A stretch of 64,000 nt of DNA, taken from positions 32,001 through 96,000 of the IMG/VR virus record IMGVR_UViG_3300045988_148533; one strand, given 5' to 3'. Numbering within the stretch: position 1 is the first letter of the stretch; every line of letters begins with the position of its first letter. The stretch is from a virus. A model generated the notes under the pieces. It was not told the origin of the DNA and made no database searches. It saw nothing but the letters and a program-made list of their open reading frames with translations. Made by a program: the position numbers and the translations under genes. Of this stretch, positions 1 through 64,000 are shown in pieces.

Positions 1-727
1 TCACCTTGGAAGACATCGGACACTCCTCCAGACGTACCTTGGTGTATTTCTCACCGGAACGCTTCATTTCCTCATCGGCTTCCTTGGAAGCCTTTGCGGC
101 CTCTTCCTTCTTCTCGCGTTCCCTTTCGGCACGCATTCTTTCGGCCATCTCGTTCTTAATAGAATTCAGCAGTGCCACTTCGCGACAGCCCTGCTGTAAT
201 TCCTCAATGGAATCACTGTCCTTGGCAATTCTAATATTCTCCCTGGGGATTTCCATTAGCTCTAACAATACCTTGTCAGGCGTCTTCCTCAAGGCACCCA
301 GAACAACAGCACCCTTCTCATTGTAGAGATTCAGAATCTGAGTGGCCGTACCCCTGCCAGCCAGCACGTCCTCATCAGAAGACTGCTTCTGCCTTTCCCT
401 TATTTTCCTATTTTCAGCATAAATGCTTTCCACAAAGGCACGAGCCTTATCCCAGTCAACTCCGGCTTCTCTTACAGCACTTTCGGTAAAGGCACTGACG
501 TCAGGCTTTTCACCCTTACTTCTCTTTACAAGATGCTTCAGTTCAGGAAAGCGTGCTATTACCGCCTCCACAGGGTCAATTAGCCCATCATCCTTAACGA
601 ACTTGCTGGAGTCAAAGGGCTGTTTCTGTTGACTTTCTTTATCCACACTGGGTCGGCCATATTCCTGACCGACCCTGTGTAGCCGCCTGTTTTCTGAATT
701 ATCCTTATACCTACCGTGTGATGCCAT
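1..727 (-). CDS. hypothetical protein, C-terminus outside window; N-terminus carries the ENRRLHRVGQ motif
   Basis: Own minus-strand translation: ATG at 727-725, then MASHGRYKDNSENRRLHRVGQEYGRPSVDKE..., open to position 1. Absent from the ORF track because it runs off the edge. The upstream gene stops at 729. Confidence 0.6.
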   Translation of the reverse strand, partial: MASHGRYKDNSENRRLHRVGQEYGRPSVDKESQQKQPFDSSKFVKDDGLIDPVEAVIARFPELKHLVKRSKGEKPDVSAFTESAVREAGVDWDKARAFVESIYAENRKIRERQKQSSDEDVLAGRGTATQILNLYNEKGAVVLGALRKTPDKVLLELMEIPRENIRIAKDSDSIEELQQGCREVALLNSIKNEMAERMRAEREREKKEEAAKASKEADEEMKRSGEKYTKVRLEECPMSSKV

Positions 728-728
728 A

Positions 729-1613
729 TCAGCCGATAATTTTATTTATCCTTTCCTTAAATTCCTCTCTCTTTGCAGGGTCAACTTCCTTATACAGCTT
801 CGAAAGCAAGTCTATGGACTCATCAATTTTCCTAATTTCCTCATCACTTGCCACACCATCACTCTGCTTCCCAGGATAGGGAATGTCATCTTCAGGTTCA
901 ACACCCACTTCCTCAAGACAGCTGTCAATAATATCCTTAGGGAGCTTGAGAGCTATCTCAAATTTCTTCGCCATAGCCTCATCCTCATCCATCTCACTGA
1001 GCTTTTCCAGTGCCTCAGTGCCGAAGTTGTCCTCAATGGCTATATCCCATGCCCCCTCATCATCCACAGTACGCATGGAATCCCATATTTTCTGCTTCTC
1101 TTCAGAAGAAAAACTATTTTCACCCCTCTTTTTCTCACCACCTTCCTCATCCGTACCACCTTTCTTTCCACCGTATTCCTGTCCAACACGATGCTTTCTA
1201 CGATTTTCAGCATTGTCAACATAACGACCCTTGACAATGTCAATTAGGGACTTGGCAAGCTCATCAGAGGGTTCATAAGGCTTGCCGACACGATTCAGCT
1301 TCCTATTTTCAGGAGTGTCAGCATACGTGCCTTTCAAGGACTTCATGATGGAACCGTCCTCAGCTCTGTCAAAATTCACCTGTGACTTGCGGAAGTAGCG
1401 TACCACCTCACTGCCTGCCTCATCAATGCAGACGGCCTTCTGTAGAAAGGCTATATCGGTTGCAAACTCGTTCTTTTCTGCCTGACTGAGTTCGTTTTTT
1501 ATTGACTTCTGAAGACCCTCCCTGTAATAGGAAGCTATTTCCTCAGCAGTAAATACCTCATAGCCGTTATCAGCGGCTGTTTTTTCAAATGTTGATAGTA
1601 AAATCTTCTTCAT
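729..1613 (-). CDS. hypothetical acidic protein with two copies of the (Y)xDxxENR+xxRVGxxY motif
   Basis: 294-aa ORF. Motif copies are YADTPENRKLNRVGKPYEP (nt 1275-1325) and YVDNAENRRKHRVGQEYGG (nt 1173-1223). A promoter-like box lies upstream. Confidence 0.7.
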   Translation of the reverse strand: MKKILLSTFEKTAADNGYEVFTAEEIASYYREGLQKSIKNELSQAEKNEFATDIAFLQKAVCIDEAGSEVVRYFRKSQVNFDRAEDGSIMKSLKGTYADTPENRKLNRVGKPYEPSDELAKSLIDIVKGRYVDNAENRRKHRVGQEYGGKKGGTDEEGGEKKRGENSFSSEEKQKIWDSMRTVDDEGAWDIAIEDNFGTEALEKLSEMDEDEAMAKKFEIALKLPKDIIDSCLEEVGVEPEDDIPYPGKQSDGVASDEEIRKIDESIDLLSKLYKEVDPAKREEFKERINKIIG

Positions 1614-1632
1614 GATAAAATTGCATTTTGAG

Positions 1633-1665
1633 CAAAAGTAGTCCCTAAATAGGACTTATCCAAAT
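1633..1665 (-). promoter_or_regulatory. Bacteroidota-type promoter for 729..1613 (-7 TACTTTTG, -33 TTTGG)
   Basis: The reverse complement of 1633-1640 is TACTTTTG (TAnnTTTG). A TTTGG lies about 21 nt upstream (reverse complement of 1661-1665). The ATG is at 1613. Confidence 0.5.
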
Positions 1666-1971
1666 TTGGATTTAACATAGGGAGCCAAAGGCTGCACCGA
1701 AGTGCAGCCACGCTCCAAACACTAACTTTGATGATAGAATTTTGAAAGAACTTATATCTGAAAATCAATAACGACATATTAACGCACATTAGGAAGCCTC
1801 ATCACTCCTAACAGGTAAAGGTCTCGTCAGAGACATCTCTATGGGCGAAGTCCACCGCCTAAGTCGGTGGCGAAGCCCCCTCTGAACCCGAGCGTTAGCG
1901 AGGATGGGTAATCTGGTTTACAGCGAGTTATGTTGTAACTGATTGTTTTACAGGCAGTTTTGTTTTCGGGA

Positions 1972-2024
1972 CTCTATTTATACTTCTATTTAACCTCTAT
2001 TTATACTTCTATTTAACCTCTATT
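1972..2024. repeat. AT-rich 23-bp tandem repeat (2.3 copies), candidate DNA-unwinding element of the origin
   Basis: CTCTATTTATACTTCTATTTAAC occurs at 1972-1994 and 1995-2017, with a partial third copy at 2018-2024. Each unit contains two TCTATTTA sub-repeats. Confidence 0.75.
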
Positions 2025-2068
2025 ATGCGCGTGCGCGCGAGGCAAACTGCTGTAATACGACGCTGCTA

Positions 2069-2100
2069 AAATATTTGCCCCCTTAAGGGGGCAAATATTT
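2069..2100. repeat. perfect 32-bp palindrome AAATATTTGCCCCCTT/AAGGGGGCAAATATTT
   Basis: Read directly. The arms 2069-2084 and 2085-2100 are exact reverse complements. It could form a hairpin/cruciform or act as an operator or bidirectional terminator. Confidence 0.85.
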
Positions 2101-2148
2101 CCATATTGTGTAGTTATGCAAATTTTATTGCACGACAAAAAAACCATT

Positions 2149-2229
2149 ACCGAGGGTGAAAAACCACACTACCGAGGGTGAAAAACCACACTACCGAGGG
2201 TGAAAAACCACACTACCGAGGGTGAAAGG
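2149..2229 (+). repeat. iterons: four direct copies of ACCGAGGGTGAAA spaced by exactly 22 bp
   Basis: ACCGAGGGTGAAAAACCACACT occurs at 2149-2170, 2171-2192 and 2193-2214, with a truncated fourth copy at 2215-2229. They lie immediately upstream of the rep-like gene. Confidence 0.85.
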
Positions 2230-2242
2230 TTAAAAATTAACA

Positions 2243-2274
2243 TTTGTGTATTTAAATATTTTTATTTTACTTTG
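2243..2274 (+). promoter_or_regulatory. possible promoter of the rep-like gene (TTTG, 20 nt, TTACTTTG)
   Basis: TTTG sits at 2243-2246 and an imperfect -7 box TTACTTTG at 2267-2274. The ATG is at 2297 and the iterons abut the promoter, the layout typical of autoregulated rep genes. Confidence 0.4.
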
Positions 2275-2296
2275 CAAAAATTTAAATATTATCATC

Positions 2297-3046
2297 ATGA
2301 ATAATAAGGAAAAGAAGGTGGCTGTTGCCACTAAAGAATCAATTGGTGACATTGTTGATTACACTGTAAGGCAGAAGCGGTGCTGGGCCTTAATCGTAAG
2401 AGAGGTGAATAAATTTCTACCTAAGAATTTCTGGGAAATATGGCAGGAAGGGGACTTGGAAACAATTGAAAAGCTGCTACCGCTGAATAAATTTCATGAA
2501 TTTGAAATGGAAATAAAAGCCTCAGAAATATCCACAAGAAGTTCTATTGTTCCGACACTCGAAAAGCTACATAATACCGTTGTAAAGATTAGAGACAGAA
2601 AAGACTTGGAAGTCTTTAGCATTATTCATTCCTATGGCGTTGTAAACAACAGGTATTATATTCGCATAACTCCTCGTGTCATCATGTGGATTATAGGTGT
2701 AAGTAGGAGAAGACTTTTCACAGCCTTTCATTTGGAATCCTTTCTAAGGCTTTCCACAACATCCGCCATGAATCTATACCTGTATATAAGCGCAAACTAC
2801 AATAAAACTGAAGCTTCTCAGAAGGGAACATGGTCGGATACACTGGAAAATGTAAAAAAAGAAATGGGTATCACAAAAGATATAGATAATTACCGTTTTA
2901 TAAATGACTATCTCAAGCCTGCTGCTGCCGAATTAATCCTAAAGAATACCCACCTGAAAGTCAGGTATGAAGCACAAAAGGAAGAAGTTCCTGCCATGAA
3001 TAGACGTAAGGCATGGGACAGGATATTATTTATGATTGAAAAATAG
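2297..3046 (+). CDS. plasmid-type replication initiator (Rep_3/RepB-like winged-helix protein)
   Basis: The segment FTAFHLESFLRLSTTSAMNLYLYISANY...GTWSDTLENVKKEMGITKDIDNYRFINDYLKPAAAELI follows the Rep_3 pattern (F..f.l.....L.s.ya..LY..l......l.eLr..lg....Y..f.df...vl.pa..El). The gene sits directly after the iterons. I chose the ATG at 2297 (MNNKEKK), not the GTG at 2246. Confidence 0.6.
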   Translation: MNNKEKKVAVATKESIGDIVDYTVRQKRCWALIVREVNKFLPKNFWEIWQEGDLETIEKLLPLNKFHEFEMEIKASEISTRSSIVPTLEKLHNTVVKIRDRKDLEVFSIIHSYGVVNNRYYIRITPRVIMWIIGVSRRRLFTAFHLESFLRLSTTSAMNLYLYISANYNKTEASQKGTWSDTLENVKKEMGITKDIDNYRFINDYLKPAAAELILKNTHLKVRYEAQKEEVPAMNRRKAWDRILFMIEK

Positions 3047-3083
3047 GTTCACCGAATGCGTTAATTAACAAAAGAAAAATTAC

Positions 3084-3614
3084 ATGGGACTATACCGAAC
3101 ACAGTCATCAGCGGTTGAGAGCTCGTCACAGGAGCTGTGGGCACTTCGTCAGCGAGTGTCCATGCTCGAGAAGGAACTGCGTGACCGTGACGCTGAGCTG
3201 AATGCGCGCTGTGAGCATGAAAGAGAGCTCATGAACAGGATACACTCTCTGGAGGATGAGCTTGCTGAGCTCCAGCCTAAGAATAAGGTGGGAACACCTA
3301 AGAAATACGTTCAGGAGGCCGTGTCCACGGCTGACCTCCTGTATCCTAAGCTGGACTTCGGCTCTGGAGACCCTGTGGTGGACGCTGACTGGGAGGACTT
3401 CATGACGGTGCAGATTAGGGACTATGTCGAGCCGAACACCATTCTGAACATCATACTGTACCGAGACGTCACCGACAGAGTGTGGCGTGACCTCGGAGAC
3501 AGCTTCAACATCTGCATCCCATACCCTCTAACCAGAAGCAGACTGAAAAACATCGGTATAATAAGTTACAGTCCTACCACTGAGCAGGACTTAAATAATT
3601 TCGAGGATAACTAA
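3084..3614 (+). CDS. hypothetical protein with N-terminal coiled-coil
   Basis: 176-aa ORF with heptad-like LRQRVSMLEKELRDRDAELNARCEHERELMNRIHSLEDELAELQ. Confidence 0.55.
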   Translation: MGLYRTQSSAVESSSQELWALRQRVSMLEKELRDRDAELNARCEHERELMNRIHSLEDELAELQPKNKVGTPKKYVQEAVSTADLLYPKLDFGSGDPVVDADWEDFMTVQIRDYVEPNTILNIILYRDVTDRVWRDLGDSFNICIPYPLTRSRLKNIGIISYSPTTEQDLNNFEDN

Positions 3615-3631
3615 TAAAAACAGTAAGATTC

Positions 3632-3895
3632 ATGAAAATGTCAATCAAATGGCTTGTGTACTGCCTCATCGGGCTGTGCATAGCAGCGTTCTTCGGTATT
3701 GCACTGAGAATGCAGTTCACCGTCATGGCTCCAATCGCTATTGCAGCCATCATTGTTCTTGGAATAGAACACATGAGAAACGTCACTCCTAAGCCGACTT
3801 TCAAGTCAGCGTTCCTCAATGGAGCACTGCCTGTGCTGTTGGGCGGTCTGTACATTCAGCTGTGTCTAATTCTTGAGATATGGTGGAACGTGTGA
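3632..3895 (+). CDS. small membrane protein (about 3 TM segments; holin-like topology)
   Basis: 87 aa with hydrophobic stretches WLVYCLIGLCIAAFFGIAL, VMAPIAIAAIIVLGI and ALPVLLGGLYIQLCLIL. Confidence 0.5.
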   Translation: MKMSIKWLVYCLIGLCIAAFFGIALRMQFTVMAPIAIAAIIVLGIEHMRNVTPKPTFKSAFLNGALPVLLGGLYIQLCLILEIWWNV

Positions 3896-4206
3896 GACTT
3901 CTGCTGTGCGTCATAATAGCGTCAATAACGCTGTATGTCGCTGGATGTGGTACAGTGCCTCGGGTGCTGTACCACAGTTCCACCACGACGACCCCTGTGA
4001 CCGTTATTGACAGCCTGAACAGCATACACGGCACTCACTTCAACGAGTGGTGGAGGGGCTGGGACAGTCAGAGCTTCATAGCGAATGACTCCACCCTTGT
4101 CACTTCCTATGTGGCCACTGAACGTCATGCCGATACGCTGTACGTCATTACTGTCGTGCATACCTTCAATGATACACTTGTAACAGTTCGCTTTAGAAGA
4201 GAATAA
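3880..4206 (+). CDS. putative lipoprotein
   Basis: N-terminus MVERVRLLLCVIIASITLYVAGC has an h-region plus a lipobox-like VAGC. It overlaps the upstream ORF by 16 nt. Confidence 0.55.
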   Translation: MVERVRLLLCVIIASITLYVAGCGTVPRVLYHSSTTTTPVTVIDSLNSIHGTHFNEWWRGWDSQSFIANDSTLVTSYVATERHADTLYVITVVHTFNDTLVTVRFRRE

Positions 4207-4211
4207 CAGCC

Positions 4212-4805
4212 ATGCTTTCAACCGGATATATAAATACACCCAAGGAAATATATGAACGTCAGTCCATCCTCGAACCTACGGACAGTGCGCTGCCTGAAAG
4301 GTATCTACTCAAGAATCTGCTGCCTGTACAGAATCAGGGAAATCTGCCTGCCTGTGTGGGATATGTCATCAACGAAATGTATCAATACAGGCTTCAACTG
4401 GACGGTCTAAGTGATGCAGCACGTATAACACCGGAATACATCTATCGCAGCCGTTCCAATAGAGAGGTGGACGGTATGAATCCAGTGGATGGATTTACAA
4501 TTCTAAGGGAATCCATTTCAGATTCATTCAAACTGCATTGGGCACGACTGTCCACGGCTGCAATAAAAGAAGCCGTGATGGGGTTAGGCCCTGTGATGCT
4601 GTGCATGGCCTGTCACAGTTACAGTAAAGAATTCTGGAAAGGGGGTGGTCTTCTCGGAGGTCATGCCGTGTCCATTGTCGGGTGGAATGGCGGTAGATTC
4701 ATCCTTAAGAACTCATGGGGCACGGAATGGGCCGACGGTGGGTACACCGAGATTCTTCTTCCTGAGATTAACTCCTATGGACAGGAAATGTGGGTTCTCA
4801 TATAA
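4212..4805 (+). CDS. papain-like (C1 family) cysteine peptidase
   Basis: QGNLPACVGYV supplies the Gln and nucleophile Cys. GGHAVSIVGWNG...ILKNSWGTEWADGGY supplies His, Asn and the NSWG signature of papain-fold peptidases. Confidence 0.75.
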   Translation: MLSTGYINTPKEIYERQSILEPTDSALPERYLLKNLLPVQNQGNLPACVGYVINEMYQYRLQLDGLSDAARITPEYIYRSRSNREVDGMNPVDGFTILRESISDSFKLHWARLSTAAIKEAVMGLGPVMLCMACHSYSKEFWKGGGLLGGHAVSIVGWNGGRFILKNSWGTEWADGGYTEILLPEINSYGQEMWVLI

Positions 4806-4812
4806 AAATTCA

Positions 4813-4835
4813 GGAGGGGTGAAGCACACCCCTCC
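4813..4835. terminator. bidirectional hairpin terminator between convergent genes
   Basis: GGAGGGGTG-aagca-CACCCCTCC gives a 9-bp GC-rich stem, flanked by A/T runs on both sides. Confidence 0.65.
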
Positions 4836-4861
4836 ATTCCTATAAAATCATGTCGTGTGCA

Positions 4862-5755
4862 TCAGTAGCAGTTCACAGTCTGACTGCCGTTCTGCAGGGT
4901 GAACGGCCCATATACCCTTCCACCTGCTCCAGGTGCTGTCCACGACTCTGATGACTGAGTAAATCTTATGTAGAAAGTGCCACCCACCATGATGTTGTCC
5001 TGTGTGACCATACTCTGTGACTGACTGAAGTCATAGCCCGACAGAGTGCCTGCCCACTGTTTGATAAAGTTGTTACCCGACTTAGTCATGCCTGTAAATA
5101 GACTCTGGGCTGCTCCCGGAACGCTGTTGTCCGTGCCTATGTATGCTGCATACCATACAGCACCGCCTGTATTGGCTGTAAGGGTATAGCCTGGAGTCAC
5201 TGAGTTGGCCTTCTGGCCGAAGGTGAACCCAACCGTGGAGCCTGTCACCTTATTTGTAAAATAGTATTTGCAGGTTCTTGCAACTGTTCTACCGTTACGT
5301 GTCCATGAAATGCCTGTACTAAACTGTTTCAGAGCAGCAGTATATGTCATATTAGCGGAATCTGTCTCGTCAAATGTCACGAACGGCAGAACAGTTGCAC
5401 CTCCACTGCCTGAATTTGAGCTGATGGTAAAGTGTGCTGCGACATCCTGTGCATTGCCTCCATTTATGTACTTCTTCATGGTTGAAGCAATACATACCAT
5501 AACACTTCCGCCTGCCGCATCCAGTTCACTCATGTCCGGTCCAGGAACCACTGCTGAAAAAATGTTTACGGAGTAGTGACCGTATGTCACTGTGCCTGCG
5601 GCTTGACTTATTGATACGGTTCGGGTCAGACCGCCACCGCTGACGGTGATGGAGGTACTGCGAGAATTCTCAGTGTTATTCTGTGAAGCGGAACAGGTAA
5701 CAGTACCGTTACCGGAACCGCTGTCTGGGGTCGCTGTTATGAAACTTTTCTGCAT
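4862..5755 (-). CDS. BACON/Ig-like N-terminal domain protein, currently expressed variant (V1) of the invertible cassette locus; likely virion surface or receptor-binding protein
   Basis: The N-terminus TPDSGSGNGTVTCSASQNNTENSRSTSITVSGGGLTRTVSISQAAG resembles a BACON domain. The junction QAAGTVTYG is encoded by the 18-nt repeat. The C-terminal end YIRF...RVYGPFTLQNGSQT is shared with cassettes V2 and V3. Confidence 0.75.
   Translation of the reverse strand: MQKSFITATPDSGSGNGTVTCSASQNNTENSRSTSITVSGGGLTRTVSISQAAGTVTYGHYSVNIFSAVVPGPDMSELDAAGGSVMVCIASTMKKYINGGNAQDVAAHFTISSNSGSGGATVLPFVTFDETDSANMTYTAALKQFSTGISWTRNGRTVARTCKYYFTNKVTGSTVGFTFGQKANSVTPGYTLTANTGGAVWYAAYIGTDNSVPGAAQSLFTGMTKSGNNFIKQWAGTLSGYDFSQSQSMVTQDNIMVGGTFYIRFTQSSESWTAPGAGGRVYGPFTLQNGSQTVNCY
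5580..5604 (-). repeat. candidate recombination site A (inside V1 gene, minus orientation)
   Basis: The reverse complement is AAGCCGCAGGCACAGTGACATACGG. The 18-nt core AGCCGCAGGCACAGTGAC (5586-5603) is identical to 5972-5989 and 7195-7212. Confidence 0.8.
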
Positions 5756-5787
5756 AATCGTACGATTTTAGAATTTTATTAATAACG

Positions 5788-5795
5788 CAAAGTTA
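5788..5795 (-). promoter_or_regulatory. -7 box-like TAACTTTG upstream of the BACON-domain gene, inside the putative invertible segment
   Basis: The reverse complement of 5788-5795 is TAACTTTG, 32 nt before the ATG at 5755. No well-spaced -33 element was seen. Confidence 0.35.
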
Positions 5796-5970
5796 GAGGT
5801 TTGCATCGCAAAATAAAACTTACGGTTCAATTCACAGACGAAATGAGTCAAAATACGTCATTATACGGATTTAATTTTCATTTCCATATACATATATCAT
5901 TTATGGTGCGTAAATCCACGTATGAGCTGATTATGCACGACAGAATCCACCTATTGACATCCTTCTCCAG

Positions 5971-5995
5971 AAGCCGCAGGCACAGTGACGTATGG
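5971..5995 (+). repeat. candidate recombination site B (plus orientation, inverted relative to A)
   Basis: AAGCCGCAGGCACAGTGACGTATGG matches site A at 23 of 25 positions. Confidence 0.8.
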
Positions 5996-6674
5996 AGACT
6001 ATCAGTGTACCAACGGCAGCAGCAGTTCATGGGTGATTGACTCAGAAGGTGAAACTATCCGAGTTATTGCCAACAGCAGTAGGATAAAATACATCAACGG
6101 CAGCAGTGTCGGCCGAGAGGCGGTAAGGCCCTCGGCCAGCTTCACCTCTGGCAGTAGCATAGGAACGATTACAGTCGGTGGGCCTACGAGTGGAACCTAT
6201 GCCTACACGATTACTGTCGTGTTTGGATTCAACCCCAGTACTTCCAATCGCAACTGGGGGATAACCGTAAGCAATAGTGGAGCATCCTTCACTTTTAGCG
6301 GTTATCAGTCTCCTAAGGCAAAGTCTGGAACCATCACTTTGAACGCAGGCAGTCAGTCGTGGGTATTTGTGGGCCTGTTTGCCACGAACACAGTTGTGTC
6401 AGCCCTGCCGAGTACCTTTAACAGCCTCACACGTGATTCCGGCAGCAATACATATACCGTCAACTGGACTACAAGTATACAGGTGAATACTTATGTAGGA
6501 ACAACCGCCCATGTCACGGTAGGAAATAACTACTATGTTCGCGTCAGTCAGACTGTGAATGCATGGAATCCCACAAACAGAGTATATGGGCCTTTCGTCC
6601 TAACGGAGGGCTCTAAGACTGAAAATATATCAGGAATACCCATAGGAGGTGGAGGGATTACTCCAGTAGGTTAG
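5985..6674 (+). CDS. silent alternative C-terminal cassette V2 (no ATG, no promoter of its own)
   Basis: The frame opens only 9 codons upstream (TGA at 5955-5957) and reads EAAGTVTYGDY... through the repeat. The only start is the GTG inside the repeat. The C-terminus YYVRVSQTVNAWNPTNRVYGPFVLTEGSKT is paralogous to V1. Confidence 0.6.
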   Translation: MTYGDYQCTNGSSSSWVIDSEGETIRVIANSSRIKYINGSSVGREAVRPSASFTSGSSIGTITVGGPTSGTYAYTITVVFGFNPSTSNRNWGITVSNSGASFTFSGYQSPKAKSGTITLNAGSQSWVFVGLFATNTVVSALPSTFNSLTRDSGSNTYTVNWTTSIQVNTYVGTTAHVTVGNNYYVRVSQTVNAWNPTNRVYGPFVLTEGSKTENISGIPIGGGGITPVG

Positions 6675-7150
6675 ACTATCCTAATGTCAAACTCTCTGCT
6701 CGTCACCCTGCAGAAGTCTCCCGAGGGGGTGAGGCACCACACCTCGGTACGGTCGTCAAAATAGGAGGCGGTGAGCAGTGGCAGCATAATGGAATTGTCC
6801 ACATTCAGAAGCCCCACCTGAGACCCCTCTGGAGACATTACGACAGGAATTACACTTACATCCGCATAGCCTCCACAGCCGAAAGTGCCTTGCAGGGTAT
6901 GTCTCTTTACTGAGATAACAACCCTTTCCAGCTCCGTGGCCCTCTTGCGCTTTTCCCTGAGATAGACGGTAAGCAGCTCATTCTCAGTTATCCTTGTCTG
7001 TGTGCCGAACTTACGTGTATGGATGTTACGCAGGAGCTGTCTCTCATAGGAGTTCAGCTCCTGAAAGTCCTTCTCAAGGACTCTTATAATACTATCGTCC
7101 GTAAGGGCAGATGGATTAGCCCAACCCTGTTTCTTCTTAGTCTTCTTCAT
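6671..7150 (-). CDS. hypothetical protein located between cassettes V2 and V3
   Basis: 159-aa ORF starting MKKTKKKQGW. No recognisable motif and no recombinase signature. Confidence 0.5.
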   Translation of the reverse strand: MKKTKKKQGWANPSALTDDSIIRVLEKDFQELNSYERQLLRNIHTRKFGTQTRITENELLTVYLREKRKRATELERVVISVKRHTLQGTFGCGGYADVSVIPVVMSPEGSQVGLLNVDNSIMLPLLTASYFDDRTEVWCLTPSGDFCRVTSREFDIRIV

Positions 7151-7193
7151 AGTGTAAAAATAACGAATTCCATCCTATGCCATCCTCATTCTT

Positions 7194-7218
7194 GAGCCGC
7201 AGGCACAGTGACGTATGA
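7194..7218 (+). repeat. candidate recombination site C (plus orientation)
   Basis: GAGCCGCAGGCACAGTGACGTATGA carries the identical 18-nt core at 7195-7212. An in-frame TGA sits at 7193-7195, immediately upstream. Confidence 0.8.
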
Positions 7219-7957
7219 GTACTATTTTGATGAGGGTGAAATTCAATATGTAGTTCCATATTATTTTTCCAGTGTTGGAACTACTGCTGAAAGCCCTCTA
7301 AATGCACAGACAGGGCTCATTATGATAAACAGGGTAAAATTTGGAAACTGCAAAGTCATTAATATTGATGGTTCATTGAATAGAACTGTTGGTGTTGGAT
7401 ATTCACTGGAAAATGAAAGCATAGAAGGGTTCTTCAATGTCGGAGATGCAGGATTAGGTGGTCAGCTTCCGAATGGCTATGATGCTTATAAACTCACTGT
7501 AAGCCCCAATCCTGGAACTGCCACAAGACAGAGCAGCTTTGCTTTTGTAACAAATAGATACAGTGGGGATAAAACATCTACGCCTCTGGCAAAACTTTAT
7601 ATATCAGTACGTCAGTGCGGTACGGATGAATATCTTTTGGTTTTTGATGTTTCTAAAAAGAGCAATGTAAAGGGCCTGTGGCTGTTTGCTTCATCAAGTA
7701 TGCCCACAGGCACACCCACATCACAGAATTATTTTATGCCTGACAATCGTATTCCAGTGGATTATGTGACTTGGCATGGAGGTTCATTTGGGAATCTAAA
7801 AGTGAATGCTCTGAGCGGTTCAGCTGCTGGAACTACTGTTGCAGTTGGTTCTACTGTCTATTATAGAGTTTTATATGATGATGACAGTATGTGGGCACAG
7901 TCAGTTCTAAAAAGTTTCACACTGCTTAATTCTGACCAAAAAATAACGCTGCTTTAA
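7208..7957 (+). CDS. silent alternative C-terminal cassette V3
   Basis: It begins with the GTG inside the repeat (MTYEYY), just after a stop codon. The C-terminal end GSTVYYRV...SFTLLNSDQKITLL resembles V1 and V2. The sequence is visibly more A+T-rich than V1 and V2. Confidence 0.55.
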   Translation: MTYEYYFDEGEIQYVVPYYFSSVGTTAESPLNAQTGLIMINRVKFGNCKVINIDGSLNRTVGVGYSLENESIEGFFNVGDAGLGGQLPNGYDAYKLTVSPNPGTATRQSSFAFVTNRYSGDKTSTPLAKLYISVRQCGTDEYLLVFDVSKKSNVKGLWLFASSSMPTGTPTSQNYFMPDNRIPVDYVTWHGGSFGNLKVNALSGSAAGTTVAVGSTVYYRVLYDDDSMWAQSVLKSFTLLNSDQKITLL

Positions 7958-7961
7958 GCAT

Positions 7962-8429
7962 TCATGGAATCTGCTTTATTTTACACCGAACTGGTCCAGC
8001 TGTAAAGCCGTTCACCTTTATGTAGTTAGTGTTATTGAGCACCCACACGAGAGCCATATAGAGTGCGTCTATGAAGCATATTCCGTGAATGCTTATTAAT
8101 TCACTTGGGAAGTCCATGCTGCTGTTCAGGAACTCCATGTAGTCATAGGAGACTATATGCTCGGGGTATGATATATTTAGGAAGTACTGATGCTGCCTTT
8201 TATTGTACTCACCGACTATTTCCTGTGGAAGCAGTCTCAGGAGGTCATGAACGGTGAAGACAGGCTCGACGTGGAAGCTGAGCAGCGGTACAAGGTTGCT
8301 TTCATATATGCCGATGACTGGACTGCCTCCGCTGCCTGTACGTATGTAGAGGAGAGCCTCCCTCTTGATGTCAATACCCAGAGACTTCAGCATAAGCATC
8401 TGCTCGGGCTGTAAGTACCATTTTTCCAT
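7962..8429 (-). CDS. hypothetical protein
   Basis: 155-aa ORF in operon-like spacing with its neighbours. Confidence 0.6.
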   Translation of the reverse strand: MEKWYLQPEQMLMLKSLGIDIKREALLYIRTGSGGSPVIGIYESNLVPLLSFHVEPVFTVHDLLRLLPQEIVGEYNKRQHQYFLNISYPEHIVSYDYMEFLNSSMDFPSELISIHGICFIDALYMALVWVLNNTNYIKVNGFTAGPVRCKIKQIP

Positions 8430-8436
8430 ATTAATT

Positions 8437-8697
8437 CTATTTTACTGTAAGTGGATAGTTGTCATATATTGAAGTCCAGAATCTGCGAACGTTGGCGCAT
8501 TTTGTGCCAAATGACTCCTTCACCCACAGTTCCGTTCTGAAGTACGTACCCTCCCTTACTGTCGAGTTCCACAGCCTGAGATGAATGGCTTCGGGAGTAA
8601 TGAACCCCACTTCCTTGCCATCACATATAATCTGTGCATAGGGTGTAGGCTTCGTGGAGCCGTAGCGAACCGTCGTTCTGATTATTTCCACTGTCAT
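8437..8697 (-). CDS. hypothetical protein
   Basis: 86-aa ORF. Its start overlaps the upstream stop by 4 nt. Confidence 0.55.
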   Translation of the reverse strand: MTVEIIRTTVRYGSTKPTPYAQIICDGKEVGFITPEAIHLRLWNSTVREGTYFRTELWVKESFGTKCANVRRFWTSIYDNYPLTVK

Positions 8698-9419
8698 TTC
8701 TCAAACTTCTTACGTAACTGTTCATACTGTCTGCGCTCGGCTTTCTCCTGTGCGGCTGCAATGCGAGCCGCCTCTTCCTCCTTGTATTTCAGGTATTCCT
8801 GATGCTTCTGCGCAACATAGGAAATATGCTCCTCAGGGTGGAGGAGAAGTCTGAATGGAACCTGCACCCACTCAATGTCCTCATCAGTTTCGTAGAACAG
8901 CTTCACATCCCCACCTATGGTGCTACCCATACCCAGATACCCCTCGTAGAAGTGGATGAGGCCGACGTGGTACATCCTGTCCAGAAGCTTCTGAGCACTG
9001 TTCTCGAGCGTGCGCAGCATAGTCGCAGGCAGCATCATTTTCTCAGTAGTACTCTTCTCATTCTTATTAGCCCCATATTCAACGGTAAGAATGCTTGACT
9101 TACGCATAATGTCCTCATAGGAATGGATGCTGTCGTCACCTGTAAACTGCTTTGTCATGCGCATCCACTCCGGATTCAGCACAAATCTGTTGATACCGTT
9201 GAGGGCTGCGACAGGATAGTAGGCAATATGTGGGTCAATGCGCTCATCATTGGGCTTTAGAATGCCAGCCCAGTGGAATGTCCACCGCTGACCCTGCCTG
9301 TCCACTATAAGACCCCTTTTGGGCTGTGATGCTGCCACGTCCACGAGGCCACTGAACCACCGCTGAACAAAGTCCAGATGGGCGGTTACGTTGATTGGTG
9401 ATTTAGGTGATATTGTCAT
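8694..9419 (-). CDS. hypothetical protein with Lys/Glu-rich C-terminal helix
   Basis: 241-aa ORF. Confidence 0.65.
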   Translation of the reverse strand: MTISPKSPINVTAHLDFVQRWFSGLVDVAASQPKRGLIVDRQGQRWTFHWAGILKPNDERIDPHIAYYPVAALNGINRFVLNPEWMRMTKQFTGDDSIHSYEDIMRKSSILTVEYGANKNEKSTTEKMMLPATMLRTLENSAQKLLDRMYHVGLIHFYEGYLGMGSTIGGDVKLFYETDEDIEWVQVPFRLLLHPEEHISYVAQKHQEYLKYKEEEAARIAAAQEKAERRQYEQLRKKFEK

Positions 9420-9420
9420 T

Positions 9421-9675
9421 TTAGTACATTCTACTTGATATTGATAATAAATCGCTCATTTCATCGGTATTGGAAACAAAATCAACCGTTTCCCAAAGCA
9501 CCGTTCCCTTGACGAATTTCCTGAGTGTAGCATTAACTTTATCAGTTAATTTCACGTCAAAAATGTCATTCTTGGAAATTACGATGGTTCTGCCTGACGG
9601 TGACTTTACCTTTAGACAGGCTTTTTCCAGACTGTCCATCCAGCGGTTTTCTACTTTTAGTGTAACTGTTCTCAT
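9421..9675 (-). CDS. hypothetical protein (start moved to internal ATG)
   Basis: The conserved promoter box at 9701-9708 lies inside the longer ORF, so MRTVTLKVENRW (ATG at 9675) is the likely start. Confidence 0.5.
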   Translation of the reverse strand: MRTVTLKVENRWMDSLEKACLKVKSPSGRTIVISKNDIFDVKLTDKVNATLRKFVKGTVLWETVDFVSNTDEMSDLLSISSRMY

Positions 9676-9700
9676 GACCTTGCGTGTTTTGTTTACGCTG

Positions 9701-9755
9701 CAAATATACGCACATTTCCGGAATATCCATGAACAGTTACTGAGAATTTTCAAAT
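9701..9755 (-). promoter_or_regulatory. member (degenerate upstream half) of the conserved phage promoter family
   Basis: The reverse complement of 9701-9708 is TATATTTG. The upstream CCATGAACAGTTACTGAGAATTTTC resembles the CCAAGAAAAATCTTGAAAATTTC motif. Confidence 0.5.
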
Positions 9756-9917
9756 AGGAGGCTGTCAATGGCGTCATGTGCGGCTTGCAGTTCCTTGTCA
9801 GTCATACCCTTAGCAAGGCGCACTCCGGAGGATTGGCCGCACAGTCCAGCAGATAGCGGTACATTCTACCGAGGCCGTCCACCACTTTTCTGTCAAGTTG
9901 CTCTCTTTCCTCCTTTG

Positions 9918-10130
9918 TCACAGCACACCTCCTATCATCTGCGCAACACTCTCCAGCGTCTGTTCTATCTGCATTGCAATATCCCACAAAGAGGGTATAT
10001 CCACTGCCTCCGCAATGCTGTCAACAGCATCAATGACCTCGGGATACTGCGCGTCAAAGGCAGCATCGGCCTGCGCGAATGCCTCCGAGAATCTGTTTAC
10101 ATTCTCCTCAATCATATCACTTTCCTCCAT
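9918..10130 (-). CDS. small acidic hypothetical protein
   Basis: 70-aa ORF, MEESDMIEENVNRFSEAF... It overlaps the upstream stop by 19 nt. Confidence 0.4.
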   Translation of the reverse strand: MEESDMIEENVNRFSEAFAQADAAFDAQYPEVIDAVDSIAEAVDIPSLWDIAMQIEQTLESVAQMIGGVL

Positions 10131-10588
10131 TTAAGAATCCCCAGTACGACAAGCAGTACCACCGCTCCGAGCAGTATGTACCCTCCATTCATCATTGCTT
10201 TCTGCCAGCCGTTCAGCTGTTTCTCCACCTCCACGGTGTCAACATGGTTGACGTAGATGGTGGTGTCGCGGTACTCCACTCTGTCCTTGTACACAATTTC
10301 TACTTCCGGCTTGTAGGAGGGGTTGGAATACAGCGTATGCGTCAACTTTCCGTTGCTCACCGTAGCCGTGGAAGTGGCTGCACGTATGGTGAGAGTTGAG
10401 GTGGTGTCCGTGGTGACTGTTGAGGTTGAGTCCTGAGGTAGGGTTATCCTCACGGTGTCCCTCACGAGCTTTTCAACTATCTTCGTTTTGATGACCGTGA
10501 CAGTATCCCTCTGCACAGGTATGATTTTCGGCGAGCAGCCCCACAGTAGAGCTGCTGCAATGATGATGGTAGTGATTGATTTTTTCAT
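10112..10588 (-). CDS. lipoprotein with C-terminal transmembrane helix (unimolecular-spanin-like topology)
   Basis: MKKSITTIIIAAALLWGC provides a signal peptide plus lipobox. The C-terminus GGYILLGAVVLLVVLGILKW is a TM segment. Confidence 0.6.
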   Translation of the reverse strand: MKKSITTIIIAAALLWGCSPKIIPVQRDTVTVIKTKIVEKLVRDTVRITLPQDSTSTVTTDTTSTLTIRAATSTATVSNGKLTHTLYSNPSYKPEVEIVYKDRVEYRDTTIYVNHVDTVEVEKQLNGWQKAMMNGGYILLGAVVLLVVLGILKWRKVI

Positions 10589-10992
10589 GTCTTTCTATTC
10601 TTATTATTTCGATTAATAGAGGCAAGTCTGTCGGCCCACTTTTCCGTATAAAAATGGTAGTACCCCTCAGAATGTCTGTCACAGCAGCCTATGACTCCGT
10701 TCAGCCATGCGTGAATGAGCGACGGCAGGCCTATCACAGGCAGATACAGAGGACCGAGGTAGCGACTCTGGAGCACGTGCCCGAACTCATGCCTTACCGT
10801 AAGATTCTGCTTTGTTCCCACTATAATGTATTCTCCGAGGGTTATGCCTCCCGGAAATGTCCTTAGGAAGTAGAATCGTATGCTGCCGAGTCGGTGTCGC
10901 GTCTCACCCTGAAGTACAAGCAGCATGACAAGGGCCATAAGGTTCTGAGGGAGCTGCCATATCCACAGCATAACTGTCTTAAATGTGTTCAT
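10585..10992 (-). CDS. membrane-associated HExxH protein (putative zinc metallopeptidase)
   Basis: Contains HEFGH within VRHEFGHVLQSRYLGPLYL, and hydrophobic N-terminal segments. Confidence 0.5.
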   Translation of the reverse strand: MNTFKTVMLWIWQLPQNLMALVMLLVLQGETRHRLGSIRFYFLRTFPGGITLGEYIIVGTKQNLTVRHEFGHVLQSRYLGPLYLPVIGLPSLIHAWLNGVIGCCDRHSEGYYHFYTEKWADRLASINRNNKNRKT

Positions 10993-11011
10993 TTTAGCGT
11001 CTTATTAGAAA

Positions 11012-11057
11012 GAACGGCACTCCTGCGATATAAGTACATCGGTGGGGAGTGCCGTTC
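11012..11057 (-). terminator. rho-independent-type terminator after 11074..12258
   Basis: A 12-bp perfect stem pairs GAACGGCACTCC (11012-11023) with GGAGTGCCGTTC (11046-11057). It is followed on the minus strand by TTCTTTCT. Confidence 0.7.
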
Positions 11058-11073
11058 CAGATTATGAATGATT

Positions 11074-12258
11074 TTACAGGATTATCGGAATATCCAGAAT
11101 AGCCCCTGTCTCCTTGGAGACCTTGATGACATCCACCTCGTCGAACTGTATGCGGTGGATGTAGCTGCCGAGCAGCTTCGCAACCATTCTGGGGGTGTAG
11201 AAGTCTCTCTCGATGAGGTACGGTGACACGGCCACGAGCTGAGGCATGGACTGCTGCCTTCTACCGTCTGACCCGACGATGGTGTAGGTGTAGGTGACGG
11301 TATAGTAGTATCTGTTTCTGAATGTATGCACGGTGTCATTGAAGTCCATGTCTCCGAAGATGGCCATGGGGGCCTCATTGTATCTGTCCACCGAGAACGC
11401 CAGTCTGGCGTCAGGCATACAGCCCTGCACACAGGCTGAGATGATGCGCCAGCGACTCTTCTCATCACCGAAGGGACGGAAGAACGGCAGATTGCACTCG
11501 TTCTCGAACCATGCCATTAGGGAAACTTCGTCCTCGCTGTCAGCCACAAATACCTCATCCGGAATGTACACGGTATTGTAGAACACGCTGCGAGCCGTCT
11601 TCTCCCCTGTCCTGTCCACCACACCCATAATCTTGACAGGTATCATAATGGGGTCATCAGCACCCCTGAATTCCTTAGTGCTGCCATCATCATCGTCCTC
11701 ATCAGCATGGACGTCAGGTGCATCCTTCTCCACGTCCTTTTCAGGCTCTGGAGATGGAGCGGTGGCGTAGGGATTGTCCTCCCACAGGCGAATGTCATTC
11801 TCAGGGTCAGAGGGGTCTGTCAGCACACTGCCGTCTGACAGCATCACGTCCCACCCCTCTCCGGTGGCCACGGCAGGAACCCACTGTACATCCTTACAGA
11901 GGTTAGCCTTATCATTCACCAGCTTCAGACGTACCCACACCTTCTGATTCCTGGTGAGTCCGACAGGCTTCTCGTCCTTCTTAGGAGCCTGATTCACCGT
12001 CACGATGACACGGCCTCGGCCGTCCACCTCACCCTGACATTCACAGTCTGTGAGGCTCCAGTCCTCAGCCTCCTTCTCACCTATTTTCTCGGCAAGAGAC
12101 TTCTTCATAAGCCTGCACAGTGCGTCGTTCAGGACGTACTGCTCGTGAGACTCCGCCACAATGTTCATTCCAATTTCGGTGCGACCCTGAGCATCAGGCG
12201 TAGCACGCTTGAACGTCGCACGGTACATAAATTTCTTCATTTTGTTATTCTTCTTCAT
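11074..12258 (-). CDS. hypothetical protein with central acidic stretch
   Basis: 394-aa ORF containing HADEDDDDGS. Confidence 0.7.
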   Translation of the reverse strand: MKKNNKMKKFMYRATFKRATPDAQGRTEIGMNIVAESHEQYVLNDALCRLMKKSLAEKIGEKEAEDWSLTDCECQGEVDGRGRVIVTVNQAPKKDEKPVGLTRNQKVWVRLKLVNDKANLCKDVQWVPAVATGEGWDVMLSDGSVLTDPSDPENDIRLWEDNPYATAPSPEPEKDVEKDAPDVHADEDDDDGSTKEFRGADDPIMIPVKIMGVVDRTGEKTARSVFYNTVYIPDEVFVADSEDEVSLMAWFENECNLPFFRPFGDEKSRWRIISACVQGCMPDARLAFSVDRYNEAPMAIFGDMDFNDTVHTFRNRYYYTVTYTYTIVGSDGRRQQSMPQLVAVSPYLIERDFYTPRMVAKLLGSYIHRIQFDEVDVIKVSKETGAILDIPIIL

Positions 12259-12411
12259 CTTTCTGTTGTTTTCTACTGTTATTAACTGTAATTTCGTAGG
12301 AGGGTCTGACAGGCAGACTGCACGTGCCTACAAAGCCCACCTCGTGAGCCGTCACCGATACATTATAGGCAGGAAGCCACGGTGGAGGGCAGCTGTAATT
12401 GGATTCCGCTC

Positions 12412-12801
12412 TCATAGTTCAATCGTGTACACTGGACGCTCATAGTAGCTTATCTTGCCTGTCACAAGCTTCTCCGTTGCAGGGTCAACCGTCTTGAACA
12501 GCAGCGGATGCTCCTGCTCGATGTGCTTCAGCCGTTCGTAGTACAGCTCGAGAGCGTTTAGGAGGGTCACGGTGGCCATCTGGCCCATCTCAGCCTCCTT
12601 TCTGGTGGTGTATGGGCGACTGTGGAGGTAGTGCTTAGTGCCGTCCGCACTTTGCACCACCACAAAGTAGCAGAATTCCTTTCTACTGTCCTCCTCACGA
12701 ACGTCACTCACCTCGGTGATGTCCTGCAGACGCAGTGCTCGTGTTGCAAACTCATGCACACCGCTGTTCACTCCTGTTGAATATCTTACATATACAAGCA
12801 T
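12412..12801 (-). CDS. hypothetical protein
   Basis: 129-aa ORF. Confidence 0.6.
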   Translation of the reverse strand: MLVYVRYSTGVNSGVHEFATRALRLQDITEVSDVREEDSRKEFCYFVVVQSADGTKHYLHSRPYTTRKEAEMGQMATVTLLNALELYYERLKHIEQEHPLLFKTVDPATEKLVTGKISYYERPVYTIEL

Positions 12802-12808
12802 AGTCTCG

Positions 12809-13171
12809 TCATTTTATTCTGTTTATAGTATGTGTCGCCGGAAGATACCGCCAGTCACCCATGTCACCGTGGAACTGATACACCGTCATGGGGTACTGAC
12901 GCATGATGCGTATCACTCTGACTGTTCTACTGTCAGGCTCTCTTACGTACAGAGTGGCGTAGGAGGCCACGTCCCACTCCGGAGACCACACCACGCTGAC
13001 GTCACACCCCATCCACCTGAGGAAGCACACCCACGTAACGACTTCCAGCCACCGCTCGTAGGTGTCACTGAGGAGGGCCTGAGCGTGTGCCTGTGAGGCC
13101 CTGAAGACCCACAGGACACGCCTCAGCGCACCGACTCTGTACTGTGTTCTACTCACCCTTTTCATTCTCAC
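12809..13171 (-). CDS. hypothetical protein
   Basis: 120-aa ORF. It overlaps the upstream gene end by 23 nt. Confidence 0.45.
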   Translation of the reverse strand: MRMKRVSRTQYRVGALRRVLWVFRASQAHAQALLSDTYERWLEVVTWVCFLRWMGCDVSVVWSPEWDVASYATLYVREPDSRTVRVIRIMRQYPMTVYQFHGDMGDWRYLPATHTINRIK

Positions 13172-13928
13172 CGTCCTTATTGTTCTCCTTCACAGGCTCT
13201 ATCGTTATACCGCTGTGAGGAATCACAGCATCAGAGGGTCTCCAGTGCATTGCCACCGGAGCGAACAGCAGCATTCCTGTCTGCTTATTAAGCTCCTCCA
13301 CTCGGGTATTGGCCTGCTCCAGACTGAGATTCACGAGCTTCTTACGGTCACTCCGTCCCTCGGCCGTCTTCAGGGTGGTGGTGTTCACCACTCGGTAGCG
13401 TGGAGTGGGAATGAGTGCATCGTAGAATTCCTCCGGTGTGGCGTAGGGAATGTCGAGTGCCTTGGCCGCCTGACGACCGTCACCGTTGGCTCCTATGTAC
13501 AGGCAGTCGTCGAGGGTGATGGGCTTCGCCTCATTTTCCTGACTGAACCGAGCCACACAGTCCCTTAGGATGCCCTCCAGCATGGCCGTTCCGGGGAAGT
13601 GTCTGTCCTTAATCTCGTCGTTGGAGGGGCTGTACTGTCCTCCGACCCACACGTTGCTACCCACGGTCTCCTGCACGCAGGCGATAATCCATCCGAGCTG
13701 TCCTCCGAACAGATTCTGCTCGTAGGAGGGCTGCCAATATGGAACATTGTCCACTATCATGATGGCGTTGGGGTGTAGTTCCTTGAGGCGGTTCATGAAC
13801 TTGATGTTCATCCTAATGTCCCACAGGGGGCGAGGTGCGAATACCTCCCCACCGTCCAGAGAGGTACACAGTGCCCTGATGTCCACGAAGACCCAGTGGC
13901 GATTGATGTAGTCCTTTGCTGTTATCAT
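13149..13928 (-). CDS. HAD-fold protein, divergent paralogue of the PNK-type 3'-phosphatase with degenerate catalytic motifs
   Basis: WVFVDIRALCTSLDGGEVFAPRPLWDIRMNIKFMNRLKELHPNAIMIVDN aligns with CLFIDLDGTLIVTQSGKPFPRGIWDMKLRYEVLDAIKALQPEFVGIVTN of 16843..17400. Here DxDGT has become DIRAL and the late GD has become GA. Confidence 0.55.
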   Translation of the reverse strand: MITAKDYINRHWVFVDIRALCTSLDGGEVFAPRPLWDIRMNIKFMNRLKELHPNAIMIVDNVPYWQPSYEQNLFGGQLGWIIACVQETVGSNVWVGGQYSPSNDEIKDRHFPGTAMLEGILRDCVARFSQENEAKPITLDDCLYIGANGDGRQAAKALDIPYATPEEFYDALIPTPRYRVVNTTTLKTAEGRSDRKKLVNLSLEQANTRVEELNKQTGMLLFAPVAMHWRPSDAVIPHSGITIEPVKENNKDGENEKGE

Positions 13929-13932
13929 ATTA

Positions 13933-14226
13933 TTATTTCGTTTGGTTATTGTTTGCCGTAGTAACGCATCTGTCCCTCAGTGTCACGACTGTGGTGGCAT
14001 ACCAGAAGTTCCAAGCACCGTCTGGAATTCCTCCTGGAATGCGGTTGCTTAGAGCATCCCACTTGCGACGTACCTCTCTCACAGCGTTGCTGAAGTCCCG
14101 AGGCGTCATGTGCTTCCTGAGGCGTAGGGTGAGTTCTTCCGTGAACACGGACAGCAGATGCTTCTGTCCTCTGGGGTTGTACCCCTGCTGCCAGCCGTAC
14201 TGAGCGACTATTTCCTTTGTTGTCAT
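13933..14226 (-). CDS. hypothetical protein (start at internal ATG, MTTKEIV)
   Basis: The longer ORF would overlap DUF2958 gene 14250..14594. The ATG at 14226 follows that gene's stop. Confidence 0.5.
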   Translation of the reverse strand: MTTKEIVAQYGWQQGYNPRGQKHLLSVFTEELTLRLRKHMTPRDFSNAVREVRRKWDALSNRIPGGIPDGAWNFWYATTVVTLRDRCVTTANNNQTK

Positions 14227-14249
14227 ATCTCTGTTGGATTTTGGAATAA

Positions 14250-14594
14250 CTAACGTATGTAGGAGAGTCCGTCTCTGCGCAGAGCAGCCTCGAGAGGCAT
14301 GGGGTCGAAATAGCGGTCTCTCTCCACAGGCAGACCCCACGGCCCACGCAGGGCCTCCAGCTCCCTGAGACCGAAGTAGCCGTATTCAAAGTCTCTGCCG
14401 TTGAACACGAGGCCGAAGAATCTCCATTCACCGCTTGGGAGTCTATTGCCCTCGGTGACGTACCACGTATAGGAGCTGTCAGGGGTGAAGTACTTCACGA
14501 CAGCCGTGGCCTCTCCACCCTTGCCGTCCTGACTGTACAGGGGGAACCCTGCAAGTACCCTCTCTATCTTCTTTGTCATCAGCTTCATTGCCAT
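14250..14594 (-). CDS. DUF2958-family protein
   Basis: PLYSQDGKGGEATAVVKYFTPDSSYTWYVTEG...FFGLV...EYGYFGLRELEALRGPWGLPVERDRYFDP matches the characteristic DUF2958 pattern as I recall it. Confidence 0.7.
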   Translation of the reverse strand: MAMKLMTKKIERVLAGFPLYSQDGKGGEATAVVKYFTPDSSYTWYVTEGNRLPSGEWRFFGLVFNGRDFEYGYFGLRELEALRGPWGLPVERDRYFDPMPLEAALRRDGLSYIR

Positions 14595-14606
14595 AGTCGT
14601 ACCCTC

Positions 14607-14867
14607 CTATAGATTATTGGTTACATACACCGTGTCATTGTGACGTGTATAATTAATGATGTTTCTTGCAGGAACCACCGTGTTGGTGGCGGTGTCCACG
14701 TCAAAGGTGGAGATTGTTACGGTGTCACCGCTTTCACTTAGGAGTCTCTCCATATTTGCCTGAATGTAGGCTTCGCACTGACCGATGAGGCCTGTAAATA
14801 CATTGCTGCCTGTTGCGTCAAATACGCCGAAGAATGCTGTGTTGACTGTTTTCATGACCATTAACAT
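14607..14867 (-). CDS. hypothetical protein
   Basis: 86-aa ORF preceded by a conserved promoter. Alternative ATGs lie at 14861 and 14855. Confidence 0.55.
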   Translation of the reverse strand: MLMVMKTVNTAFFGVFDATGSNVFTGLIGQCEAYIQANMERLLSESGDTVTISTFDVDTATNTVVPARNIINYTRHNDTVYVTNNL

Positions 14868-14882
14868 TTTGTTTTACGGGTG

Positions 14883-14932
14883 CAAATATAGGGTGAATTG
14901 AGGAATCTACCAAGAAAAATCCTGAAAAAATC
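14883..14932 (-). promoter_or_regulatory. conserved phage promoter (TATATTTG -7 box; CTTGG 20 nt upstream; GATTTTTTCAGGATTTTT upstream element)
   Basis: The reverse complement of 14883-14890 is TATATTTG. ACCAAGAAAAATCCTGAAAAAATC occupies 14909-14932. Confidence 0.7.
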
Positions 14933-15286
14933 AGCGTCCCAACCGCAAATCCCTTCGTATCTGTGACGTGGGAGGGTCAGGACGCCTCATTAATTTTTAA
15001 CCCTATATTATGGAACTGAATGCAGTAACGGTGTCAGGGCAGTATATTCAGAGTCCCCTCATACGTATGGACTACCGTTATGAGAGGACTCCTACTGTGC
15101 GGAGGTGTTGCTACCGCAATGGACATAATGAGTGCATGATGTCACATCTGGAAGGAAGCACTGCCTGTTCTTCACATTTTCCAGCGTTGACTCTGGAGGG
15201 CCTGTGCCCTCGGGTCCGCTGCTGCTCTCCTACCCCTGAGCGTCATGCAGGGTATTAACAGGCGTCACGCATGGTGCATCAGAATA

Positions 15287-15319
15287 GGAGGCAGTGCATC
15301 ATCACGACGAACTGCCTCC
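15287..15319 (-). terminator. hairpin (8-bp stem GGAGGCAG/CTGCCTCC), possible terminator or RNA element
   Basis: Read directly. The loop contains TCATCACGAC, which is shared with the hairpin at 15373-15402. Confidence 0.35.
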
Positions 15320-15372
15320 AGATGAATAAAAACAAGACCGATTGTTATAACAAAGTGGTATATAAACGAGGA

Positions 15373-15402
15373 GTCCCGGATGTCATCACGACAGCTCGGG
15401 AC
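15373..15402 (-). terminator. hairpin downstream of the HU-like gene (GTCCCG/CGGGAC stem)
   Basis: Read directly. The loop contains the same TCATCACGAC decamer. Confidence 0.35.
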
Positions 15403-15438
15403 CCCATGCACAATACAGCACAAAGATGCCTGTGTGTA

Positions 15439-15750
15439 TTAACGCTTCTTGGCGGTCTTCTTCCCCTTGGCCTCAACCTTGGGCTCCTCCTTCACCTTGT
15501 AGGTACGGCTGGACTTGAAGACGAGCCGACGTGTCTCACCGGACATGAACTTCTCCCCTGTCTGAGGGTTCAGCACCTGCCGAGGAGGTGTCACTTTCAA
15601 CTTGAACTTTCCGATAGGAGTGAGCACTTCCTCACCGCCCATCACCACATCGGGAATTACCTCGAAAATACCGTTCAGAATCTCCTCCACGTCCACTTGG
15701 GTACGCTCCAGTTTTGTGGCCACTGCTGCCACGAGTTCACTTTTTCTCAT
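15439..15750 (-). CDS. HU/IHF-family DNA-binding protein with Lys-rich C-terminal tail
   Basis: MRKSELVAAVATKLERTQVDVEEILNGIFEVI...GKFKLKVTPPRQVLNPQTGEKFMSGETRRLVFKSS shows the typical HU fold pattern, including the beta-arm R..NP.TGE. Confidence 0.85.
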   Translation of the reverse strand: MRKSELVAAVATKLERTQVDVEEILNGIFEVIPDVVMGGEEVLTPIGKFKLKVTPPRQVLNPQTGEKFMSGETRRLVFKSSRTYKVKEEPKVEAKGKKTAKKR

Positions 15751-16297
15751 TGCTATTATCTATTTTATTGGTTGTTGGTTGTCTGTCCATGAATCCTATC
15801 AGCCACCTGATGACTGACTGGATGAATGCGTAGTCCTTGACTCTGCGATAGGCGCACTTACGGTCAAGAACGCTCCCGACCACGGCCCACTTCAGCCCCT
15901 CGGAGTCCTGTATGTAGCGGTGACTTATCGCCGATACCGCCCACACGTTGATGAGCGTGCCGCCCCACTTGAAGATGTACGGCTTGTGCTTCCACGTAAC
16001 ACGCTCCATGTATCGCTCAGCGTCTCTCGGATAGGAGGCTCCGGACGTAACGGTGTGAAACACGCTGCCCTGACTCTCCGCCAGAAGCCGGAGTCGGGAC
16101 TCCATGGCGTCGTCGCACACCATCTCTATGTCAATGTCGTGAGGCTGCACCACAGCGTCCAGTCCCAGTCTGGCGAGGGCCAGACTGCCCACCACGCACA
16201 CGTCACAGGGGTGGGCTGAGTCCTGCACGGAGTGCAGAAACTGCTTGAGAGTGTTCAGATAGGGTATGTACCCGTTGAAGTTCATTTTTTCGTTCAT
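15737..16297 (-). CDS. nucleotidyltransferase-fold protein (minimal NTase-like GS...DxD)
   Basis: VVGSLALARLGLDAVVQPHDIDIEMV resembles the G[SG]-x9-12-DxD NTase signature. Confidence 0.45.
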   Translation of the reverse strand: MNEKMNFNGYIPYLNTLKQFLHSVQDSAHPCDVCVVGSLALARLGLDAVVQPHDIDIEMVCDDAMESRLRLLAESQGSVFHTVTSGASYPRDAERYMERVTWKHKPYIFKWGGTLINVWAVSAISHRYIQDSEGLKWAVVGSVLDRKCAYRRVKDYAFIQSVIRWLIGFMDRQPTTNKIDNSNEKK

Positions 16298-16315
16298 TTT
16301 CGGAATATTTTGAGA

Positions 16316-16846
16316 TTATAAACTGCTGTCCTGTATGATTCTCCGGAGACGGTCACTGTATCCCTTTTTGGAGGCATAGGTGCGGTCGAGGAGGGCGAGG
16401 TACTCATCCCTGCTGAGCCCCCTCGCGAACGAGCTCTGCCACAGGGCATAGTCCAGTATGCAGTCCCGGACGGAGGCGTATCGGGCGTGGCCCTCAAGAG
16501 TGCCGACGGCAGTGGTGGGACGAGTGTAGGGAACCTTCATGCCGAGGCAGTTGTGGCCCTCTGTAAACAGGGTGGAGCGGAAGTGACCGCTCTCCTCTAT
16601 GGCCTGAGCCATTACTATGTCAGGGTGGTCCAGACGGAGCTCGAATATAAGGTCATAGACCTGCGTGTAGACGTCCGGCCACTCGGGATGGACGGCAGCG
16701 GTGCTGCCAGTCAGGACGCACTCCACGTCCGTTCTGTGGCCGTTCCGCCACGCCTGCACCCACACGAGGAGTCCTGCAATTAGGAAGACTCCCAGTATCA
16801 CTGCACAGTACGTTATAATGCGCCTGTCGGCTGTCGTGAGTCTCAT
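16316..16846 (-). CDS. membrane-anchored peptidoglycan hydrolase (glucosaminidase/FlgJ-like domain), candidate signal-anchor endolysin
   Basis: The N-terminal TM segment is IITYCAVILGVFLIAGLLVWV. IVMAQAIEESGHFRSTLFTEGHNCLGMK...YASVRDCILDYALW matches the glucosaminidase domain pattern (a.a.lESgwg.S.l....nN.fGiK...f..y.s...s..dy). Confidence 0.7.
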   Translation of the reverse strand: MRLTTADRRIITYCAVILGVFLIAGLLVWVQAWRNGHRTDVECVLTGSTAAVHPEWPDVYTQVYDLIFELRLDHPDIVMAQAIEESGHFRSTLFTEGHNCLGMKVPYTRPTTAVGTLEGHARYASVRDCILDYALWQSSFARGLSRDEYLALLDRTYASKKGYSDRLRRIIQDSSL

Positions 16847-17400
16847 AGTGTGCCCTCCTTTCCTTTAAGTATTCCATACCGCTGAACGAACTCCTCCACG
16901 TCCATGTAGTCGCAGCCGTAGTTCTCAGCCGTGCGTCGGTCACTGTCGCTGAACTGTCCCTCCAGACCGGAAGCGTCTCCCACCATTAGGCACTGCTCCT
17001 TTGTCCACGGCCCGTATCTATTGCCGTTGTCGTCACCGTGTATGCAGTTCAGCCTCTGGAGCATCCCAGTGTTAGGCTTGCGGTCAGTGTGGTTAGGATT
17101 GTTGGTGGCGCACAGAGTATAGTCAGTCAGGACGCCTGTGTACTCCTCCACGGCAGTACAGATGTAGTTAATCTTTATTATGAAGGAGTCAATGTCCACG
17201 TGGCCTGCCTCTATTCCTCCCTGATTCGTCACTATACCCACGAACTCGGGCTGCAGAGCCTTTATGGCGTCAAGAACCTCATAGCGGAGCTTCATGTCCC
17301 ATATTCCCCTTGGAAAGGGCTTTCCGCTCTGTGTGACTATAAGCGTGCCGTCAAGGTCTATGAACAGGCACTTCTTACTTTCTTTTCCGTTTGTTTCCAT
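16843..17400 (-). CDS. HAD-superfamily polynucleotide 3'-phosphatase-like hydrolase
   Basis: FIDLDGTL (motif I), IVTNQGGI (motif II), RKPNTGML (motif III Lys) and MVGDASG (motif IV), arranged as in PNKP and histidinol-phosphatase-type HAD enzymes. Confidence 0.75.
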   Translation of the reverse strand: METNGKESKKCLFIDLDGTLIVTQSGKPFPRGIWDMKLRYEVLDAIKALQPEFVGIVTNQGGIEAGHVDIDSFIIKINYICTAVEEYTGVLTDYTLCATNNPNHTDRKPNTGMLQRLNCIHGDDNGNRYGPWTKEQCLMVGDASGLEGQFSDSDRRTAENYGCDYMDVEEFVQRYGILKGKEGTL

Positions 17401-17578
17401 TTCTATTTACTTTAGGTTTATAACTGTGGATAGGAGTGGACGTCCATCGGGCACAGCCCTCACTCAGCACCGCCTGTGTGTCAGGGCACATATAGTATCG
17501 TGCGCACCTGAAGCACGTGCGAGGTACTGGAGGACGTCCACGCCTGCCTCTGCTATTTCTCTTCTCCGTTTTCATCAT
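17375..17578 (-). CDS. possible small basic Cys-containing protein (low confidence)
   Basis: MMKTEKRNSRGRRGRPPVPRTCFRCARYYMCPDTQAVLSEGC...KRKRK fills an otherwise 150-nt gap, but it overlaps both neighbours by about 26 nt. Confidence 0.3.
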   Translation of the reverse strand: MMKTEKRNSRGRRGRPPVPRTCFRCARYYMCPDTQAVLSEGCARWTSTPIHSYKPKVNRNGNKRKRK

Positions 17579-18062
17579 TAGGTACATTAACCGTGTCAAG
17601 GAGGAGAAACTCCTCGCTGTATATTTCCCACGCTCCACAGGTGTCCTCCACGGTGGACGGCATGGACTGACTCGGTGTCACGAACACAGGTACGTAGTCA
17701 TCGGCCGTTACGCAGAAGAACCCCTCCGGATTCTTGGACGTACTGGCGTACTCCACGACGTTCTTCGGTAGCCATGCAGCTCCCTCAGGAGCCACTATGC
17801 GCACTGCCCTGTCCGTGCAGTGCGTAAGCACACCCACAACCATCCTATTTTCGTGCCATAGACGAACGTAGGCGGATGAACGAGTGTAGGAGTGGAGTGC
17901 AGGTCGGTCGGAGGCCCTCGTTCCCCCTGCGACCCTGTTTTGACGCTCTATGTGGCCGTCATGGATTAGGGTCAGCACAAGGGTGTCCTCCGTGCCGTCG
18001 GACGTGTCAATCTGGACGCTGTACCGCTGTCCCTCGAGAGTTACTATATCTCCGTTTTTCAT
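17553..18062 (-). CDS. hypothetical protein
   Basis: 169-aa ORF. Confidence 0.6.
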   Translation of the reverse strand: MKNGDIVTLEGQRYSVQIDTSDGTEDTLVLTLIHDGHIERQNRVAGGTRASDRPALHSYTRSSAYVRLWHENRMVVGVLTHCTDRAVRIVAPEGAAWLPKNVVEYASTSKNPEGFFCVTADDYVPVFVTPSQSMPSTVEDTCGAWEIYSEEFLLLDTVNVPNDENGEEK

Positions 18063-18080
18063 GGTAGGTATCTCCTATGC

Positions 18081-18629
18081 TTACTTACTCTCCTTTCTGG
18101 CTTCCTTGGCTGCAACTCGGGCTGCATTGGCAGCATCCCTCTGGAGTGCTGCCTGTGCCCTCTTTATCTTGCGGTGGAGACTGGCTATCCTCTTCCTTGT
18201 AGCAGCGTCAGGCTCCTTTATGGCTTCCTTGGCCTCCAGCTCGGCTGTATAGACCTCCAGTCGGTGCTGAGGGTCGCGACCCACACCCTTTGTCTCCTTT
18301 GCTGCTTTGCTCTCCTTCTTGGCTTTCTTTTCCTTAGTAGGTGCAGGGGCTGTTTCAGTCACACCCTCCTCCACTGCATCAGCGACCTCCTCCATAGCTG
18401 CCATTTCCTCCTCACGGACGCTCTCATACAGGCTCACGCACTCCATGTACTTCTTATACATTGCTCCCTTGCCTGCATCGGGAGCACAGGCCTCGAAACT
18501 GGGGTTGATGTTTTCCTGAATGAACGCTACGAACTCGTCCACGGCCTTTCTCAGTGCCTCCTTGTTGACATACTTTAATACGTGCTTTTCGTTGAGGAAC
18601 TTTTCGTTGTAGTTAAATTCTGCTTTCAT
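18081..18629 (-). CDS. hypothetical protein with Lys/Ala/Glu-rich C-terminal half
   Basis: 182-aa ORF preceded by a conserved promoter. Confidence 0.65.
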   Translation of the reverse strand: MKAEFNYNEKFLNEKHVLKYVNKEALRKAVDEFVAFIQENINPSFEACAPDAGKGAMYKKYMECVSLYESVREEEMAAMEEVADAVEEGVTETAPAPTKEKKAKKESKAAKETKGVGRDPQHRLEVYTAELEAKEAIKEPDAATRKRIASLHRKIKRAQAALQRDAANAARVAAKEARKESK

Positions 18630-18674
18630 GGCTTTTAATTTTTAATTGGTTTGACTTGTTTTGTTTTACAGATG

Positions 18675-18724
18675 CAAATATAGGGGAGATAATTCTTTCT
18701 ACCAAGAAAAATCTTGAAAATTTC
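18675..18724 (-). promoter_or_regulatory. conserved phage promoter
   Basis: The reverse complement of 18675-18682 is TATATTTG. ACCAAGAAAAATCTTGAAAATTTC occupies 18701-18724 after a 20-nt spacer. Confidence 0.7.
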
Positions 18725-18733
18725 CCGAACTTT

Positions 18734-19009
18734 CTAATAATCCGCTGTAACTGCACGAAATACCATCTTCTGGCTTTCCTCGGTTATTTCCCTGAGGTTT
18801 TCCACTCCGTACCCCTTTCTGTCACACAGGATGATGTGCTCTCCACGGCTATCCTTCCACGCCTTGAGCGCATACACCGTGCGCCTGTGGAACACCCTCC
18901 TATTTACAACGCTCACAGGCTTATTGAATGGCACGTAGGTGGTGGAGTCAGTAAGTCCTCCTATGGCCTCAACAACGGCCCACCAATAGTCAATTTTTCG
19001 TGTTTCCAT
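18734..19009 (-). CDS. hypothetical protein
   Basis: 91-aa ORF. Confidence 0.55.
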   Translation of the reverse strand: METRKIDYWWAVVEAIGGLTDSTTYVPFNKPVSVVNRRVFHRRTVYALKAWKDSRGEHIILCDRKGYGVENLREITEESQKMVFRAVTADY

Positions 19010-19060
19010 GTCTCTTTTTATTCATAGTAAAACGTCCGTACGGATTCAGCCTTTTCCGTT

Positions 19061-19261
19061 TCAGCCCCAGATTATGTAGTTCAGAAACGGTACTACATTG
19101 TTACACCACCACTCCATGATAACTATCAACAGGGTTAGGAGAAGGGCCACGGTGATGGACACGCTTACCCATCTCCACCCTCTGACATATTTCTCCTTTA
19201 GCTGCCATCTGCCAAACTGACCGCTGTAAAATCTGTCCAGTGCATCGATTATTCGTTCCAT
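19061..19261 (-). CDS. small membrane protein
   Basis: 66 aa with the TM segment WVSVSITVALLLTLLIVIMEWW. Confidence 0.5.
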   Translation of the reverse strand: MERIIDALDRFYSGQFGRWQLKEKYVRGWRWVSVSITVALLLTLLIVIMEWWCNNVVPFLNYIIWG

Positions 19262-19267
19262 ATTGTC

Positions 19268-19504
19268 TCAGTATTTAATTATTCTGTTCTCCCTGTATGT
19301 ATATGTCGTGCGAGCGAGCAGCTCGCCACTGTCGTCGTAAATTTCGCTCAGTACCTTGGTTAGGGTTCTGGGAGTGTTCAGTCGCATCTTGCGCACCGCA
19401 AACACCTCGGCCTCCAGAGCGGACTGGGCCTCCGTGCAGAGGAAAGCCTTAGTTTCCACTCTGTCCTTCTTGAAACTTGTTATAACTACCTTTGCCATGG
19501 CCAC
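19268..19504 (-). CDS. hypothetical protein
   Basis: 78-aa ORF. Confidence 0.55.
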   Translation of the reverse strand: MAMAKVVITSFKKDRVETKAFLCTEAQSALEAEVFAVRKMRLNTPRTLTKVLSEIYDDSGELLARTTYTYRENRIIKY

Positions 19505-19509
19505 CCCTC

Positions 19510-19989
19510 CTATTTTCTGGTTATTTCAAACTGTATCTTAATAATTACCTGTCCACCTGTTCCCTGCCTGCTCTCCATCACTGAGTAGGAATTTATGCTG
19601 ACGGAGGCATTAAATTTTTCAGGAATGACCTTTTCCAGTCTCCTGGCCATCCTGTCAGCCTTGGCACTTGCCCTGCCGTATCCGGACTCGTACTTTATAT
19701 AGGTAAAATCCTCCGCTGTGTCAATATCGTAGGTGAGGAGGGCATGGCTCTGGAAGGAGTCGTTCACGCGGCTCAGTGACACACGTGTGTCAGCACCGCT
19801 GAGATTCAGGTGGAGGGCTGGAAACAGCTTCTCCACGTGTGAGGCTATCTCCACAGCGTCCTCTGTGGCACGCTGCTGAAGCAGCATACAGGCTCTCATT
19901 TCCCGTATCCTAATTTCCATGTCCTCATTTCTGTCGTTAAGTACCTTTGTCAGGCTTTCTCTTGTACTGCTGTTAATTTCTCTTTTCAT
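19510..19989 (-). CDS. hypothetical protein (start at internal ATG, MKREINSS)
   Basis: The promoter box at 20017-20024 lies within the longer ORF. The ATG at 19989 sits 27 nt downstream of the box. Confidence 0.6.
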   Translation of the reverse strand: MKREINSSTRESLTKVLNDRNEDMEIRIREMRACMLLQQRATEDAVEIASHVEKLFPALHLNLSGADTRVSLSRVNDSFQSHALLTYDIDTAEDFTYIKYESGYGRASAKADRMARRLEKVIPEKFNASVSINSYSVMESRQGTGGQVIIKIQFEITRK

Positions 19990-20016
19990 GGCTCGTTTTG
20001 TTATTGATTTACGGTG

Positions 20017-20066
20017 CAAATATAGTCCGATTAATGATATCAACCAAGAAAAATCTTGAAAATTTC
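20017..20066 (-). promoter_or_regulatory. conserved phage promoter
   Basis: The reverse complement of 20017-20024 is TATATTTG. AACCAAGAAAAATCTTGAAAATTTC occupies 20042-20066 after a 20-nt spacer. Confidence 0.7.
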
Positions 20067-20377
20067 AATAATTTCTTGACATCGTCAAAATAAAAAGTTT
20101 CGTTTTGACGAGCCGAGTTTCGTTTTCCGTTTTTCGGGATGGTAACTCTTCCGTTACTTTGCCCTCTCCTCGGCAGTGAACACAGGCGTTCCACGACTCC
20201 GAAACTCTCCGTCTAACCCCCTCAAGAGCGCGTATCACTGCACCGTCAACAAAGTTAGGGGACGATTCTCCGAGTTTTCCGTTCCCAAAACTCTGTACCC
20301 CTGCGTCCATGTGGACAAATTGCGAATTCGTCCAATGGGTGAGTCCGTTTTTCGTCTCTCCATGCCCCTGTACCCTG

Positions 20378-21006
20378 TTCTCCACGTGGAGAATCATACC
20401 CTCCACGCCTGCTTCTCCACACTCTCCATGGTATAACGAAAAGTTATCGTGGAGAGACAAAATTAGGCGTGGAGAAGGCTGTTTTCGGCAATTTTGCGAT
20501 TTCTCCAAAACGGACCCACAGTCACCCTGCGCTTCGGTTGCCCTTAGGGGAAGTAGCGACCGTTTTCGCAAAGTCTCCAGCCATAACATTTTCTTATAGC
20601 TTGGACAACTTTTACACCTATGGACAGCGAAAATAGGAGAAAGTTTCGTTCCGTGACATTTACCCCTGCTGCATGGAGAAACGAACAGTTTCTCCACACC
20701 CATCCTCCATAACTTATAATCCGTAAGTTTTGATGTATGCTTGACTTACAATTTATAACTAAATGAGCCTATGAACTTACAATCTATAAGTTTGTACAGC
20801 GGAAACGAGTTACTATTTGTTACATCGCTGGTTATTAGGGAAAGTTCCTCTCCTCGCTGATATAGTCAGCCTGTCGGTCAAATAAGCGAAAAGGGCCGAG
20901 AACCGATGTAGTTCTCAGCCCACGGCCATGAAATTAACTATACGGATTATAAACGTCTCCACAGGCCCGACACGTACCCTGTGGAGGTATGAGTTGACGA
21001 GTGGAG
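20378..21006. repeat. dispersed array of at least ten CTCCAC/GTGGAG hexamers (five as TTCTCCAC), some forming palindromes or hairpins
   Basis: Exact copies lie at 20380-85, 20386-91, 20401-06, 20415-20, 20449-54, 20469-74, 20692-97, 20957-62, 20981-86 and 21001-06. A 16-bp palindrome TTCTCCACGTGGAGAA sits at 20378-20393. Hairpins lie at 20674-20697 and 20957-20986. Confidence 0.8.
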
Positions 21007-21442
21007 GGAAAGGGTTAGGAGAAGGAGCATATCACTGAAAAACTGACCCCTCTAAAATAATTTTACCGACCCCTCCTGACTCTCCAAAATAATCTTACTA
21101 ACCGCTCTAAACTATCTAAAAACCCCTTTTTCCATGTCCCACTCTTAACACTCAAACCAGCCCATTTCCCTGCTCCCCTCCAAACCATCTACCGCCTCCT
21201 AAGCCCATTTCCTTTCTTTCCATTACCTCCATATATACCCTCAGTGAAGAGTACTGATAGGCAATGGTAGAAGGATGGAGTGGATGGATAGGGTGTGGAT
21301 TCGGGGTAATGGATTAGGGGTCAGAGAAGTAGACTATGATGGAGAACCGACCTGTTCGGTCGGTTCACTATCGGAAAGGGCTCTCTGAAAGGCGTTTATC
21401 AACAATTTCCAGTCAGGAAGGAACGGTTCGCAGTCGAAACTT

Positions 21443-22069
21443 CTAATCCCCCTCCGAAAACCTTATCGAAAACTCACTCACAAGCACTGGGTCTGCTGCT
21501 GCAAGTCTCCTAAACAGACGCTTCGCTCTGTGGCACAGACGATGTGCCTCCCGTTCCTCCATACCGCACATCGCTCCCACCTCATCATACGGCATCTCGT
21601 ACACGTAGTGCAGGCGCAGAACCTTTGCCAGCTCCGCAGGCATCTCATCCAGCACAGCGGATATCCTCCTGCTGTTCTCATTCCTCTCTGCCTCCTCCTC
21701 AGGCGTAACCCCGTCGGGGTCGGGCAGCTGGAACTCCTGCTCATCGTCAGGGTCCCCGACGGGTGCGTCAATGCTTGTAAGGGTCAGCCGCTTCTTCCTT
21801 ACGTAGTCTATGGCGCAGTTGCGTCCTATCCTCACGAGCCATGCGCTGAGCTGATATGTAGGGGTATAGGTGTCGAGCCTGTCAAAGGCCTTTGTGAATG
21901 TCTCCGAAACTATGTCCTCTATTGCAAAGGGGTCAGGCACTCTCTTATATACGTGCCACATCACCATGTTCTTGTATTTCCTGTATATCTTCTGGTAGGC
22001 ACTCTGGTCTCCGCAGAGTGCCCTCTGCACGTAGTAGAAGTCGGTGCGCTTGTTGCTCTCCTGTTTCAT
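21443..22069 (-). CDS. RNA polymerase sigma factor, sigma-70 family (ECF/group 4-like, regions 2 and 4)
   Basis: Region 2 is YQKIYRKYKNMVMWHVYKRV...EDIVSETFTKAFDRLDTY......SAWLVRIGRNCAIDYVRKK. Region 4 is LDEMPAELAKVLRLHYVYEMPYDEVGAMCGMEEREAHRLCHRAKRLFR. Confidence 0.85.
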   Translation of the reverse strand: MKQESNKRTDFYYVQRALCGDQSAYQKIYRKYKNMVMWHVYKRVPDPFAIEDIVSETFTKAFDRLDTYTPTYQLSAWLVRIGRNCAIDYVRKKRLTLTSIDAPVGDPDDEQEFQLPDPDGVTPEEEAERNENSRRISAVLDEMPAELAKVLRLHYVYEMPYDEVGAMCGMEEREAHRLCHRAKRLFRRLAAADPVLVSEFSIRFSEGD

Positions 22070-22092
22070 TTTCCTATATTGTTTTTCTTTGG

Positions 22093-22695
22093 TTATTCAC
22101 TCAACTGCCTGTGCGGATTGCGGTCACGGCTTATCACGTTGCTAAGGGTGCTCACCGCCAGCACCTCAGCCATGTCCGGCTCCTTTCTGTCGGCACTGTC
22201 ATCCCTGTACTTCTCCCACTCAGCATCCTCCTCACAGGGGTACAGGCTGTAACGCGCGATGTAGGCCGACTGGAACAGCTTGCGCAGTCGTCTCCTCTCA
22301 CGCTGGTAGTTATCCCTGTGCCATTCCCACAGATTGTTCAACTCAATATACTCAGCCTCCGTCATGGGGGCCTCAATTATATTGTAGTTGGCATCAGCGG
22401 TGCGGTATATCTTCACCTCATTCAAGTAGCGGGCATTGGCTCCATACAGGCTCGTCCACAGCTGCAAGAACAGCTTTACGACGGTGCTCCTGACGCGCCA
22501 GCTCCGCAGCCGCTTTTCATCGTCAAACATCTCCTCAACGGTTATGCCGTAACGGCTGCACAGGCTCTCAAGCATTCTCTGTGCATTGACCTGCTCACCG
22601 CCCACCCCTCTCAGGGCGAGCTCCCTTAGCTTTGTCAGCTTCACCCTTACTGACTCGGGTATCTCAACAGTGTTAATTTCCATGGCCTTAATCAT
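22093..22695 (-). CDS. hypothetical protein (N-terminal DUF2786-like helix pair?)
   Basis: 200-aa ORF. KLRELALRGVGGEQVNAQRMLESLCSRYGI loosely resembles the DUF2786 pattern. Confidence 0.55.
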   Translation of the reverse strand: MIKAMEINTVEIPESVRVKLTKLRELALRGVGGEQVNAQRMLESLCSRYGITVEEMFDDEKRLRSWRVRSTVVKLFLQLWTSLYGANARYLNEVKIYRTADANYNIIEAPMTEAEYIELNNLWEWHRDNYQRERRRLRKLFQSAYIARYSLYPCEEDAEWEKYRDDSADRKEPDMAEVLAVSTLSNVISRDRNPHRQLSE

Positions 22696-22696
22696 T

Positions 22697-23044
22697 TTAT
22701 TTTGTTATTTCATCAATCTTCTTCATAAAACTGTTATAGGCGTTGTAGAATTCACGTATAACCTCCTGATTCTTGTCATTCTGAGCAATGTTCAAAATAA
22801 TACCTATCTGAAGCATCGCCTTGCGCACCTCACTTGCGTGCTGAGCAAGTTCAACCTTGTCGCCCTGCATCTCATCAATGTAAAAGGCGTTTTCCCTGCT
22901 CTTCTCCAGCATATTCTCCTTACGCCACTTGCGGCAGAAGGTGTCCTTGTCATCAGTGCAGTTCATATATTCCTCATTGATTTGTTCCCACTGTACCTGT
23001 GTGGGGTAGAAATTGGTGCGGTCGGTAAATTCCTTGAGTGTCAT
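22697..23044 (-). CDS. hypothetical protein (start at internal ATG, MTLKEFTD)
   Basis: The promoter box at 23079-23086 lies inside the longer ORF. Confidence 0.55.
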   Translation of the reverse strand: MTLKEFTDRTNFYPTQVQWEQINEEYMNCTDDKDTFCRKWRKENMLEKSRENAFYIDEMQGDKVELAQHASEVRKAMLQIGIILNIAQNDKNQEVIREFYNAYNSFMKKIDEITK

Positions 23045-23078
23045 AGCTTGTTTCCTCCTTTCGTTTTGTTTTACACTG

Positions 23079-23127
23079 CAAATATAGTTACTAATCTGGA
23101 ACCGCAATGAAATTTTCTGAATTTTTC
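23079..23127 (-). promoter_or_regulatory. conserved phage promoter (variant upstream half)
   Basis: The reverse complement of 23079-23086 is TATATTTG. The upstream sequence is ACCGCAATGAAATTTTCTGAATTTTTC. Confidence 0.6.
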
Positions 23128-23281
23128 GTAAAATTTTCGCACAGCCTCTTCCTTGCAGTAATTCTCCTCTGCAGCTTGCAGCAGTACATCTGCCCCACCT
23201 GAGGATTGCTCCAGAACCAGACTCACTCATTGCAGTGAGTGAGTATGTCCTTGGTACTTTTCTGAACGTTCTGGTTCATGG

Positions 23282-23881
23282 CTATCTTCGGTTCATGTAC
23301 TGCAAGTGCTCCTCCATCCAGCTGTTAATCCACCCTCCGGGATTGAGGCGGTGTATCCATCTGCGGTGCAGCGTATATATCTCCTTCAGGTTCTTAGTGT
23401 TTATATCCGGCCATATATCAAAGTATATGGTGTCATAATGCTCGTCCTTGGGCGGCCTGTACTCCAGTATGTCTGCACACACTATTTTTATCGGCAGGTC
23501 GCTTAATTTCGGTCCTACAACGTCTATAACGTCCTGATACTTCTCATACACGGTTATTGACCTAACGTCACCGCTGTCAATCTTTTCCCTGAGTGCGTTG
23601 AGTATCAGCCCAATACCCAGTCCGGCCACCATCACGTCACCGTAGGCGTGCTGCACAAAGGACTGATTGCTGCTGCGTTCCATGTCGGTGTCGCTCATGT
23701 ACAACTGACCGTTCACATATAATTTCACGTACTCTCCGGGGGACACGTTCATTCCCAGACAGCCGTTCAACAGGTTTCCAAAATTATACGCCTCAGCCTC
23801 CTGATTAGAAATGGTGAATCTCTCTATGCGACACAGGCCCTGCTGCTCATTCTGTTTATACAGTTCTGCTACTCCTTCCAT
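23282..23881 (-). CDS. class I SAM-dependent methyltransferase-like protein
   Basis: DVMVAGLGIGLILNAL is a glycine-rich motif I, VYEKYQDVIDV is a motif II acidic residue, and IVCADILEY...YDTIYFDIW is motif IV-like. Confidence 0.55.
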   Translation of the reverse strand: MEGVAELYKQNEQQGLCRIERFTISNQEAEAYNFGNLLNGCLGMNVSPGEYVKLYVNGQLYMSDTDMERSSNQSFVQHAYGDVMVAGLGIGLILNALREKIDSGDVRSITVYEKYQDVIDVVGPKLSDLPIKIVCADILEYRPPKDEHYDTIYFDIWPDINTKNLKEIYTLHRRWIHRLNPGGWINSWMEEHLQYMNRR

Positions 23882-23889
23882 AGTCCCCC

Positions 23890-24216
23890 TTATCTCAACA
23901 GGTTTATAACATGGGAATTGACTGAACTGTTCTCCACTGCAACAATACCGCTGCCACAGCAGTTGAACCAGTAAATGCCGATGTATCCATCACCCTTCCA
24001 CAGGCGATAGCTCGTACTCTTAGTAACCCACACCTCCCCGATGCCGAGGGTGTAGTCCAGATTGTCAGCGGTGCGTGTAGGCTTCTTGAACTTACTGTCG
24101 GGGTTTGTCTCCACACAGTCAGTGTAGGGGTTGATGTCGCTTATTTCCCTTACTACGAGGGCCTCTCCTGCCCTGTTGATGAATGCCTTTAATGTGCTTT
24201 TAGTAATCTTTTTCAT
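23890..24216 (-). CDS. hypothetical protein (start at internal ATG, MKKITKST)
   Basis: The promoter box at 24242-24249 lies inside the longer ORF. Confidence 0.55.
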   Translation of the reverse strand: MKKITKSTLKAFINRAGEALVVREISDINPYTDCVETNPDSKFKKPTRTADNLDYTLGIGEVWVTKSTSYRLWKGDGYIGIYWFNCCGSGIVAVENSSVNSHVINLLR

Positions 24217-24241
24217 GGCTCTTTGTTTTTTGTTTACGATG

Positions 24242-24292
24242 CAAATATAGTCCATGATTTTGTAACCGCCAAGAAAAATCCTGAAATTTTTC
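24242..24292 (-). promoter_or_regulatory. conserved phage promoter
   Basis: The reverse complement of 24242-24249 is TATATTTG. GCCAAGAAAAATCCTGAAATTTTT follows after a 20-nt spacer. Confidence 0.7.
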
Positions 24293-25130
24293 AGGAAAAC
24301 TTCACATAATTTAAAATTGTTGTCTTAATCCCCATAATTTCAACATTTTTCTTTATTCTGGCCATCTTAATGTGCAGCTCATCACCCACCTTATAACCGT
24401 TATCACAATGTGGGTAATTAGCTGTCTTACTACCAAAATCCATCCTAAACTCATTACCCCTGTCATCCACTGCCTTAATCTTACAGGTACAGGCGGATGC
24501 GTATGGACTGTCAAGCAGTTCGTTTTTAACAATCTTAACGGATGTTATTCTTACACGTAAATCAAGAATTTTATCACCCTCAGCACCGATATACTCACTC
24601 CTGCTGTTAGCCTTATTTTTCTCTCTTTTTGCCGTAAAATAGGCCTCCACCTGATTGTCAATATTGGTGAAATTATTTATAATCCTTGCAGAGTTTGTCG
24701 TAAATCTGTTCTTGCTTATGTAAATCAGATAGTTAATGTCCTTTTCAGCTACTTCAGAAATTTTTTCACCCTTGTATTTACCAAACTGAAAAATGTCTCC
24801 ACTATAATCATACTCCACAGTGGCTTCGTCATAAATTCTAAGCACCTTGCCGGAATTACCCATAAAATCCAATGCCTTTTCAACAGCTATATTAAAGTTG
24901 TTGGAAAGAGTGCGTATGTACCTGTATGGATTGTAAAGGGGCATATTTTTAATGTCCTTAGGATAATAGTACCGCCACAGAGTGAACATGGCCAACTTTT
25001 TACCGACTGTTATAAAGAAATAGTCGTTATCGCTGATATTATCGGTTAGGGTTGAATTATACCTGTCAACCATTTCAAGCCCCTTTGTAGTGTCAATTTC
25101 CCTAAAACCCTTAGAAACTGCTGTATTCAT
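24291..25130 (-). CDS. hypothetical protein, A+T-rich gene; contains an FGKYKG...YL motif reminiscent of DUF3820 / Exo X C-terminal-like modules
   Basis: 279-aa ORF containing FQFGKYKGEKISEVAEKDINYLIYI. Its composition is visibly more A+T-rich than the flanks. Confidence 0.6.
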   Translation of the reverse strand: MNTAVSKGFREIDTTKGLEMVDRYNSTLTDNISDNDYFFITVGKKLAMFTLWRYYYPKDIKNMPLYNPYRYIRTLSNNFNIAVEKALDFMGNSGKVLRIYDEATVEYDYSGDIFQFGKYKGEKISEVAEKDINYLIYISKNRFTTNSARIINNFTNIDNQVEAYFTAKREKNKANSRSEYIGAEGDKILDLRVRITSVKIVKNELLDSPYASACTCKIKAVDDRGNEFRMDFGSKTANYPHCDNGYKVGDELHIKMARIKKNVEIMGIKTTILNYVKFS

Positions 25131-25154
25131 ATCATTACGTTTTGTTTACAGGCG

Positions 25155-25204
25155 CAAAATTGGGTTTTTAAGATTGGATATCCAAGAAAAATCTTGAAAA
25201 TTTC
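25155..25204 (-). promoter_or_regulatory. conserved phage promoter (-7 variant CAATTTTG)
   Basis: TCCAAGAAAAATCTTGAAAATTTC occupies 25181-25204, exactly 20 nt from the box at 25155-25162. Confidence 0.65.
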
Positions 25205-25304
25205 AATAAAAATCGTAAGGGCCGACCACTGGTCGACCCCTAACTATGTAAACAAAACGAGTCATGAAAGGAGGAACCTCCTCTTAGACCCTCTATTAAC
25301 GGTG

Positions 25305-25766
25305 CTACTCCGTTCGACTCCGAATCATCCACGCCTCCTTCTCCATCTCCACAAGAGTGTCCTCAAGCAGCGTTCTCGTACCTAAGTCGTCCTCAGGGAG
25401 CTGACCGTGCACCATCTTAATGCCCCCTATCAGCGTCTTCCAGTCAGCGTGTACGGCCACCCATATCTCCTTTCCGGTGGGCACAGGGGCTGTTGCAGGC
25501 ACTTCCTGAATGTGGTTGCGCTCAAGCATTTCTCTCATGCTGCTCACAGGGCGTCCATCCAGAACTCGTATGCGCTCGGCGAGAGCGTCAATGCGGTCAT
25601 ACTCCTTCTCGTAGAGCTCCTGAAGGTAGGCGTGATTGTTTCCGAACATCGTTCCCCTTACATTCCAGTGGTACTGCCACAGCTTCAGGAACATTGTAAA
25701 ACTGTCGGCCAACAGGCCATTGAGCATCACTACCGTTCTGCTCTGATTGCTTTCATTGTTTTCCAT
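25305..25766 (-). CDS. dps: Dps-family ferritin-like protein
   Basis: LNGLLADSFTMFLKLWQYHWNVRGTMFGNNHAYLQELYEKEYDRIDALAERIRVLDG matches the Dps pattern (LN..LA....ly.k...yHWnV.G..F...H..fee.y.e.....D.iAERi..LGg). Confidence 0.8.
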   Translation of the reverse strand: MENNESNQSRTVVMLNGLLADSFTMFLKLWQYHWNVRGTMFGNNHAYLQELYEKEYDRIDALAERIRVLDGRPVSSMREMLERNHIQEVPATAPVPTGKEIWVAVHADWKTLIGGIKMVHGQLPEDDLGTRTLLEDTLVEMEKEAWMIRSRTE

Positions 25767-25768
25767 TT

Positions 25769-27349
25769 TTACTCCTCATTTTTATCGTTGTTACTGTCTT
25801 TCTTACGTGCCTCTCTGCGCTCCTTTCTGCGTGCAGCCACCCTCTCTCTGCGTGCCCTCTCGTCCTCCTGTGCCTTTGCATTCCGCAGTTTTTGCTTCTT
25901 TTCGTTCCTCCTGCGTCGTTCTGCCTCGTCCCTACGTACATTCACCTCGCCTGCCTCCTTCATCGCCTTATGACGAGCAATTGACTCTCCTATCGCCCCC
26001 TTAATACGCATCCCCTTGGGCTGGGGATAATGCTTGTTAAGGGCATAGTCCACCTCGAACTCGTGCTTAGGGTCTGGGCCGTCACTGTCCACAGGTGTAA
26101 GGTCCTGATAGCCTTCCGACTCATCAAGCTCCGTAACATTACGGCTGTCCGGTGTAGTGGGGTTGGCTCGGTGTGTCTCTCTGGCTTTGCTTTCCTTGAG
26201 GCTTCGCAGACGCATTAGAATGTCCTTGCGGTGTGCCTCGGCCTGCTCGGCAGCAGTGGGGTCGGCTTCCTCCACAACCTCCGCAATAGGAGAAAACTCC
26301 TTTATGAATTTCTTGCTGTTCTCCTTTATTTCCTCCCAGTTGTACGTCTTTATAAGCGCAGAGGGCAGGGTTACGCTCGTTTCGTCAAGGACATTGCCGT
26401 TAAATCCGTTCATGCGGCTGTACCAGCTGCTCGCGAGCTGTCCTATCAGCACGGCTGGATTCAGTCCGGCCTTAGCTGCCGTCAGTCCTATCACGAGACT
26501 GTTGATGCTCAGGGTACGCATCACCTCCATGACGTTCGTCTCAGCGTGCAGGGTGGCATTAATGTCTATTCGGCCGTCAATAGTCATCTTTAGGTCATTG
26601 CCCTTCACCTCCTTGCGTGCCTGCTCCAGTATCCTGATTATCAGATTGCAGTAGTCAACATTGCTGCCTCCTGCCGCCTTGTTCTTAATCTCTATGTCCA
26701 CAAGCATCTGGTTCAGCACCTCCAGACGGCCTGTCTCAGTGGCCACCCTGAAGTCCTTACTGTGCAGCACGTACTCCGCTCTACGCTTAGTGATAATATC
26801 ACGATTATCCACATAGAACTTCTTTAGCTCGTCCTCCGGCACCTTAATTCGGTACTCCTTCGCCATCACCTTGGCTACATCAGTAACGGTGTAGAACTTG
26901 CCGAACATCTCCAGTATAGGAGCGGTGTAGTCCACTATGTTTCGGGGCTTTCGACTGTTTATCCCCATTGCCTTATTCAGCGTCAGGACAGCATTCTGAT
27001 ACTCCCTGTCCAGTCTAAGGTACTGCATCCTGAGCGCATTTGCCCGACGCACGGCACTCATGTCACCGCCCTGAGTCTTTATGTAGGCGGTTACGTTCAC
27101 CGTTGTCTGAAAGTCAATCGTAAGCGTGTGTTCCTGCTCCGTTCCGACCTGCACCTGCACCTCTCCATAGCGCACAGGGCTGAGGTCTCTTACCTCCTTG
27201 GCCCACTCCGCAGCTATCCACAGGTCCATGATATCGTCACTTGCATCCACTATGTAGTCGGGAGCCTGCTTACGCAGACGCTCCACGTCCTCCTCGGTTA
27301 TCCTTCTGCTTACGTATCTCTTGGGTTTCTCTTCCTCTGCCATAGTCAT
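25769..27349 (-). CDS. hypothetical protein with strongly basic Arg/Lys/Glu C-terminal tail
   Basis: 526-aa ORF. The C-terminus reads RRDEAERRRRNEKKQKLRNAKAQEDERARRERVAARRKERREARKK. Confidence 0.7.
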   Translation of the reverse strand: MTMAEEEKPKRYVSRRITEEDVERLRKQAPDYIVDASDDIMDLWIAAEWAKEVRDLSPVRYGEVQVQVGTEQEHTLTIDFQTTVNVTAYIKTQGGDMSAVRRANALRMQYLRLDREYQNAVLTLNKAMGINSRKPRNIVDYTAPILEMFGKFYTVTDVAKVMAKEYRIKVPEDELKKFYVDNRDIITKRRAEYVLHSKDFRVATETGRLEVLNQMLVDIEIKNKAAGGSNVDYCNLIIRILEQARKEVKGNDLKMTIDGRIDINATLHAETNVMEVMRTLSINSLVIGLTAAKAGLNPAVLIGQLASSWYSRMNGFNGNVLDETSVTLPSALIKTYNWEEIKENSKKFIKEFSPIAEVVEEADPTAAEQAEAHRKDILMRLRSLKESKARETHRANPTTPDSRNVTELDESEGYQDLTPVDSDGPDPKHEFEVDYALNKHYPQPKGMRIKGAIGESIARHKAMKEAGEVNVRRDEAERRRRNEKKQKLRNAKAQEDERARRERVAARRKERREARKKDSNNDKNEE

Positions 27350-27780
27350 TCAAATGTTATCCCGCTGTACTTTCCACGCAGCACTACACCGCAGCAGTCC
27401 TTCATTTCAAGCACAGCGACATATTTTCCAGTGTTATAGTGTATTCTACCGTACTCAGACAGCACCCCCTCAGCCTCCTCACGACTGTTCGCACGTACAA
27501 TCACCTCCACCGCTGCACCCTTGGGAGAAGTATTCACATAGCCTCGGTAGTATCCGTAGCCGTCCTCCATGTCGGCCAGAGGCAGTCCAGCAACGTCCGT
27601 GAATTTAGTAGGGGTAAAGGAATCAGGGGTGGCGTCAGCATGGGGTATTGCAGTACCCATTTCAGCTGCCATTGACACAAAGCGACCCCACAGTCGGCAG
27701 GCATCCTCAGGGGTGGAGGCCTCAACGTACCACCACCCCTCGGGATTCAAAAATGTATAGAATGTTCTGCTGCTATTCAT
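27346..27780 (-). CDS. hypothetical protein (start at internal ATG, MNSSRTF)
   Basis: The ATG at 27780 overlaps the upstream stop (27773) by 8 nt. Confidence 0.55.
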   Translation of the reverse strand: MNSSRTFYTFLNPEGWWYVEASTPEDACRLWGRFVSMAAEMGTAIPHADATPDSFTPTKFTDVAGLPLADMEDGYGYYRGYVNTSPKGAAVEVIVRANSREEAEGVLSEYGRIHYNTGKYVAVLEMKDCCGVVLRGKYSGITFE

Positions 27781-27994
27781 CGTCCTCAGTTCTTGGTCTC
27801 CGCTTGAACATCGTAACGTCCTCCACACCCACGTACCACCACTCCGTCCTCGTGCCTACCTTCAGTCGTGTGGGAACTTCCTGTCGTGGGGGGTATGTCT
27901 CCAGCACCACTCCGAGAGTATTCTCGGCAAAGTAGTGACCGCTGCCGTTGTGGCGTATGCGAACGATGTCCCCCTTGCGTATTATCTTCTTCAT
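27773..27994 (-). CDS. small hypothetical protein immediately downstream of the chaperonin gene
   Basis: 73-aa ORF, KGDIVRIRHNG...GVVLE, SH3/KOW-like in character. It has no GroES signature. Confidence 0.55.
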   Translation of the reverse strand: MKKIIRKGDIVRIRHNGSGHYFAENTLGVVLETYPPRQEVPTRLKVGTRTEWWYVGVEDVTMFKRRPRTEDDE

Positions 27995-27997
27995 AGG

Positions 27998-29578
27998 TTA
28001 CTTCTTTTCAGGTTCTATCGCTATTGCACAGGACGTTGTCAGAAACTGCATTGTGACGGACACGGCATTTTCAAGGGCCACCCTGAACACCTTTGCAGGG
28101 TCAACGATGTTCTCGTCCTGCTCAAGGGTCTCATAGTTCAACCCCTTGTTCTCCTCGTTCATGGACATAACTATGTCATCCTCCGTAAGGGAGGCGTTCA
28201 CTGCAAGCTGATGCAGTATGCCGTACACGGCCTCCATAACGGAGCGATATCCAGCAGTGAAGCTCTCATTCCAGCCACTGTCAATATTCCTGCGAAGCAG
28301 TCCATACACAAGCAGCTGAATAACACCTCCTCCGGGAACAACCCCCTCAGCCACGGCAGCACGAACGGCTGCAACGGCATCGTCAACCCTGTCCTTGCGC
28401 TCGGCCATCTCAACCTCACTCCTTCCTCCTACCGCAATAGTGGCTGCACCGCCTGTGATGTTGGCTATTCTCTCACGACATTTCTCTTTATCGTAGGTAG
28501 AGGAGGCCGTCTCAGCCAGAGCCTCTATCTCGGCCACGGCCCTGTCAACCCTGTCAGCACTGCCACTACCGCCCACGATATTAGTGGAATTGACATTCAC
28601 GACAACCTTGTCAGCCTCGCCGAGGACGCTCATGTCAATGTTGTCAAGGGTGTACCCAGTGCCACTGCCTACCACGTCTCCTCCGGTGCGTGCAGCAAGG
28701 TCACTGAGCAGGTCTTTCTGCATGGAGCCGTATCCGGGAGCCTTCACGAAGCACGCAGACAGACCGTTCTGCTGCCTTACATTTGCCACGATGAACTGCA
28801 TTACATCGGCACTTGCATCCGGAGCAACAATCAGGAGGGAACGCTTCTCGCTGTACACCGTCTGAACTGTCGGCAGGATAGACTGCACATAGTTTATCGG
28901 CTCACTGCTTAATAGAATGTAGGGGTGATGCAGCACGCACTCCATTCTGTCACTGTTGGTTACAAAGTAGGCATTCGTCAACCCCTTGTTCCACTTAAAT
29001 CCGTTGGTGACTGTAACAGTCACACCCTCATCGCTGCCCTCCTCAACGGTAATAACACCGTAGTCACCGACACGGAACAGGGCCTCAGCCACGGCAGCAG
29101 CAGCCTCCTCATCACCGTTGGTGCTTATAAGTGCAACGCTCCTGACGGCATCCACGTCGTCGCCTGCAAGGGGTCTGGCCATGCGCTTGATTTCCTCGAC
29201 GGCAAGACTGAGGGCCTCCTGCATACCCTTGCGAAACTCCCTAACATTCAGCTTCTCTATCCCCATGGAAATGGCATTTCTAAGAATGCCGTCTGTCAGG
29301 ATTGTGGCCGTAGTCGTTCCGTCTCCGGCATCATCACAGGTTCGGGCTGCTGCGAGCTTCAGCATGGTAGCACCCATTCTCCTAACAGGGTCTTCAGTGT
29401 CGTAGGCACGTGCAACGGTCACACCGTCCTTTGTGACATGGGGTATGCCGTACCCCTTGTCTATTATTACATTGTGGCCGTAAGGGCCGAGAGTTGAGCC
29501 GACCGCCTTGGCGACCTCACTTACACCCTCATACAGGGCTGTAAGTGCCTCTCTGTCAAACAGAATCTTTACATTCAT
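27998..29578 (-). CDS. groL: GroEL/Cpn60-family chaperonin
   Basis: TLGPYGHNVIIDKGYGIPHVTKDGVTVARAYDTEDPVRRMGATMLKLAAARTCDDAGDGTTTATILT is collinear with the canonical GroEL N-terminus, including DGTTTAT. The length is 526 aa. Confidence 0.92.
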   Translation of the reverse strand: MNVKILFDREALTALYEGVSEVAKAVGSTLGPYGHNVIIDKGYGIPHVTKDGVTVARAYDTEDPVRRMGATMLKLAAARTCDDAGDGTTTATILTDGILRNAISMGIEKLNVREFRKGMQEALSLAVEEIKRMARPLAGDDVDAVRSVALISTNGDEEAAAAVAEALFRVGDYGVITVEEGSDEGVTVTVTNGFKWNKGLTNAYFVTNSDRMECVLHHPYILLSSEPINYVQSILPTVQTVYSEKRSLLIVAPDASADVMQFIVANVRQQNGLSACFVKAPGYGSMQKDLLSDLAARTGGDVVGSGTGYTLDNIDMSVLGEADKVVVNVNSTNIVGGSGSADRVDRAVAEIEALAETASSTYDKEKCRERIANITGGAATIAVGGRSEVEMAERKDRVDDAVAAVRAAVAEGVVPGGGVIQLLVYGLLRRNIDSGWNESFTAGYRSVMEAVYGILHQLAVNASLTEDDIVMSMNEENKGLNYETLEQDENIVDPAKVFRVALENAVSVTMQFLTTSCAIAIEPEKK

Positions 29579-29612
29579 GGGCTTTAATGATTTTATAATG
29601 ATGATACAATAA

Positions 29613-29643
29613 ACGTCTCCCCATTTGGTGAACAGGGAGACGT
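29613..29643 (-). terminator. hairpin terminator after the RNR gene
   Basis: ACGTCTCCC (29613-29621) pairs with GGGAGACGT (29635-29643) in a 9-bp stem, just downstream of the stop at 29651. Confidence 0.55.
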
Positions 29644-29650
29644 CACTGCA

Positions 29651-31987
29651 TTATTTCCGCTTAAATTCAATTTCGCAGCTTCCGCCTGTGCAGGCCGAGG
29701 CCACTTCACTGCCTGCCTCCCTGATTGGCTCGTCCCACTTAATGCTGCTGTAATCCACAGCCCTCATTCTACTTAGGACGCACCATCTGTGCAGAGCGTC
29801 CACGTGCTTCAGACAATGACTGGTTTTAACCCTGTCACCTTCCATGTAGCGGTTAGCAAAATTGTTGAAGCGTCGTATCCAGTCCTTGCGCTTGGCTATC
29901 TTGTTGCGCAGATAGTCCAGCACGCAGTTGATGTCACTGAAGGACACACCGTCTATGCTCGCAATAAAGTGTCCATCTGTTATATTCTCCACAACAAAGG
30001 AGGCTATCTCCTCGTTTGTCATTTCAAGCAAGTTCTGCTTGCGCCCGAGGGCCACCTCACACGCCTCCCATATACTGCTGAATACCTCCAGCGCATCGAC
30101 AATCAGTCCGCTGCTTAGAATAGCTCCACTGCCGTATTCAGCAACAAGCTCTTCCTCCGAGAGCACCTCCATGAACGGAGCCTGTGGGTAGTCAAGGTCT
30201 CCAGTTGCAGGCAGGAGGCTGACACCGCTGAAATTGTTCCTGTTTTCCCATAGGAACTCTCTAACGTCACCCCATTCGCCCTCACGAACAACGCACGTAT
30301 TTGAAACATTCATGCTTAGCTTAGGTGTGGCAAGGGTTGAGGGGTGCTCGGGGTTCCTACCGCAGTCTATCCAGTTGCGCTTGGTAAGCAGCACCACGTC
30401 CCTCAGGAACTGAACAGCAGTCAGATTCTTCTTAATAAGCGTATTTTCCGGCAGTGTTACAGGGAAGGATATCACCTTTTCCATCGTGGGGTTCCACACG
30501 CTCGGCTCAACCGCCTCGGGATTCACCCTTTCAAACTCCTGTAGACACTGCTCCGTGTCATTGGCCTGTATATGCCGTATGTAATGTCTGCTGTGTCCTG
30601 GAGTTATACCGCTTAAAGTACCCAACAGCTGACTGCTGTTTCCCGAGGGCTTCACGACTGTGCATCGTGCAGCCGGACTGATGTGCAGCAGCTTGGCCAG
30701 TGTCTCATTCGTCCTGCGCACTATCATCGCACCGTTGCTCTGTATGTCAGGATTCAGCAATATATCTGGGTTCTCACATATACCTGTTATCCCGACTCCT
30801 ATCAGGGCATCTCTCCGTGCTATCCTCTCCGACCATTCGGTGAGCATAGGAGCAAAGTCGGTGTATCCAGCCTGAAGTGTGGCTATAATCGCAGCTGCCT
30901 CACAGGCCAGATAGAAGTCGTTCTCAGTCTTGACCTTGCCACCGTTTATCTCCACTAAGTTGCAGAAGCCCCACCCACTGTGCCATTCACCACTATCATC
31001 CTGATACTTAGGGAATAAGCCTACCTCTGCGCAGGGATTCAGGATAAAATCAGGACTTTCCAGAAATACAAATCCGGGCTCTCCGTATGCCTTTACACTC
31101 TCAAATATCCTGTCAAACTGTTCCTTAGGAGTGTCAGGCAGGATAACAGCGGAATTATTGCAGCGACACAGTTCTGGCATTGTCTCCATCCAATTGCCTG
31201 TCTTGCAGTTAGCCATCTCAGCATCGTCGGCATCGAATAAACTAATCATCGCACTACGACGCACCCCACCGCTGACAACGGCATTGGCACAGATGCACAT
31301 TATATGGTGAACCTCAAAGGGCGTCAGCCTCCTGCCTCTAATTCCTCTCAGAACGGAGAAAATTTTATCCAGTGCTCTTTTCAGAGGTAAGTGTCCGGGA
31401 GCCCTGAAGCCTCCTCTTATATAAGCCCCTTTCGGGCGAATAAGAGAATAATCATAGTCAGGTACACCATAGCCGAAGAAAAAGCTCCTCATCATGGCAT
31501 CCACGGCCTCGGCCCACCCCTCTATTGTATCGGGTATTACAACCTTGCTCCTCTCGGACATATTGAATCCTACTGCAATAGGCAGCTTCTCAACGTGTCG
31601 CTTCTGCACGCTGTATCCAGTGCCTGCACCGCACAGCAGCAGATATGTCAGTTCCTTGAACACCTCCACTCTGTCCGCATAGGTTCCGGCACAGTTATAC
31701 ATTCGTGGGTGCTTCTCAAGCAGCAGCTCGCCTCCGTACTGAAGAGCTCTCTGCGCACCCAGAATTCTCTTTTCCATGTAGGCTGCTCCGGCCAGTGTCA
31801 TGTAATTCTTAAGGTAGGTGATTTCCTTGGGGTCAAGACGCCTGCTGTAATATGCAAGGTGCATATCAAGCACCCTGCGAACAGCCTCCTGCCATGTTTC
31901 CTTTTTTCCAGTGTTCCTGTTGAATTTTGAATACTTGCTTAGGAAGACATACTGTCCTATTTCCCCTCTACTGTCAATTGGCTTCAT
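29651..31987 (-). CDS. nrdJ: class II (adenosylcobalamin-dependent) ribonucleotide reductase
   Basis: 778 aa. NPCAEVGL carries the catalytic Cys loop, and GFCNLVEI and VKPSGNSSQLLG are also present. The C-terminal Cys pair is ACTGGSCE. The layout matches monomeric or class II RNRs. Confidence 0.8.
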   Translation of the reverse strand: MKPIDSRGEIGQYVFLSKYSKFNRNTGKKETWQEAVRRVLDMHLAYYSRRLDPKEITYLKNYMTLAGAAYMEKRILGAQRALQYGGELLLEKHPRMYNCAGTYADRVEVFKELTYLLLCGAGTGYSVQKRHVEKLPIAVGFNMSERSKVVIPDTIEGWAEAVDAMMRSFFFGYGVPDYDYSLIRPKGAYIRGGFRAPGHLPLKRALDKIFSVLRGIRGRRLTPFEVHHIMCICANAVVSGGVRRSAMISLFDADDAEMANCKTGNWMETMPELCRCNNSAVILPDTPKEQFDRIFESVKAYGEPGFVFLESPDFILNPCAEVGLFPKYQDDSGEWHSGWGFCNLVEINGGKVKTENDFYLACEAAAIIATLQAGYTDFAPMLTEWSERIARRDALIGVGITGICENPDILLNPDIQSNGAMIVRRTNETLAKLLHISPAARCTVVKPSGNSSQLLGTLSGITPGHSRHYIRHIQANDTEQCLQEFERVNPEAVEPSVWNPTMEKVISFPVTLPENTLIKKNLTAVQFLRDVVLLTKRNWIDCGRNPEHPSTLATPKLSMNVSNTCVVREGEWGDVREFLWENRNNFSGVSLLPATGDLDYPQAPFMEVLSEEELVAEYGSGAILSSGLIVDALEVFSSIWEACEVALGRKQNLLEMTNEEIASFVVENITDGHFIASIDGVSFSDINCVLDYLRNKIAKRKDWIRRFNNFANRYMEGDRVKTSHCLKHVDALHRWCVLSRMRAVDYSSIKWDEPIREAGSEVASACTGGSCEIEFKRK

Positions 31988-31990
31988 AAA

Positions 31991-32371
31991 TTACTGTTTA
32001 ATTGGTTCATTCTCATCTGCTTCAGCCGTAAGGACACAGCATGGAATCGGCCCACCGAGCGTCAAGGCTATGCCACGCCTCAGCTCATTCTTGCGTATTC
32101 GGCCGTATTTACTGATTAATTCCTCACAGGCGTCTGCAAATATAGCACTTTGCAACTGCAAAAACAACGGCATAGGTCTAAAGGGCTGCTTCTCATACGC
32201 GGCTTTTTGCCGAAGAACGTACTGTGTCTCAAAATGCGTCTCAAGTATCTCTCGTGTAGGGAGAAACCTGCGAATGGCAGTACACCTTTCCGCATTGACA
32301 TACATATACCCCTGATGTCCACAGGGGAGCATGATATACAGCTTTACATGATGCTGCTGTGGCACGGCCAC
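31991..32371 (-). CDS. hypothetical protein
   Basis: 126-aa ORF tightly packed after the helicase gene. Confidence 0.5.
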   Translation of the reverse strand: MAVPQQHHVKLYIMLPCGHQGYMYVNAERCTAIRRFLPTREILETHFETQYVLRQKAAYEKQPFRPMPLFLQLQSAIFADACEELISKYGRIRKNELRRGIALTLGGPIPCCVLTAEADENEPIKQ

Positions 32372-32395
32372 TTTTCTTCTTTACTGCTTTCCATA

Positions 32396-33859
32396 TTATT
32401 TCTGACAATATATTAGATTTTCCTTTGCTCTCGTTATACCCACGAACTTCAAACACTTCTCCGCATACAGCTCCAGTTCCGTGCTTGCATACTTGCTCGG
32501 CAGCAGCTCCGGACACAGAAAGTACACGTTTCTCGCCTCAAGCCCCTTGGATTTGTGTATAGTGCTGAGTATTATTCCAGTATTGTCGGCATTCGCGACA
32601 AATATCTCATGTATCTTGCTGCGCACCGTATCAAGGTCTCCAAAGTAGTCATACAGGTCGAGAAGGATAGCCACCTTCTCATCAGCCTTCTCATACTTCT
32701 CCGTCTTCATGGGGTTCTTCACACCTTTCTTCATCAGCTTGCGTATAATGTCATCAAGCATCCTTTCAAAGTCATAGATGGAGCCAACGCTGTCTATCAT
32801 ACCTACAAGCTCGTCGCCCAGTTCCTTTCCAAGAATCGTGCATTTCTTTCCCTTCTTGATTAACTTCAGAAAAGCCTCCACCAGAGGTGCATTGTTGCGA
32901 CATATAATGTAGTCACCGCCCTCAGCGTTCATGTAGTCACCGTAGGACACAGAACCCTTAATTGCATTGGGGGCTGAGAATATCTCTCCTGGAAACACCT
33001 TTGCAGCCTCATCGACTATGTCCATGGCGCATCGGTAGGTGACGCTCAACGGTAGAACTACTGTATTCGGTGCATTCTGTATCTCGTGCAGGCTGTCCAG
33101 ATTGCTGCCCATAAAGGAGTATATGCTCTGCTTCGCATCCCCGACGGCAACAGTGCGTCCGTGAGGAGTTCGAAGCTTCTTTACAAGAGAATACTGCAAA
33201 GGAGAAATATCCTGACTCTCGTCAAGCATCACTACATTGTAGTGCTTCATGTCGCTGTCCTCCAAATATTTCACTGTATAGTACAGCATATCAGTGTAGT
33301 CCATCGTGAGCTTGCCTGAACATCCTCCGGCAAAGAATCGCTCCATGTCGGCAGTATCCTTCATATACAGCTTGATGGCACGTTCCGCAATATCCTCATT
33401 GACATCCTCACCGTACCTGTCTGCAAGTGCTATAATATCAGGCACATCCGGTGCCACAAGATTAAACCTCATCAGGTCATATATTCGGGATATCTTCATG
33501 CACAGTCCCGGAATTCTCTTAGGGTGGACACCCTTCCAGTCAAGCCCCTTTTCTGCAATGGTAAAGTACTTTGCCTCGTTCACCGCTATGTTGCAGTGAT
33601 ATGCCTTCAAAAAAGAGGACAGGCCGCACGAGTGCAGTGTGCTCGCCTTTACAGTACTCGGCAGGCGACTGGATAGTTCCTCCGCTATTGACTTGTTGAA
33701 CGCCAAGAAGATAGCTCTGCGAGCAGGAGGCGTGGCGTTCGCGAGCTGCACAAGAGTAGTAGTCTTGCCGCTCCCTGCTGTGGCACTCACGAATATGTTC
33801 TTGTTCGTGGTGCGATATGTATCCAGAACTTTCTGTTGGTATTTGTCTAACTTCATCAT
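32396..33859 (-). CDS. UvrD/PcrA-like superfamily 1 DNA helicase
   Basis: Walker A is SATAGSGKTTTL and motif II is MLDESQDISP. VGDAKQSIYSFMGS, TIHKSKGLEARNVY and VGITRAKENL are also present. Confidence 0.85.
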   Translation of the reverse strand: MMKLDKYQQKVLDTYRTTNKNIFVSATAGSGKTTTLVQLANATPPARRAIFLAFNKSIAEELSSRLPSTVKASTLHSCGLSSFLKAYHCNIAVNEAKYFTIAEKGLDWKGVHPKRIPGLCMKISRIYDLMRFNLVAPDVPDIIALADRYGEDVNEDIAERAIKLYMKDTADMERFFAGGCSGKLTMDYTDMLYYTVKYLEDSDMKHYNVVMLDESQDISPLQYSLVKKLRTPHGRTVAVGDAKQSIYSFMGSNLDSLHEIQNAPNTVVLPLSVTYRCAMDIVDEAAKVFPGEIFSAPNAIKGSVSYGDYMNAEGGDYIICRNNAPLVEAFLKLIKKGKKCTILGKELGDELVGMIDSVGSIYDFERMLDDIIRKLMKKGVKNPMKTEKYEKADEKVAILLDLYDYFGDLDTVRSKIHEIFVANADNTGIILSTIHKSKGLEARNVYFLCPELLPSKYASTELELYAEKCLKFVGITRAKENLIYCQK

Positions 33860-33874
33860 GGCCCAATTAACGTA

Positions 33875-34417
33875 TCAAGGCTGCACCCCAAAGGCATCCT
33901 CCCGACTTATTCTTATATTCTCATGCCCATCAGCTATCAAGTCCTCATCATAGAAGTCCTGCTGCCGATAGTCTGCAAGGGCATCCGCACAGGCATTGCC
34001 GTATATAATGTCATCGCACAGGTCAGCACCGTGGCCTCTAACCCATGTCACTCTAAAGTTCACCCCTGCTGTTCGCCTTGTTTCCATAGCAGCCACTATC
34101 CTCTTCCACAGGTCGCTGTTCGCCACACCCTGCCATCCGTTCAGTCTCCACTTGCGAATCCACCCCCTGCGGAAGGCGTTTACAAGGAACTGACTGTCGC
34201 AGTAGATGGTGACATTGCAGGGCAGTGTGCCGTCTATCGCCTCTATTCCCCTCAATAAGGCCATCATTTCCATTCGAGGAGTAGTAGTATTCCACCACCC
34301 ACCATGCATCGCTATAATGCGCCTTTTTGACACAATATAGACACCCCACCCTCCATAGTGATGAGGTTCCTTGGCATTACAGCTGCCGTCAGTAAATATG
34401 CTAATCTCTTGCTTCAT
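33875..34417 (-). CDS. rnhA: ribonuclease H (type I)
   Basis: IFTDGSC...GGWGVYI...TTPRMEMMALLRGIE...IYCDSQFLVN...W....W...VANSDLW...VTWVRGHG...GNACADALA supplies the DEDD catalytic pattern. Confidence 0.85.
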   Translation of the reverse strand: MKQEISIFTDGSCNAKEPHHYGGWGVYIVSKRRIIAMHGGWWNTTTPRMEMMALLRGIEAIDGTLPCNVTIYCDSQFLVNAFRRGWIRKWRLNGWQGVANSDLWKRIVAAMETRRTAGVNFRVTWVRGHGADLCDDIIYGNACADALADYRQQDFYDEDLIADGHENIRISREDAFGVQP

Positions 34418-34592
34418 CAGGTAGTTCCCTAAATTTCAGGTTGTGAATCACTTCCCACCCACCGCATCGCAGTGCGTCTTCAACACTCATGGTGCTGCGT
34501 ACCTGAATTATTTCCTTGACCTGTGTCAACTGGCCCTTTCTACTCCTTGAGCCGAAGAATCTAACCTTGTAGAACTTACTATTATTTTCCAT
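34401..34592 (-). CDS. small hypothetical protein (start at internal ATG, MENNSKF)
   Basis: The longer form overlaps the SNF2 gene by 56 nt. The ATG at 34592 reduces the overlap to 11 nt. Confidence 0.4.
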   Translation of the reverse strand: MENNSKFYKVRFFGSRSRKGQLTQVKEIIQVRSTMSVEDALRCGGWEVIHNLKFRELPDEARD

Positions 34593-36243
34593 GCTTAGAA
34601 CTAAATATTCTGAATAACCTCTCTCTGTCACCCTCAACCCCTCTGTTAATAGTGCTGACGACCTGCTCCTTGTTGTATATTGTCTCCATCATTTCAACAT
34701 CTATCGTTCGGCTGTTCATCAGGTAGGTGACATTGATGCTGCCTTTCTGACCCATGCGCTCAAGTCGGGAGGTTGTCTGCTCCATCTCGGTGGATGTATC
34801 CGGCAGCTCAATGTAGAACAGATTACTGCACACCTCCTGCAGACCGTCAGTGCCTGTGCCTGCTGACTGAATATTAGCAAACAGCAGACGAAATTCTCTA
34901 TTCCTGAACCTATTGACAATATCGTGCTTCTGCTTTGGAGAAATGCCACCCTGTATCACAGGGCTGCTGAATTCATCTGCCAGCACCTGCAACGGCTCTC
35001 GATGCACACCGAAAACAACCAGAGAAACACCTTCATTGGCCTCCAACCACTCCGCTATGTATTTCTTGATAAAATTCAATTTGCCCTTAATGCTTAACTG
35101 CCTAAGTGTGTTTAACATAACAAGATACGGTGCATTAACGGCTCCAGCCACCTTATCCACGTCATTCTCCTGTAAATAGGTAACTACATCACTCTCAGCA
35201 TCAAGGTATTCCACCATATTGCTGATAGGGGTATCAATCACCTGTTCCACGAGAGGAGGCAGTTCATCCAGTACCTCTCTCTTGTTGCGACGAATATACC
35301 CTCCCATAGTCAGCAGCACGTACAGCTCCTCCAAATTGCAGCTGCCGGAACAGTCCATCCCAAACTGCGTTCTGCGTGCGTTGCAGTACCGGAAGTTGAA
35401 TGCCGTCACCGAGCCGAACATCTCATCAAATCTGCGTAGAACCTTATAGGGCATAATCAGCTCTGAAGGTCTGTTCTGAGTAAGCGTACCTGTCAACCCC
35501 CACACGTTCGGAATGCGCCTGCAAATCTGCATAGTGAGCTTTGTCCGGATGGCCTTGCGACTCTTTAGGAAGTGAATCTCGTCTATTATGCAGCTTCCCC
35601 ACATTCGCTTGATAAGTTCCTTAAACTTCACCTTTGGCTTCTCAGTCTTCTCTCGTGCGTACAGGTTGTCATAGTTAATCACAACTACATCAGCAGCCCA
35701 GTCGTTCTGCTTATTACTGCTGTCTATGACACTCACACTCCGGTCGGGCTGCACCCTGCCCCACTCGTCTCTCCAGTTGAACTTCACTGATGCAGGGGTT
35801 ATGACAAGACACGGAAACACGCTTAGGAGCTCAACGGTTATTATCGCCTGCGTCGTCTTACCGAGACCACAGTCATCACCGTTGATACAGTTACCGTGAT
35901 TCACCATATAGGCTATGCCCTCAGCCTGATACAGTCGAGGCATTCTTCTAAGATTAAGTCCGGAGCAGGCCATAAGCACCCCCTCGGCATCAATAATGGG
36001 CTGAGGCTCAGCATATTCAAGAACCCTTCTGGAAGGTGTATAGACACGACCCTCTACGAAATGATTGTCCTCAAGCCACTTGCGCAACGGTGCAACTGTC
36101 GTCAAGGAATATGGAATATACCACTCCCTGTTCTCAGGGTTGTAGGCTGCTCCAGAAAACTTCTTAACCTCTCTGACAAGCTGCTCAGAATAGGAAAATC
36201 CTATATAGTAATAGCCGTCCTCTATGTAGTAGTACCGCTTCAC
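34582..36243 (-). CDS. SNF2-family (superfamily 2) helicase/translocase
   Basis: LYQAEGIAYMVNHG...DDCGLGKTTQAI (motifs I and Ia), DEIHFLKSRK (motif II), LTGTLTQNRPSEL (motif III) and the C-terminal SAGTGTDGLQ (motif V). Confidence 0.85.
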   Translation of the reverse strand: MKRYYYIEDGYYYIGFSYSEQLVREVKKFSGAAYNPENREWYIPYSLTTVAPLRKWLEDNHFVEGRVYTPSRRVLEYAEPQPIIDAEGVLMACSGLNLRRMPRLYQAEGIAYMVNHGNCINGDDCGLGKTTQAIITVELLSVFPCLVITPASVKFNWRDEWGRVQPDRSVSVIDSSNKQNDWAADVVVINYDNLYAREKTEKPKVKFKELIKRMWGSCIIDEIHFLKSRKAIRTKLTMQICRRIPNVWGLTGTLTQNRPSELIMPYKVLRRFDEMFGSVTAFNFRYCNARRTQFGMDCSGSCNLEELYVLLTMGGYIRRNKREVLDELPPLVEQVIDTPISNMVEYLDAESDVVTYLQENDVDKVAGAVNAPYLVMLNTLRQLSIKGKLNFIKKYIAEWLEANEGVSLVVFGVHREPLQVLADEFSSPVIQGGISPKQKHDIVNRFRNREFRLLFANIQSAGTGTDGLQEVCSNLFYIELPDTSTEMEQTTSRLERMGQKGSINVTYLMNSRTIDVEMMETIYNKEQVVSTINRGVEGDRERLFRIFSSKHGK

Positions 36244-38159
36244 ATTCCTATCTCCTTTGCAAAATTTTCCCTTGTTACTATTCTTATGCCGCGCTCCTGA
36301 GCCTTTTTCATCTTGGACGAAGTGCTGTCCATGCTTGCCACGACGAGCACGGTGCAGTCCTTTGTGACGCTTGGTACGACTCTATGCCCCTGTTTCAGCA
36401 GAGAGGCTTCCATGGAGCCGTCACGAAATCCAGTCATACATACCACCATTTGATTCTCAGCCTTAACGGCTTCTTCCTTGGCATCAATGATTACAGTATA
36501 GGGGAATTCGGGGTTATTCCTCATAAAATCATCATAACGCTCGCAACCCGTCAAAAAGGCGTCCACGAATGACTCACCTATGCCGTCTATGTCCAGCAGT
36601 TCCTCAACTGCCTGTTCATACGTTCTTGACGCTGCATATATGCGAGGGTCGCCCGTTTCACACAATATCTTATGTGCTATGTTTTCGGCTATTTTACCGC
36701 CAAAGACATTCAGGGCTGTCATAATACGTGACAGGGGTTGTTCCTTCTGTATTGACGCTGAAATGGCCGAAAAAACATTCATGCCGCGCACCTTTCCAAA
36801 TATCTTCTGCAATGCCGGAATCGTGGCACCGAGAACATCCATTAGGGTAATGTATCCATTGTCATACAGTGTCCCAACTGTCGGCTCACCGAAGCCTTCC
36901 ACACCCAGTGTCTTGAAGAAATACACCATGCCGGAAACGGCTCTCTGCCGACATTCTGGATTATAACATACAAGATTAACACTGTTGTCATCCCACTGCA
37001 TCACCCTGCCACATGACGGACATATCTGCATATCATTCATCTGCTGTGTATAGGAAGGCACGGGCCAGCTCAGTGTGTTCACGTGCTTAGGTATCACATC
37101 GCCTGAACGACAGATTTCTATGAGTGCTCCAGGACACACGCCATTATTGGAGATATAGCGAGCATTATACCCCGTACAGCATGACACTGTAACACCGTTC
37201 ATGACAACAGGTTCAATCACTATAACTGGACTGTAAATGCCGTCCTTGCTTATATTGCCCGTAACTCGCACGACCTTTGCAGTATATATGTCACACCACT
37301 CGGGACGCTTGAACGCCACGGCATAGCGAGGATTACCATTCGGCAGTCTACCCAGCCCCTCTCTGACACCCTGCTCATCAACTTCCAGCACAACCCCATC
37401 AATGGTAAATTCTTGACCCATTTCATGATGGACATTGTCCAAATACCCCTCCAGCCCACTTGCACCCAAATTGAGAAGCAAGTTTACGAGAACACGCCTG
37501 TACGGGGTTGCACCGTCCTTGAACTCACCCTGCATTCTTCGTATTATTTCAGATTTACTGCCTTCAGCGTCAGCACCATAGCGAACGAATTTTACAGCAT
37601 CTATATGCGTATTGCTGAACCCCTTGGGACTGTTAAGTATGCCCGCAACCATATTTCGAGCATTCTTATACCCAGCACCTTTTTCCTGTAATTCAGCAAA
37701 TTTCCTCTTAGGAATAATGGCCTCACCCCACACGTGATGAAAAACACCGGAACCCCAACCACTATCCATCATGGAAAAATGCCTGTCACAGTTCTGCCCC
37801 TCAACACCGTCACCGCGAGTCCACGCTCTATGGTTTACGTCATCAGTGAGCAGACTCACACCGTCATACTTGGGGGTAATGACGACATACTTGCAGCCAG
37901 CCTTCTGCATGGACTGGAGCCATGCAAGGAGCTTGCGACCTGTCTTAATCTTCTCAAGAGAGAACATGGGTACGGGTAGAGGTTCCATTCTTTCGTCAGC
38001 CTTTTCCACTATGCCCGACGCAAAGAATTCATCGTTAGGAGAAGCCTTGCGCAGTTTCTCAACCAATTCATCATATTCATTGTCACTTATGACAGGCTCG
38101 CCTCTGCGATATGCCTCATTGTACCTTACAAGCTGTTCTCTAAGTTCTTCAATTTTCAT
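36240..38159 (-). CDS. ligA: NAD-dependent DNA ligase
   Basis: Begins YNEAYRRGEPVISDNEYD. The adenylation motif is ITPKYDGVS (KxDG). The zinc finger is CPSCGRVMQW...CYNPEC. The C-terminus has a BRCT-like VVCMTGF. Confidence 0.9.
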   Translation of the reverse strand: MKIEELREQLVRYNEAYRRGEPVISDNEYDELVEKLRKASPNDEFFASGIVEKADERMEPLPVPMFSLEKIKTGRKLLAWLQSMQKAGCKYVVITPKYDGVSLLTDDVNHRAWTRGDGVEGQNCDRHFSMMDSGWGSGVFHHVWGEAIIPKRKFAELQEKGAGYKNARNMVAGILNSPKGFSNTHIDAVKFVRYGADAEGSKSEIIRRMQGEFKDGATPYRRVLVNLLLNLGASGLEGYLDNVHHEMGQEFTIDGVVLEVDEQGVREGLGRLPNGNPRYAVAFKRPEWCDIYTAKVVRVTGNISKDGIYSPVIVIEPVVMNGVTVSCCTGYNARYISNNGVCPGALIEICRSGDVIPKHVNTLSWPVPSYTQQMNDMQICPSCGRVMQWDDNSVNLVCYNPECRQRAVSGMVYFFKTLGVEGFGEPTVGTLYDNGYITLMDVLGATIPALQKIFGKVRGMNVFSAISASIQKEQPLSRIMTALNVFGGKIAENIAHKILCETGDPRIYAASRTYEQAVEELLDIDGIGESFVDAFLTGCERYDDFMRNNPEFPYTVIIDAKEEAVKAENQMVVCMTGFRDGSMEASLLKQGHRVVPSVTKDCTVLVVASMDSTSSKMKKAQERGIRIVTRENFAKEIGM

Positions 38160-38161
38160 AT

Positions 38162-38398
38162 CTAAATATTTTTACAGTTCCTAATCTCTGACACCATCCT
38201 TCCCCTTACTCTAACGGTACTCACCATATATAAACAGTTTTCCTCGGCTTCATCCCATACCCAATAAAGGGTGCTCACCCCATTGTATTTCATTATGTCT
38301 CTACTCATACTGCGAGCCATACGAGCTGCCTCACGAGGGGTTGAAGCCTCCACTGGGAAACTTTCACCGCCATTTAGATTAATAATGAATCGTGCCAT
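38162..38398 (-). CDS. hypothetical protein
   Basis: 78-aa ORF preceded by a conserved promoter. Confidence 0.55.
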   Translation of the reverse strand: MARFIINLNGGESFPVEASTPREAARMARSMSRDIMKYNGVSTLYWVWDEAEENCLYMVSTVRVRGRMVSEIRNCKNI

Positions 38399-38424
38399 AA
38401 TGCTTATCGTTTTGTTTTACGATG

Positions 38425-38474
38425 CAAATATGGCACGAATTTTATGAAAAACCAAGAAAAATCCTGAAAACTTC
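38425..38474 (-). promoter_or_regulatory. conserved phage promoter (-7 variant CATATTTG)
   Basis: ACCAAGAAAAATCCTGAAAACTTC occupies 38451-38474, 20 nt from the box at 38425-38432. Confidence 0.65.
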
Positions 38475-38475
38475 A

Positions 38476-39954
38476 TTAATCCACAGGCTGGCCGTCACGC
38501 AGCCATTTATTCGCCTGCATACAGTACATGGCATCTTCATGAGGGTCGTCAGTGTCCACGAGGTCATAGCCCCATCCTTCCCTCTCCTCGGGCGAGGCGG
38601 CCTGAAATCTGCGCTTGAATTCCTTGTCACTTTCATCGGGAACAAAATTCCTGAACGACTTTTCAATTTTTTCTGTCATAACAAAATCCTTTTTATTTAA
38701 AAACTGTTTAAACTTCTCCTTATCAAGAATTGCAGGTTTTTTAGTGGAATCAAAGATTAACTCTGGATTCTTACCTGTATTATCATATAACTTCACATCA
38801 TCAACAATTCCATCATTCAGTAGTCTTATAAATGTTTCAGTGGAACCCTTGTGTGTCTTAATTATTTTATCAAGAGGCACTTTTCTATTTGTTTTCTGTG
38901 CTCTTTCTTGAGCTCTCTTAATTGCTTCCTCAACAGGAATGGTAACATGAACAATCCTTGTTTCATACCCCTTATTTTTAGCTGCTAATATCTGCTTCTT
39001 CACCTTATCATAGTTGGCCAGAGTACCATCCTTAACATAATCATTTTCAGCAGCCTGTATCGCTTCTACTGCTTTTGTGGCAACTTTGCTGCTTTCATCA
39101 TGCAATCGACTGGCAGCACTATCTTTATTCTGTGCATTATAAGCCAAAAAATCAGAATAGTAGGCTTCTGTCTTAATATCATCACTGTCAACAACTACCA
39201 CTTTATTATAAAATCTATCCTTCTGCTTCAGTCCATCCAGAACAGTTGACTTTCCGGACCCTGAACCACCACCTGTAAACACGGCTATCGGCTTCTCAGG
39301 GTTATATCTCGAACTCTTAGCTACATAGGAAGCTACTATTTCACTGTTGAACTGCTGCCTGTTCTCATCGTTGGCATATTCATCCAAAGAAAAAGTGTCA
39401 TAATCAAGACCCTTCTCTTTATATTTCGCATTCTTCTCCTTCAAGTACTCATCAGGCTTCTCACCCCTATAAAACCCCCACCTCTTAAATGTCTGGCCGT
39501 GCTCCGTAACCTTACGATAGCCATAGAACACACCCTTGAATCCAAGAGTGTAATAAATCTCATTTATTGTCTGAAGTGGGTTATGCCTATTGAAATGAAT
39601 CTCATCCATAACCCTGTGAGCACTTGTTACGGAATGGTCACTGAAGCGCACCTTTGCCTCTCTGCCGTTAGCGGACACTGTATAATAAACTGATGCTCCA
39701 TTGGCAGTGCTCTCTCCGGAAGGTCTAATGCTCACACCCCTGAGATTATTGAGGAATTTCTTAGAAGAATCCTTTATCCGTGTAAGCTCAGCACGCTTTC
39801 TGTTTTCCTGCAACATCCATTCCTCTCTTTCAGCCTGTGCTCTTGTCTTATAGGGCTGGCCGACTCGATGCAGTCTGCGATTCTCAGCGTTATCAGCATA
39901 GACACCCTGTCTGGTTCTGGATTTTAATATATGTATGTCAAGTAAACTTTTCAT
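38476..39954 (-). CDS. multidomain protein: N-terminal ENRRLHRVGQ motif plus unknown domain plus Zeta-toxin-like P-loop kinase domain
   Basis: YADNAENRRLHRVGQPY lies at nt 39850-39900. The Walker A is IAVFTGGGSGSGKSTVLDGL, followed by VVVDSDDIK, as in Zeta toxin or AAA-kinase domains. The start was set to the ATG at 39954 because the promoter box at 39963-39970 lies inside the longer ORF. Confidence 0.65.
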   Translation of the reverse strand: MKSLLDIHILKSRTRQGVYADNAENRRLHRVGQPYKTRAQAEREEWMLQENRKRAELTRIKDSSKKFLNNLRGVSIRPSGESTANGASVYYTVSANGREAKVRFSDHSVTSAHRVMDEIHFNRHNPLQTINEIYYTLGFKGVFYGYRKVTEHGQTFKRWGFYRGEKPDEYLKEKNAKYKEKGLDYDTFSLDEYANDENRQQFNSEIVASYVAKSSRYNPEKPIAVFTGGGSGSGKSTVLDGLKQKDRFYNKVVVVDSDDIKTEAYYSDFLAYNAQNKDSAASRLHDESSKVATKAVEAIQAAENDYVKDGTLANYDKVKKQILAAKNKGYETRIVHVTIPVEEAIKRAQERAQKTNRKVPLDKIIKTHKGSTETFIRLLNDGIVDDVKLYDNTGKNPELIFDSTKKPAILDKEKFKQFLNKKDFVMTEKIEKSFRNFVPDESDKEFKRRFQAASPEEREGWGYDLVDTDDPHEDAMYCMQANKWLRDGQPVD

Positions 39955-39962
39955 ATCCGAGG

Positions 39963-40012
39963 CAAATATAGTCAATAATTACGATTACTCCAAGAAAATT
40001 CTCGATTAATCC
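39963..40012 (-). promoter_or_regulatory. conserved phage promoter placed only 8 nt from the ATG (near-leaderless transcript?)
   Basis: The reverse complement of 39963-39970 is TATATTTG. CTCCAAGAAAATTCTCGATTAATC follows after a 20-nt spacer. Confidence 0.55.
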
Positions 40013-40626
40013 GTACTTGTCATATTCTGGTACATTTCTATCTTCATAGCGGAATATATGGCTTCCACATTGGTATATGCTCTGCCGTTGTTCTCACCGT
40101 TAGGATTGTAAATTTCCCCCTCAACGACATTTGCAACCTTTTCCACCCACTTTGGAGAAGTGTATGCTGACAGTTTCTTACCCCTGAAGAAAAAGGCATC
40201 AAACTTGCTATTGCGGTCGTCATGTATGTTCTGGAGCATTCTACGAATCTTCTTTGCCGTAGCCTCTCTGTCCTTGATATGGTTCTCCTCCCGAACTTTC
40301 TTAATAAGACGACACACTTTCTCAATTGAAAGGTCGAATGCTATGCTCGTCACAGTCTTCATCCTAAGCAGCGTCTCGGGCATAAGCCCCTCAGAAATGC
40401 TTGCCAACTGCTCATTCTGACTCTTAGCCTCCTCAAGAAGCTCCATAAGCGTGGACTTCTGAGAATCAAAGGTGCTGTTTATTATCTTCATGAACCACTT
40501 AAAGAGGAACACCCACATGATGGCTGTCAGTACAAGAAAGAATCCGGCAGTGACAGCCAACATACCGAATTCGCTTATATGCCTGCCTGTTTCCAGTGCG
40601 GAGCCGATTACATTTGTTGTATCCAT
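40006..40626 (-). CDS. membrane protein (N-terminal TM segment, cytoplasmic helical domain)
   Basis: 206 aa with FGMLAVTAGFFLVLTAIMWVFLFKWF. Confidence 0.6.
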   Translation of the reverse strand: MDTTNVIGSALETGRHISEFGMLAVTAGFFLVLTAIMWVFLFKWFMKIINSTFDSQKSTLMELLEEAKSQNEQLASISEGLMPETLLRMKTVTSIAFDLSIEKVCRLIKKVREENHIKDREATAKKIRRMLQNIHDDRNSKFDAFFFRGKKLSAYTSPKWVEKVANVVEGEIYNPNGENNGRAYTNVEAIYSAMKIEMYQNMTSTD

Positions 40627-40697
40627 TATATAACTTTTTATTCATTGATTATACAAATGTAACTGGCTCAATGCCCCCTGCAAAGCCTCAGTTCAAA

Positions 40698-41015
40698 TCA
40701 CCTGTTTATATCACACTTTGTAATCCAGTAGTAGTCATCCGTACCGAACTGCATCGTCACCTTAGGGATGGACTGTGTCCTTTCCATAAGCACCTGATTT
40801 GAAAATCCTATCGGGAAATTTGACTCATACTGCTCAACAAGCACGGTTATATCTCTTGCACCGTCCACACGGCTGAACATAACCCTGCCGTCCTTAGGGG
40901 AGAAGCTGTCCACAATAAATGCTCTATAAGCACCCATCAGATTCACAATCAACATTGTAACATCACAGCGCATCGCAATGTTCTTGCACGTATCAAAGAA
41001 ATTACTGTTTATCAT
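40698..41015 (-). CDS. hypothetical protein
   Basis: 105-aa ORF. Confidence 0.55.
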   Translation of the reverse strand: MINSNFFDTCKNIAMRCDVTMLIVNLMGAYRAFIVDSFSPKDGRVMFSRVDGARDITVLVEQYESNFPIGFSNQVLMERTQSIPKVTMQFGTDDYYWITKCDINR

Positions 41016-41343
41016 ATCCTATACCCTTGCTTATCATTCTTTTACGATTCTCATGTATCTCATCCTTATTGATACCCTTCTGGTATCTCTTTAGGAGAAT
41101 TTCATGCTTCTGTGCATCAGACAGCCCACTGAAGCTGTCAACATACACCTGCCCCATCACAAATCCATCAGTGAGCCCATACAGTACTTTCTCACATCCA
41201 CACACAGGACACCTGTTGTTCTTCACAACAGGCCTCATCTCACTGCTTTCCCTGTCCCACTTAAAGGAACCACCCTTAATCTCATTAAGAACGTTATACT
41301 CAGAACATTCCTCATTCTGACAGTACGTGTACCACCTTTTCAT
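41002..41343 (-). CDS. zinc-ribbon protein
   Basis: CQNEEC...x30...CPVCGC forms a four-Cys ribbon. Confidence 0.55.
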   Translation of the reverse strand: MKRWYTYCQNEECSEYNVLNEIKGGSFKWDRESSEMRPVVKNNRCPVCGCEKVLYGLTDGFVMGQVYVDSFSGLSDAQKHEILLKRYQKGINKDEIHENRKRMISKGIGYDKQ

Positions 41344-41840
41344 CTGTAATTCCTCCTTGCATACTCTGCTATCAATAGGCTGTCCGTTAGATTGTCATCA
41401 GGCTTTGTGCATCTTTCACCTCTTCTAAGGTCATGACTGGGAAACAGGCTGCGAGCTGCCATGACGGACATGACTTTCTTGTCCACATTGGGCTTTACGC
41501 CTACATACATCTCCTTCTGCCACTTCTTAGGAGAAATGAGCACGACTGGAAAGCCCACCATGATGAACCCCATCCTGAGGGCATAGCAGATTCCACCGAA
41601 TGTGAACGTTGCACTTGCAGCACTTCCCGGAATTGCATGAACATTCTCTATTGCTACAAGTGTTGATTCCGTGTCCATATTCTCTGCAAGACACAGGATA
41701 AGCTCACTCAGTGCGTGCAGGTCCACCTCATTTTTCTTTGTTGGGATGGGATAATGGGTTATACCACCGTCATCAGTCATGACGGTGATAAACCCCTTCT
41801 TTCCGGGGTCAACCCCTATAATGTTCTTATATCTAATCAT
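41340..41840 (-). CDS. RuvC-like Holliday junction resolvase
   Basis: IIGVDPGKKG carries the first catalytic Asp, VAIENVH the Glu, and the C-terminal DDNLTDSLLIAEYA the Asp pair. The gene is adjacent to the recombination genes. Confidence 0.75.
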   Translation of the reverse strand: MIRYKNIIGVDPGKKGFITVMTDDGGITHYPIPTKKNEVDLHALSELILCLAENMDTESTLVAIENVHAIPGSAASATFTFGGICYALRMGFIMVGFPVVLISPKKWQKEMYVGVKPNVDKKVMSVMAARSLFPSHDLRRGERCTKPDDNLTDSLLIAEYARRNYR

Positions 41841-43839
41841 TTACATTCATTTCTACACGACTGTAACCATCCTCCTTAACAACCGTCATGGTATTGATTC
41901 CAGCACGTATGTTCATAACGTGGCTAATAACGTACACAGGAGATTCTACCTCCTGCAACGATTCAAGCAGCAGTGCAAGGCCAAGAGGGTCTGTACCCTC
42001 AAGAACCTCATCTATCATTAGGAAATGCAGGCCTCCGTATGGATTGGTTGCATTAATCATTTCCTGAAATGCCTGTATAAGTGCCATCTCAATTCTTGCA
42101 CGCTCACCGCCACTGAACGACCAGAAAGACTTATATTCCCCCTCACCATTGATTACAAGAACCGTTATCTCAGACTTCACCTGCCCCTTTGCGTTCACCT
42201 TGAACCCATCGATGGAAAGTCTCAGCTCAGAATGCTGCTTCTGAAGAGAAAGGTTGGCTGCATCCTGAATCAGCTTCAACTGCTCAACGGCCAGAGACAT
42301 CCTGAATTCCTTAAACCGCTGCCCCCACTGCCTCATGTCGCTTATGCAGTTATTCACCTCATCAATCTGTGCCTGCAATTTTTCCTTCTGCTTCTCAGCT
42401 ATTACCAACAGACCCTCAATTTCCTTCTCTCGTGTCTCTATAACGGAATTCTGTGCCTTTTCAAGCTGTACTGCAAGCAGCTCACTTTCCTTGTCATACT
42501 GCTGCATAGCGAGTGTTAGAGAGTCCATCTCCTTTAAATACTGTTCCTTCTCAGCCTCAGCCGTTACAACAGCCCTCTTCAGAGCGGTAATATTTCCCTC
42601 AACCCTGCGTACCTGTTCAAGCGAAAGTTTTTCCTTCCGCCTAAATTCCATGAATTCATCGTTGAATTTCTTCATTCTGGCATTAATATTCTCCTTACGA
42701 GCACTGCATTCAGCCTTTCTGCTCTTAATAGACTCAACGTCCAAATTTGCATCATCAACGGCCCTGTTAATCTCAGCAACGGACATCTCTGAATTAAGCA
42801 CAAATTCATGCTTGCAGTTAGGGCATACTATCCTACTCTCCAAGAGGGAATTCAACTTAGCTATCTTAGTAGTGGCATCATAGTAGGAGGAGGCTATCTG
42901 TCGTTCTTCCTTCTGCACCTTATCCAGTTCACCGCTCATGGCAGTCATATTGCTCTCCACCTTGTTCACCTTCCCCCTCCAGTCGGTGCTGTTCAACTGC
43001 TTCAGCTCCTCAGTGGCAGCATCAATGGCAGCATTCTTCTCATCCATCACCCTGTGCTGCACGGCTATCAGCTGCCTGCATTCCTTAATACGTTCCTTGG
43101 CCCTGTCGTATTTGGCCAGAACGGAGTCAATTTGCCCCTCTATCCCCTCTATAATGGATTGTTTCTCTGCATCAGTGTTACGCTCTCGCTCAGCCTGCAA
43201 CTGCTCACTGTAAGCCTTTATTTGACCCTCAATTCGGTACATTCTTGACGACAGCTCATCAGCCTCAGCCTGCAAGGGCTTCACCTCCTCATTTATCACA
43301 CTATCCGCCTCGTCAAGCCTCTCCACCTTGATGAATCGGTTGATAAGAGCCAGTTTGTCCGTGTTGGAGGCGGTAATAAATGACCTATAATTCTCCTTGT
43401 TCAGAATATAGTAGTTCTTCAAGTCCTCAACGCTTATGCCTACCCATCGAATGATATAGGCATTACCGTCATTTACGGTTGCAAACGACACGGCCTCATC
43501 ATTGATGAACAGTTCCAGACTTGCAGAACCCTTCACCCTTAGAGTGCGGTGTATCGTCAGCGTCTGCTTTCTCATGGGACATTCTATGTAGAGCCATATC
43601 TCAGCTTCTGACTCACCCCACGTTATCAACTCCCTGTCAAGTGTCTGCTTCCTAAGTGCTGATGCAAAGAGGGCATAGGCTATACCAGCCTCCAGAGTGC
43701 TCTTTCCAGAACCATTCGTCTCCTTTGACTCAGGCTCCGAAAGATTCCTACCCTGTACAAGCAGAGGCCCATTCACGAAGGAATGGTCAAGTTCCCTGAA
43801 TGACAGGAAATTCTTCAACTTTATTCTTACAAGTCTCAT
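41833..43839 (-). CDS. sbcC: SbcC/Rad50-family ATPase (gp46-like)
   Basis: The N-terminus is LKNFLSFRE...NGSGKSTLEAGIAYALF (Walker A). A long coiled coil carries the CPNC zinc hook. FSGGERARIEMAL is the signature motif and LMIDEVLEGTD is Walker B. Confidence 0.85.
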   Translation of the reverse strand: MRLVRIKLKNFLSFRELDHSFVNGPLLVQGRNLSEPESKETNGSGKSTLEAGIAYALFASALRKQTLDRELITWGESEAEIWLYIECPMRKQTLTIHRTLRVKGSASLELFINDEAVSFATVNDGNAYIIRWVGISVEDLKNYYILNKENYRSFITASNTDKLALINRFIKVERLDEADSVINEEVKPLQAEADELSSRMYRIEGQIKAYSEQLQAERERNTDAEKQSIIEGIEGQIDSVLAKYDRAKERIKECRQLIAVQHRVMDEKNAAIDAATEELKQLNSTDWRGKVNKVESNMTAMSGELDKVQKEERQIASSYYDATTKIAKLNSLLESRIVCPNCKHEFVLNSEMSVAEINRAVDDANLDVESIKSRKAECSARKENINARMKKFNDEFMEFRRKEKLSLEQVRRVEGNITALKRAVVTAEAEKEQYLKEMDSLTLAMQQYDKESELLAVQLEKAQNSVIETREKEIEGLLVIAEKQKEKLQAQIDEVNNCISDMRQWGQRFKEFRMSLAVEQLKLIQDAANLSLQKQHSELRLSIDGFKVNAKGQVKSEITVLVINGEGEYKSFWSFSGGERARIEMALIQAFQEMINATNPYGGLHFLMIDEVLEGTDPLGLALLLESLQEVESPVYVISHVMNIRAGINTMTVVKEDGYSRVEMNVND

Positions 43840-44795
43840 ATTGTCTGCATTATGGCATCCTCAATTTCGTTGAACAACTTAGGGTCTGCGAGCAGTGTCT
43901 CTCGTGCCTTTTCCAACCCCTGTCCGATGTTTCTGCCCTTGTAGTTGTAAAAACTGCCTTTCTTGTCAATAATCTCCTTTTCACAGCCAATGGCAAGCAG
44001 TTCTCCAGCCCTGTCAATACCCTCACCGAAGCGAATGTCAAATTCCGCCTTGCGGAATGGCGGTGCAACCTTGTTCTTCTCAACCTTGACCTTGATGTGA
44101 TTGGCCACCTCCTCACCCTTGTCACCTATCACACCGCTCTTTGCAATGTCAAGTATCTGTGAGGAATAGAATCCAAGGGCCTTACCTCCAGGAGTTGTCT
44201 TGGGGTTCCCATACACGACACCTATCTTGTCACGATACTGATTAATGAAAAGTACCAACTGACTGTTTCTCTTTATATCACCTATAAGTCCGGGAAGCCA
44301 CGTAGCCATCAAGCGAGCCAGAACACCCATCTTTGCATCACCCACGTCAGCCTCAAGATAGCACTTAGGAAACATAGCAGCAACTGAATCAAGCACTACA
44401 CCGCCAATCTCCTTGGAGCGACACGCCTCACGCATCAGCTCAAAGCACTCCTCTGCCACTCCGGGCTGACTGAGTATGAACTTGTTAGGAGAAATATCCA
44501 CGCCAAGAGCCTCAACATAGTCCATGTCAATAGCATTTTCCCTGTCTATATAGAGTACTGCCTTACCTGTATTTTCCTGAATGCTTCGGCAGGCTGTAAG
44601 GGCCAGTGTCGTCTTTCCGGATGACTCATACCCTCGCAGTTCCACAATTCTTCCAAGCGGATAGCCTCCTCCAAGAGCTATGTCCAGCCCCAGACTGCCT
44701 GAGGATATGAACTCTATGCCCTGTTGATTGTTTCCGGAAACAATTTCCTTTCCGAACTTTTTCTGAAGTAAACTTACAAAATCCTCTACTCCCAT
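43836..44795 (-). CDS. recA: RecA-family recombinase
   Basis: ISSGSLGLDIALGGGYPLGRIVELRGYESSGKTTLAL is collinear with the RecA N-terminal core. FINQYRDKIGVVYGNPKTTPGGKALGFY corresponds to the L2 region. Confidence 0.88.
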   Translation of the reverse strand: MGVEDFVSLLQKKFGKEIVSGNNQQGIEFISSGSLGLDIALGGGYPLGRIVELRGYESSGKTTLALTACRSIQENTGKAVLYIDRENAIDMDYVEALGVDISPNKFILSQPGVAEECFELMREACRSKEIGGVVLDSVAAMFPKCYLEADVGDAKMGVLARLMATWLPGLIGDIKRNSQLVLFINQYRDKIGVVYGNPKTTPGGKALGFYSSQILDIAKSGVIGDKGEEVANHIKVKVEKNKVAPPFRKAEFDIRFGEGIDRAGELLAIGCEKEIIDKKGSFYNYKGRNIGQGLEKARETLLADPKLFNEIEDAIMQTI

Positions 44796-45823
44796 TGCAT
44801 TATCTGATTTAATATTAATAACCCCTCCTCAACATCATACCCCTTATCCTCACAGAACGACTTGAACTTGTCAGCAATATCACCGTCACTCAGCTCTCTG
44901 CACACGGCCTCCTCGGTAACAGTACCGTCAACCTCAACGTCATTATATTTTGTCTTAACGGATATACCCTTATCCGTAAACATCTTCTTATTCACACCCT
45001 TGATGGACTGTTGGTCTCCCTTCAGCGTCACACGCAGATGTACACCCTCCGTTGACTCCTCAGCAACAGCCTTGATGTCCTCACGACTTGCCGTCAGGGT
45101 ATCAATCACTATCTCTCGATAGGGTGTGAAGTCAGACCTCAGGAGGTCAAACGACAGGTCATCATACAGCACGGTGAAGCCCTTGTCCTCATCCTCACCG
45201 AAGTTGTTCTGAATAACACTCGGCAGATGAAACACATTTCTCGCAGGCTGCTGTGCATTGTGATAATGCCCGAGAAATACCCTGTCAAAATCCTTGAACA
45301 TGGACGCCTTGATGCTGCTCTGAACAGTGCTGCCGTCATTGTTGATGGAACCCTCTATTGCCGTATGGCTGAACAGAATACTTCCATTGCCATGACCCAG
45401 ACCCTGTATTGAATTGAAATGTCGTATCCATGTCTCGGTAGCATAGAAAGGAACGAAATACACTGCTACACCCTTAATTAGCACCCCTGTTTCCTTTTCA
45501 TACAGATGGAAATTAGGGTGGTATCGGTAAGGAGTAAGGAAGGATTCATCAGCAGTATAGTCTGTTTTGTCATGATTTCCTGGAATGCAGTGTACGGAAA
45601 GGCCCTGATTGGTATGAATGTCTATAACCGCATCAAAACAGTTCAGCATATCCTGCCTCTGGCTGACACGGCTGTCAAACATATCCCCGAGCCATATCAC
45701 ATCCCGTACTTTCAGCCTTTCCGCCAGAGCCGCCTCCTGACGAGCAACATCGAGAAGCTCAGAGGCATTTGTCTCCTTGAGATGCCAATCCGTACTAATT
45801 ATTGCTATTGGTTTCTTACTCAT
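44786..45823 (-). CDS. sbcD: SbcD/Mre11-family nuclease (gp47-like)
   Basis: The calcineurin-like phosphoesterase motifs are present: STDWH, GDMFD, GNHD and GHYH. The start was set to the ATG at 45823 (MSKKPIAII), because the longer form overlaps the upstream gene. Confidence 0.85.
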   Translation of the reverse strand: MSKKPIAIISTDWHLKETNASELLDVARQEAALAERLKVRDVIWLGDMFDSRVSQRQDMLNCFDAVIDIHTNQGLSVHCIPGNHDKTDYTADESFLTPYRYHPNFHLYEKETGVLIKGVAVYFVPFYATETWIRHFNSIQGLGHGNGSILFSHTAIEGSINNDGSTVQSSIKASMFKDFDRVFLGHYHNAQQPARNVFHLPSVIQNNFGEDEDKGFTVLYDDLSFDLLRSDFTPYREIVIDTLTASREDIKAVAEESTEGVHLRVTLKGDQQSIKGVNKKMFTDKGISVKTKYNDVEVDGTVTEEAVCRELSDGDIADKFKSFCEDKGYDVEEGLLILNQIMQWE

Positions 45824-45884
45824 ATTTTCTTTTTGAAAAAGAGGGGGCTGGTGTGCCCCCTCAGGAATGTATATAGGCAGAAAA

Positions 45885-47270
45885 TTAGGACTTCTTCTGT
45901 CGTGCCTCACGCATCTTACGTATGCGCTCTATTGCACTCATGGCAGAATCACTGCTCTCAGCGGATACACCGTCGGCTTCCTCGGGTTCAGGCTCAGGCT
46001 GAGGCTTAGGCCTTGCAGCAGGCTTCGGCTTAGGCTTTGCCTCCACAGCAGGAGCATCCCAGCCCTCAAGATGAGGTCTGTCATACCCCAAATCCTCCTT
46101 CTTGAGTGCCACAGGGTACAGTTCCTCAACCTCATCAGGTTCCGGCTCATAGTCATACTCGTCACCGTACTGCCGAATGAACTCGGCTATCACAACCTGT
46201 TTCTTCTCCTCAGGTGTAGGTTCAGCAGGCTGAGGGGCTGCTTTCTTCTTCATAAGGGGCTTCTTTGCAGGTGCAGGAGCAGCCTCAGCGGCAGGGTCAG
46301 GGAAAGGCAGATTGTCCTCTCTGTCGGAGGTATCAGCACCACTCTTTTCCTCAACGGCCTTCTGAAGCTCCTCAACCATGTCCAGATACTCCTCATCGGC
46401 GAAAATCTTATACACGTTTTCCTCGTCGAACCGCTTCAACCCCTCAAGTGCGAGATTGAAGTCACGAATGCCGTAGCAGTCCACATACAGCTTCTGAAGC
46501 GAAGGATATGTTTCCAGTTCCTCAAGAATCTTGTCAGGTACGGCATTCTTCTCGAAATAGTCCTCCCATGTCTGACCCATCTTCAAAGGTAGAGCCTTGA
46601 TTGTCTCAACCGTCTTGTTGTTGTCATCCTTGCTCCTATCCCACTGAAGAGGAAAACCAGTGTTAGGGTCGCTGAACATATCTATTGCAGCGGTATCGTT
46701 CTGCGCACACAGGTCAGCGGACTCCTTGTTAAGGGCCTCCATCTGCTTAGGCTTCAGTGAATCCCTGTACACCTTGCCCTCTATGTAGGCATAGTAGACA
46801 TATTCCAGCTGTGGACGGATTCCGGGAACCCACGTACCGTTCTTACCGCCCATCCTATATCCTGTGATAGGATTGAGGAATCTGGAACGTTCATCCTTAT
46901 CCTGAATCTGTTCAGCCTTTTCGTACACCCTCTTAATGTACTCCTCAACTATGTCATAGGGGTAATGGCCGTGCAGGGTGGCCAAGAAAATTTTCTTATT
47001 GACGATTTTCTTACCGATTACATTGCCGTCCTTGTCCTTGTCATCAGCAACGCACTTGAGCATCGTTGTGAGCATCGGCACATAGGGGGAATCTCCTGCA
47101 ACGTGTGCTGGAAGCACTCTCTTAATTGTAATACCGTCTCTGTTTTTCCAAAACGGTGCATAATCACCCTTGTTTCCACCAAAGTATGTGTCATAGGGCT
47201 TCGTCTGTGCCACTGTATCATTCACTGTTGAAAGAGGAGCGGCTCTGTACTTGTTTCTGTCAAATGCCAT
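45885..47270 (-). CDS. hypothetical protein with Pro/Ala/Glu-rich acidic C-terminal region (position compatible with an ssDNA-binding or accessory replication protein; not demonstrated)
   Basis: 461-aa ORF. The C-terminal low-complexity region reads PAAEAAPAPAKKP...PKPKPAARPKPQPEPEPEE. Confidence 0.65.
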   Translation of the reverse strand: MAFDRNKYRAAPLSTVNDTVAQTKPYDTYFGGNKGDYAPFWKNRDGITIKRVLPAHVAGDSPYVPMLTTMLKCVADDKDKDGNVIGKKIVNKKIFLATLHGHYPYDIVEEYIKRVYEKAEQIQDKDERSRFLNPITGYRMGGKNGTWVPGIRPQLEYVYYAYIEGKVYRDSLKPKQMEALNKESADLCAQNDTAAIDMFSDPNTGFPLQWDRSKDDNNKTVETIKALPLKMGQTWEDYFEKNAVPDKILEELETYPSLQKLYVDCYGIRDFNLALEGLKRFDEENVYKIFADEEYLDMVEELQKAVEEKSGADTSDREDNLPFPDPAAEAAPAPAKKPLMKKKAAPQPAEPTPEEKKQVVIAEFIRQYGDEYDYEPEPDEVEELYPVALKKEDLGYDRPHLEGWDAPAVEAKPKPKPAARPKPQPEPEPEEADGVSAESSDSAMSAIERIRKMREARQKKS

Positions 47271-47275
47271 AATTC

Positions 47276-47557
47276 TTATTTCTTTAATAGTTCCTTAATT
47301 TCTCTTGTCAATTCCTTTCTACTTGCAATAATCCTGTCAATAAGTTTCTGTATCGTGTCTGATTCCTCAATGCTTTCTCTATGTGCTATAATATCCAGTG
47401 CCCTATCTAAAGGTACACCCCAACAAACGTTATCCAGCTTGCCGTCCGGATGCTTAGGGGTGACTTTGATTTGATAAACGTCATAGAACCATGTCGACCC
47501 CTCACTCTGCTGTATAAGGTGCTTTTCACCAACAGGTATCAATCTATCTGCTTCCAT
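47276..47557 (-). CDS. hypothetical protein
   Basis: 93-aa ORF. Confidence 0.55.
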   Translation of the reverse strand: MEADRLIPVGEKHLIQQSEGSTWFYDVYQIKVTPKHPDGKLDNVCWGVPLDRALDIIAHRESIEESDTIQKLIDRIIASRKELTREIKELLKK

Positions 47558-47559
47558 GG

Positions 47560-48090
47560 TTAGAACCCTTTCTTAGTTATATAGAAGCTATTCACCTCAC
47601 CCTCAACCAAATCATTGACAAATTCCTGAGGGGTTACAGGCTTCAGCATATTATTCAACTTCTTGCTCTTGTCCTGCACACTCCACTGCAAGCTGTCAAG
47701 CATACTGAAATTCCTCTGTGCATCAATGAACTCCATTGACAAATCCTGATAACCGTCATCAAGAAGCAGGGCCTCATCAAGAGCCTTTTCAGACAGCTTC
47801 ACTTCCTCGCCATCAACAGTAAACTTTCCAGAATTGGCATTAGCCTCTCTGCGCCACACACGCTTCTTCTCAGCCTCGTAGACATCCCTCTCGAGCTTTT
47901 TCTCAGCCATTGTTTTCTCAGCCTCAGCCCTCAGTAGACCTATCTTATTAAGCAGCGCACTGACGGTAACTGCCTCTCCGTAGAGGTTGCTGTAATCGAT
48001 TGCAGTCAGCCTGTCTACATCCACCGTGCCCTCAAAGCCGTCGGTGGAAAGTGTTACAGGCACATTGTTGAAATGTACTAAAATTTCCAT
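47560..48090 (-). CDS. hypothetical protein
   Basis: 176-aa ORF. Confidence 0.6.
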   Translation of the reverse strand: MEILVHFNNVPVTLSTDGFEGTVDVDRLTAIDYSNLYGEAVTVSALLNKIGLLRAEAEKTMAEKKLERDVYEAEKKRVWRREANANSGKFTVDGEEVKLSEKALDEALLLDDGYQDLSMEFIDAQRNFSMLDSLQWSVQDKSKKLNNMLKPVTPQEFVNDLVEGEVNSFYITKKGF

Positions 48091-48105
48091 GATAAAATCT
48101 CCTTT

Positions 48106-50127
48106 TTACATTAACGCAAATATCAGCATTCGTGTTGTCATATCAGCACGAATTATGTTCACACCTTTCTTGCTGTCGTTGGACAGTGAACCATTAATTA
48201 GAATAATGTTGCTCTTAGCCTTTTTCACGAACTCCTGAAGCCTGTCATAATCCCCTCCAAATATCAGGACTTCTATGAACTCATAGTTGCTTTCAAGCGT
48301 CATCTTGCAGAATGTCTTAGGGGCTGTTCTACGACCACCCTTTGTCGTCTTAACCTCAACATCAGCCACATAACCACCCACAACAACCATTCCTTCTCCA
48401 GCCTTGACTTTCCGAGAGGTATCATTGCACTGCTCCACCGTCACATAGGAATACTCATCTGGGAAGCTACCTCTGTTATTCTCATACAGCCTATCATACC
48501 TGAAGAACGCGAACCCAGAAAGCTGCTTCTGCATAAGTCGCCACCACCACCCATCCTCACGATGCACGTATGCACCATTGAGGAGAGGGTCACTGTCATC
48601 AATCTTAATCCTGTTCTTCTCAAAATACCTTCGCAGCAGAGACACCCTTTCCCGTACATCGGTAATGTTCTCTATGCTGTCAAACGCACCGCTCAGAATG
48701 AGGTTCTTAATTACTCGGCTGTTCACTGCCGTACCCTTCCAGTTATGGCGACTGACAAAGTCCTCAATTGACCAGTACTGCCCATTCTCATCTCTCTCCT
48801 TGAGTATCTGGTCAGCAGCCTTGTCGGCTACCTGTTTAACACCCATAATTGACCAATATAAAGACTGTGTCTTAAAGTCTATCACAACATTCTTAGTAGA
48901 GATGTTAATATCCACAGGTTTCACTTCACACACGCCTGTCTTATTAATCTCAGCAATATAGCGTGGATAGTCATCATCCGTAGCATACTTAAAGGCCACA
49001 CTCCAGTACTCAATAGGATAATGAACTTTCAGCCACTGAGATATATACCCTGTAATTGCATAGGCAGCTGCGTGACTCCGATTAAATAGGTAGAGGGATG
49101 CTTTATCAATAGCTTCCCACACACTCTCAGCATAATCATGGCTGACGCCAAAATGCTCCATATAATATGGGGTGAACCTCTCATGATACTGATGCAGTGC
49201 CTCATATTTCTTCTTCACCATCGCCTTACGCACATCATCAGCCTCAACCAATGACAAACCTCCTAAAACCTTACACAACTCCATAACAGACTCCTGATAT
49301 ATCACAAGGCCAAATGTCTTCTCAAGCACTTTTTCAGCACCCACCCAATATTTCACCTTACTCGGGTCTGCCTTACGAATAATATAATCCTCATGGAATC
49401 CATTCTCCATTGCTCCAGGACGATATAGGGAAATGGCAGCTATCAGGTCTTCAATGTTGCGTGGCTGCATCTGCTTACAGTATCCAGTCAACCCTCTACT
49501 GCCAAAGTGGAAATTATCCTCATTCCAGCCGTTGCAGAAATACCTGTACACCTCTCTATCATCAAGAGGTGTGCTGTATATATCCACGTCCACACCCTCA
49601 TTCTCCTTTATTAAGGTAATCATCTCCTGAAACTTATCCAGCTGCTTCACACCCAGAATATCCTGTTTCAAGAATCCAGCACTGTCCATCTCACCACCTT
49701 CCCATTCGCTGACATATTCCTCACCCTGTTTTCTGATTGGAACCCAGTGGAACATATCGTGTTCCTTAGGAAAAATCATCGTAGCACAGGCATGAATGGA
49801 CTGTGCCTTGGGGGCAGGCATAAGCAGCATCACCTCATTCACTATATCAGGGTGCTCTGTCACGAATTTCTTAACATTCTCATCCGCACAGGCTATCTTG
49901 AACAGGTCTTCCGGCTTACGGTCACTAACATCAAATACTTTCATCATCTCATTCACCGTCTGGAATTCCAACCCGTATATTCTGGACATGTCCTTAATGG
50001 CCGCTCGCAGTTGCAGTGCGCTGTACGTACCCACGGAACATACTCTACTCCACCCGTATCGTTCTTCCATATATTTCTTCACCCGAGGTCTATCAACCGA
50101 GGGGAAGTCAACATCGATTTCACTTCG
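48106..50127 (-). CDS. dnaE: DNA polymerase III alpha subunit (DnaE-type), downstream exon: catalytic Asp motif, palm, fingers and C-terminal OB region
   Basis: The track ORF (GTG at 50082) reads MKKYMEERYGWSRVCSVGTYSALQLRAAIKDMSRIYG..., then LYRPGAME and HAAAYA. My upstream translation of the same frame gives GRSEIDVDFPSVDRPRV, which is the PDxDxDF-type catalytic motif. No start codon lies between it and the TAA at 50137-50139. The 5' boundary (about 50125-50127) is inferred. Confidence 0.75.
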   Translation of the reverse strand, partial: RSEIDVDFPSVDRPRVKKYMEERYGWSRVCSVGTYSALQLRAAIKDMSRIYGLEFQTVNEMMKVFDVSDRKPEDLFKIACADENVKKFVTEHPDIVNEVMLLMPAPKAQSIHACATMIFPKEHDMFHWVPIRKQGEEYVSEWEGGEMDSAGFLKQDILGVKQLDKFQEMITLIKENEGVDVDIYSTPLDDREVYRYFCNGWNEDNFHFGSRGLTGYCKQMQPRNIEDLIAAISLYRPGAMENGFHEDYIIRKADPSKVKYWVGAEKVLEKTFGLVIYQESVMELCKVLGGLSLVEADDVRKAMVKKKYEALHQYHERFTPYYMEHFGVSHDYAESVWEAIDKASLYLFNRSHAAAYAITGYISQWLKVHYPIEYWSVAFKYATDDDYPRYIAEINKTGVCEVKPVDINISTKNVVIDFKTQSLYWSIMGVKQVADKAADQILKERDENGQYWSIEDFVSRHNWKGTAVNSRVIKNLILSGAFDSIENITDVRERVSLLRRYFEKNRIKIDDSDPLLNGAYVHREDGWWWRLMQKQLSGFAFFRYDRLYENNRGSFPDEYSYVTVEQCNDTSRKVKAGEGMVVVGGYVADVEVKTTKGGRRTAPKTFCKMTLESNYEFIEVLIFGGDYDRLQEFVKKAKSNIILINGSLSNDSKKGVNIIRADMTTRMLIFALM

Positions 50128-51220
50128 CCCCCACCATTACTGATGGGGGCATAACATCAGGCAGGGATACCGGAACGAATCCCTGCCTGAACTCCTTTTC
50201 AATTTTTACTATTTTCGACATACTTAAAAAATTTACCTATCTGCCCTGAATATAACCCCATTTCCTTCATACCATTAGAATCATACCCCTGTTTCCAAAG
50301 CTGAACCATGCGGTATGCACCATAATATTTGGAGTCACACTCATTTAATATATAACGTTCTATCTCCTTTTGCGTAGACAATTTTCTGTCCGAAATTAAA
50401 TATCTATATTTACGAATTTTCTTCAACCCATACATTCCAAGAAAATCCGCTTCACGCATATAACTGTAAAAATTACATTCCCCTGTCCATAAATCATACA
50501 CCCAACATGATTTCGCCTTCACATTTTTACCGCCCTTGCTTTTACCATTCTCCCTTCTCTTAATGGAAAGATTTTTCTTTTGTTCATCAGTCCATCTACG
50601 ACCATAATTAGGATTGGTCTCACCCTCAAAACGCGGAGGAAGCCCACCTCCCACCATCATATTTAAAACATCTGGTCGAGAAATAAAGGCCTCATCCACA
50701 ATCCTCGCTTCGGACTCTAAAGCATCCTTAATGGAATGAAAATAACAAATAATCCTCTTTTTAAAATTCAAGTACCCATATTGTAGCAATGCTTTTCTAA
50801 ATTTCGTTTCCTTCTCCTTATGACGTTTATATAAAACACCGCTTTTCCTTATTAAACACCCATTCCCTATATAAGTGTCAAATTCCGGGTGTAACCCCTT
50901 ATAAACCCTGACACCAATATAAATATCATTAGTTATTACACACTTGGTTTCGTACAAATAAACCACGCGACGACCACCCAAATCAACGGGTATTTCAGAA
51001 TAATTAATACACTTGCTTAAATAGTCCATAATTCAATAAATTTAAGCAAACACTAAAGTCAAAATCAATAAGCAAGCAATTCGTCATTGACTTTAAAATC
51101 CTTTGCCTTGGCAATTATCTTATTTCCACCCCTGAACAAAACAAGTTCTTTATTTTCATCAAATTCCAAGATTCTGCCATTATCAAGAGTAATTTTAACA
51201 ATATTCTGCTTACGTACATA
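50128..51220 (-). mobile_element. intervening sequence in dnaE (probable group I intron, boundaries +/- about 5 nt) carrying a GIY-YIG homing endonuclease gene
   Basis: The exon 1 frame reads ...LLFERFLNKGRVG and then diverges from DnaE. The exon 2 frame resumes at (G)RSEIDVDF. Candidate splice points follow a U (51221 or 51225) and a G (50128 or 50126). Two strong hairpins lie in the 3' part at 50163-50194 and 50128-50151. Confidence 0.55.
50199..51029 (-). CDS. GIY-YIG homing endonuclease (I-TevI-like)
   Basis: VVYLYETKCVITNDIYIGV is the GIY-x10-YIG element, with conserved Arg and Glu downstream (FRKAL, ESEARIV). The C-terminal part is a basic, NUMOD-like linker region. The gene is A+T-rich. 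Confidence 0.8.
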   Translation of the reverse strand: MDYLSKCINYSEIPVDLGGRRVVYLYETKCVITNDIYIGVRVYKGLHPEFDTYIGNGCLIRKSGVLYKRHKEKETKFRKALLQYGYLNFKKRIICYFHSIKDALESEARIVDEAFISRPDVLNMMVGGGLPPRFEGETNPNYGRRWTDEQKKNLSIKRRENGKSKGGKNVKAKSCWVYDLWTGECNFYSYMREADFLGMYGLKKIRKYRYLISDRKLSTQKEIERYILNECDSKYYGAYRMVQLWKQGYDSNGMKEMGLYSGQIGKFFKYVENSKN

Positions 51221-52675
51221 ACCAACTCGGCCCTTATTCAAGAACCTTTCAAACAGCAGCCCATACTCCAGAGGGTCAAGTTTTGTAATCCCTATAAGAT
51301 AGGAAATAAGACATCCTCCAGCACTGCCCCTACTTATACCTGTCAATATGCCGTTTTCATGACACCAATTGACAATGTCTCGAGTTATTAGGAAGTAGTC
51401 AATTACATTACCGAACTTAATCACGTCTATTTCCCTCTCTAATCGCTCCAATACGACATCTTCACCCCACCTGTCAACCAACTCAGGATGAGCAGCCAGA
51501 CCTTCCTCTATGAGGCCTAAAAACATCTCCTCATTGGTTGTGTACTTAGCAGCCTCATCAGGCTTCATCTCGTACTTAGGAAGATGCCTGTTGGCTGTGT
51601 CTATCGTAAAGTCACACCCATCCGCAATGTCATTCAACAGCTGCATTGACTCGAGAAACAACTCTGCACCCACCTCTTCTTCAGAGAATAACTGCAAGAA
51701 TTCCTCATACACAGCCTCATTTGACTTAAAATACTGATTATCACTTGCATACCCCATTCTGCCTGCAATACGATGCAGCCTATCCGGAATATCCGCATAT
51801 TCAGCATCTATGTACCATGCATCACTAAACACCAGAGGCACAAGATTAGTGTCATAGAAGAATTTCTTAAGGTTCTTCAAGTACCACTCATCATGCCTCT
51901 CATCACTGTAAGCACACGTGTCAAGCTGATAGAAAGCTGTATCAATATTCGCCTTACGAAATTCTTCGTAATCAAGTGTCTTAGGGTCAAGAATAACAGT
52001 AATATCATCATTGTTTCCTACAATTTCCCTAAATCTGTCAAGTGCCACCCACCCTGAATTGACACAGTTAATCTCAGTGTTGATTGTTAAAAGGGTCTGC
52101 CACCCTTCAAAATTTCGGGCATAGACTTTCACTACAAAACGCACATCACTGTCAATGTCATACACGGTACACCCCATCCCGATGATGGGTTTAATGCCGA
52201 ACTTCTGACATTCCATCTGAAATTTTAAAGCCCCTGCAAGAGAATTAACTTCACAGACACCCAGATTCCTTACCCCAAGAAACTTAGCCTTGCGACACCA
52301 ATCCGTGTAAGTACCGCTTCCTGAAAGAATCTCATACTGTCCATGAACCCCCAAAAAAGTGTCCGTAGGAAGAGGAAAGGTACTTTCACCGAGGTATTTC
52401 AGCCTGTTCAACTTGACATCATTCTCCTGCCCCCTGTCCAGCCAGTACCACACCCCTCCGAACCTATACACGTACCTGTCGGCAAGTGTTTCATTATCCT
52501 CATGTGGTTCAGTGTTGTATGGCTTGCCTATAAAGCAAAAGCCGTCATCAAACAGTGAACCGTCATCGGCAGGCACATACAGCTCATACGTCCTGTCCCC
52601 TATTTCCACAACGGCATCAGACACCTCTGTGTAGGCTATACCATTTTCCTTGAGATATGCTATCAGTTCTTCCAT
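51221..52675 (-). CDS. dnaE: DNA polymerase III alpha subunit (DnaE-type), upstream exon: PHP domain and start of palm
   Basis: FLGVHGQYEILSGSGTYTDWCRKAKFLGVRNLGVCEVNSLAGALKF is the PHP domain. ISRGSAGGCLISYLIGITKLDPLEYGLLFERFLN is collinear with the bacterial DnaE RGSAAGSLVAY..GIT..DP....LLFERFLNPER. The ORF reads through to the stop at 51065, but homology ends near 51221. Confidence 0.8.
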
Positions 52676-53319
52676 CTGTACATTTCTACTCTTGCCTGAA
52701 TAATATCCGTAACATCATCACCGTCATGACGGCCTATCCCAATCAGTGACTGAGCCAGACGCTCACTCTCATGATTGTTAATCTCATAAGCATCAGAATG
52801 ATAGTCACACAGTATAATCTGTGCCTCCTTACCTGTTTCAGCTGCTACCCTGAACATCTCCTTAGCTTCATATATGAAGCGTAGGCTCCCGAAGAGTATG
52901 TCACAGTTATCACGCTCAACCTCAGGCATTTTGGCAAACTTAGCAAGTGCTCTGTCCGCTGCCGTTCTCGCCCAGACATCATCGCCTGCAAGATGCTTTA
53001 TCTCTTCACCGACACGCTGCAACAGCTCTCTGCCTGTAACGGATACTGAAGCCAGAGAGCCTCCGCTGCAGAAGTCGTATGGCTTGTGTGGGAGGTAAAC
53101 AGTACTGCGCATCTTCTTCCACATAGCATATTCCTGACTGAGAGTATTCACAGGCATTCTATTACCTGTGATGACGAAATACACGAAATCTCTTATTGCA
53201 TCAGAAAAATCCACCTCTATAACAGAACGACCCTCAATAGCAGCCTTCTGCCTGTAAAGATTGGCGGTGTATGACTTACCACCGCCAATCACACCTATGA
53301 ATCCATAAACCTTACTCAT
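52663..53319 (-). CDS. P-loop nucleotide kinase (dNMP kinase-like)
   Basis: The Walker A is GFIGVIGGGKSYTANLY. Size and context fit a phage deoxynucleotide monophosphate kinase. The start was set to the ATG at 53319. Confidence 0.55.
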   Translation of the reverse strand: MSKVYGFIGVIGGGKSYTANLYRQKAAIEGRSVIEVDFSDAIRDFVYFVITGNRMPVNTLSQEYAMWKKMRSTVYLPHKPYDFCSGGSLASVSVTGRELLQRVGEEIKHLAGDDVWARTAADRALAKFAKMPEVERDNCDILFGSLRFIYEAKEMFRVAAETGKEAQIILCDYHSDAYEINNHESERLAQSLIGIGRHDGDDVTDIIQARVEMYRWKN

Positions 53320-53845
53320 ACATCGAAATATATGCAAGAATACGTGGAAAATCCTTACCGTGCCTGTGAATCAGCTTCATACACGTATCACGTGTCTCAA
53401 GTATTTCCTTACTGCGATTACCATACGTTATCTCCTTGATACAGAAAATCAGCAGTTCAAGATAGTCGCAGCACTTAAACAGCGCATACTGTCTCTCATT
53501 CAATGCAGCCTTGATATTCTCATCAGAATATTTCTCGAGATGAGTGCCCTGTGTCAATTCCTTCTCTATAACAGCCCATGCCCTCTTAGTTTCCTCACTG
53601 AAATTCTTAACAGGATACGTCAGGTCGCCTGTAATGGCTTCCACGGCATCATGCTGAAGCACAATGTCAAACTCGTGCATGGTATATGCCACATCCTCAA
53701 TTGAGGCCCACCACTTGAAAAGAATGGCGGTACGATAGCAGTGCTCCGCTATATTGTAGTGCTGATGGTGAAATGTACCTGTGAATCTTTCCACGTTGGA
53801 CATCCTGTACAGATTCTGTATGTCCTCTATAATATTACGCATCAT
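53312..53845 (-). CDS. HD-domain phosphohydrolase (YfbR-like 5'-deoxynucleotidase)
   Basis: NIAEHCYRTA supplies the first His and LQHDAVEAITGDLTYPVK the HD...E..tGD motif, as in the YfbR family. Confidence 0.7.
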   Translation of the reverse strand: MMRNIIEDIQNLYRMSNVERFTGTFHHQHYNIAEHCYRTAILFKWWASIEDVAYTMHEFDIVLQHDAVEAITGDLTYPVKNFSEETKRAWAVIEKELTQGTHLEKYSDENIKAALNERQYALFKCCDYLELLIFCIKEITYGNRSKEILETRDTCMKLIHRHGKDFPRILAYISMYE

Positions 53846-54942
53846 AGTCCAAACACCTCATTAAGAATAGGGTTCTCAAATCTTTCCTGTGCAACAGGAC
53901 ATCCAAAGTGGTGAACCTTTTCCCACTTCCGAGCAAATACACGTATCCAGTCACGCTCCAGAGCGGACTTCGCCTTTTCAAGAGTATATTCCTTCATGCA
54001 GTCAACACCTTCTCTGAACAGTCTTTCCTGAGTGGCAATGCTAACCATAGCGTCATCAAAGTCAAACAGACTATTGAACGCCTTAGGATAGTAATAGCTG
54101 TGAACAGGGAATTCCTCTCCATAGTACTTATTAGCGACATCCTCAACGAGAGGCACAAAATCCTCATACACGTGCAGATTGTCTGCCTTGTGATAGTACA
54201 CACCCACAGGCACACCCAGAATATTCGCAACATATTCCTGCATTAGGGTGAAGTTGAAAACATTCACTGCACTAAATCCCCATATCAGGTCATTGCTGCG
54301 AATGTCCACATAACAGTTCAGCTTACCGTTCACAATCATAAAGTGAATGGAACGTGTACAGGGTGTATCCTTGGTAGGGAGAACCTGAAGATTCGTGTCA
54401 ACAGGTTTCAGCCTAAACAGAAAGTCATCTGCAATGGGGTTGTGAATTGTGATGCACGCCTCACGAGTGGTTATATCCTCCTTGAACTTTTCCAAGACAA
54501 ATCTAAGCTGGTCAACTCTACCCTTTGCAAGCAGCGGTGACTGCCAATCCTCCATGTACTGATTACCTGTCATTACATCGCTGTCCTTATACTGCATTAC
54601 TCTCTTGAATGAATCATAGGCTCTTATGCGAGGGCCGTATCCAGCTCTCATATACTTGCCGTCATCCGAGAAATTATTCAAATTAGTGACATAGGCAGCA
54701 GGCATTGTCATGCTGTTACTGCCTAATGCAAGCCACAGAGACTCCACCCATCCGAGTGTCCTGTTCCACTTGCGCTCTGGAACAGTAACATATCTCTCAC
54801 ATGGATTGGTTATAGCTATCATCACAGGCTCTGGAAACTCATAGCACCTGTGGCCACGCCTCATCTGTTCAATGCCGTGTTCCTTCAGTTCACGACAGAG
54901 GCGTATAAATGCCTGATTAAGACTGTCAAATTCAAAATACAT
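53842..54942 (-). CDS. thymidylate synthase-fold pyrimidine hydroxymethylase/methylase homologue (enlarged, 366 aa)
   Basis: DTPCTRSIHFMIVNGKLNCYVDIRSNDLIWGFSAVNVFNFTLMQEYVANILGVPVGVYYHKADNLHVYED matches the TS-core pattern PC...fqF.v.dgkL.....RS.D...G.pfNi......l....a...g...G...h..gd.HiY, including the nucleophile Cys. Confidence 0.8.
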   Translation of the reverse strand: MYFEFDSLNQAFIRLCRELKEHGIEQMRRGHRCYEFPEPVMIAITNPCERYVTVPERKWNRTLGWVESLWLALGSNSMTMPAAYVTNLNNFSDDGKYMRAGYGPRIRAYDSFKRVMQYKDSDVMTGNQYMEDWQSPLLAKGRVDQLRFVLEKFKEDITTREACITIHNPIADDFLFRLKPVDTNLQVLPTKDTPCTRSIHFMIVNGKLNCYVDIRSNDLIWGFSAVNVFNFTLMQEYVANILGVPVGVYYHKADNLHVYEDFVPLVEDVANKYYGEEFPVHSYYYPKAFNSLFDFDDAMVSIATQERLFREGVDCMKEYTLEKAKSALERDWIRVFARKWEKVHHFGCPVAQERFENPILNEVFGL

Positions 54943-54944
54943 AA

Positions 54945-55985
54945 CTAAATATTTTTAAGTAATACACTATTTCTATCGGGAAGTTTACATTTACCCCATT
55001 TGGGAGGGAAAACGTACTCCAAGCCACCATGAGGAGAATACATTCTCTTTATCCTCTCCTTGCTACCTGACTTGAAGGTAGCTCCAAGCCCCTTTGCATA
55101 CTTGCTAATCTCACAGAAGCAGTTCTGCAAGTTGGTAAGCGTTGGAACAGGTTCCCACGGCAGAGGATGCCACTCCATGCCTGACTCTCTGCAGAAATCG
55201 TGCATAAGTTCCTCAAAATTACTCTGAAGCCACCTTATTGCACCGACATAGTCATACTTCTTACCGTTAGCACCCTCAAATACCCACCGAATCCCCCTAA
55301 GACTTCCTGGCCCTGTAACCACGAAATCATTCTCTGTAAAGTTGAATATAGAGGAGTAATTAAGGTCTATCGCGTACTGCTGCGCTATGAAATCACCATA
55401 TATGCGCATCGAGCGAAATTCCCTATATAGAGCCTCAAAGGAATCCGCCCTCAAAAAGTCCCACAGCCTGTCATTTCCAAAAATTTCATTCTGAAAAACT
55501 CTGAAATATGCCCTGTGCTTACTCAGCCCCTCCATCCAGCTGTACTCCGGCAGCTGATAGAAATATCCGGTAACAATGTATGCACTGTTGTATATGTTCA
55601 CACCCTCTTCAAGCAGTGTGTCCACATAGTCAGCCATCGCCTCAAGATAAGTACCTGTGTTCACATTATAGCGTATATCCCCGAATTCCTTTTCAAGGAG
55701 CTGCCACGTCTCAATCTTGTTAAAATGCTTGAACAACAGCACTCTAAAGAATATGTCCTCAGGGGTGTACTGCCTGCCATTATACAGAACATTCCGAATA
55801 AGGTACTGACTGACCCTGTCAAGACACCTGTAAACATTCGTAAAGGAATACTCACAGAGTATAGGGTCTGATGTCCACGGCTGCTCATCACCCCTGTACT
55901 TGTGCCAGAAAATATTCATCCGTTCACACATCCAGTACAGCAGCCATGTTAGATTCTCTTTATTCGGGATTATTCTGCTCTGCAT
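54945..55985 (-). CDS. aGPT-Pplase-like protein (alpha-glutamyl/putrescinyl thymine pyrophosphorylase family) - tentative
   Basis: FWHKYRGDEQPWTSDPILCEYSFTNVYRCLDRVSQYL matches my recollection of the W..DPIL..y.FtNvyRelDR signature of this DNA-hypermodification family. It lies between the TS-like gene and the P-loop kinase gene. The start is ambiguous: ATG at 55985 or 55931. Confidence 0.5.
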   Translation of the reverse strand: MQSRIIPNKENLTWLLYWMCERMNIFWHKYRGDEQPWTSDPILCEYSFTNVYRCLDRVSQYLIRNVLYNGRQYTPEDIFFRVLLFKHFNKIETWQLLEKEFGDIRYNVNTGTYLEAMADYVDTLLEEGVNIYNSAYIVTGYFYQLPEYSWMEGLSKHRAYFRVFQNEIFGNDRLWDFLRADSFEALYREFRSMRIYGDFIAQQYAIDLNYSSIFNFTENDFVVTGPGSLRGIRWVFEGANGKKYDYVGAIRWLQSNFEELMHDFCRESGMEWHPLPWEPVPTLTNLQNCFCEISKYAKGLGATFKSGSKERIKRMYSPHGGLEYVFPPKWGKCKLPDRNSVLLKNI

Positions 55986-56700
55986 ACCTATTCTGATTGA
56001 TATAGTTACCCTTATTAACGTATTCTCTAAATTCCCCACAAATTTCGGGAACACCAAAGAATTCAAAGATGCTGCACCCCAAATCCCACACAGGAGAACT
56101 GTACGCTTCCTCCTTAATCACCACATTTGCCCCCTCAGCATTCAGCAGTGCAGCTTCCTCTCGTGACTTAGCAATGTCACTCTCAAAGCCACTTCTCTTG
56201 TGCCACATTGCGTCCCCCTTCGGAGGTTTTCCCGAACGGTACACCACCCTGTCATAGTACTCCTCATGTTCCTTTTCTGTAAAGTCATAGCGCACATATA
56301 GGATGTTCATGAATTCACACACGGCTATAAGTTCCATCGGTCTAAGCCTCCATGAGACTGACGTGCCTGCCCCCTCCAGAAGAACATTCATCCTCTTCAT
56401 GCCTACTTCCTTTAGGAAGTCTGACACACCTGCCGAATTGACAAATCTGCTTGTAACACTGTCCAGCCCCTGCCACCGCCTTACACCTTGATTTTCATAG
56501 AACTTGCCTATCACAATTAAGTTGAATTCCGGAACATATACCCCCACTTCCTTCTCCTTGCCCTCAGAATTGACCCATCTGTACGGCTGAAATTCCACAC
56601 CAATGCTTTCCAGAAAATCAAGAAAGCAGTAAACCCGAGTGGATTTACCGCTTCCAGACGTACCCTTGACAAGGACTATGGTTCCGTAGTCCTTTATCAT
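55960..56700 (-). CDS. P-loop kinase (candidate 5-hydroxymethyl-pyrimidine DNA kinase)
   Basis: The Walker A is IVLVKGTSGSGKSTRVYCF and the Walker B-like element is NVLLEG. Context is the hypermodification cluster. Confidence 0.55.
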   Translation of the reverse strand: MIKDYGTIVLVKGTSGSGKSTRVYCFLDFLESIGVEFQPYRWVNSEGKEKEVGVYVPEFNLIVIGKFYENQGVRRWQGLDSVTSRFVNSAGVSDFLKEVGMKRMNVLLEGAGTSVSWRLRPMELIAVCEFMNILYVRYDFTEKEHEEYYDRVVYRSGKPPKGDAMWHKRSGFESDIAKSREEAALLNAEGANVVIKEEAYSSPVWDLGCSIFEFFGVPEICGEFREYVNKGNYINQNRYAEQNNPE

Positions 56701-56704
56701 GATG

Positions 56705-57295
56705 CTATTTCTTTTTTATGAGTGAAACAGATGTAACACGCTTCTTGACAGGCTTTGCATCGCCAATCTTGACCATGCACTTCTCCTTGCCGTCGCTGCT
56801 GCGATACAGCCTTACAACTTCACCCTTTTCGTCAGTACCGGACAGCATGACATTGCATCCGACTTTCAGTCCGGGATTCTCGGTAGACTCCTCAATGTCC
56901 TCACGCTTTGTAGCCACCTTTTCCTTCTTGGGCTTAGGAGCAGGCTTCGGAGCCATGTTCTTGTCTTTCTTGGTAGGTGACTTGCGCTTTGCCTGCCTCT
57001 CCTCGAATTCCTTCTCAGCCTCCTCAAGACGAGCCTGTTCCTCTTCAGAAATCGGGCTCTCCTCTTCGGGCTGAGGGTCAGGCTCAGGTTCCTTCTTGGA
57101 TTTAGGTGCAGGCTTTTTCTTAGGTGCAGGCTTCGCTGCTTCCGATGCACTTTCGCCGAGTTTCTTGTCCAGAATGGACTGTGCTACTTTCTTTTCAGTT
57201 TCAGAGGATTCCTCGCTTTCTACGATAGCTTGCAGTTCCTCAATGCTTTTCCTGTTGTAGGAAAATTTCAGTGCTAATTCTTTGTTGTTTGCCAT
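56705..57295 (-). CDS. Lys/Glu/Pro-rich protein with small C-terminal beta domain
   Basis: 196-aa ORF with PAPKKKPAPKSKKEPEPDPQPEE... The C-terminal KVGCNVMLSGTDEKGEVVRLY...MVKIGD is SH3/KOW-like. Confidence 0.65.
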   Translation of the reverse strand: MANNKELALKFSYNRKSIEELQAIVESEESSETEKKVAQSILDKKLGESASEAAKPAPKKKPAPKSKKEPEPDPQPEEESPISEEEQARLEEAEKEFEERQAKRKSPTKKDKNMAPKPAPKPKKEKVATKREDIEESTENPGLKVGCNVMLSGTDEKGEVVRLYRSSDGKEKCMVKIGDAKPVKKRVTSVSLIKKK

Positions 57296-57315
57296 AATCG
57301 TTTTTGTTTGTGATG

Positions 57316-57362
57316 CAAAATTAATACTTGTTATTTAATCTACCAAATTTTTCTCTTATTTT
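57316..57362 (-). promoter_or_regulatory. Bacteroidota-type promoter (TAATTTTG -7 box; TTTGG 20 nt upstream)
   Basis: The reverse complement of 57316-57323 is TAATTTTG. The reverse complement of 57343-57347 is TTTGG. The ATG is at 57295. Confidence 0.6.
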
Positions 57363-57799
57363 CCCGTATGACCAAAACCACCCTCACCTCTTTCAGAACT
57401 GTCAAGCATGCTCTCACTGTCAACACTAATCATCGAGACATCATGTGTTTTCACTATCACCATCTGAGCTATTCTGTCATGATTGTGGACAACAAACGGC
57501 TCTTCTCCGTGATTCATCAGGATGACTCCAACTTCTCCACGGTAATCTGCATCAATAGTCCCAGGAGAATTAAGCACAGTAATTCCATGCTTTAAGGCAA
57601 GGCCACTTCGAGGTCTTATCTGGGCCTCAACACCTTCCGGCAGCTGCATCTTGATTCCTGTCGGAATCAATGACCTTTCATGAGGCATTATCATAATATT
57701 CTCATTAAGACAGGCATAAATATCATATCCTGCCGAGAGCCTTGTCTGCTTCATTGGCATGATAGCCCCCTCCTTGAGGTAAATCTTTACTACTTCCAT
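57356..57799 (-). CDS. dut: dUTP diphosphatase (trimeric dUTPase)
   Basis: SAGYDIYA, RSGLALKHGITVLNSPGTIDADYRGEV, RIAQMVI and RGEGGFGHTGK are the five canonical dUTPase motifs. Confidence 0.92.
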   Translation of the reverse strand: MEVVKIYLKEGAIMPMKQTRLSAGYDIYACLNENIMIMPHERSLIPTGIKMQLPEGVEAQIRPRSGLALKHGITVLNSPGTIDADYRGEVGVILMNHGEEPFVVHNHDRIAQMVIVKTHDVSMISVDSESMLDSSERGEGGFGHTGK

Positions 57800-57802
57800 T
57801 TT

Positions 57803-58261
57803 CTATATCAACTTGTAATTATTAATGATTGTCACATCTGTATAATTAACGTCATACGTCTCAGAACCAACCCTTATCCTCAGGGAATCCTTAGCTGGAT
57901 TATTACTTATAACTCTTGCCTCCTGACGATTATACCTGACAACAGTACCTCTGTATAGGAGATACCACTTGTCATAGTTCCCCTGTATTTTTCTCTGACT
58001 ATCATCTTTATACATAAATCGTGGAAGCCCATACGCCTGCCAGAACTCATTCCTAATGAAATTCTCACCATACAGTCTATCAGTGAATATATTAGGAACG
58101 CCCATTCTTGCAGACACTTCCATTATCTTGGTAGCCTTTTTCTCTGCAATGTCCTCCGCAACCTTAGCATACGCAGTATCCCTGTATATCATGGAACGGA
58201 GCTTCTGTGTAAGATACTCCAACTGCAACACATACAGAAATTTCCTCTTTTCTTCTTTCAT
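57803..58261 (-). CDS. hypothetical protein
   Basis: 152-aa ORF. Confidence 0.6.
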   Translation of the reverse strand: MKEEKRKFLYVLQLEYLTQKLRSMIYRDTAYAKVAEDIAEKKATKIMEVSARMGVPNIFTDRLYGENFIRNEFWQAYGLPRFMYKDDSQRKIQGNYDKWYLLYRGTVVRYNRQEARVISNNPAKDSLRIRVGSETYDVNYTDVTIINNYKLI

Positions 58262-58266
58262 ATCAA

Positions 58267-59295
58267 CTAAATATGATTAAGGTAAAAATTCATCGGGTCC
58301 TGAGCATTAGCAAGAACCTCATTCAGCTGACTTACAGTTATATTTCCGGGGTCAACTCCTGGAATATCTATATTAGCGACCCTGACACTTTCAAAGTTTT
58401 TCGACAGCAGCAGGGATGTTTCCTTGCTCTCCTGCACAGTCCCGTAGTCGTACAAAAGTAGTATATTTTTCACTCTCTTATGCTGTAACATATCTATCTG
58501 TCCCCTGCCTATGCTGTTACCGAATGTGAAACAGCATTTAAGCCACTCAATATCTCTTAGACCAAGAATATTCCAAATGTTGACAAAATCAAAAATACCC
58601 TCTACAAGAATAACTGTATCAGTCACACCCTCCTGCAAAAAATCATAGCCCCCCAGTAAGTCCTGAAAGTTATTCTCACTATTGCGATACCTAAGCATCA
58701 AGTCTTCCTTATGTGCCTTGTATGCCTCAAGATTCCTCTTATGCCACTCCTTTGAATACCTACTTCTCGCCCACCACGCAACAGGCACACCATCTATCTT
58801 CATCTTAAAGATAATGTAGTTATTCAGTCGCTTCTCCAAAGCAGAATCTGTGTAGGAGGGTTCAAACTCACGATAGTGTTCCTCTCTAAAACCTCTCTTA
58901 TTTAAATATTCATCATCCGTCAATGGTTTTATACGCAAAGGCAGATTAATCGGCTTTAACGACTTAAAATCCTCCTTAGTTGAAGTATCCTGCATCCATT
59001 CCGACACCTCACCCTGTGCTTCGAGCTTAGGCAGTCTGACATTTGCTGCTGTTTCCCTATAATTGATATGGCACAGGTCTTTTCTACCTATCTTCTGTAA
59101 AAAGTCGTACAGGGAAGTCTTACGTGGACATTTCCAACAGTGAAATGTGGCCACCCCATTTTCATTAAAAATGACACCCCATTTTCCTTTCTTACCGCAG
59201 AAGGGACATTCCATGTTCTTATTTGAAAACCACCCCTGCGACCCGAAAGGTGCAAGATTAAGCTCTGATATTATCTTATTCTTATCAAACCGCAT
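58267..59295 (-). CDS. DNA primase (zinc-binding domain plus TOPRIM)
   Basis: CPFCGKKGKWG...FHCWKCPRK is the zinc ribbon. VILVEGIFDFVNI carries the TOPRIM Glu and LLLYDYG the DxD-like region. The gene is adjacent to the helicase. Confidence 0.8.
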   Translation of the reverse strand: MRFDKNKIISELNLAPFGSQGWFSNKNMECPFCGKKGKWGVIFNENGVATFHCWKCPRKTSLYDFLQKIGRKDLCHINYRETAANVRLPKLEAQGEVSEWMQDTSTKEDFKSLKPINLPLRIKPLTDDEYLNKRGFREEHYREFEPSYTDSALEKRLNNYIIFKMKIDGVPVAWWARSRYSKEWHKRNLEAYKAHKEDLMLRYRNSENNFQDLLGGYDFLQEGVTDTVILVEGIFDFVNIWNILGLRDIEWLKCCFTFGNSIGRGQIDMLQHKRVKNILLLYDYGTVQESKETSLLLSKNFESVRVANIDIPGVDPGNITVSQLNEVLANAQDPMNFYLNHI

Positions 59296-60835
59296 TTCTC
59301 TTCCTGTTGAAGTAATCCTTCAATGACTCCTTGTTTTCCTCCTTGGGAACAACAGCATCCTCACTGCCAAACACTCCTGGAGCAACCTCCTTTATCTGCT
59401 GTGGAGCACTGTCACTCTTACGCCTCTTCGGACGCCTTTCCTCAGCGGTTGTAAGCACCGAAACATCCAGTACGGCTTCCTCCTGTACAGACCGTGTCAT
59501 ATCATAGAAGAAGCCATGCTCATAGTCAGTAGGTATTCTCACTATAATGCCGTTGTTCTTATAATTCCTAAGTTTGTCACAGAATATACGTGCAATGTTC
59601 TTATCACTTTCCTCTATCGTTATGTTACCTGTGAACACAAATGAGAAAGGCTTCACAAGTGTCCTGTCCCCCTCAGTGTTATGCCTTGTAATCACTCTTG
59701 AGGGGTCATTCCATATCTCCATGGGGACATCGCTTGTCTGACAGGCCGTTATCACGACACAGTCATATTTCACGGCTATATCCTTCATCCTCTGGGCATT
59801 CCTCTGCAGCCTGTACTTCAAATAATTAGGGTCATAGTCCAGCTTCTTGGAATCCCCTGTAAGCAGCAGGTCAAGACTGTCAACCGTTATCAGGTCAGGA
59901 TAGTACCCATATTCCTTCTTGTAATCCTCTATGGCCTGCACAAGCTCTCCGAATGTCATGTCAAGCATCTCCTCAGAGGCATACACGTCTATATCACTGT
60001 TTACAGTTGCAGCTCTCTTAATGAGTGCAGCAACTTTCTTACGTGTGCTCTCACTGAGCTCCCCCTTGACAATCTTTGTATATGTCGTCTTAGCAAGCAT
60101 CTGGTCAAACTTGAACACTGCTTCGTCAACACCACCCTCAAGCTGAAAATGCAGGCAGTGATTGTGAGCAATGCTCGTGTTATACCAACAGAAGAATTTC
60201 AAAGCCGTCGACTTACCCACTCCAGAACGCATTATCCACAGTGCTGTATCCTTTCGTGGTATGCCTCCGTCGGTAAGTTCATCCAGCTTAGTAATTCCAA
60301 GAGGCATCTTGCTGCGACGTACCTCATCCTCGGCTCTCATCTGTGCTGCTGTGGTATTCTTATAAAAGTCCCGATACACTCGTGAAAACTTATGTCTGTC
60401 AGTCAAGGAAAAGGCATTCACCTCTCTGATACGCTTTTCCATCAACTGCATTGCCTCCTCAGAACGACCCTCATTGTAAATATCCACAACCTCTCTCTGA
60501 GAAGCTACAAACATCTGTCTCCTGAGAAATATTTCCAGCTGCTCAACCATAGGCTCCACATCCGGAACCTTTAAACTCTTGACTTCCTTAATCTTATCCT
60601 GAATATCCTTATTATTAGGATAAGTCATCTCAACAGTACCAAATGTTGCAAGATTCCCCCCATTGTTCATAGTATCTGCAAGAACTTTCAACATAGCCTT
60701 GCAGGCTCCCATCTCACGAGGGAAATTACTTACGTCAACATTGCTGACGACCATCTGTGCAAACTGCCTGTTCGCAAATGCAAGCCTAAGCAGTTCCTCA
60801 ACGAAATTCGGACTCAACACCGCATCAACAGCCAT
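59285..60835 (-). CDS. DnaB-like replicative DNA helicase
   Basis: GITKLDELTDGGIPRKDTALWIMRSGVGKSTALKFF is the Walker A in RecA-fold context, and LITVDSLDLL is Walker B. The N-terminal helical domain is typical of DnaB and gp4-like helicases. Confidence 0.85.
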   Translation of the reverse strand: MAVDAVLSPNFVEELLRLAFANRQFAQMVVSNVDVSNFPREMGACKAMLKVLADTMNNGGNLATFGTVEMTYPNNKDIQDKIKEVKSLKVPDVEPMVEQLEIFLRRQMFVASQREVVDIYNEGRSEEAMQLMEKRIREVNAFSLTDRHKFSRVYRDFYKNTTAAQMRAEDEVRRSKMPLGITKLDELTDGGIPRKDTALWIMRSGVGKSTALKFFCWYNTSIAHNHCLHFQLEGGVDEAVFKFDQMLAKTTYTKIVKGELSESTRKKVAALIKRAATVNSDIDVYASEEMLDMTFGELVQAIEDYKKEYGYYPDLITVDSLDLLLTGDSKKLDYDPNYLKYRLQRNAQRMKDIAVKYDCVVITACQTSDVPMEIWNDPSRVITRHNTEGDRTLVKPFSFVFTGNITIEESDKNIARIFCDKLRNYKNNGIIVRIPTDYEHGFFYDMTRSVQEEAVLDVSVLTTAEERRPKRRKSDSAPQQIKEVAPGVFGSEDAVVPKEENKESLKDYFNRKRNAV

Positions 60836-60859
60836 ATTGAACCCTCCTTATATCTATAA

Positions 60860-63800
60860 TCATACTGTATCAATTTTAATCTGTACATTACCCTCTCTGA
60901 GGTAATTAATAGCCATATAGGATGATGATAACGTATCATCGTGGCCGCTTATACTCTCCAATGTTCCCTTGTCACTTCTAAAGGCAACGGAATTAAATTC
61001 ACCGAAAAGCATATTTATCTTGTCCCTGTCATCATGATGATACGGTACTTTTATCACACCTCTCTCAAAAAGAGCAGCCAATGACGGCCACCCACTCCGC
61101 AAATCCTTCTTATTGTTAGTGGTTGTAAATCTTATAATATTCTTGACACCACCGTCTATCGCCAGACTACCCAGCACCGACTGGAAGTTATTGTTCTCCA
61201 CCACAACAGCATTCGGCCTGAATATCGTATTCAAAGTGATAATCCTCTGCACCTGTTCATCATACGGCATACCCTTTGCCCTGTATAGATGCAGAAGATA
61301 ATAAATACCCATCCTATCCCTGCCCCACACTGTGAAACAAGTATAGTCAGCACCGACAGCACCGCTTATTCCAAAATCCACTCCAACAGCTACTGCATCC
61401 AGTTTGTAGGGGAAAGACTCTTGATTGTTCACAAGGTGAACATTCTCCATTCCAATTGTGCTTCGCTTTAGAATGTCCCACGGAAATATTGTGCTATCGT
61501 CCGATATCGGCACCACCAGATACTCCCTCGAAAATACCAAGGAGCCTGCGGATTCCCTCTCAGCCATCAACTTCTCGAACGTAAATCTATCCGGAGCCAA
61601 CAACCTACCATCAGGAAAAACAGCAGGGTATTCAAATACCTTGAACTTACCGTCTTTCTTCAAGGAATCATAAAGGTCAGTCGATTGGTACGGGGTATTA
61701 TGAGAAATGATGCCATTTGAAAGAAATGTATGAGTTTTACCCATTGTAAAATCAACCGTTATACTCCTACCCTTTCCAATTGACTTCACCCTCAAAAAAG
61801 TGTACCCTCTTTCGGCATTAGCTTTCAATTCAAATGCTTCCTCACTTACGACTCCAGATGCAGCCACCCATTTTCCAACATTTTGAATATCCCTTAACTT
61901 ATGAATACTCACTTTCTTTTTACCCCACATCTTCAACCTCTCCAAACCAAAAGTTTTTCTATCAGAAATCGTAAGGGGTTTTTGCTTTCTAACAGCCTTA
62001 ATCAATCTACTCTGATACGGTACACGCAACAAGGAAAGACTATTACGGTATTTAAAAGTGTGCCATTTATCACCCTTTCCGGAATTAGGAAATCCAATTT
62101 CCTTCATAAAAAGGTTAATCATCTCTTCACTGTCAATCCTAAGCAGATACCCCATTCTGTTGGACTTAACCCTTTCAGAACTCTGACATTTCTTAACCTT
62201 AACTGAAGACAGTATTCCAAGATTGAGTAGTGCAAACTGTATCTGACGTATTAACTCCATGCTGACAGAAAAACAGCTTATATTTCCATCAATTGAAAAA
62301 CATCCATCACCATCAAAATAACCCGACAAAAACTTTGTAATTTCTCTCTTTCCAGCATGAAATATCTTTTCAGGAATCACCTTAGTATGGCTATACCACC
62401 CCAATTCATATCCCAAAGAAGCCCATAATTCACGCTTATCAGCTTTATAATATCTTAAATGAATTCCATCATAAACACCGTTCACCTCCCTCCATCCTCT
62501 ATCAATTAAATACTGCCTAATACCAGCATTTCTCTTTGCAATAGTTATTCTATCACTGGATAAATGCCCATCGGCAATACTTAATCCTATTTGATACAAT
62601 TCATCATCACTTATATTAAGAGACTCTCCCCATATATTTGCACCCACTTTCATAGCCACAAAATCACCGATACAAATATCTTCAGCCTTCTTCCATTTAT
62701 AACAGCCGTCATCACCACATACCATAATAGGATGAATCATGCTCGTTTCCAGCGTAAACCCTTTTTCCAACTGAATCAACCTTGTCTCCGTTTCACCATT
62801 TATATAATATTTTTCAGCCAGCTCTAATTCCTGACCATTATAAATGAATTTATTGAAAGAATAATACCCCTTAGGACTTGTGAGTGGTACAGGGCAAAGT
62901 TCTCCTATCATACGAATACCCCTATCCGTAAGTACAAATGTATCCGGTGAAACACAACCGTCCACAATGTTATACCCATAAGGTTCCACAATAGGAGAGA
63001 TGGAACCTTTGAAAATATTTTCCAGCTTCTGCCTCTGTTCCAAGGAGTAGATACTACTCTCATCAGGGAGGTCATCACTAACAGCTGCTCCAACGTGCAG
63101 ACCTCGAATAAATCCTCCTGCTCCTCTGAGGTGTAGCTTAGTACCATTCTCACCCTCAACTGACTTCTCTGCCAGAACCGCCTTGCCGTTAGGGTTTATG
63201 ACATGACATAGAATGTCATTAGCCTTTATCTCCTCAACTATCTTATCCACGTGTTCCTTTCCAAGAGTTTCCGTATTGGTTATAATACACGTTTCCTGTC
63301 GATTCTTATTATCAGGGGTATCAGGCTTCATATAGTTTGGTCTGCGATAGCTGTACAGCCTCCACAGCGGGAAGGCGAAGCAGAACTCATAGGAGTTGTG
63401 AACCACTGTACCGTCCTCCAACTGAAATAGATGGTCTCCATCCGTCATGAACCCATAATAGGATTCCTTTCCAATAGGCTCTATAACTATATCCATCTTC
63501 TCCAGTACAGGCGTATCAGGAGAAAACACTCTGTACCCCTTGAACCTCTTACGCCTGAGGGGTGTCAATGAATAATACCTCTCAGCCTCAATCTCGACAT
63601 ATTCCTTCTTCTTAGTGTCAAACAGGCATAGGATGTGTGGTGCGTTTACAGCATACGCCATACCTCCTTCCTGCTCTATACGGTACATATCACTGAATCC
63701 TATGTGCCTCGTCAATACCTTTCTTGGGGTATAGTCTATGCCCATCACCTCCATCCCAGGATATATATCTTCAACATTCTTGACAGTAAAGTCTGCCATC

Positions 63801-64000
63801 AATATTCTCGTGCCTCGAATAAAGCACTTTCCATGAGAACGAGCAGCAAGATAGGCACTGTTCTGATACAGCTGAATCAAATTACCCCACTCAAGATTCC
63901 TCCACCCCTGCCTGAAGTTATTCAAAACTGTCGTCTTGAAATAATTATAGGAATGAATTTTCAGGGTATCATCCATGCTCTCACCGAGCTGCTCGATGTA
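60860..64000 (-). CDS. terL: terminase large subunit precursor containing two inteins; N-terminus may lie beyond the window
   Basis: The exteins are ...AARSHGK|SYEFCFAF... (Walker A GKS restored after splicing), ...YNIVDG|TPYQSTDLY..., and the C-terminal nuclease region VGVDFGISGAVGADYTCFTVWG. The reading frame stays open upstream of the ATG at 63976 to the window edge (YIEQLGES-MDD). Confidence 0.85.
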   Translation of the reverse strand, partial: YIEQLGESMDDTLKIHSYNYFKTTVLNNFRQGWRNLEWGNLIQLYQNSAYLAARSHGKCFIRGTRILMADFTVKNVEDIYPGMEVMGIDYTPRKVLTRHIGFSDMYRIEQEGGMAYAVNAPHILCLFDTKKKEYVEIEAERYYSLTPLRRKRFKGYRVFSPDTPVLEKMDIVIEPIGKESYYGFMTDGDHLFQLEDGTVVHNSYEFCFAFPLWRLYSYRRPNYMKPDTPDNKNRQETCIITNTETLGKEHVDKIVEEIKANDILCHVINPNGKAVLAEKSVEGENGTKLHLRGAGGFIRGLHVGAAVSDDLPDESSIYSLEQRQKLENIFKGSISPIVEPYGYNIVDGCVSPDTFVLTDRGIRMIGELCPVPLTSPKGYYSFNKFIYNGQELELAEKYYINGETETRLIQLEKGFTLETSMIHPIMVCGDDGCYKWKKAEDICIGDFVAMKVGANIWGESLNISDDELYQIGLSIADGHLSSDRITIAKRNAGIRQYLIDRGWREVNGVYDGIHLRYYKADKRELWASLGYELGWYSHTKVIPEKIFHAGKREITKFLSGYFDGDGCFSIDGNISCFSVSMELIRQIQFALLNLGILSSVKVKKCQSSERVKSNRMGYLLRIDSEEMINLFMKEIGFPNSGKGDKWHTFKYRNSLSLLRVPYQSRLIKAVRKQKPLTISDRKTFGLERLKMWGKKKVSIHKLRDIQNVGKWVAASGVVSEEAFELKANAERGYTFLRVKSIGKGRSITVDFTMGKTHTFLSNGIISHNTPYQSTDLYDSLKKDGKFKVFEYPAVFPDGRLLAPDRFTFEKLMAERESAGSLVFSREYLVVPISDDSTIFPWDILKRSTIGMENVHLVNNQESFPYKLDAVAVGVDFGISGAVGADYTCFTVWGRDRMGIYYLLHLYRAKGMPYDEQVQRIITLNTIFRPNAVVVENNNFQSVLGSLAIDGGVKNIIRFTTTNNKKDLRSGWPSLAALFERGVIKVPYHHDDRDKINMLFGEFNSVAFRSDKGTLESISGHDDTLSSSYMAINYLREGNVQIKIDTV
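61697..62956 (-). mobile_element. intein 2 of terL (420 aa) with LAGLIDADG homing endonuclease domain
   Basis: It starts CVSPDTFVLTDRG and ends FLSNGIISHN, followed by Thr. The LAGLIDADG motifs are LYQIGLSIADGHL and KFLSGYFDGDGCF. The region is A+T-rich. Confidence 0.85.
63395..63826 (-). mobile_element. intein 1 of terL (144-aa mini-intein) inserted in the Walker A P-loop
   Basis: It starts CFIRGTRILMADF directly after GK and ends YYGFMTDGDHLFQLEDGTVVHN, followed by Ser. There is no endonuclease domain. Confidence 0.8.

Follow-up and report, generated by a model that had tools for sequence, protein, structure and literature searches.

A probable iteron-type replication origin and its Rep_3-family initiator gene in a ~100-kb gut phage

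The origin-like region and its Rep protein

The window, that is, the whole 64,000-nt stretch analyzed here (positions 32,001 to 96,000 of IMG/VR record IMGVR_UViG_3300045988_148533), carries a series of repeated, palindromic, and AT-rich elements that ends in the gene rep. The AT-rich repeats, GC tract, palindrome, four 22-bp iterons, and 249-aa open reading frame named in the original prediction are all present where it placed them, and the region reads as follows:

1820–1835, no strand: conserved hairpin 1 (GGTCTC-GTCA-GAGAC), left of the AT-rich repeats
1843–1878, no strand: conserved hairpin 2 (CCACCG-CCTAAGT-CGGTGG), with the repeat GGCGAAG on both sides
1972–2024, plus strand: AT-rich repeat element, four copies of TCTATTTA plus a partial copy, 11 to 12 bp apart
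2025–2040, no strand: alternating purine-pyrimidine GC-rich tract, ATGCGCGTGCGCGCGA
2069–2100, no strand: perfect 32-bp palindrome, AAATATTTGCCCCCTT/AAGGGGGCAAATATTT
2137–2227, plus strand: iteron array of four 22-bp units (AAAAACCACAC TACCGAGGGTG), predicted binding sites of Rep monomers
2228–2296, plus strand: AT-rich rep promoter region with a Bacteroidota-type −7 box, TTACTTTG
2297–3046, plus strand: rep, encoding a 249-aa Rep_3-family initiator with two predicted winged-helix domains

The rep reading frame extends from an ATG at 2297 to a stop at 3046, and its homologues start at the same methionine. Rep matches the Pfam family Rep3_N (PF01051) over residues 65 to 164 at 28.0 bits, above the cut-off of 22.4; on its own it stays below the threshold of Rep3_C (PF21205), and the second winged helix (WH2) becomes visible only via profiles. 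Within its subfamily, Rep3_N is matched by 16 and Rep3_C by 17 of the 21 members. PHROG 4402 (replication initiation protein) matches Rep at 6e-10, and a profile search of the PDB finds the pi protein 2NRA (6e-5, with a match that reaches profile position 227 of 253); only this profile search succeeded, a phmmer search of the PDB with the single sequence returning no match. Alignment to classical Rep_3 proteins by hhalign (99.9% probability, E = 2.6e-36) spans residues 4 to 249 and both winged-helix domains, and reveals an N-terminal insertion of ~25 aa that is specific to this phage lineage. When an AF2 model (pLDDT 77.9) is submitted to Foldseek, ranks 1 to 45 are all RepE/RepE54, pi, or Rep-DUE complexes (probability 0.99 to 1.0), but TM-scores to RepE/pi are only 0.30 to 0.35 (rmsd ~14 Å, 13 to 20% identity), and the model therefore supports the RepE/pi fold class without confirming the relative arrangement of the domains. 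NCBIfam gives no meaningful match for Rep or nine neighboring proteins. The predicted Rep_3-like initiator is thus upheld by Pfam, PHROG, the PDB profile search, Foldseek, and hhalign, and on these sequence comparisons we take Rep to be a divergent member of the Rep_3 family.

Of all 40-bp duplex segments in the 64-kb window, the two with the lowest stability flank the iterons, one on each side. To the left, CTCTATTTATACTTCTATTTAAC occurs twice with 100% identity (1972 to 2017), followed by a partial third copy up to 2024; TCTATTTA starts at 1973, 1985, 1996, and 2008, and TCTATT stands at 2019. The exact 8-mer TCTATTTA is present six times in 64 kb, versus 2.1 expected, and four of the six lie within 1972–2024. 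A 40-bp duplex of this element (−39.2 kcal/mol) ranks among the 25 least stable of the ~12,800 windows sampled, and TCTATTT-type 11- to 12-mers are kept similar in the distant lineages L004, L014, L016, and L018 (L numbers denote relatives). We regard 1972–2024 as a candidate DNA unwinding element that also offers candidate motifs for single-strand binding by Rep; it lies ~110 bp from the first iteron unit, farther than in classical plasmids. To the right, 2228–2296 holds the least stable 40-bp duplex of the window (−38.5 kcal/mol, versus a mean of −53.3 with a standard deviation of 4.2) and is a second candidate for the unwinding element. Its −7 box, TTACTTTG, has seven of eight matches to TAnnTTTG and stands 22 nt ahead of the ATG; TAnnTTTG is exact in L004 and L014, and the motif ACTTTG[CT]AAAAATTT is common to L008, L026, L024, and L004.

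Between the AT-rich element and the iterons, the palindrome folds as single-stranded DNA with −14.4 kcal/mol (z = −5.5). It is unchanged in L001, L008, and L009, has arms each one base shorter in L026 (where the inverted repeat is retained), and is replaced at its position by different inverted repeats in L004 and L014. It could serve to bind a dimer or to form a cruciform. As an operator for Rep dimers it was dropped, being without sequence relation to the iterons, and as a transcription terminator it was dropped despite being flagged by a terminator scan: it lies between divergent gene sets and therefore has nothing obvious to terminate. The ATGCGCGTGCGCGCGA tract, which may form a boundary to unwinding, is kept in L008, L009, and L026 with substitutions that preserve the alternation; no such tract is present in the distant lineages compared. 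Both hairpins show compensatory change, in that two stem pairs of hairpin 1 have both bases exchanged in L026 relative to the window, with pairing kept, and the same holds for two stem pairs of hairpin 2 (CCGCTG...CAGCGG in L026); L004 and L014 have a stem with a GTCA loop identical to that of hairpin 1. Hairpin 1 may serve as a priming signal, as a boundary of the unwinding region, or as the leader of the leftward operon. The intergenic region 1790–2296 is without a DnaA box, and involvement of host DnaA was dropped on this ground. Rfam returned no match in positions 1 to 9000, and a tRNA scan of the window found none.

Iterons, their co-variation with Rep, and the distribution of the module

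Each iteron unit is made up of an A-tract and then the conserved core TACCGAGGGTGAAAAA. The sequence TACCGAGGGTGAAA recurs exactly at 2148, 2170, 2192, and 2214 (a period of 22 bp), with no further copy, exact or with one mismatch, elsewhere in the 64-kb window; a second, control array was also considered and dropped, no second iteron cluster being found in the window. Taken together, the AT-rich repeats, palindrome, tandem 22-bp iterons, promoter, and rep match the layout of classical iteron-plasmid origins, as had been predicted.

Equivalent tandem arrays lie beside rep in eight other lineages. Where Rep is at least 77% identical, the core TACCGAGGGTGAAAAA is retained and the other half of the unit is variable. 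In four lineages whose Rep is 25 to 36% identical, the repeat sequence is wholly replaced (units TGAAAAAATACATCTTAACGC in L004, GGTAAAAAACCTCATAAATCGG in L014, AAGCATTTAGCCCCCTTTTTG in L016, and GTCATTTCGGGGTGAGTACGGG in L018), with the 21- to 22-bp period and the position retained. This co-variation of Rep and iterons is, at the level of sequence comparison, the strongest evidence for an initiator-origin pair, and suggests that each iteron sequence is specifically paired with its own Rep. The copy number of the iterons may be unreliable, since L001 has only two copies, though it matches the window across the 8 kb compared from the start of rep, and since at least 10 contigs (L002, L003, L010, L011, L015, L017, L019, L024, L025, and L028) start inside or just upstream of the array. 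L018 spans the position of the array, but with a run of N beside it.

The Rep subfamily is small, with only 21 representatives at E ≤ 1e-10 in a search of 1.84 billion proteins, and within the sampling it occurs in this phage lineage only. Contigs were looked up for nine members, with Rep 21 to 100% identical, and all nine share one neighborhood: structural genes, including the portal, extend leftward, and the rightward genes begin with rep and continue with small open reading frames, a papain-like peptidase, and a BACON protein. Long contigs of these relatives are phage contigs of 98 to 103.5 kb. The persistence of the same gene order from 100% down to 21% Rep identity indicates long vertical inheritance. 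More distant relatives (L020 to L023, with portals 56 to 57% identical) have no Rep_3 gene within 10 kb of the portal, which makes the module a feature of a subclade rather than of all these phages. The original prediction had also made the origin the only strand switch of the window, which does not hold: in gene calls on loci matching the window over the 8 kb compared, the strand alternates several more times, at ~4.8 to 8 kb.

Outside this lineage, tblastn of Rep detects no relative in 72,556 plasmid records (PLSDB) and no match in phage records, Rep patterns have no relative in 185,579 GTDB species-representative genomes and no match in IMG/VR, and megablast of window positions 1 to 8000 has no match among phage records. 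With a host that has probably never been cultured, the PLSDB and GTDB negatives carry little weight. For P0030, a classical Rep_3 protein, there are matches in 2,905 plasmid records but in only 2 of 50,697 phage records.

Phage background and the proposed role of the region

Rep_3 is encoded on the same ~100-kb contigs as the portal and capsid genes and TerL. By its portal, the phage falls close to phages of Bacteroides and Chryseobacterium and to SPO1-like Herelleviridae; it comes from the gut, and its host is probably a member of the Bacteroidota. The DnaB-like helicase, primase, DnaE, ligase, and RNase H that had been predicted for the same genome were all found, with DnaE split, and the genes with a possible part at the origin are these:

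15439–15750, minus strand: HU-like DNA-bending protein, found in a tblastn search that used its L004 counterpart as query
48106–52675, minus strand: split DnaE polymerase, in parts 51065–52675 and 48106–50082
58267–59295, minus strand: DNA primase (PHROG 47, 4e-19)
59285–60835, minus strand: DnaB-like replicative helicase (Pfam DnaB_C, 1.4e-7)

A homing-endonuclease reading frame (50199 to 51029) separates the two parts of DnaE, one window protein matches Pfam Bac_DNA_binding (HU-like), and further replication and recombination genes of the window encode an NAD-ligase, RNase H, RecA, and SbcCD-like proteins. The genome also encodes a dUMP-hydroxymethylase-like thymidylate synthase, an HD dNMPase, a dCTP deaminase/dUTPase, a dNMP kinase, and two 5-hmdU DNA kinases, a full replacement and hypermodification set that, judged by gene content, points to wholesale replacement of thymidine. 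GC skew tracks gene orientation and was dropped as origin evidence, having no independent signal.

We consider it probable that 1972–3046 is the origin and initiator gene of a ~100-kb gut phage whose backbone is SPO1-like and whose host probably belongs to the Bacteroidota. The phage most likely starts copying its own DNA in this region, the presence of which is not proof of a plasmid lifestyle. This reading draws on the family membership of Rep, the repeat architecture and its conservation, the co-variation of Rep and iterons, and the thermodynamic minima. No other initiator family was found among the predicted window proteins, though replisome genes are present; a phage with its own replisome still needs an initiator that binds the origin, and a single origin therefore explains the data. 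Rep_3 initiators bind iterons as monomers, melt an unwinding element, and interact with DnaB (PMC4980987), and RepE forms a loop-back complex in which it holds iterons and T-rich 8-mers from the unwinding element at once, a hypothetical HU site lying in between (PMC10602881).

Along these lines, rep, the first gene of the rightward module, would be transcribed from the AT-rich promoter at 2228–2296, and Rep monomers would bind the four in-phase 22-bp iterons (2137 to 2227). The resulting bent nucleoprotein complex would melt one of the two highly unstable flanks, the likelier site being the TCTATTTA element at 1972–2024, to which the complex would loop back across the spacer that contains the palindrome, possibly with help from the HU-like protein, whose possible role as an architectural factor at the origin follows the RepE model (PMC10602881). 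Rep would then recruit the phage's DnaB-like helicase, its presumed client at the opened origin, along with primase and DnaE. Early rounds would depend on the origin, and bulk replication would then probably depend on recombination, with the phage's RecA and SbcCD-like proteins. Binding of Rep probably also regulates transcription of rep, because the array ends ~45 bp upstream of the −7 box.

That the element is a phage-plasmid, as originally predicted, we regard as unlikely. Rep_3 and iterons would here maintain a low-copy prophage or carrier-state episome via the host replisome, the phage replisome serving a separate lytic mode. Rep_3 with iterons is overwhelmingly a plasmid module, as the matches of P0030 attest, iteron systems are typical of plasmids with controlled copy number, and phage P1, whose plasmid state uses an iteron-binding RepA, provides a precedent. 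Handcuffing of iterons is a device of copy control (PMC7329326), and a phage-plasmid lifestyle has been proposed for crAssphage, a Bacteroidota phage, with RepL rather than Rep_3 (PMC10983915). The absence of an integrase, which would be expected of a nonintegrating temperate element, is borne out, in that Pfam detects no integrase family in the 92 predicted window proteins or in the ~19 kb of flanks on record. The same proteins and flanks, however, contain no partition (ParA/ParB), resolvase, repressor, or antitoxin family either (the remaining ~21 to 25 kb, probably tail genes, lies outside this scope), and there is no repressor-type HTH or antitoxin family among the 92 window proteins, where the sole Zeta_toxin match covers residues 224 to 403 of a 499-aa protein that also matches P-loop kinase (AAA_33) models. 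Two scans of JGI metagenome contigs aimed at the remaining ~21 to 25 kb gave no match, and the exact TerL sequence is absent from the records. Nor does the window hold a second origin, a separate lytic initiator, or a control iteron array, and Rep is without a relative in PLSDB or the species genomes. The nearest phages by backbone are the portal neighbors listed above, which we take to be lytic myoviruses, and thymidine replacement would be hard to square with quiet carriage. As such, the two replication modes of the original prediction are not supported by partition or repressor families, a second initiator, or plasmid or genome relatives. It is, if anything, less probable that the clade persists as iteron-controlled low-copy episomes that do without recognizable partition or immunity functions, with Rep_3 acting as the switch between maintenance and run-away lytic replication by the phage replisome; if true, this would be a new type of phage-plasmid or carrier state.

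Two further readings also start from features of the array. Rep could have been co-opted as a transcription regulator, with the repeats as operators of divergent early and late promoters and with replication starting elsewhere, by recombination or R-loops. We judge this very improbable: the main divergent intergenic region does hold the array, immediately ahead of the rep promoter, repression of their own genes by Rep_3 dimers is established (PMC7329326), and L020 to L023 do without Rep_3 near the portal, but direct repeats spaced by two helical turns correspond to the monomer (initiator) binding mode, whereas the family's repressor sites take the form of inverted repeats (PMC7329326). Moreover, the palindrome shares no sequence with the iterons, and the conserved AT-rich repeats and the extreme instability of both flanks would have no role in a purely transcriptional device. 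Least probable of all is that the module is a recent plasmid fragment or integrated parasite, or that the array corresponds to a packaging site or to a physical end of the genome, as might be read from the rarity of Rep_3 in phages and from the contigs that start in or near the array. Gene order is constant across the whole range of Rep identity, and no transposase or integrase flanks the module. The break position in the array differs by contig, and six long contigs (L001, L004, L008, L009, L014, and L016) read straight through it, indicating an effect of assembly at tandem repeats and not a molecular end; the array as a physical genome end was dropped on this basis.

If the region is the phage's own origin, it provides a comparatively validated and precisely mapped pair of origin and initiator for a clade of large, uncultured gut phages, with several natural specificity variants (Rep and iteron pairs) at hand and, as we expect, possible replicons for the genetics of Bacteroidales or Prevotella. 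Rep_3 initiators, which in deposited records belong almost exclusively to plasmids, also occur as vertically inherited genes in a lineage of large phages. A plasmid-type Rep gene alone is insufficient to call a phage-plasmid. Whether the DnaB-like helicase of a phage can be loaded by a Rep_3 protein is a question that this arrangement poses.

Comparison with known iteron systems

Several replicons share parts of this design. In oriV of pPS10 (Pseudomonas savastanoi), an adjacent AT-rich region is followed by a GC-rich region, as in the present origin. The likeness extends to four contiguous 22-bp iterons (PMC7329326) and to a small, two-winged-helix initiator of Rep_3 type encoded adjacent to them. 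Its RepA has no detectable pairwise sequence similarity to the Rep described here and, unlike in pPS10, there is no DnaA box and no inverted half-iteron operator at the rep promoter, and the replicon is a ~100-kb phage with a helicase, primase, and polymerase of its own.

The best structural and profile matches to Rep are the initiators of mini-F (RepE, at ori2 or oriS) and of R6K (pi, at the gamma origin), which bind direct repeats as monomers, a mode that is predicted here. RepE engages T-rich 8-mers in its loop-back complex (PMC10602881), and the present locus offers four TCTATTTA 8-mers and four iterons, together with an HU-like gene in the same genome. Unlike in mini-F and R6K, the AT-rich repeats are ~110 bp from the array and no incC-type control iterons follow rep; the lineage-specific N-terminal insertion likewise sets this Rep apart from RepE and pi.

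Among phages, P1 is a ~94-kb myovirus whose RepA is a two-winged-helix, iteron-binding initiator, with the iterons of oriR immediately upstream of the gene; it also has ParAB/parS, an addiction module, immunity regulators, an incA control array, and a separate RepL lytic origin. The two have in common an iteron initiator in a genome of myovirus size (for P1 background, see PMC10983915). Unlike in P1, partition, addiction, and immunity functions, a second array, and a separate lytic origin were not found here. In phage lambda, the O protein binds four tandem iterons beside an AT-rich region and recruits the DnaB helicase for lytic theta replication. In functional terms, lambda O with ori-lambda comes nearest to the role proposed here for Rep and its iterons. 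It differs in that its iterons are located within the O gene itself, that O falls outside the Rep_3 family, and that the helicase is borrowed from the host through the P protein.

Origin elements and their initiator

The region at 1972-3046 is well supported as a replication origin with its initiator. Each element listed in the original prediction was confirmed by a repeat scan and by reading positions 1500-3300:

1972-2024, AT-rich repeat: two copies of CTCTATTTATACTTCTATTTAAC plus a partial copy
Starts 1973, 1985, 1996 and 2008, copies of TCTATTTA within the AT-rich repeat
2025-2040, alternating tract ATGCGCGTGCGCGCGA
2069-2100, perfect 32-bp palindrome
Starts 2148, 2170, 2192 and 2214, iterons: four exact copies of TACCGAGGGTGAAA
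2297 (ATG) to 3046, + strand, rep ORF

This assemblage is not due to chance: the exact iteron was found nowhere else in the 64-kb window, TCTATTTA occurs six times in the window against 2.1 expected (four of the six in the AT-rich repeat), and the palindrome folds with a z of -5.5. In a nearest-neighbor stability scan of the whole 64-kb window (40-bp windows, ~12,800 sampled), the least stable segment is 2231-2290, past the last iteron and ahead of the rep start codon (-38.5 kcal/mol; mean, -53.3; sd, 4.2), and both it and the TCTATTTA element (-39.2 kcal/mol) rank within the 25 least stable windows. Every iteron contains an A5-7 tract, and the tracts are therefore phased at two helical turns. 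The origin had also been called the only strand switch of the window; it is instead the main divergent point, as gene calls on loci that agree with the window across the compared 8 kb place several further switches at ~4.8 to 8 kb.

Two GC-rich hairpins lie to the left of the AT-rich repeats (1820-1878) and recur in related loci (L026, 2515-2612; L004, 9590-9695; L014, 7600-7700). Between the window lineage and L026, two base pairs per hairpin are altered on both sides with pairing kept, and a GTCA-loop stem is also seen in distant lineages. The hairpins at 1820-1878 have no Rfam match; they could serve in priming, mark where unwinding stops, or belong to the leader of the operon that runs leftward. 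DnaA-box-like 9-mers (TTATCCACA, ≤1 mismatch) are absent from the origin intergenic region; their excess in the whole window (35 versus 18.6 expected, reached in 0 of 100 shuffles; 29 of the 35 on the + strand) may reflect codon usage or skew.

The predicted membership of Rep in the Rep_3 initiator family holds. The 249-aa protein, annotated by JGI as a "hypothetical protein" and not recognized in an NCBIfam search, passes the curated cutoff for the N-terminal winged-helix domain (Pfam Rep3_N, 28 bits versus 22.4) and matches PHROG 4402, "replication initiation protein." A single-sequence search of the PDB returned no match; a profile of eight homologues retrieved the iteron-bound R6K pi protein (2NRA; 6e-5), covering both domains. 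Comparison of a profile of 21 subfamily members with one of 41 classical Rep_3 proteins gave 99.9% probability (E = 2.6e-36, residues 4-249), and this alignment exposes a lineage-specific insertion of ~25 residues. Structure prediction agrees in part: with the AF2 model (pLDDT, 77.9), Foldseek ranks 1 to 45 are all RepE54, pi, or RepE-DUE complexes at probabilities of 0.99 to 1.0, but TM-scores are only 0.30 to 0.35.

Rep and its array across lineages

The Rep subfamily is very small, with no more than 21 representatives (E ≤ 1e-10) in a set of 1.84 billion proteins. Contigs bearing the same or a related Rep measure 98 to 103.5 kb, and a common neighborhood is shared by all nine members whose contigs were looked up, whose identities span 21 to 100%. 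After rep, the rightward module continues with a coiled-coil protein (3084-3614) and a papain-like C1 peptidase (4212-4805), with a BACON-domain protein (4862-5755) on the opposite strand; L029, the most distant lineage, still has rep, small ORFs, peptidase, and BACON in that order.

Table. Arrays upstream of rep in loci (L numbers) with the same or a related Rep. Identities are relative to the window Rep; copy numbers are copies seen.
Locus; Rep identity; repeat; copies
Window lineage, L001-L003 (matching over the 8 kb compared); 100%; core TACCGAGGGTGAAAAA, variable half CCACAC; 4 (L001, 2)
L008-L011; 90%; core TACCGAGGGTGAAAAA, variable half AACCAT; 3-4
L024-L028; 77-79%; core TACCGAGGGTGAAAAA, variable half GGGTAC; 1 to 3-4 (the majority of contigs begin within the array or past it)
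L004; 35-36%; unit TGAAAAAATACATCTTAACGC; 4
L014; 30%; unit GGTAAAAAACCTCATAAATCGG; 3
L016, L017; 27%; unit AAGCATTTAGCCCCCTTTTTG; ~7
L018, L019; 25%; unit GTCATTTCGGGGTGAGTACGGG; at least 3 (beside assembly gap)

In every lineage looked up, a tandem array with a 21- to 22-bp period lies directly upstream of rep, and comparison of the repeat units thus shows that array sequence varies with Rep while position and period stay constant. TCTATTT-type AT-rich 11- to 12-mers, 100 to 200 bp further upstream, are similar across all lineages, and most have an inverted repeat between these and the array; in L026 the palindrome arms are one base shorter each, with the inverted repeat retained. Judged from sequence, this is the pattern expected if a lineage-specific initiator/iteron pair accompanied a common unwinding element, and it is the main result of the analysis.

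Array copy number is untrustworthy, because assemblies matching over the 8 kb compared differ (two versus four copies). At least 10 contigs begin within the array or a short way upstream of it, and in the L018 scaffold a run of N adjoins it. The varying start positions and six long contigs that read through the array argue against molecular ends; these starts are repeat-induced assembly breaks, compatible with an assembly map that is circular or concatemeric.

No Rep_3 gene occurs within 10 kb of the portal in IMG/VR relatives with portals 56 to 57% identical, and the module therefore marks a subclade, which fits the mosaicism commonly seen among phage replication modules. In these relatives (L020, 6888-8497), an HTH_36-domain protein (415 aa) adjoins the equivalent divergent intergenic region, where ATAGGG-type repeats are present; this may be an alternative origin module.

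Genome content and lifestyle

Structural genes, portal and capsid among them, extend leftward from the origin. Its portal is nearest those of Chryseobacterium phage MA9V-3 and Bacteroides phages DAC16-23 and SJC03, followed by SPO1-like Herelleviridae, and the presence of BACON-domain genes suggests that the host belongs to the Bacteroidota. As originally predicted, the segment encodes its own replisome (DnaE, DnaB-like helicase, primase, NAD-ligase, and RNase H), along with RecA, SbcCD-like, HU-like, UvrD-like and SNF2 helicase, and ribonucleotide reductase proteins. Located features include:

15439-15750, HU-like gene
27998-29578 and 38476-39975, - strand, GroEL-type chaperonin (Cpn60_TCP1, 1e-52) and 499-aa Zeta_toxin/AAA_33 protein
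48106-50082, - strand, DnaE ORF 2 (fingers/HhH part)
50199-51029, in the - strand region 48106-52675, homing-endonuclease ORF between the DnaE ORFs
51065-52675, - strand, DnaE ORF 1 (PHP domain and N-terminal part)
52663-57799, - strand, thymidine-hypermodification cluster
52663-53337, - strand, dNMP kinase
53842-54942, - strand, TS-like dUMP hydroxymethylase candidate
54945-56066, - strand, 5-hmdU DNA kinase
Within 52663-57799, by synteny with the related locus L012, HMUD2 kinase
60860-63976, - strand, large terminase interrupted by an intein, whose Hint, splicing, and LAGLIDADG domains precede the nuclease domain (Terminase_6C)

A relative has a 1118-aa version of the intein-bearing terminase. 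The DnaE interruption could be intron/intein-like or a true split polymerase. The hypermodification cluster also holds a YfbR/HD 5'-deoxynucleotidase (HD dNMPase) and a dCTP deaminase/dUTPase, and the window's set for thymidine replacement and hypermodification includes two 5-hmdU DNA kinases; the gene content of the cluster implies a probable non-canonical thymidine in virion DNA. The 499-aa protein matches Zeta_toxin and P-loop kinase (AAA_33) families and, with a separate protein matching PNK3P phosphatase, suggests RNA/DNA end repair rather than a toxin-antitoxin pair.

The original prediction took the Rep_3/iteron module as the mark of a phage-plasmid, and plasmids are indeed where such initiators abound: a classical Rep_3 protein matched 2,905 plasmid records and only two phage records, so the module is unusual in a phage. 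The 92 predicted window proteins and ~19 kb of recorded flanks, together all but ~21 to 25 kb of the genome, yielded no integrase, as would fit a phage-plasmid, but also no partition, resolvase, repressor, or antitoxin families. The window lacks a second iteron cluster, no relative of Rep turned up in PLSDB or among 185,579 species genomes, and virulence is the general expectation for a phage that replaces thymidine and has an SPO1-like backbone. A phage-plasmid lifestyle is thus not supported, and we consider it improbable.

Comparison with known initiator systems

Monomers of Rep_3 initiators attach to the iterons, open the unwinding element by melting, and interact with DnaB (PMC4980987). 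By analogy, Rep would open the phage origin and load the phage's DnaB-like helicase, with RecA- and SbcCD-dependent replication perhaps taking over later; the two replication modes of the original prediction may therefore be an early origin-dependent and a late recombination-dependent one.

The Rep/iteron system is a new and divergent member of a well-known type, apparently restricted to phages. The mini-F initiator RepE forms a loop-back complex that simultaneously holds iteron dsDNA and the unwinding element's T-rich 8-mers, a hypothetical HU site separating the two (PMC10602881), and pPS10 carries four 22-bp iterons (PMC7329326). The phage likewise has four iterons, four T-rich 8-mers, and an HU-like gene of its own; it differs from the RepE arrangement in the ~110-bp spacer between T-rich 8-mers and iterons, inside which the palindrome lies.

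What the first reader, a model, noticed from the sequence alone, without database searches (positions are those of the whole stretch)
4862..7957. Shufflon-like inversion locus that could swap the C-terminal domain of a BACON-domain protein among three cassettes
The 18-nt sequence AGCCGCAGGCACAGTGAC, with near-identical flanks giving 23-25 nt in total, occurs three times.

- **Site A (5586-5603):** lies on the minus strand inside gene 4862..5755. It sits exactly where the about 50-aa BACON-like N-terminal domain ends, encoding QAAGTVTYG.
- **Sites B (5972-5989) and C (7195-7212):** lie in the opposite orientation.

Each plus-strand copy forms the first codons of an ORF (5985..6674 and 7208..7957). 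Both ORFs continue the same reading frame (AAGTVTY...). Both have an in-frame stop just upstream (TGA at 5955-5957, six codons before the repeat, and at 7193-7195, directly abutting it). Neither has an ATG or a recognisable promoter, and both end with a C-terminal segment paralogous to the expressed gene (Y[IVY]R...VYGPF.L..GS.T).

The 370-bp segment between A and B carries the ATG, the N-terminal exon and a TAACTTTG -7-like box. An A x B inversion would therefore point promoter plus N-domain into cassette V2. An A x C inversion would join it to V3.

This is the logic of Mu Gin/G, P1 Cin/C, p15B Min and the R64 shufflon, here applied to a Bacteroidota-style BACON protein. No serine or tyrosine recombinase gene is recognisable anywhere in these 64 kb, so the enzyme is unknown. 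The small gene 6671..7150 sits inside the larger invertible segment.
Basis: partly seen in the sequence, partly recalled or inferred. Interest (0 to 1): 0.88.

Follow-up and report, generated by a model that had tools for sequence, protein, structure and literature searches.

The report
Invertible cassette locus in gut phage
A roughly 100-kb human-gut phage carries a three-site DNA-inversion locus that can attach different C-terminal domains to one BACON-domain protein; relatives show such flips have occurred, yet no invertase gene is found in the phage.

Summary
The 18-mer AGCCGCAGGCACAGTGAC occurs exactly three times: once on the minus strand and twice on the plus strand. About 0.08 matches are expected by chance.

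- **Site A** sits where the Pfam BACON domain of gene 4862..5755 ends.
- **Sites B and C** head two intact, in-frame ORFs (V2 and V3). Neither has a promoter box, and each has a stop codon just upstream.

Comparative data support the shufflon reading:
- One relative (L024) is colinear with the window only after an in-silico A×C inversion, and its breakpoints lie inside the sites.
- A fourth cassette type (V4) is silent and inverted in one relative, and fused to the N-exon in many others.
- The silent cassettes V2 and V3 evolve under purifying selection (dN/dS 0.10-0.36), like the expressed V1.
- A sister clade has a larger locus with up to six sites. Two of its genomes differ by exactly three inversions at the repeats.

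No serine or tyrosine recombinase was detected across almost the whole genome. The repeat sequences differ between lineages and even within one locus. The phage also encodes RecA and SbcCD-like proteins. I therefore favour homology-driven inversion, but only weakly. N+V2 and N+V3 fusions were never observed. This is a new variant of a known kind.

The parts
4862..5585 (-). V1: the C-terminal cassette currently joined to the N-exon (the expressed state, S0).
   Evidence: It is part of the 297-aa ORF. The identical protein, P0008, occurs on 4 contigs of about 100 kb. dN/dS between lineages is 0.17-0.36.
5586..5603 (-). Site A: the 18-mer inside the expressed gene, coding AAGTVT at the end of the BACON domain.
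   Evidence: Exact copy. It is arm 1 of inverted repeats I2 and I3. The 18-mer is invariant in 13 intact copies from 5 lineages.
5603..5627 (-). Last 25-26 nt of the N-exon (TGACCCGAACCGTATCAATAAGTCAA, coding TRTVSISQ). It is single-copy in the window. In relative L003 it forms a second inverted-repeat pair that heads the silent cassette V4.
   Evidence: L003 I3: 26 nt, 100% complementary.
5604..5755 (-). Constant N-exon: ATG plus the BACON domain.
   Evidence: Pfam PF13004 matches residues 4-52. The exon is 84-98% identical across relatives that carry very different C-termini.
5756..5971 (.). Promoter region carried on the A-B invertible segment. It holds the -7-like box TAACTTTG at 5788-5795(-).
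   Evidence: The box keeps the TAnnTTTG consensus in relatives: TAATTTTG in L003, TATATTTG in L012 and TAACTTTG in L024.
5972..5989 (+). Site B: the 18-mer heading V2. An in-frame TGA lies at 5955-5957.
5973..6674 (+). V2: a silent cassette of 233 codons counted from the site. It is a full-length paralogue of the V1 C-terminal part.
   Evidence: It is intact in 5 lineages, with dN/dS 0.14-0.36 for most pairs. It is 28% identical to V1, E 1e-13. It is only ever found unfused.
6671..7150 (-). The small 159-aa orphan gene, which travels with the promoter and N-exon inside the A-C segment.
   Evidence: It is inverted together with the N-exon in L024. It lies directly upstream of the BACON gene in relatives without cassettes. 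In the sister clade it lies inside the invertible segment. It has no Pfam or PDB match, and no conserved Ser, Tyr, Arg or His.
7151..7194 (+). Cassette leader upstream of site C. It overlaps the 5' region of the small gene and is homologous to the leader upstream of site B.
   Evidence: D1: 57 nt, 75% identity.
7195..7212 (+). Site C: the 18-mer heading V3. A TGA at 7193-7195 abuts it.
7196..7957 (+). V3: a silent cassette of 253 codons counted from the site. It is unrelated to V1 and V2 beyond AAGTVTY.
   Evidence: It is intact in 3 lineages, with dN/dS 0.10-0.18. It shows no similarity to V1 or V2. In L020 and L012 it has been deleted, leaving a scar. It is only ever found unfused.
41833..45910 (-). 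The phage's own general-recombination genes: SbcC/Rad50-like (41833..43839), RecA (43836..44795) and SbcD/Mre11-like (44786..45910). These are candidate machinery for the inversions. This is inferred, not shown.
   Evidence: Pfam RecA 1.3e-78, SMC_N 3.1e-6, Metallophos 6.7e-6.

Best explanation
**What it is.** The locus is a multiple-inversion cassette system, a shufflon in logic. It belongs to a roughly 100-kb myovirus-like phage of human-gut Bacteroidota.

**Layout.** A constant module holds the promoter, the ATG and a 51-codon BACON domain. It ends in an 18-bp sequence. The same 18 bp, in the opposite orientation, heads two promoterless, ATG-less cassettes (V2 and V3).

**How it would switch.**
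- Recombination between site A and site B flips the 370-bp promoter/N-exon segment and joins it in frame to V2.
- Recombination between A and C flips 1.6 kb (N-exon, promoter, V2 and the small gene) and joins the N-exon to V3.
- This gives four topological states and three alternative proteins. The constant BACON domain would carry a swappable C-terminal domain, presumably a ligand-binding one.

**Shown.**
- The anatomy described above.
- An A×C-type inversion with breakpoints in the sites has happened in a related lineage.
- Cassette types alternate between silent and expressed positions among relatives.
- The silent cassettes are kept under purifying selection.

**Inferred.**
- No dedicated invertase performs the exchange. 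The phage's general recombination machinery (RecA with SbcCD-like nuclease), or replication-linked template switching, acts on short perfect inverted repeats.
- Switching is therefore rare, producing minority variants, rather than a fast phase-variation switch.
- The protein is a virion-associated adhesin whose specificity changes.
For: **Anatomy.**

**A natural A×C product.** L024 matches the window in the forward orientation in both flanks, but in reverse over 5587-5954 and 6653-7217. It becomes fully colinear with the in-silico A×C inversion. Its N-exon is fused at the partial site to a cassette at the V3 position. A decayed V1 stub, a degenerate site and decayed V2 remnants lie where that state predicts them.

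**V4 alternates between silent and expressed.** V4 is silent and inverted behind a stop codon in L003. It is fused to the N-exon in L012-L018 and L240-L249.

**Selection on silent cassettes.** dN/dS is 0.14-0.36 for most V2 pairs and 0.10-0.18 for V3, against 0.17-0.36 for V1.

**Sister clade.**
- Its intragenic inverted repeat lies at codon 91 and heads a silent cassette.
- A locus has up to six s/r sites.
- L107 becomes colinear with L098 in a single 11.4-kb HSP after exactly three in-silico inversions at those repeats.

**For a homology-driven mechanism.**
- No recombinase family turned up in the window ORFs, the flanks or the sister-clade tail module that closes the circle.
- Unrelated repeat sequences are used: the 18-mer and a 26-mer in L003, s and r in the sister clade, and a 41-50-nt repeat in L115.
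- The repeats are always perfect but vary in length from 18 to 36 nt.
- The two synonymous sites just after the 18-mer show the same state in all copies of a genome. The s arms stay identical within each genome while differing between genomes.
- The phage encodes RecA and SbcCD-like proteins.
- The sites have no consistent dyad symmetry.
Against: **Fusions never seen.** N+V2 and N+V3 fusions were not found among homologues. They were also absent as exact predicted chimeras for four genomes among about 15 billion proteins. Every assembly that holds V2 or V3 is in state S0.

**The 18-mer looks like a recognised site.** It is invariant in 13 intact copies from 5 lineages, at five four-fold-degenerate positions, although dS between those lineages is 0.1-0.5. 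That pattern suggests a protein-recognised site rather than a mere stretch of homology.

**Repeat length.** 18 bp is short for RecA-type recombination (established knowledge of minimal homology lengths).

**Recombinase not excluded.** Many phage ORFs have no detectable family, so a novel recombinase cannot be ruled out. A host invertase cannot be ruled out either.

**Cassette loss is common.** Scars occur in L020 and L012, decay in L024, and cassette-free loci in L013-L018 and L240-L249.

**Function unknown.** The AlphaFold2 model of V1 was unusable (pLDDT 34), so the role of the variable domain is not known.
Confidence: 0.68

Rival explanations
1. The cassette switch is the same, but a sequence-specific recombinase catalyses it. 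That enzyme would be either an unrecognised phage protein or a host Bacteroidales invertase, and the 18-mer would act as an sfx-like site: a conserved core plus right arm, with an unconserved left arm.
For: - The 18-mer is invariant in all 13 intact copies from 5 lineages, while neighbouring synonymous positions vary and dS is 0.1-0.5.
- The upstream boundary of identity is sharp, and the left flanks are unrelated.
- The size matches the 19-bp sfx repeats of R64 (my own knowledge).
- All characterised shufflons have a recombinase, including the BV01-like phage tail-fibre shufflon (PMC13596623).
- Many phage ORFs remain unassigned.
Against: - No Resolvase, Phage_integrase, transposase or PHROG integration/excision family appears anywhere in the roughly 100 kb reconstructed.
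- The gene always linked to the locus, small159, has no conserved Ser, Tyr, Arg or His and no recombinase-like fold.
- Unrelated repeats are all associated with rearrangements: the 26-mer in L003, and s and r in the sister clade, which share only a 6-mer.
- No pairs of the 18-mer occur in 185,579 reference genomes. The 28 matches are all single and scattered across taxa, at roughly chance level.
Confidence: 0.3
2. V2 and V3 are ordinary stand-alone genes translated from their GTG codons. The shared 18-mer would be a conserved 5' coding or initiation element, and the rearrangements seen in relatives would be occasional accidents at repeated sequences rather than a switch.
For: - V2 and V3 are only ever seen unfused.
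- Gene callers call them from GTG or from internal starts.
- Purifying selection fits independent expression equally well.
- The 216-bp region 5756-5971 could hold a divergent promoter.
Against: - No TAnnTTTG box lies upstream of either ORF on the plus strand.
- An in-frame stop sits 0-6 codons before the repeat in every lineage.
- V3 shares nothing with V1 except the joint sequence, so the repeat is a junction and not shared ancestry.
- The V4 cassette in L003 has no plausible full-length start, yet the same domain is expressed as an N-exon fusion elsewhere.
- The breakpoints in L024 and in L098/L107 fall exactly in the repeats and keep the reading frame.
Confidence: 0.12
3. The exchange is non-reciprocal gene conversion from silent cassettes into the expression site, as in pilE/pilS or vlsE, rather than inversion.
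For: - The cassettes are promoterless and lack their 5' ends.
- The phage encodes RecA.
- The flanks of the 18-mer show at least one homogenisation event across paralogous copies.
Against: - The observed differences between genomes are reciprocal inversions that carry the intervening small gene and promoter with them.
- There is no useful 3' homology between V1 and V3, and only 72% identity over 43 nt between V1 and V2 (I1).
- The cassettes lie in inverted orientation, as inversion requires.
Confidence: 0.05

Closest known systems
Invertible tail-fibre segments of phage Mu (Gin/G), P1 (Cin/C), e14 (Pin) and p15B (Min multiple inversion)
   Same: - A constant N-terminal part is joined by DNA inversion to alternative C-terminal parts that lie in opposite orientation.
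- The crossover site lies inside the coding sequence.
- The sister-clade genome L115 even has the Mu-like layout, with the constant part outside a segment that holds two cassettes.
   Different: - There is no serine invertase gene (no Resolvase or HTH_7 hit anywhere).
- The sites are not dyad-symmetric 26-bp gix-like sequences.
- In the window the promoter and N-exon are what flips.
- The protein is a 297-aa BACON-domain protein, not a recognised tail fibre.
- The phage has no integrase and appears virulent.
R64/IncI shufflon (Rci tyrosine recombinase, 19-bp sfx repeats, pilV C-terminal switching)
   Same: - Three or more short repeats (18 bp here, 19 bp in R64) lie in both orientations.
- The left arms are unconserved.
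- Several alternative C-termini can join one constant N-terminus.
- The sister clade has up to six sites and nested segments.
   Different: - There is no rci-like gene.
- Different, unrelated repeat families are used in the same locus.
Tail-fibre shufflon of BV01-like temperate Phocaeicola vulgatus phages (PMC13596623, preprint 2026)
   Same: - The host is Bacteroidaceae.
- It is phage-encoded.
- Several cassettes remodel the C-terminus of a putative carbohydrate-binding protein.
   Different: - The BV01 locus is flanked by a recombinase and uses a 10-bp motif, TGGGAGAACT. That motif is absent from this locus, and no recombinase is present.
- The phage lineage is different: a roughly 100-kb phage with SPO1-like and DAC-like capsid relatives.
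Bacteroidales intragenic invertons and SusC/D or hsdS shufflons (PMC9881135, PMC10028968)
   Same: Gene-altering inversions occur at short inverted repeats inside coding sequences, in the same host phylum.
   Different: Those loci are chromosomal and typically lie next to a Tsr or other tyrosine or serine invertase. This one lies in a phage genome with none.

Membership tests
Serine-invertase tail-fibre switches (Gin/Cin/Pin/Min/Hin) | A small serine recombinase gene (Resolvase plus HTH) lies next to or inside the invertible segment. | tested here: not met
   There is no Resolvase or HTH_7 hit in the locus, the rest of the window, the flanks or the sister-clade tail module. PHROGs gives no integration/excision family apart from one weak excisionase hit (E 0.02) on small159.
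Serine-invertase tail-fibre switches (Gin/Cin/Pin/Min/Hin) | The crossover sites are about 26 bp, imperfectly dyad-symmetric and have a 2-bp core. | tested here: not met
   The 18-31-nt repeats show no significant self-complementarity (z-score 0.13 for site A and 0.68 for the 26-mer). The left flanks are unrelated.
Serine-invertase tail-fibre switches (Gin/Cin/Pin/Min/Hin) | A constant N-terminal coding part is joined in frame to alternative inverted C-terminal parts. | tested here: met
   the natural fusion in L024.
Rci-type shufflon (R64) | An Rci-family tyrosine recombinase gene lies next to the shufflon. | tested here: not met
   No Phage_integrase family hit appears in any Pfam scan (same calls as for the serine-invertase gene test above).
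Rci-type shufflon (R64) | Three or more copies of a repeat of about 19 bp occur in both orientations and delimit segments, with an asymmetric conserved part. | tested here: met
   The window holds three exact 18-mers, one on the minus strand and two on the plus strand. The conserved part is asymmetric: the left flanks differ and the right flanks are partly shared. Only the architecture matches. Similarity to the sfx sequence itself was not tested.
Rci-type shufflon (R64) | Different arrangements coexist within one population (active switching). | not testable with these tools
   No read data are available. Only consensus assemblies could be compared: state S0 in the window, L001-L003, L020 and L025, and the inverted state in L024.
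BV01-like phage tail-fibre shufflon | Directional TGGGAGAACT motifs separate the cassettes, and a recombinase flanks the locus. | tested here: not met
   The motif is at chance level in the window and absent from 4.8-8 kb. No recombinase is present.
Diversity-generating retroelement | A reverse transcriptase and a template/variable repeat pair with adenine-specific differences. | tested here: not met
   No RVT family appears in the Pfam scans that gave complete lists. The list was cut off at 25 of 49 families, but most of those ORFs were covered again. The repeats are short, exact and inverted.
Silent-cassette gene conversion (pilE/pilS, vlsE) | Transfer is non-reciprocal and leaves the donor cassette and its orientation unchanged. 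| tested here: not met
   The differences between related genomes are reciprocal inversions that include the intervening genes.

The most novel reading that the evidence does not exclude
A family of abundant human-gut phages maintains nested shufflons with several sites on a BACON-domain protein, without any dedicated invertase. In this reading, short perfect inverted repeats at domain boundaries are kept identical by selection and gene conversion, and the phage's own RecA/SbcCD-type machinery flips them. That would be a recombinase-free programmed inversion system. Alternatively, the enzyme belongs to an undescribed recombinase family hidden among the orphan ORFs.
Probability: 0.4. Interest if true: 0.85.

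Novelty: new variant of a known kind. Interest (0 to 1): 0.66.

Why it matters
**Biological setting.** Bacteroidales hosts keep changing their capsules and surface proteins through their own DNA inversions. A phage-side cassette switch on a glycan-binding-type protein would be the matching counter-move, and here it sits in a widespread, uncultured family of roughly 100-kb gut phages.

**Practical value.** The locus gives a defined set of natural domain swaps: at least six C-terminal types on one N-terminal BACON module. These can be tested for adsorption and host range.

**Mechanistic value.** If no invertase exists, programmed inversions could be kept up by general recombination at repeats of 18-36 bp. 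That would change how such loci are searched for, because current screens rely on a neighbouring recombinase gene.

Tried and rejected
**Searches that found nothing related**
- Megablast of the locus against GenBank phages gave no match.
- Scans for the 18-mer or a 23-mer in IMG/VR, JGI/ENA metagenome contigs and GTDB genomes gave only single matches. The metagenome and IMG/VR hit loci showed no similarity to the locus by blastn. The genome hits lie in scattered taxa at roughly chance level.
- Searching IMG/VR with small159 as a single query found nothing.
- The predicted chimeric proteins were absent from the 15-billion-protein collection.

**A lead that turned out not to be evidence**
- The 1231-bp Logan contig L019 looked like an assembly break caused by mixed orientations. 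Identical sequence at both its ends points to a direct repeat of about 51 nt in the cassette leaders (inferred), which would break a k=31 assembly graph. It is therefore not evidence of inversion.

**small159 as the invertase: rejected**
- The family is an orphan with 18 cluster representatives.
- It has no Pfam or PDB match.
- The model is low-confidence, with a helical N-terminus and a small beta-barrel. The best fold hit has E 0.15.
- There is no invariant catalytic-type residue.
- It is also present in relatives without cassettes.

**Other tests**
- The AlphaFold2 model of V1 was too poor for a fold search (pLDDT 34).
- Dyad symmetry of the sites is not significant.
- The 18-nt inverted repeat near the 3' ends of V1 and V2 (4872-4889 / 6542-6559) was considered as a second-tier site. 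I dismissed it because the V2 motif is not conserved in relatives.
- A resemblance to the host Mpi-type motif was considered from memory only. It does not fit site A.

Full report
**1.

The 18-mer AGCCGCAGGCACAGTGAC occurs at 5586-5603(-), 5972-5989(+) and 7195-7212(+), with no further match even when 3 mismatches are allowed. Shuffled sequence gives 0.08 matches on average. The inverted repeats extend to 30-31 nt at 83-87% complementarity.

Gene 4862..5755(-) encodes 297 aa, and Pfam BACON matches residues 4-52 (E 2.4e-8). Site A codes AAGTVT directly after that domain. Sites B and C open ORFs that continue AAGTVTY in frame. In-frame TGA codons lie at 5955-5957 and 7193-7195.

The only Bacteroidota-type -7 box (TAnnTTTG) in the locus is TAACTTTG at 5788-5795(-), upstream of the BACON ATG. 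None precedes V2 or V3. The box keeps its consensus in relatives even though the bases differ.

**2. What the window is**

The window is about two thirds of a roughly 100-kb phage genome. The identical V1 protein lies on contigs of 99.6 and 103.3 kb, which start at different points and so suggest a circular or terminally redundant genome. A relative lies on a contig of 100.9 kb.

The window encodes:
- a split DNA pol III alpha;
- RecA, SbcC-like and SbcD-like proteins;
- UvrD and SNF2 helicases, an NAD-dependent ligase and RNase H;
- a class II ribonucleotide reductase, a chaperonin and a sigma factor;
- a 5-hmdU DNA kinase pair and a Rep3-type initiator.

Beyond the left end lie the portal and the capsid protein. 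Beyond the right end lie an intein-containing terminase and adhesin-like proteins. The capsid protein is 36% identical to those of Bacteroides phages DAC16-23 and about 30% identical to SPO1-like phages. Its closest records come from human faeces.

**3. Relatives show that the inversion happened**

I built the predicted A×C product in silico and compared both versions with relatives.
- L003, L020, L025 and L012 are colinear with the window as it stands.
- L024 (Logan SRR7457754, 32 kb) matches the window in the forward orientation in both flanks, but in reverse over 5587-5954 and 6653-7217. It is fully colinear with the A×C-inverted version, and the breakpoints fall inside sites A and C.

Reading L024 directly gives this order:
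1. the peptidase gene;
2. a 19-codon V1-like stub pointing left;
3. a degenerate site with 4 mismatches;
4. the leader and the small gene pointing right;
5. decayed V2 remnants pointing left;
6. the promoter and N-exon pointing right;
7. the first 11 nt of the site;
8. a different cassette (V5; the product is 173 aa);
9. the same downstream sequence that follows V3 in the window.

This is the predicted S3 state, apparently locked by decay of the unused parts.

**4. Cassettes alternate between silent and expressed**

L003 carries a fourth cassette, V4, between the promoter and V2. It is inverted and preceded by a stop codon. It is not headed by the 18-mer. Instead it is headed by the adjacent 26 nt of the N-exon, TGACCCGAACCGTATCAATAAGTCAA, which is 100% identical to L003's own N-exon. 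In the window this sequence is single-copy.

The same V4 domain is fused to the N-exon as a 345-aa protein in L012-L018 and L240-L249, which have no silent cassettes.

L012 and L020 keep a scar at the V3 position. The scar consists of site C joined to the last 60 nt or so of V3, through a deletion at the microhomology GGCACAGT.

In total, at least six C-terminal types are found on an N-exon that stays 84-98% identical: V1a, V1b, V2, V3, V4 and V5.

**5. Silent cassettes are functional sequence**

V2 is an intact ORF in five lineages and V3 in three. dN/dS is 0.14-0.36 for most V2 pairs and 0.10-0.18 for V3. That is the same range as the expressed V1 (0.17-0.36) and the small gene (0.08-0.26), at dS values up to 0.5-0.6.

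**6. A sister clade has a larger version**

IMG/VR phages whose capsid protein is 87-90% identical have a BACON N-terminus only about 53% identical. They carry a different intragenic inverted repeat of 28-34 nt (TAAACGGAGTCGAAACATCAACCCAGGA) at codon 91. Its partner lies about 0.9 kb upstream and heads a silent cassette behind a stop codon.

A second repeat family, r (25-36 nt, coding GVSLSQAA), lies at the end of a second BACON-like module. It gives up to six sites per locus.

L098 and L107 have colinear flanks that are 95-97% identical, but they express different cassettes. Three in-silico inversions at r and s turn L107 into a single 11.4-kb colinear match to L098.

L115 has yet another repeat (41-50 nt) in a Mu-like layout.

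**7. The enzyme**

No serine or tyrosine recombinase, transposase or integrase family was detected in any of the following:
- the locus;
- the other window ORFs of 110 aa or more;
- the precomputed gene tables of the flanks;
- the roughly 20-kb tail module, read from the sister clade and joined to the right flank by tblastx.

The small 159-aa gene is always linked to the BACON gene, and in the sister clade it lies inside the invertible segment. It is nevertheless not a credible recombinase:
- It also occurs in relatives without cassettes.
- It belongs to an orphan family with 18 representatives among 1.84 billion proteins.
- It has no Pfam or PDB match.
- It has no invariant Ser, Tyr, Arg or His.
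- Its low-confidence model shows helices plus a small beta-barrel, with no significant fold match.

Arguments for homology-driven inversion:
- Unrelated repeats are all associated with rearrangements.
- The repeats are always perfect but differ in length.
- The two synonymous positions after the 18-mer (ACA TAC or ACG TAT) show the same state in all copies of L003, L020 and L025. This needs at least one homogenisation event.
- The s arms stay identical within each genome while differing between genomes, including at one non-synonymous site.
- The phage encodes RecA and SbcCD-like proteins.

Arguments for a sequence-specific enzyme:
- The 18-mer is invariant in 13 intact copies from 5 lineages, at five four-fold-degenerate positions, although dS is 0.1-0.5.
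- 18 bp is short for RecA-type recombination.

I rate homology-driven inversion as somewhat more likely than an unknown or host recombinase. This step is inference.

**8. What is not shown**

N+V2 and N+V3 fusions were never found. They are absent among homologues and as exact predicted chimeras for four genomes. All assemblies that hold V2 or V3 are in state S0.

No read data were available, so active switching within a population is untested.

The function of the protein is unknown. There is no PHROG match, and the V1 model is unusable.

The contig L019, which at first looked like an assembly break caused by mixed orientations, is more simply explained by an inferred direct repeat of about 51 nt in the cassette leaders.

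**9. Comparison with known systems and verdict**

The logic is that of Mu G, P1 C, p15B Min and the R64 shufflon. The closest ecological parallel is the recently described tail-fibre shufflon of BV01-like phages, which is flanked by a recombinase (PMC13596623). Its site motif is absent here.

Membership in the Gin/Cin or Rci families fails on the defining recombinase gene.

I found no paper that describes an inversion locus on a phage BACON protein.

This is a real inversion-cassette locus, and a new variant of a known kind. It is notable for three things: the missing invertase, its spread and elaboration across a family of gut phages, and the protein it diversifies.

Noticed in passing
window 48106-52675 (-): The DNA polymerase III alpha gene is split. 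The PHP/NTPase part is at 51065..52675 and the finger/HHH part at 48106..50082. A 276-aa homing endonuclease gene at 50199..51029 separates them (phrog_314, E 1.4e-18).
   Followed up: partly
window 60860-64000 (-), continuing beyond the window end: The large terminase subunit carries an intein (Hint plus LAGLIDADG domains). The full gene product is 1118 aa in L023.
   Followed up: no
window 53312-57799 (-): This is a thymidine hypermodification cluster: 5-hmdU DNA kinase domains (HMUD2 at 55960..56700, HMUDK_hel at 54945..56066), a thymidylate-synthase-like gene, a YfbR-like nucleotidase and a dCTP deaminase/dUTPase. It fits the distant SPO1-like capsid relationship.
   Followed up: no
window 41833-45910 (-): The phage has its own homologous-recombination set: SbcC/Rad50-like, RecA (E 1.3e-78) and SbcD/Mre11-like proteins. 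UvrD, SNF2, an NAD-dependent ligase and RNase H lie just beside it at 32.4-38.2 kb.
   Followed up: partly
window 2246-3046 (+) and 4212-4805 (+): A plasmid-type Rep3_N replication initiator and a papain-family cysteine peptidase flank the locus. Both are conserved next to it in all relatives.
   Followed up: no
window 21443-22069, 27998-29578, 29651-31987, 38476-39975 (-): The phage encodes an ECF-type sigma factor, a GroEL-like chaperonin, a class II (B12-dependent) ribonucleotide reductase and a 499-aa protein with a zeta-toxin domain.
   Followed up: no
L020 5143-5210; L012 9266-9200 (-); compare window 7195-7212 and 7896-7957: V3 has been deleted in two relatives, leaving site C fused to the last 60 nt or so of V3. 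The deletion joins the GGCACAGT inside the site to the same 8-mer near the end of V3.
   Followed up: yes
L098 5464-8580; L107 5016-8150 (IMG/VR sister clade): This is a nested shufflon with two repeat families. The s repeat lies at codon 91. The r repeat codes GVSLSQAA at the end of a second BACON-like module. There are up to six sites per locus. L098 and L107 differ by exactly three inversions.
   Followed up: yes
L032 15559-16191 (+) (sister clade tail module): A second, 211-aa BACON-like protein lies among the tail genes. It sits next to a 1294-aa protein with eight Flg_new_2 repeats, so BACON modules may be part of the virion's adhesion apparatus.
   Followed up: no
window 7955-7979 / 8071-8095: A 25-nt inverted repeat (88% complementary, 91 nt apart) starts at the V3 stop codon and lies within the 3' part of gene 7962..8429 (I4). 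Its meaning is unknown.
   Followed up: no
window 5946-6002 vs 7169-7225; L003 8822-8870; L019 ends: Each silent cassette is preceded by a homologous leader of about 40 nt (TCCAYCYTAT..ATCCT..), which resembles the 5' region of the small gene. In one sample the B and C leaders appear to be identical over about 51 nt, inferred from the matching ends of contig L019.
   Followed up: partly

What the first reader, a model, noticed from the sequence alone, without database searches (positions are those of the whole stretch)
20065..21010. About 1 kb without a credible gene but packed with TTCTCCAC/GTGGAGAA boxes, palindromes and hairpins
This region lies between the promoter at 20017-20066 and position 21010. 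The only long ORF here (20065..20703, minus) translates to a Cys/Gly/Ser-rich, repeat-driven sequence that does not look like a protein.

The hexamer CTCCAC or its complement occurs at least ten times. For a hexamer in about 630 bp on both strands, fewer than one copy is expected by chance. Five copies are the 8-mer TTCTCCAC.

The boxes form several structures:
- a 16-bp perfect palindrome TTCTCCACGTGGAGAA (20378-20393);
- a hairpin TGGAGAAAC-gaaca-GTTTCTCCA (20674-20696);
- a hairpin CTCCACAGG...CCTGTGGAG (20957-20986).

TTCTCCACA differs from the DnaA box TTATCCACA at two positions. There are also two AGTTTCGTTTT direct repeats (around 20093-20127) and three ACTTA(C/T)AAT...TATAA(C/G)T-like repeats (20710-20795).

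Candidate functions are a lytic origin, a packaging (pac) region, or an operator array for a phage DNA-binding protein.
Basis: seen in the sequence. Interest (0 to 1): 0.62.

Follow-up and report, generated by a model that had tools for sequence, protein, structure and literature searches.

The report
Gene-free, hairpin-rich phage regulatory spacer
The stretch is real non-coding DNA in the largest gene-free gap of a ~103-kb gut-type phage: a patchwork of a terminator, four evenly spaced protein-binding-like palindromes and a lineage-specific cluster of hairpins, most likely a regulatory spacer rather than a replication origin or packaging site.

Summary
TCTCCA occurs 12 times and CTCCAC 10 times where about 0.8 is expected. 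The 212-aa ORF is not a gene: it shows no third-position bias, has frameshifts or deletions in 7 of 9 close relatives, and has no distant homologues.

Seventeen related spacers from three phage lineages show a modular 1.4-kb non-coding gap after an ECF-type sigma gene. All lineages that reach each part share these parts:
- a roughly 70-nt hairpin element with five covarying pairs;
- a hypervariable C-rich then G-rich segment;
- a minus-strand intrinsic terminator (20893-20921);
- four TTAyAAwTTrTAA dyads spaced 31-33 bp (20711-20824);
- a roughly 45-60-nt core (20507-20570).

The TCTCCAC box cluster is found in one lineage only. It partly arose by a ~75-nt tandem duplication, evolves at about half the neutral rate, and is partly deleted in relatives.

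My best reading (about 0.4) is a regulatory spacer between two early operons, with the boxes serving as hairpin stems rather than iterons. A replication origin is not excluded. A more classical iteron plus AT-rich candidate lies at 2137-2297. A pac site is unsupported.

The parts
20017..20066 (-). Early promoter cassette of the next operon (TTCAAGATTTTTCTTGG, then 21 nt, then TATATTTG), driving gene 19510-19989.
   Evidence: It is one of seven near-identical minus-strand cassettes in the genome. The TAnnTTTG box lies at 20017-20024.
20065..20703 (-). Spurious 212-aa ORF, not a gene.
   Evidence: Codon score is -0.09, against 0.09-0.58 for neighbouring genes. Variable sites by codon position are 54/53/43, against 10/3/50 in the sigma gene. 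Non-synonymous changes far outnumber synonymous ones. Indels or deletions fall inside it in 7 of 9 relatives. Cluster members are 134-236 aa long. Only 4 fragmentary hits were found among 1.84 billion representatives.
20082..20127 (.). Hairpin TCGTCAAAATAAAA/TTTCGTTTTGACGA and two AGTTTCGTTTT direct repeats just upstream of the promoter cassette.
   Evidence: I10, D17. At the same place L041 carries a clean hairpin plus T-run, AAAAATGAAACTCGAGTTTCATTTTT.
20100..20290 (.). Dispensable block, absent from L032 and from L035/L036/L045.
   Evidence: Alignments.
20293..20442 (.). Two diverged ~75-nt tandem units, each starting with CTGTACCC followed by a palindrome (GTCCATGTGGAC at 20304-20315; TTCTCCACGTGGAGAA at 20378-20393).
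   Evidence: D6: 20293-20318 against 20368-20393, 73% identity. The 16-bp palindrome is invariant in the window's lineage.
20401..20474 (.). Nested long hairpin built from boxes: CTCCACGCCT/AGGCGTGGAG outside, CTCTCCA/TGGAGAG and ATAAC/GTTAT inside.
   Evidence: (I25, I23). In L032 two C-to-T changes leave G-T pairs in the plus sense. The hairpin is absent from the sister lineage, which has an AT-rich palindrome there.
20339..20519 (.). Domain closed by a 13-bp long-range helix (20339-20351 with 20507-20519).
   Evidence: I11. The helix appears in the minimum-energy fold. The pairing is kept through a change on both sides (G-C to T-A) in L041.
20507..20570 (-). Conserved core: ...CGAAAACGGTCGCTACTTCCCCTAAGGGCAACCGAAGCGCAGGGTGACTGTGGGTCCGTTTT.
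   Evidence: It is present in every full-length spacer, both of the window's lineage and of the sister lineage. It is unique in the genome. No match was found in viral, metagenome or bacterial genome collections.
20628..20642 (-). 15-mer TTTCTCCTATTTTCG, identical in the window's lineage and the sister lineage, lying downstream of a strong hairpin.
   Evidence: It is deleted in L046, L049 and L050.
20674..20696 (.). Hairpin TGGAGAAAC-N5-GTTTCTCCA.
   Evidence: In L032 it shows a compensatory A-T to G-C change and a loop that reads as the reverse complement. The sister lineage has an unrelated perfect 11-bp hairpin at the equivalent place.
20711..20824 (.). Array of four dyad sites (20711-20729, 20744-20760, 20774-20792, 20808-20824) with consensus TTAyAAwTTrTAA, centres 31-33 bp apart, about 70% A+T.
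   Evidence: ACTTA-N7-TAAGT occurs exactly twice in 103 kb (0.1 expected), both here, with a third copy one mismatch away. Four sites at 31-32 bp spacing are also present in L035 (3635-3747), and two are visible in L033 before its contig ends.
20829..20842 (-). Conserved TTCCCTAATAACCA block between the terminator and the dyads.
20893..20921 (-). Intrinsic terminator of the sigma operon: GGGCTGAGAAC...GTTCTCGGCCC followed by TTTTCG.
   Evidence: 12 pairs plus a T-run. It is conserved in the window's lineage and the sister lineage. L033 has the changed stem GCCCTGAG...CTCAGGGC followed by TTTT. Stem and loop read as the reverse complement in L032.
20957..20986 (.). Hairpin CTCCACAGG-N12-CCTGTGGAG.
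   Evidence: It is not kept in the sister lineage.
21013..21042 (-). Conserved block TTTTTCAGTGATATGCTCCTTCTCCTAACC ahead of the terminator.
   Evidence: It is conserved in all three lineages. Divergence over 20885-21045 is 0.02-0.03, against 0.05-0.18 at four-fold sites of the sigma gene.
21046..21321 (-). Hypervariable, compositionally skewed segment. In the sense of the flanking genes it reads C-rich for about 90 nt and then G-rich for about 200 nt, with 22-32-nt tandem units (TTTAGAG.GGTC...).
   Evidence: Divergence is 0.24-0.39 with many indels, above the synonymous-site rate. The composition, but not the sequence, is kept in all three lineages.
21315..21395 (-). Conserved ~70-nt structured element 45-115 nt after the sigma stop: an outer 7-bp stem, a GAU/AUC stem, and a 9-bp hairpin with loop GAACAG.
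   Evidence: The consensus fold has 19 pairs, 5 of which change on both sides. 93% of cells are paired, against 27-50% when partners are slid, and 0 of 500 shuffles reach the observed covariation score. There is a single copy in the genome, and none in distant relatives.
21443..22069 (-). ECF-type sigma factor gene, upstream neighbour.
   Evidence: Pfam Sigma70_r2 and Sigma70_r4_2; PHROG 1740.

Best explanation
Positions 20065-21010 are not coding. They form the distal two-thirds of a 1.4-kb non-coding spacer that separates two early transcription units of a ~103-kb phage of Bacteroidota type.

The spacer is modular:

1. The operon that ends with the ECF-type sigma gene runs on as a long untranslated tail. 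The tail holds a covarying ~70-nt hairpin element, a C-rich then G-rich hypervariable segment and a conserved C/U-rich block. It stops at an intrinsic terminator at 20893-20921 on the minus strand.

2. Next comes an A+T-rich array of four dyad sites (TTAyAAwTTrTAA) set three helical turns apart. I read this as a landing pad for a dimeric DNA-binding protein that binds cooperatively on one face of the helix, that is, an operator-type control region.

3. The TCTCCAC-box block is a lineage-specific set of inverted repeats, partly made by local duplication around a conserved core. The boxes act as the arms of hairpins (structure) rather than as sequence-specific iterons. Their likely effect is on whatever transcription crosses the spacer: pausing, termination or processing that insulates the next early promoter at about 20020-20060.

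Shown: the stretch is non-coding; it is modular; the terminator and hairpins are conserved; the dyads keep their consensus and phasing; the boxes are lineage-specific and dispensable.

Inferred: that a protein binds the dyads; that the block is transcribed; and what the hairpins do.
For: Non-coding:
- Codon-position and synonymous/non-synonymous tests with the sigma gene as control.
- Frameshifts and deletions in relatives.
- Six-frame comparison with the sister lineage hits all frames and contains stops.
- No protein family found.

Terminator and upstream element:
- Terminator found, conserved, with a changed stem in L033.
- Upstream element supported by covariation.

Dyads:
- The exact dyad occurs only here in 103 kb.
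- The same consensus and 31-33-bp phasing appear in the window and in L035.
- The half-site AACTTA is shared between sites within one genome, as expected for recognition by one protein.

Boxes as stems:
- Every minus-oriented box pairs with a plus-oriented one.
- Box spacing is irregular.
- Folding z-scores are -4.4 and -4.7.
- Compensatory changes occur in the 20674 hairpin and in the 20339/20519 helix.
- The sister lineage has a different perfect hairpin at the same place.

Lineage-specific and dispensable:
-.
- Divergence is about half the four-fold-site rate.
- There is a ~75-nt tandem duplication (D6).

Context: seven conserved early promoters are all on the minus strand, and the spacer lies between two of them.
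Against: - No recognisable promoter overlaps the dyads. TAnnTTTG matches in the spacer are at chance level and are not conserved. An ECF-like TGTAAC-N17-CGCT is a single occurrence.
- No DNA-binding protein could be assigned to the dyads.
- The structure conservation index of the box block across lineages is low, 0-0.3.
- G-U-type changes do not favour one strand, so RNA-level function is unproven.
- Terminator-like sites are no more frequent than in shuffles.
Confidence: 0.4

Rival explanations
1. Replication origin. The four dyads are initiator-binding repeats next to A+T-rich DNA. Flanking hairpins and DnaA-box-like TCTCCAC words assist. Transcription from the sigma operon into the G-rich segment could open or prime the origin.
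For: - This is the largest non-coding gap in the genome.
- It lies at the end of the replication and nucleotide-metabolism module.
- It has four phased dyad repeats in A+T-rich DNA.
- The compositional skew, G-rich in the RNA sense, is kept in three lineages.
- There are four sites within one mismatch of the DnaA box, against about 0.75 expected.
Against: - The boxes are missing from the sister lineage.
- Two of the four dyads are deleted in L046, L049 and L050.
- Other blocks come and go between relatives.
- No exact DnaA box is present. All boxes carry C at position 3 of TTWTNCACA.
- GC skew is monotonic and uninformative.
- A more classical candidate, four 22-bp direct iterons plus an A+T-rich run at a divergent-transcription point, lies at 2137-2297.
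- No initiator gene is adjacent.
Confidence: 0.22
2. One or more phage non-coding RNAs. The box block (about 20100-20700), and/or the tail of the sigma transcript, is a stable structured RNA with a function of its own, such as a decoy, sponge or antisense regulator.
For: - A covarying element lies at 21315-21395.
- Folding z-scores are strong.
- A long-range helix is kept through a double change.
- Hairpin plus T-run ends are oriented on the minus strand.
- Divergence is below the synonymous rate.
Against: - No Rfam family matches, even at E up to 10.
- No promoter was found.
- The structure conservation index across lineages is low.
- Large parts are deleted or replaced in relatives.
- The strand is undecided.
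Confidence: 0.2
3. Largely functionless, fast-turnover spacer. Only the terminator and a few short sites matter. The boxes and palindromes are by-products of hairpin-mediated duplication and inversion in a recombination-prone early region.
For: - Presence/absence polymorphism of blocks, a replaced segment in L053, and hairpins that read as the reverse complement in L032.
- A ~75-nt duplication.
- The box block diverges at the neutral rate in the closest pair (0.045 against 0.048 for L030).
- Contigs break at scattered points here, as expected for strain heterogeneity.
Against: - In most pairs, divergence of the blocks is about half the four-fold-site rate.
- The 16-bp palindrome is invariant.
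- The core and the dyads are conserved in the sister lineage.
Confidence: 0.15
4. Packaging (pac/cos) site or physical genome end.
For: Repeats and hairpins are present, and several contigs of relatives end inside the spacer.
Against: - Contig ends are scattered over several hundred bases, not at one position.
- The terminase gene is about 40 kb away.
- The record's end repeat is a 77-bp assembly overlap located elsewhere.
Confidence: 0.02
5. A real protein-coding gene (ORF 20065-20703).
For: The frame is open for 227 codons and is intact in the window, L030 and L055.
Against: (see the parts list).
Confidence: 0.01

Closest known systems
Phage operator arrays (lambda OR/OL type: several dyad-symmetric sites bound cooperatively by a dimeric repressor). 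Comparison from general knowledge.
   Same: Several 13-19-bp dyad sites share one half-site. They are closely and regularly spaced, lie in an intergenic control region between transcription units, and are unique to that locus.
   Different: There are four sites at 31-33-bp spacing rather than three at about 24 bp. No overlapping promoter and no repressor gene were identified. There is only one array in the genome.
Lambda-type origin (four dyad-symmetric iterons plus an A+T-rich region), and the P4 ori/crr arrangement of an octamer repeated in both orientations. Comparison from general knowledge.
   Same: Four dyad repeats lie in A+T-rich DNA. An 8-mer (TTCTCCAC) is repeated in both orientations nearby.
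   Different: - The array is not inside or beside an initiator gene.
- The boxes are irregularly spaced and absent from the sister lineage.
- Blocks are deleted in relatives.
- Origin activity is untested.
Rho-independent (intrinsic) terminator
   Same: A G+C-rich 12-pair stem is followed by a T-run at 20893-20921 on the strand of the upstream operon. The stem is kept in relatives.
   Different: Nothing unusual, except that stem and loop read as the reverse complement in one relative.
Promoter/stem-loop cassettes of T4-type phages that bound hyperplastic regions. Comparison recalled from the literature, not checked here.
   Same: Seven near-identical early promoter cassettes are present. Similarity to relatives breaks at the cassette, and the gene behind it differs between relatives.
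   Different: The sequences are unrelated and the host phylum is different. The spacer itself is not such a cassette.
DnaA-box clusters (oriC, datA, plasmid origins)
   Same: TTCTCCACA is an 8-of-9 match to TTATCCACA, and the words occur in both orientations with irregular spacing.
   Different: - There is no exact box.
- The shared deviation (C at position 3) falls outside the TTWTNCACA consensus.
- Five of the boxes end in CACG rather than CACA.
- The cluster is not conserved in the sister lineage.

Membership tests
Protein-coding gene | Substitutions concentrated at third codon positions, with synonymous changes outnumbering non-synonymous ones | tested here: not met
   Variable sites by codon position are 54/53/43, and non-synonymous changes outnumber synonymous ones 2-5 fold. 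The sigma gene control gives 10/3/50, with synonymous changes far in excess.
Protein-coding gene | Reading frame kept in relatives, and homologues exist | tested here: not met
   Indels or deletions fall in the frame in 7 of 9 relatives. Called products range from 124 to 236 aa. Only 4 fragments from close relatives were found among 1.84 billion representatives.
Iteron-type replication origin | Regularly phased repeats of one motif next to an A+T-rich unwinding region | tested here: inconclusive
   The dyads meet this: four sites 31-33 bp apart in about 70% A+T DNA. The TCTCCAC boxes do not, because their spacing is irregular.
Iteron-type replication origin | Conservation of the repeats, or co-variation with an initiator, in related genomes | tested here: inconclusive
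   The dyads are conserved in the lineages that reach them. The boxes are absent from the sister lineage, and two dyads are deleted in L046, L049 and L050. No initiator was identified.
Iteron-type replication origin | Initiation of DNA synthesis at the site | not testable with these tools
GC skew is monotonic.
DnaA-box cluster | Several matches to TTWTNCACA | tested here: not met
   There is no exact TTATCCACA. Four sites lie within one mismatch in 1.4 kb. All TCTCCAC boxes have C at the W position.
pac/cos site or genome terminus | A fixed end position, and proximity to terminase genes | tested here: not met
   Contig ends of relatives are scattered. The terminase gene lies at 60860-63976. 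No read-start data were available.
Operator array | Multiple dyad-symmetric sites with a shared half-site, conserved in relatives | tested here: met
   The consensus TTAyAAwTTrTAA is seen in three lineages.
Operator array | Overlap with a promoter, and a cognate DNA-binding protein | tested here: inconclusive
   No conserved TAnnTTTG box lies in the right place. A plus-strand TAAGTTT(T)G at 20724-20732 is conserved, but it has no -33 element and no downstream gene. Neighbouring small proteins give no Pfam hit.
Known structured RNA family (Rfam) | Match to a covariance model at the gathering score | tested here: not met
   No matches in the window at gathering score. Only chance-level matches with E above 0.7 in 19900-21600.
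Structured RNA (generic) | Base pairs kept through compensatory changes across lineages | tested here: inconclusive
   Met for the 21315-21395 element and for single helices. Not met for the box block as a whole, where the structure conservation index is 0-0.3.
Intrinsic terminator | G+C-rich stem followed by a T-run on the strand of the upstream operon, kept in relatives | tested here: met
   with a changed stem in L033.

The most novel reading that the evidence does not exclude
The whole 1.4-kb gap, or its two halves, may encode a previously undescribed modular non-coding RNA specific to this group of sigma-bearing gut phages. It would combine a conserved covarying ~70-nt element, a hypervariable G-rich domain and a box-hairpin domain closed by a long-range helix. 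It would act in trans (as a decoy or regulator), or as an R-loop-forming primer at an origin, rather than as passive spacer.
Probability: 0.2. Interest if true: 0.7.

Novelty: new member of a known kind. Interest (0 to 1): 0.35.

Why it matters
This is the largest non-coding stretch of an uncultured ~103-kb phage. The phage carries its own ECF-type sigma factor and a split Pol III-alpha-type polymerase.

The work yields several practical points:
- A gene caller's 212-aa 'hypothetical protein' here is spurious, which removes a false protein family.
- The comparative map shows which pieces are under constraint: the ~70-nt hairpin element, the terminator, the four phased dyads and the 45-60-nt core.
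- It also shows which pieces are lineage-specific and dispensable, namely the striking TCTCCAC boxes. This tells an experimenter where to aim footprinting, deletion and end-mapping.

If the dyads prove to be the switch between early transcription units, or an origin, they would be a handle on the regulation of a poorly known group of Bacteroidota phages.

Tried and rejected
- **Alternative genetic code or recoded stops.** Stops of all three kinds are spread over all six frames except the one ORF.
- **Decayed copy of the small genes that follow sigma in distant relatives.** No tblastn similarity was found, and those relatives have coding DNA and no comparable repeats there.
- **Similarity of the spacer to the rest of the genome.** None was found, with E at or above 0.1.
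- **Extra copies of the conserved motifs or of the dyad elsewhere in the genome.** None were found.
- **A second copy of the 70-nt element (a nut/put-like pair).** None was found in the genome or in distant relatives.
- **An ECF-type promoter class (TGTAAC-N16-18-CGY).** It is not enriched.
- **TTCTCCAC as a promoter element elsewhere.** All other copies are inside genes.
- **Bacteroidetes SOS-repressor motifs (GGA-N5-TCC, CTAA-N5-TTAG; PMC8565304).** They do not match the dyads.
- **Public collections.** No similar phage record was found. There were no hits to core or element patterns in viral, metagenome or bacterial genome contigs. The 16-bp palindrome alone hit 7 contigs that were not examined further.
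- **Terminator counts in relatives.** They do not exceed shuffles.
- **Literature searches.** They gave nothing specific.
Full report
**Setting.**
The window is bases 32001-96000 of a 103,303-bp virus record. The record's 77-bp end repeat is an assembly overlap.

Almost all genes lie on the minus strand. They include:
- a fused large terminase;
- a DnaE-type polymerase split over two ORFs;
- helicases;
- an NAD-dependent ligase;
- ribonucleotide reductase;
- a GroEL-like chaperonin.

The nearest cultured relatives of the polymerase are phages of Tenacibaculum, Cellulophaga, Chryseobacterium and Bacteroides. The closest records are from human faeces.

Seven near-identical minus-strand promoter cassettes (TTCAAGATTTTTCTTGG, then 21 nt, then TATATTTG) mark early units.

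The finding lies between an ECF-type sigma gene (21443-22069, minus) and the cassette at about 20020-20060. Together with the doubtful ORF, this is by far the largest gene-free gap in the genome.

- CTCCAC occurs 10 times, TCTCCA 12 times and TTCTCCAC 5 times. About 0.8, 0.8 and 0.1 copies are expected from the phage's own composition.
- Outside the spacer, every TTCTCCAC lies inside a minus-strand gene, where its complement reads GTGGAGAA.
- Both strands of 20280-20720 fold far better than shuffles (z = -4.4 and -4.7).
- One correction: TTCTCCACA is one mismatch, not two, from TTATCCACA.

**The ORF is not a gene.**
- Its codon score (-0.09) falls below all neighbouring genes.
- A word-indexed search found only three close copies, two of them truncated. 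Cluster members range from 134 to 236 aa.
- An exhaustive HMMER search of 1.84 billion representatives found only four fragments from close relatives.
- I collected 17 distinct versions of the spacer from public assemblies.
- Among the nine close relatives, variable sites fall 54/53/43 on codon positions 1/2/3, and non-synonymous changes exceed synonymous ones 2-5 fold. Seven of the nine carry indels or deletions inside the frame.
- The adjacent sigma gene, compared across the same nine relatives, gives 10/3/50 and a large synonymous excess.
- A six-frame comparison with the sister lineage matches in all frames and runs through stops.
- Recoded stop codons do not rescue any frame.

**Comparative anatomy.**
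Three lineages share the spacer:
- the window's lineage (sigma at least 90% identical);
- a sister lineage (sigma 71% identical: L035, L036, L041, L045);
- L033 (sigma 76% identical), whose contig ends after 540 nt.

Relatives with sigma about 42% identical have ordinary small genes there and none of these features.

Reading in the sense of the flanking genes, the spacer contains the following.

1. *A ~70-nt element, 45-115 nt after the sigma stop (21315-21395).*
   - It has an outer 7-bp stem, a short GAU/AUC stem and a 9-bp hairpin with invariant loop GAACAG.
   - Of its 19 pairs, 5 change on both sides.
   - 93% of cells are paired, against 27-50% when partners are slid.
   - 0 of 500 shuffles reach its covariation score.
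   - It diverges 5-8 times more slowly than four-fold sites of sigma.
   - It is single-copy.

2. *A segment that is C-rich for about 90 nt, then G-rich for about 200 nt.*
   - It is full of indels and 22-32-nt tandem units.
   - It diverges faster than synonymous sites, yet the composition is kept in all three lineages.

3. *A conserved C/U-rich block (21013-21042), a hairpin, and a clear intrinsic terminator at 20893-20921*.

4. *Four dyad sites at 20711-20824.*

5. *A strong hairpin at 20674-20696.*
   - It shows a compensatory change in L032.
   - In the sister lineage an unrelated perfect 11-bp hairpin stands at the same place.
   - It is followed by the 15-mer TTTCTCCTATTTTCG, identical in the window's lineage and the sister lineage.

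6. *A 45-60-nt core (20507-20570), present in every full-length spacer.*

7. *The box cluster (20340-20480).*

8. *A block (20100-20290) that is absent from L032 and from most of the sister lineage.*

**The boxes.**
- The cluster 20380-20475 exists only in the window's lineage. The sister lineage keeps one box (GTCTCCACG) and has an AT-rich palindrome instead.
- Part of the cluster is a diverged ~75-nt tandem duplication, each unit headed by a palindrome (D6).
- L046, L049 and L050 lack about 150 nt (about 20618-20770). That includes two dyads, the 20674 hairpin and the 15-mer. L053 has a replaced segment.
- Box spacing is irregular, and each minus-oriented box is the partner of a plus-oriented one.
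- The block diverges at roughly half the four-fold-site rate. In the closest pair it diverges at the same rate.
- A 13-bp long-range helix (20339-20351 with 20507-20519) is kept through a double change in L041.
- Across lineages, however, the structure conservation index of the block is only 0-0.3, and wobble-type changes do not single out a strand.

Together these points argue that the boxes are hairpin arms generated locally. They do not look like conserved sequence-specific iterons. The block is constrained only weakly.

**The dyads.**
- ACTTA-N7-TAAGT occurs exactly twice in 103 kb (0.1 expected). Both copies are here, with a third one mismatch away at the same 31-32-bp step.
- Aligned across lineages, the sites share the consensus TTAyAAwTTrTAA.
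- Four sites 31-33 bp apart are present in the window and in L035 (3635-3747). Two are visible in L033 before its contig ends.
- A shared half-site within a genome, dyad symmetry, three-turn phasing and uniqueness to one locus are what a cooperative array for a dimeric DNA-binding protein looks like.
- I could not find the protein or an overlapping promoter. TAnnTTTG matches are at chance level. A conserved plus-strand TAAGTTT(T)G at 20724-20732 has no -33 element and no gene behind it. An ECF-like TGTAAC-N17-CGCT is a single occurrence.
- The dyads do not match the Bacteroidetes SOS-repressor motifs (PMC8565304).

**Origin or pac?**
- GC skew is monotonic and uninformative.
- DnaA-box-like words are only mildly enriched, and none is exact.
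- Contigs of relatives that end inside the spacer do so at scattered positions, mostly next to the polymorphic junctions. That fits strain heterogeneity rather than a physical end.
- The terminase gene is about 40 kb away.
- A more classical origin-like site lies elsewhere in the window. It has four 22-bp direct iterons (2137-2224), about 70 nt of A+T-rich DNA and a 32-bp perfect palindrome, and it sits at a point of divergent transcription.
- An origin here therefore remains possible, with the dyads rather than the boxes as the initiator sites. It is not the favoured reading.

**Verdict.**
- The function is not established.
- I favour a modular regulatory spacer, at about 0.4. In this reading it comprises the tail and terminator of the sigma operon, an operator-type dyad array, and a lineage-specific hairpin block that acts through structure.
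- Rivals are an origin (about 0.2), a stand-alone non-coding RNA (about 0.2) and largely functionless turnover (about 0.15).
- Earlier first-reader notes on this genome describe the same features. None had been followed up.

Noticed in passing
window 1614-2297: A gene-free gap lies at a point of divergent transcription. It holds four 22-bp tandem iterons AAAAACCACACTACCGAGGGTG (2137-2224), about 70 nt of A+T-rich DNA, a perfect 32-bp palindrome (2069-2100), two copies of a 23-bp tandem repeat (1972-2017) and GCGCGTGCGCGCG. It has the textbook look of an iteron-type origin.
   Followed up: partly
window 21315-21395 (minus): A ~70-nt hairpin element sits just after the sigma stop codon, with five covarying pairs across three phage lineages. 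It is single-copy and matches no Rfam family. It is a candidate new cis-acting RNA motif.
   Followed up: yes
window 21046-21345: The composition is sharply skewed. About 200 nt are almost G-free on the plus strand, followed by about 100 nt that are almost C-free. The segment has many indels and 22-32-nt tandem units in relatives and diverges faster than synonymous sites, yet the skew is kept in all lineages. Possible roles, none tested, are a Rho-loading tract, a G-quadruplex or R-loop-prone tract, or a long imperfect hairpin.
   Followed up: partly
L032 versus window 20674-20696 and 20893-20921: In one relative, two hairpins (stem plus loop) read as the exact reverse complement of the window's version. 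These look like small inversions between the arms of inverted repeats.
   Followed up: partly
window 14926, 18718, 20060, 24285, 25198, 38468, 40006 (minus): There are seven near-identical early promoter cassettes. Similarity to relatives breaks at the 20060 cassette, and the gene behind it differs between relatives (159-aa against 122-aa product). The genomes are mosaic: gene 22093-22695 is 94-99% identical to the 'sister' lineage but 60-70% identical to the 'close' one.
   Followed up: partly
window 48106-52675 (minus): The Pol III-alpha (DnaE-type) polymerase is split inside its NTPase domain into two ORFs (51065-52675 and 48106-50082). A 276-aa ORF without any Pfam match lies between them (50199-51029).
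   Followed up: partly
window 60860-63976 (minus): This is an unusually long (1038-aa) large-terminase ORF. The terminase match covers only its C-terminal part, and other PHROG families match upstream of it.
   Followed up: no
L046 and L053 (spacer region): Stretches of these relatives' spacers are returned as runs of N (withheld), so the structure of those two variants is known only in part.
   Followed up: no
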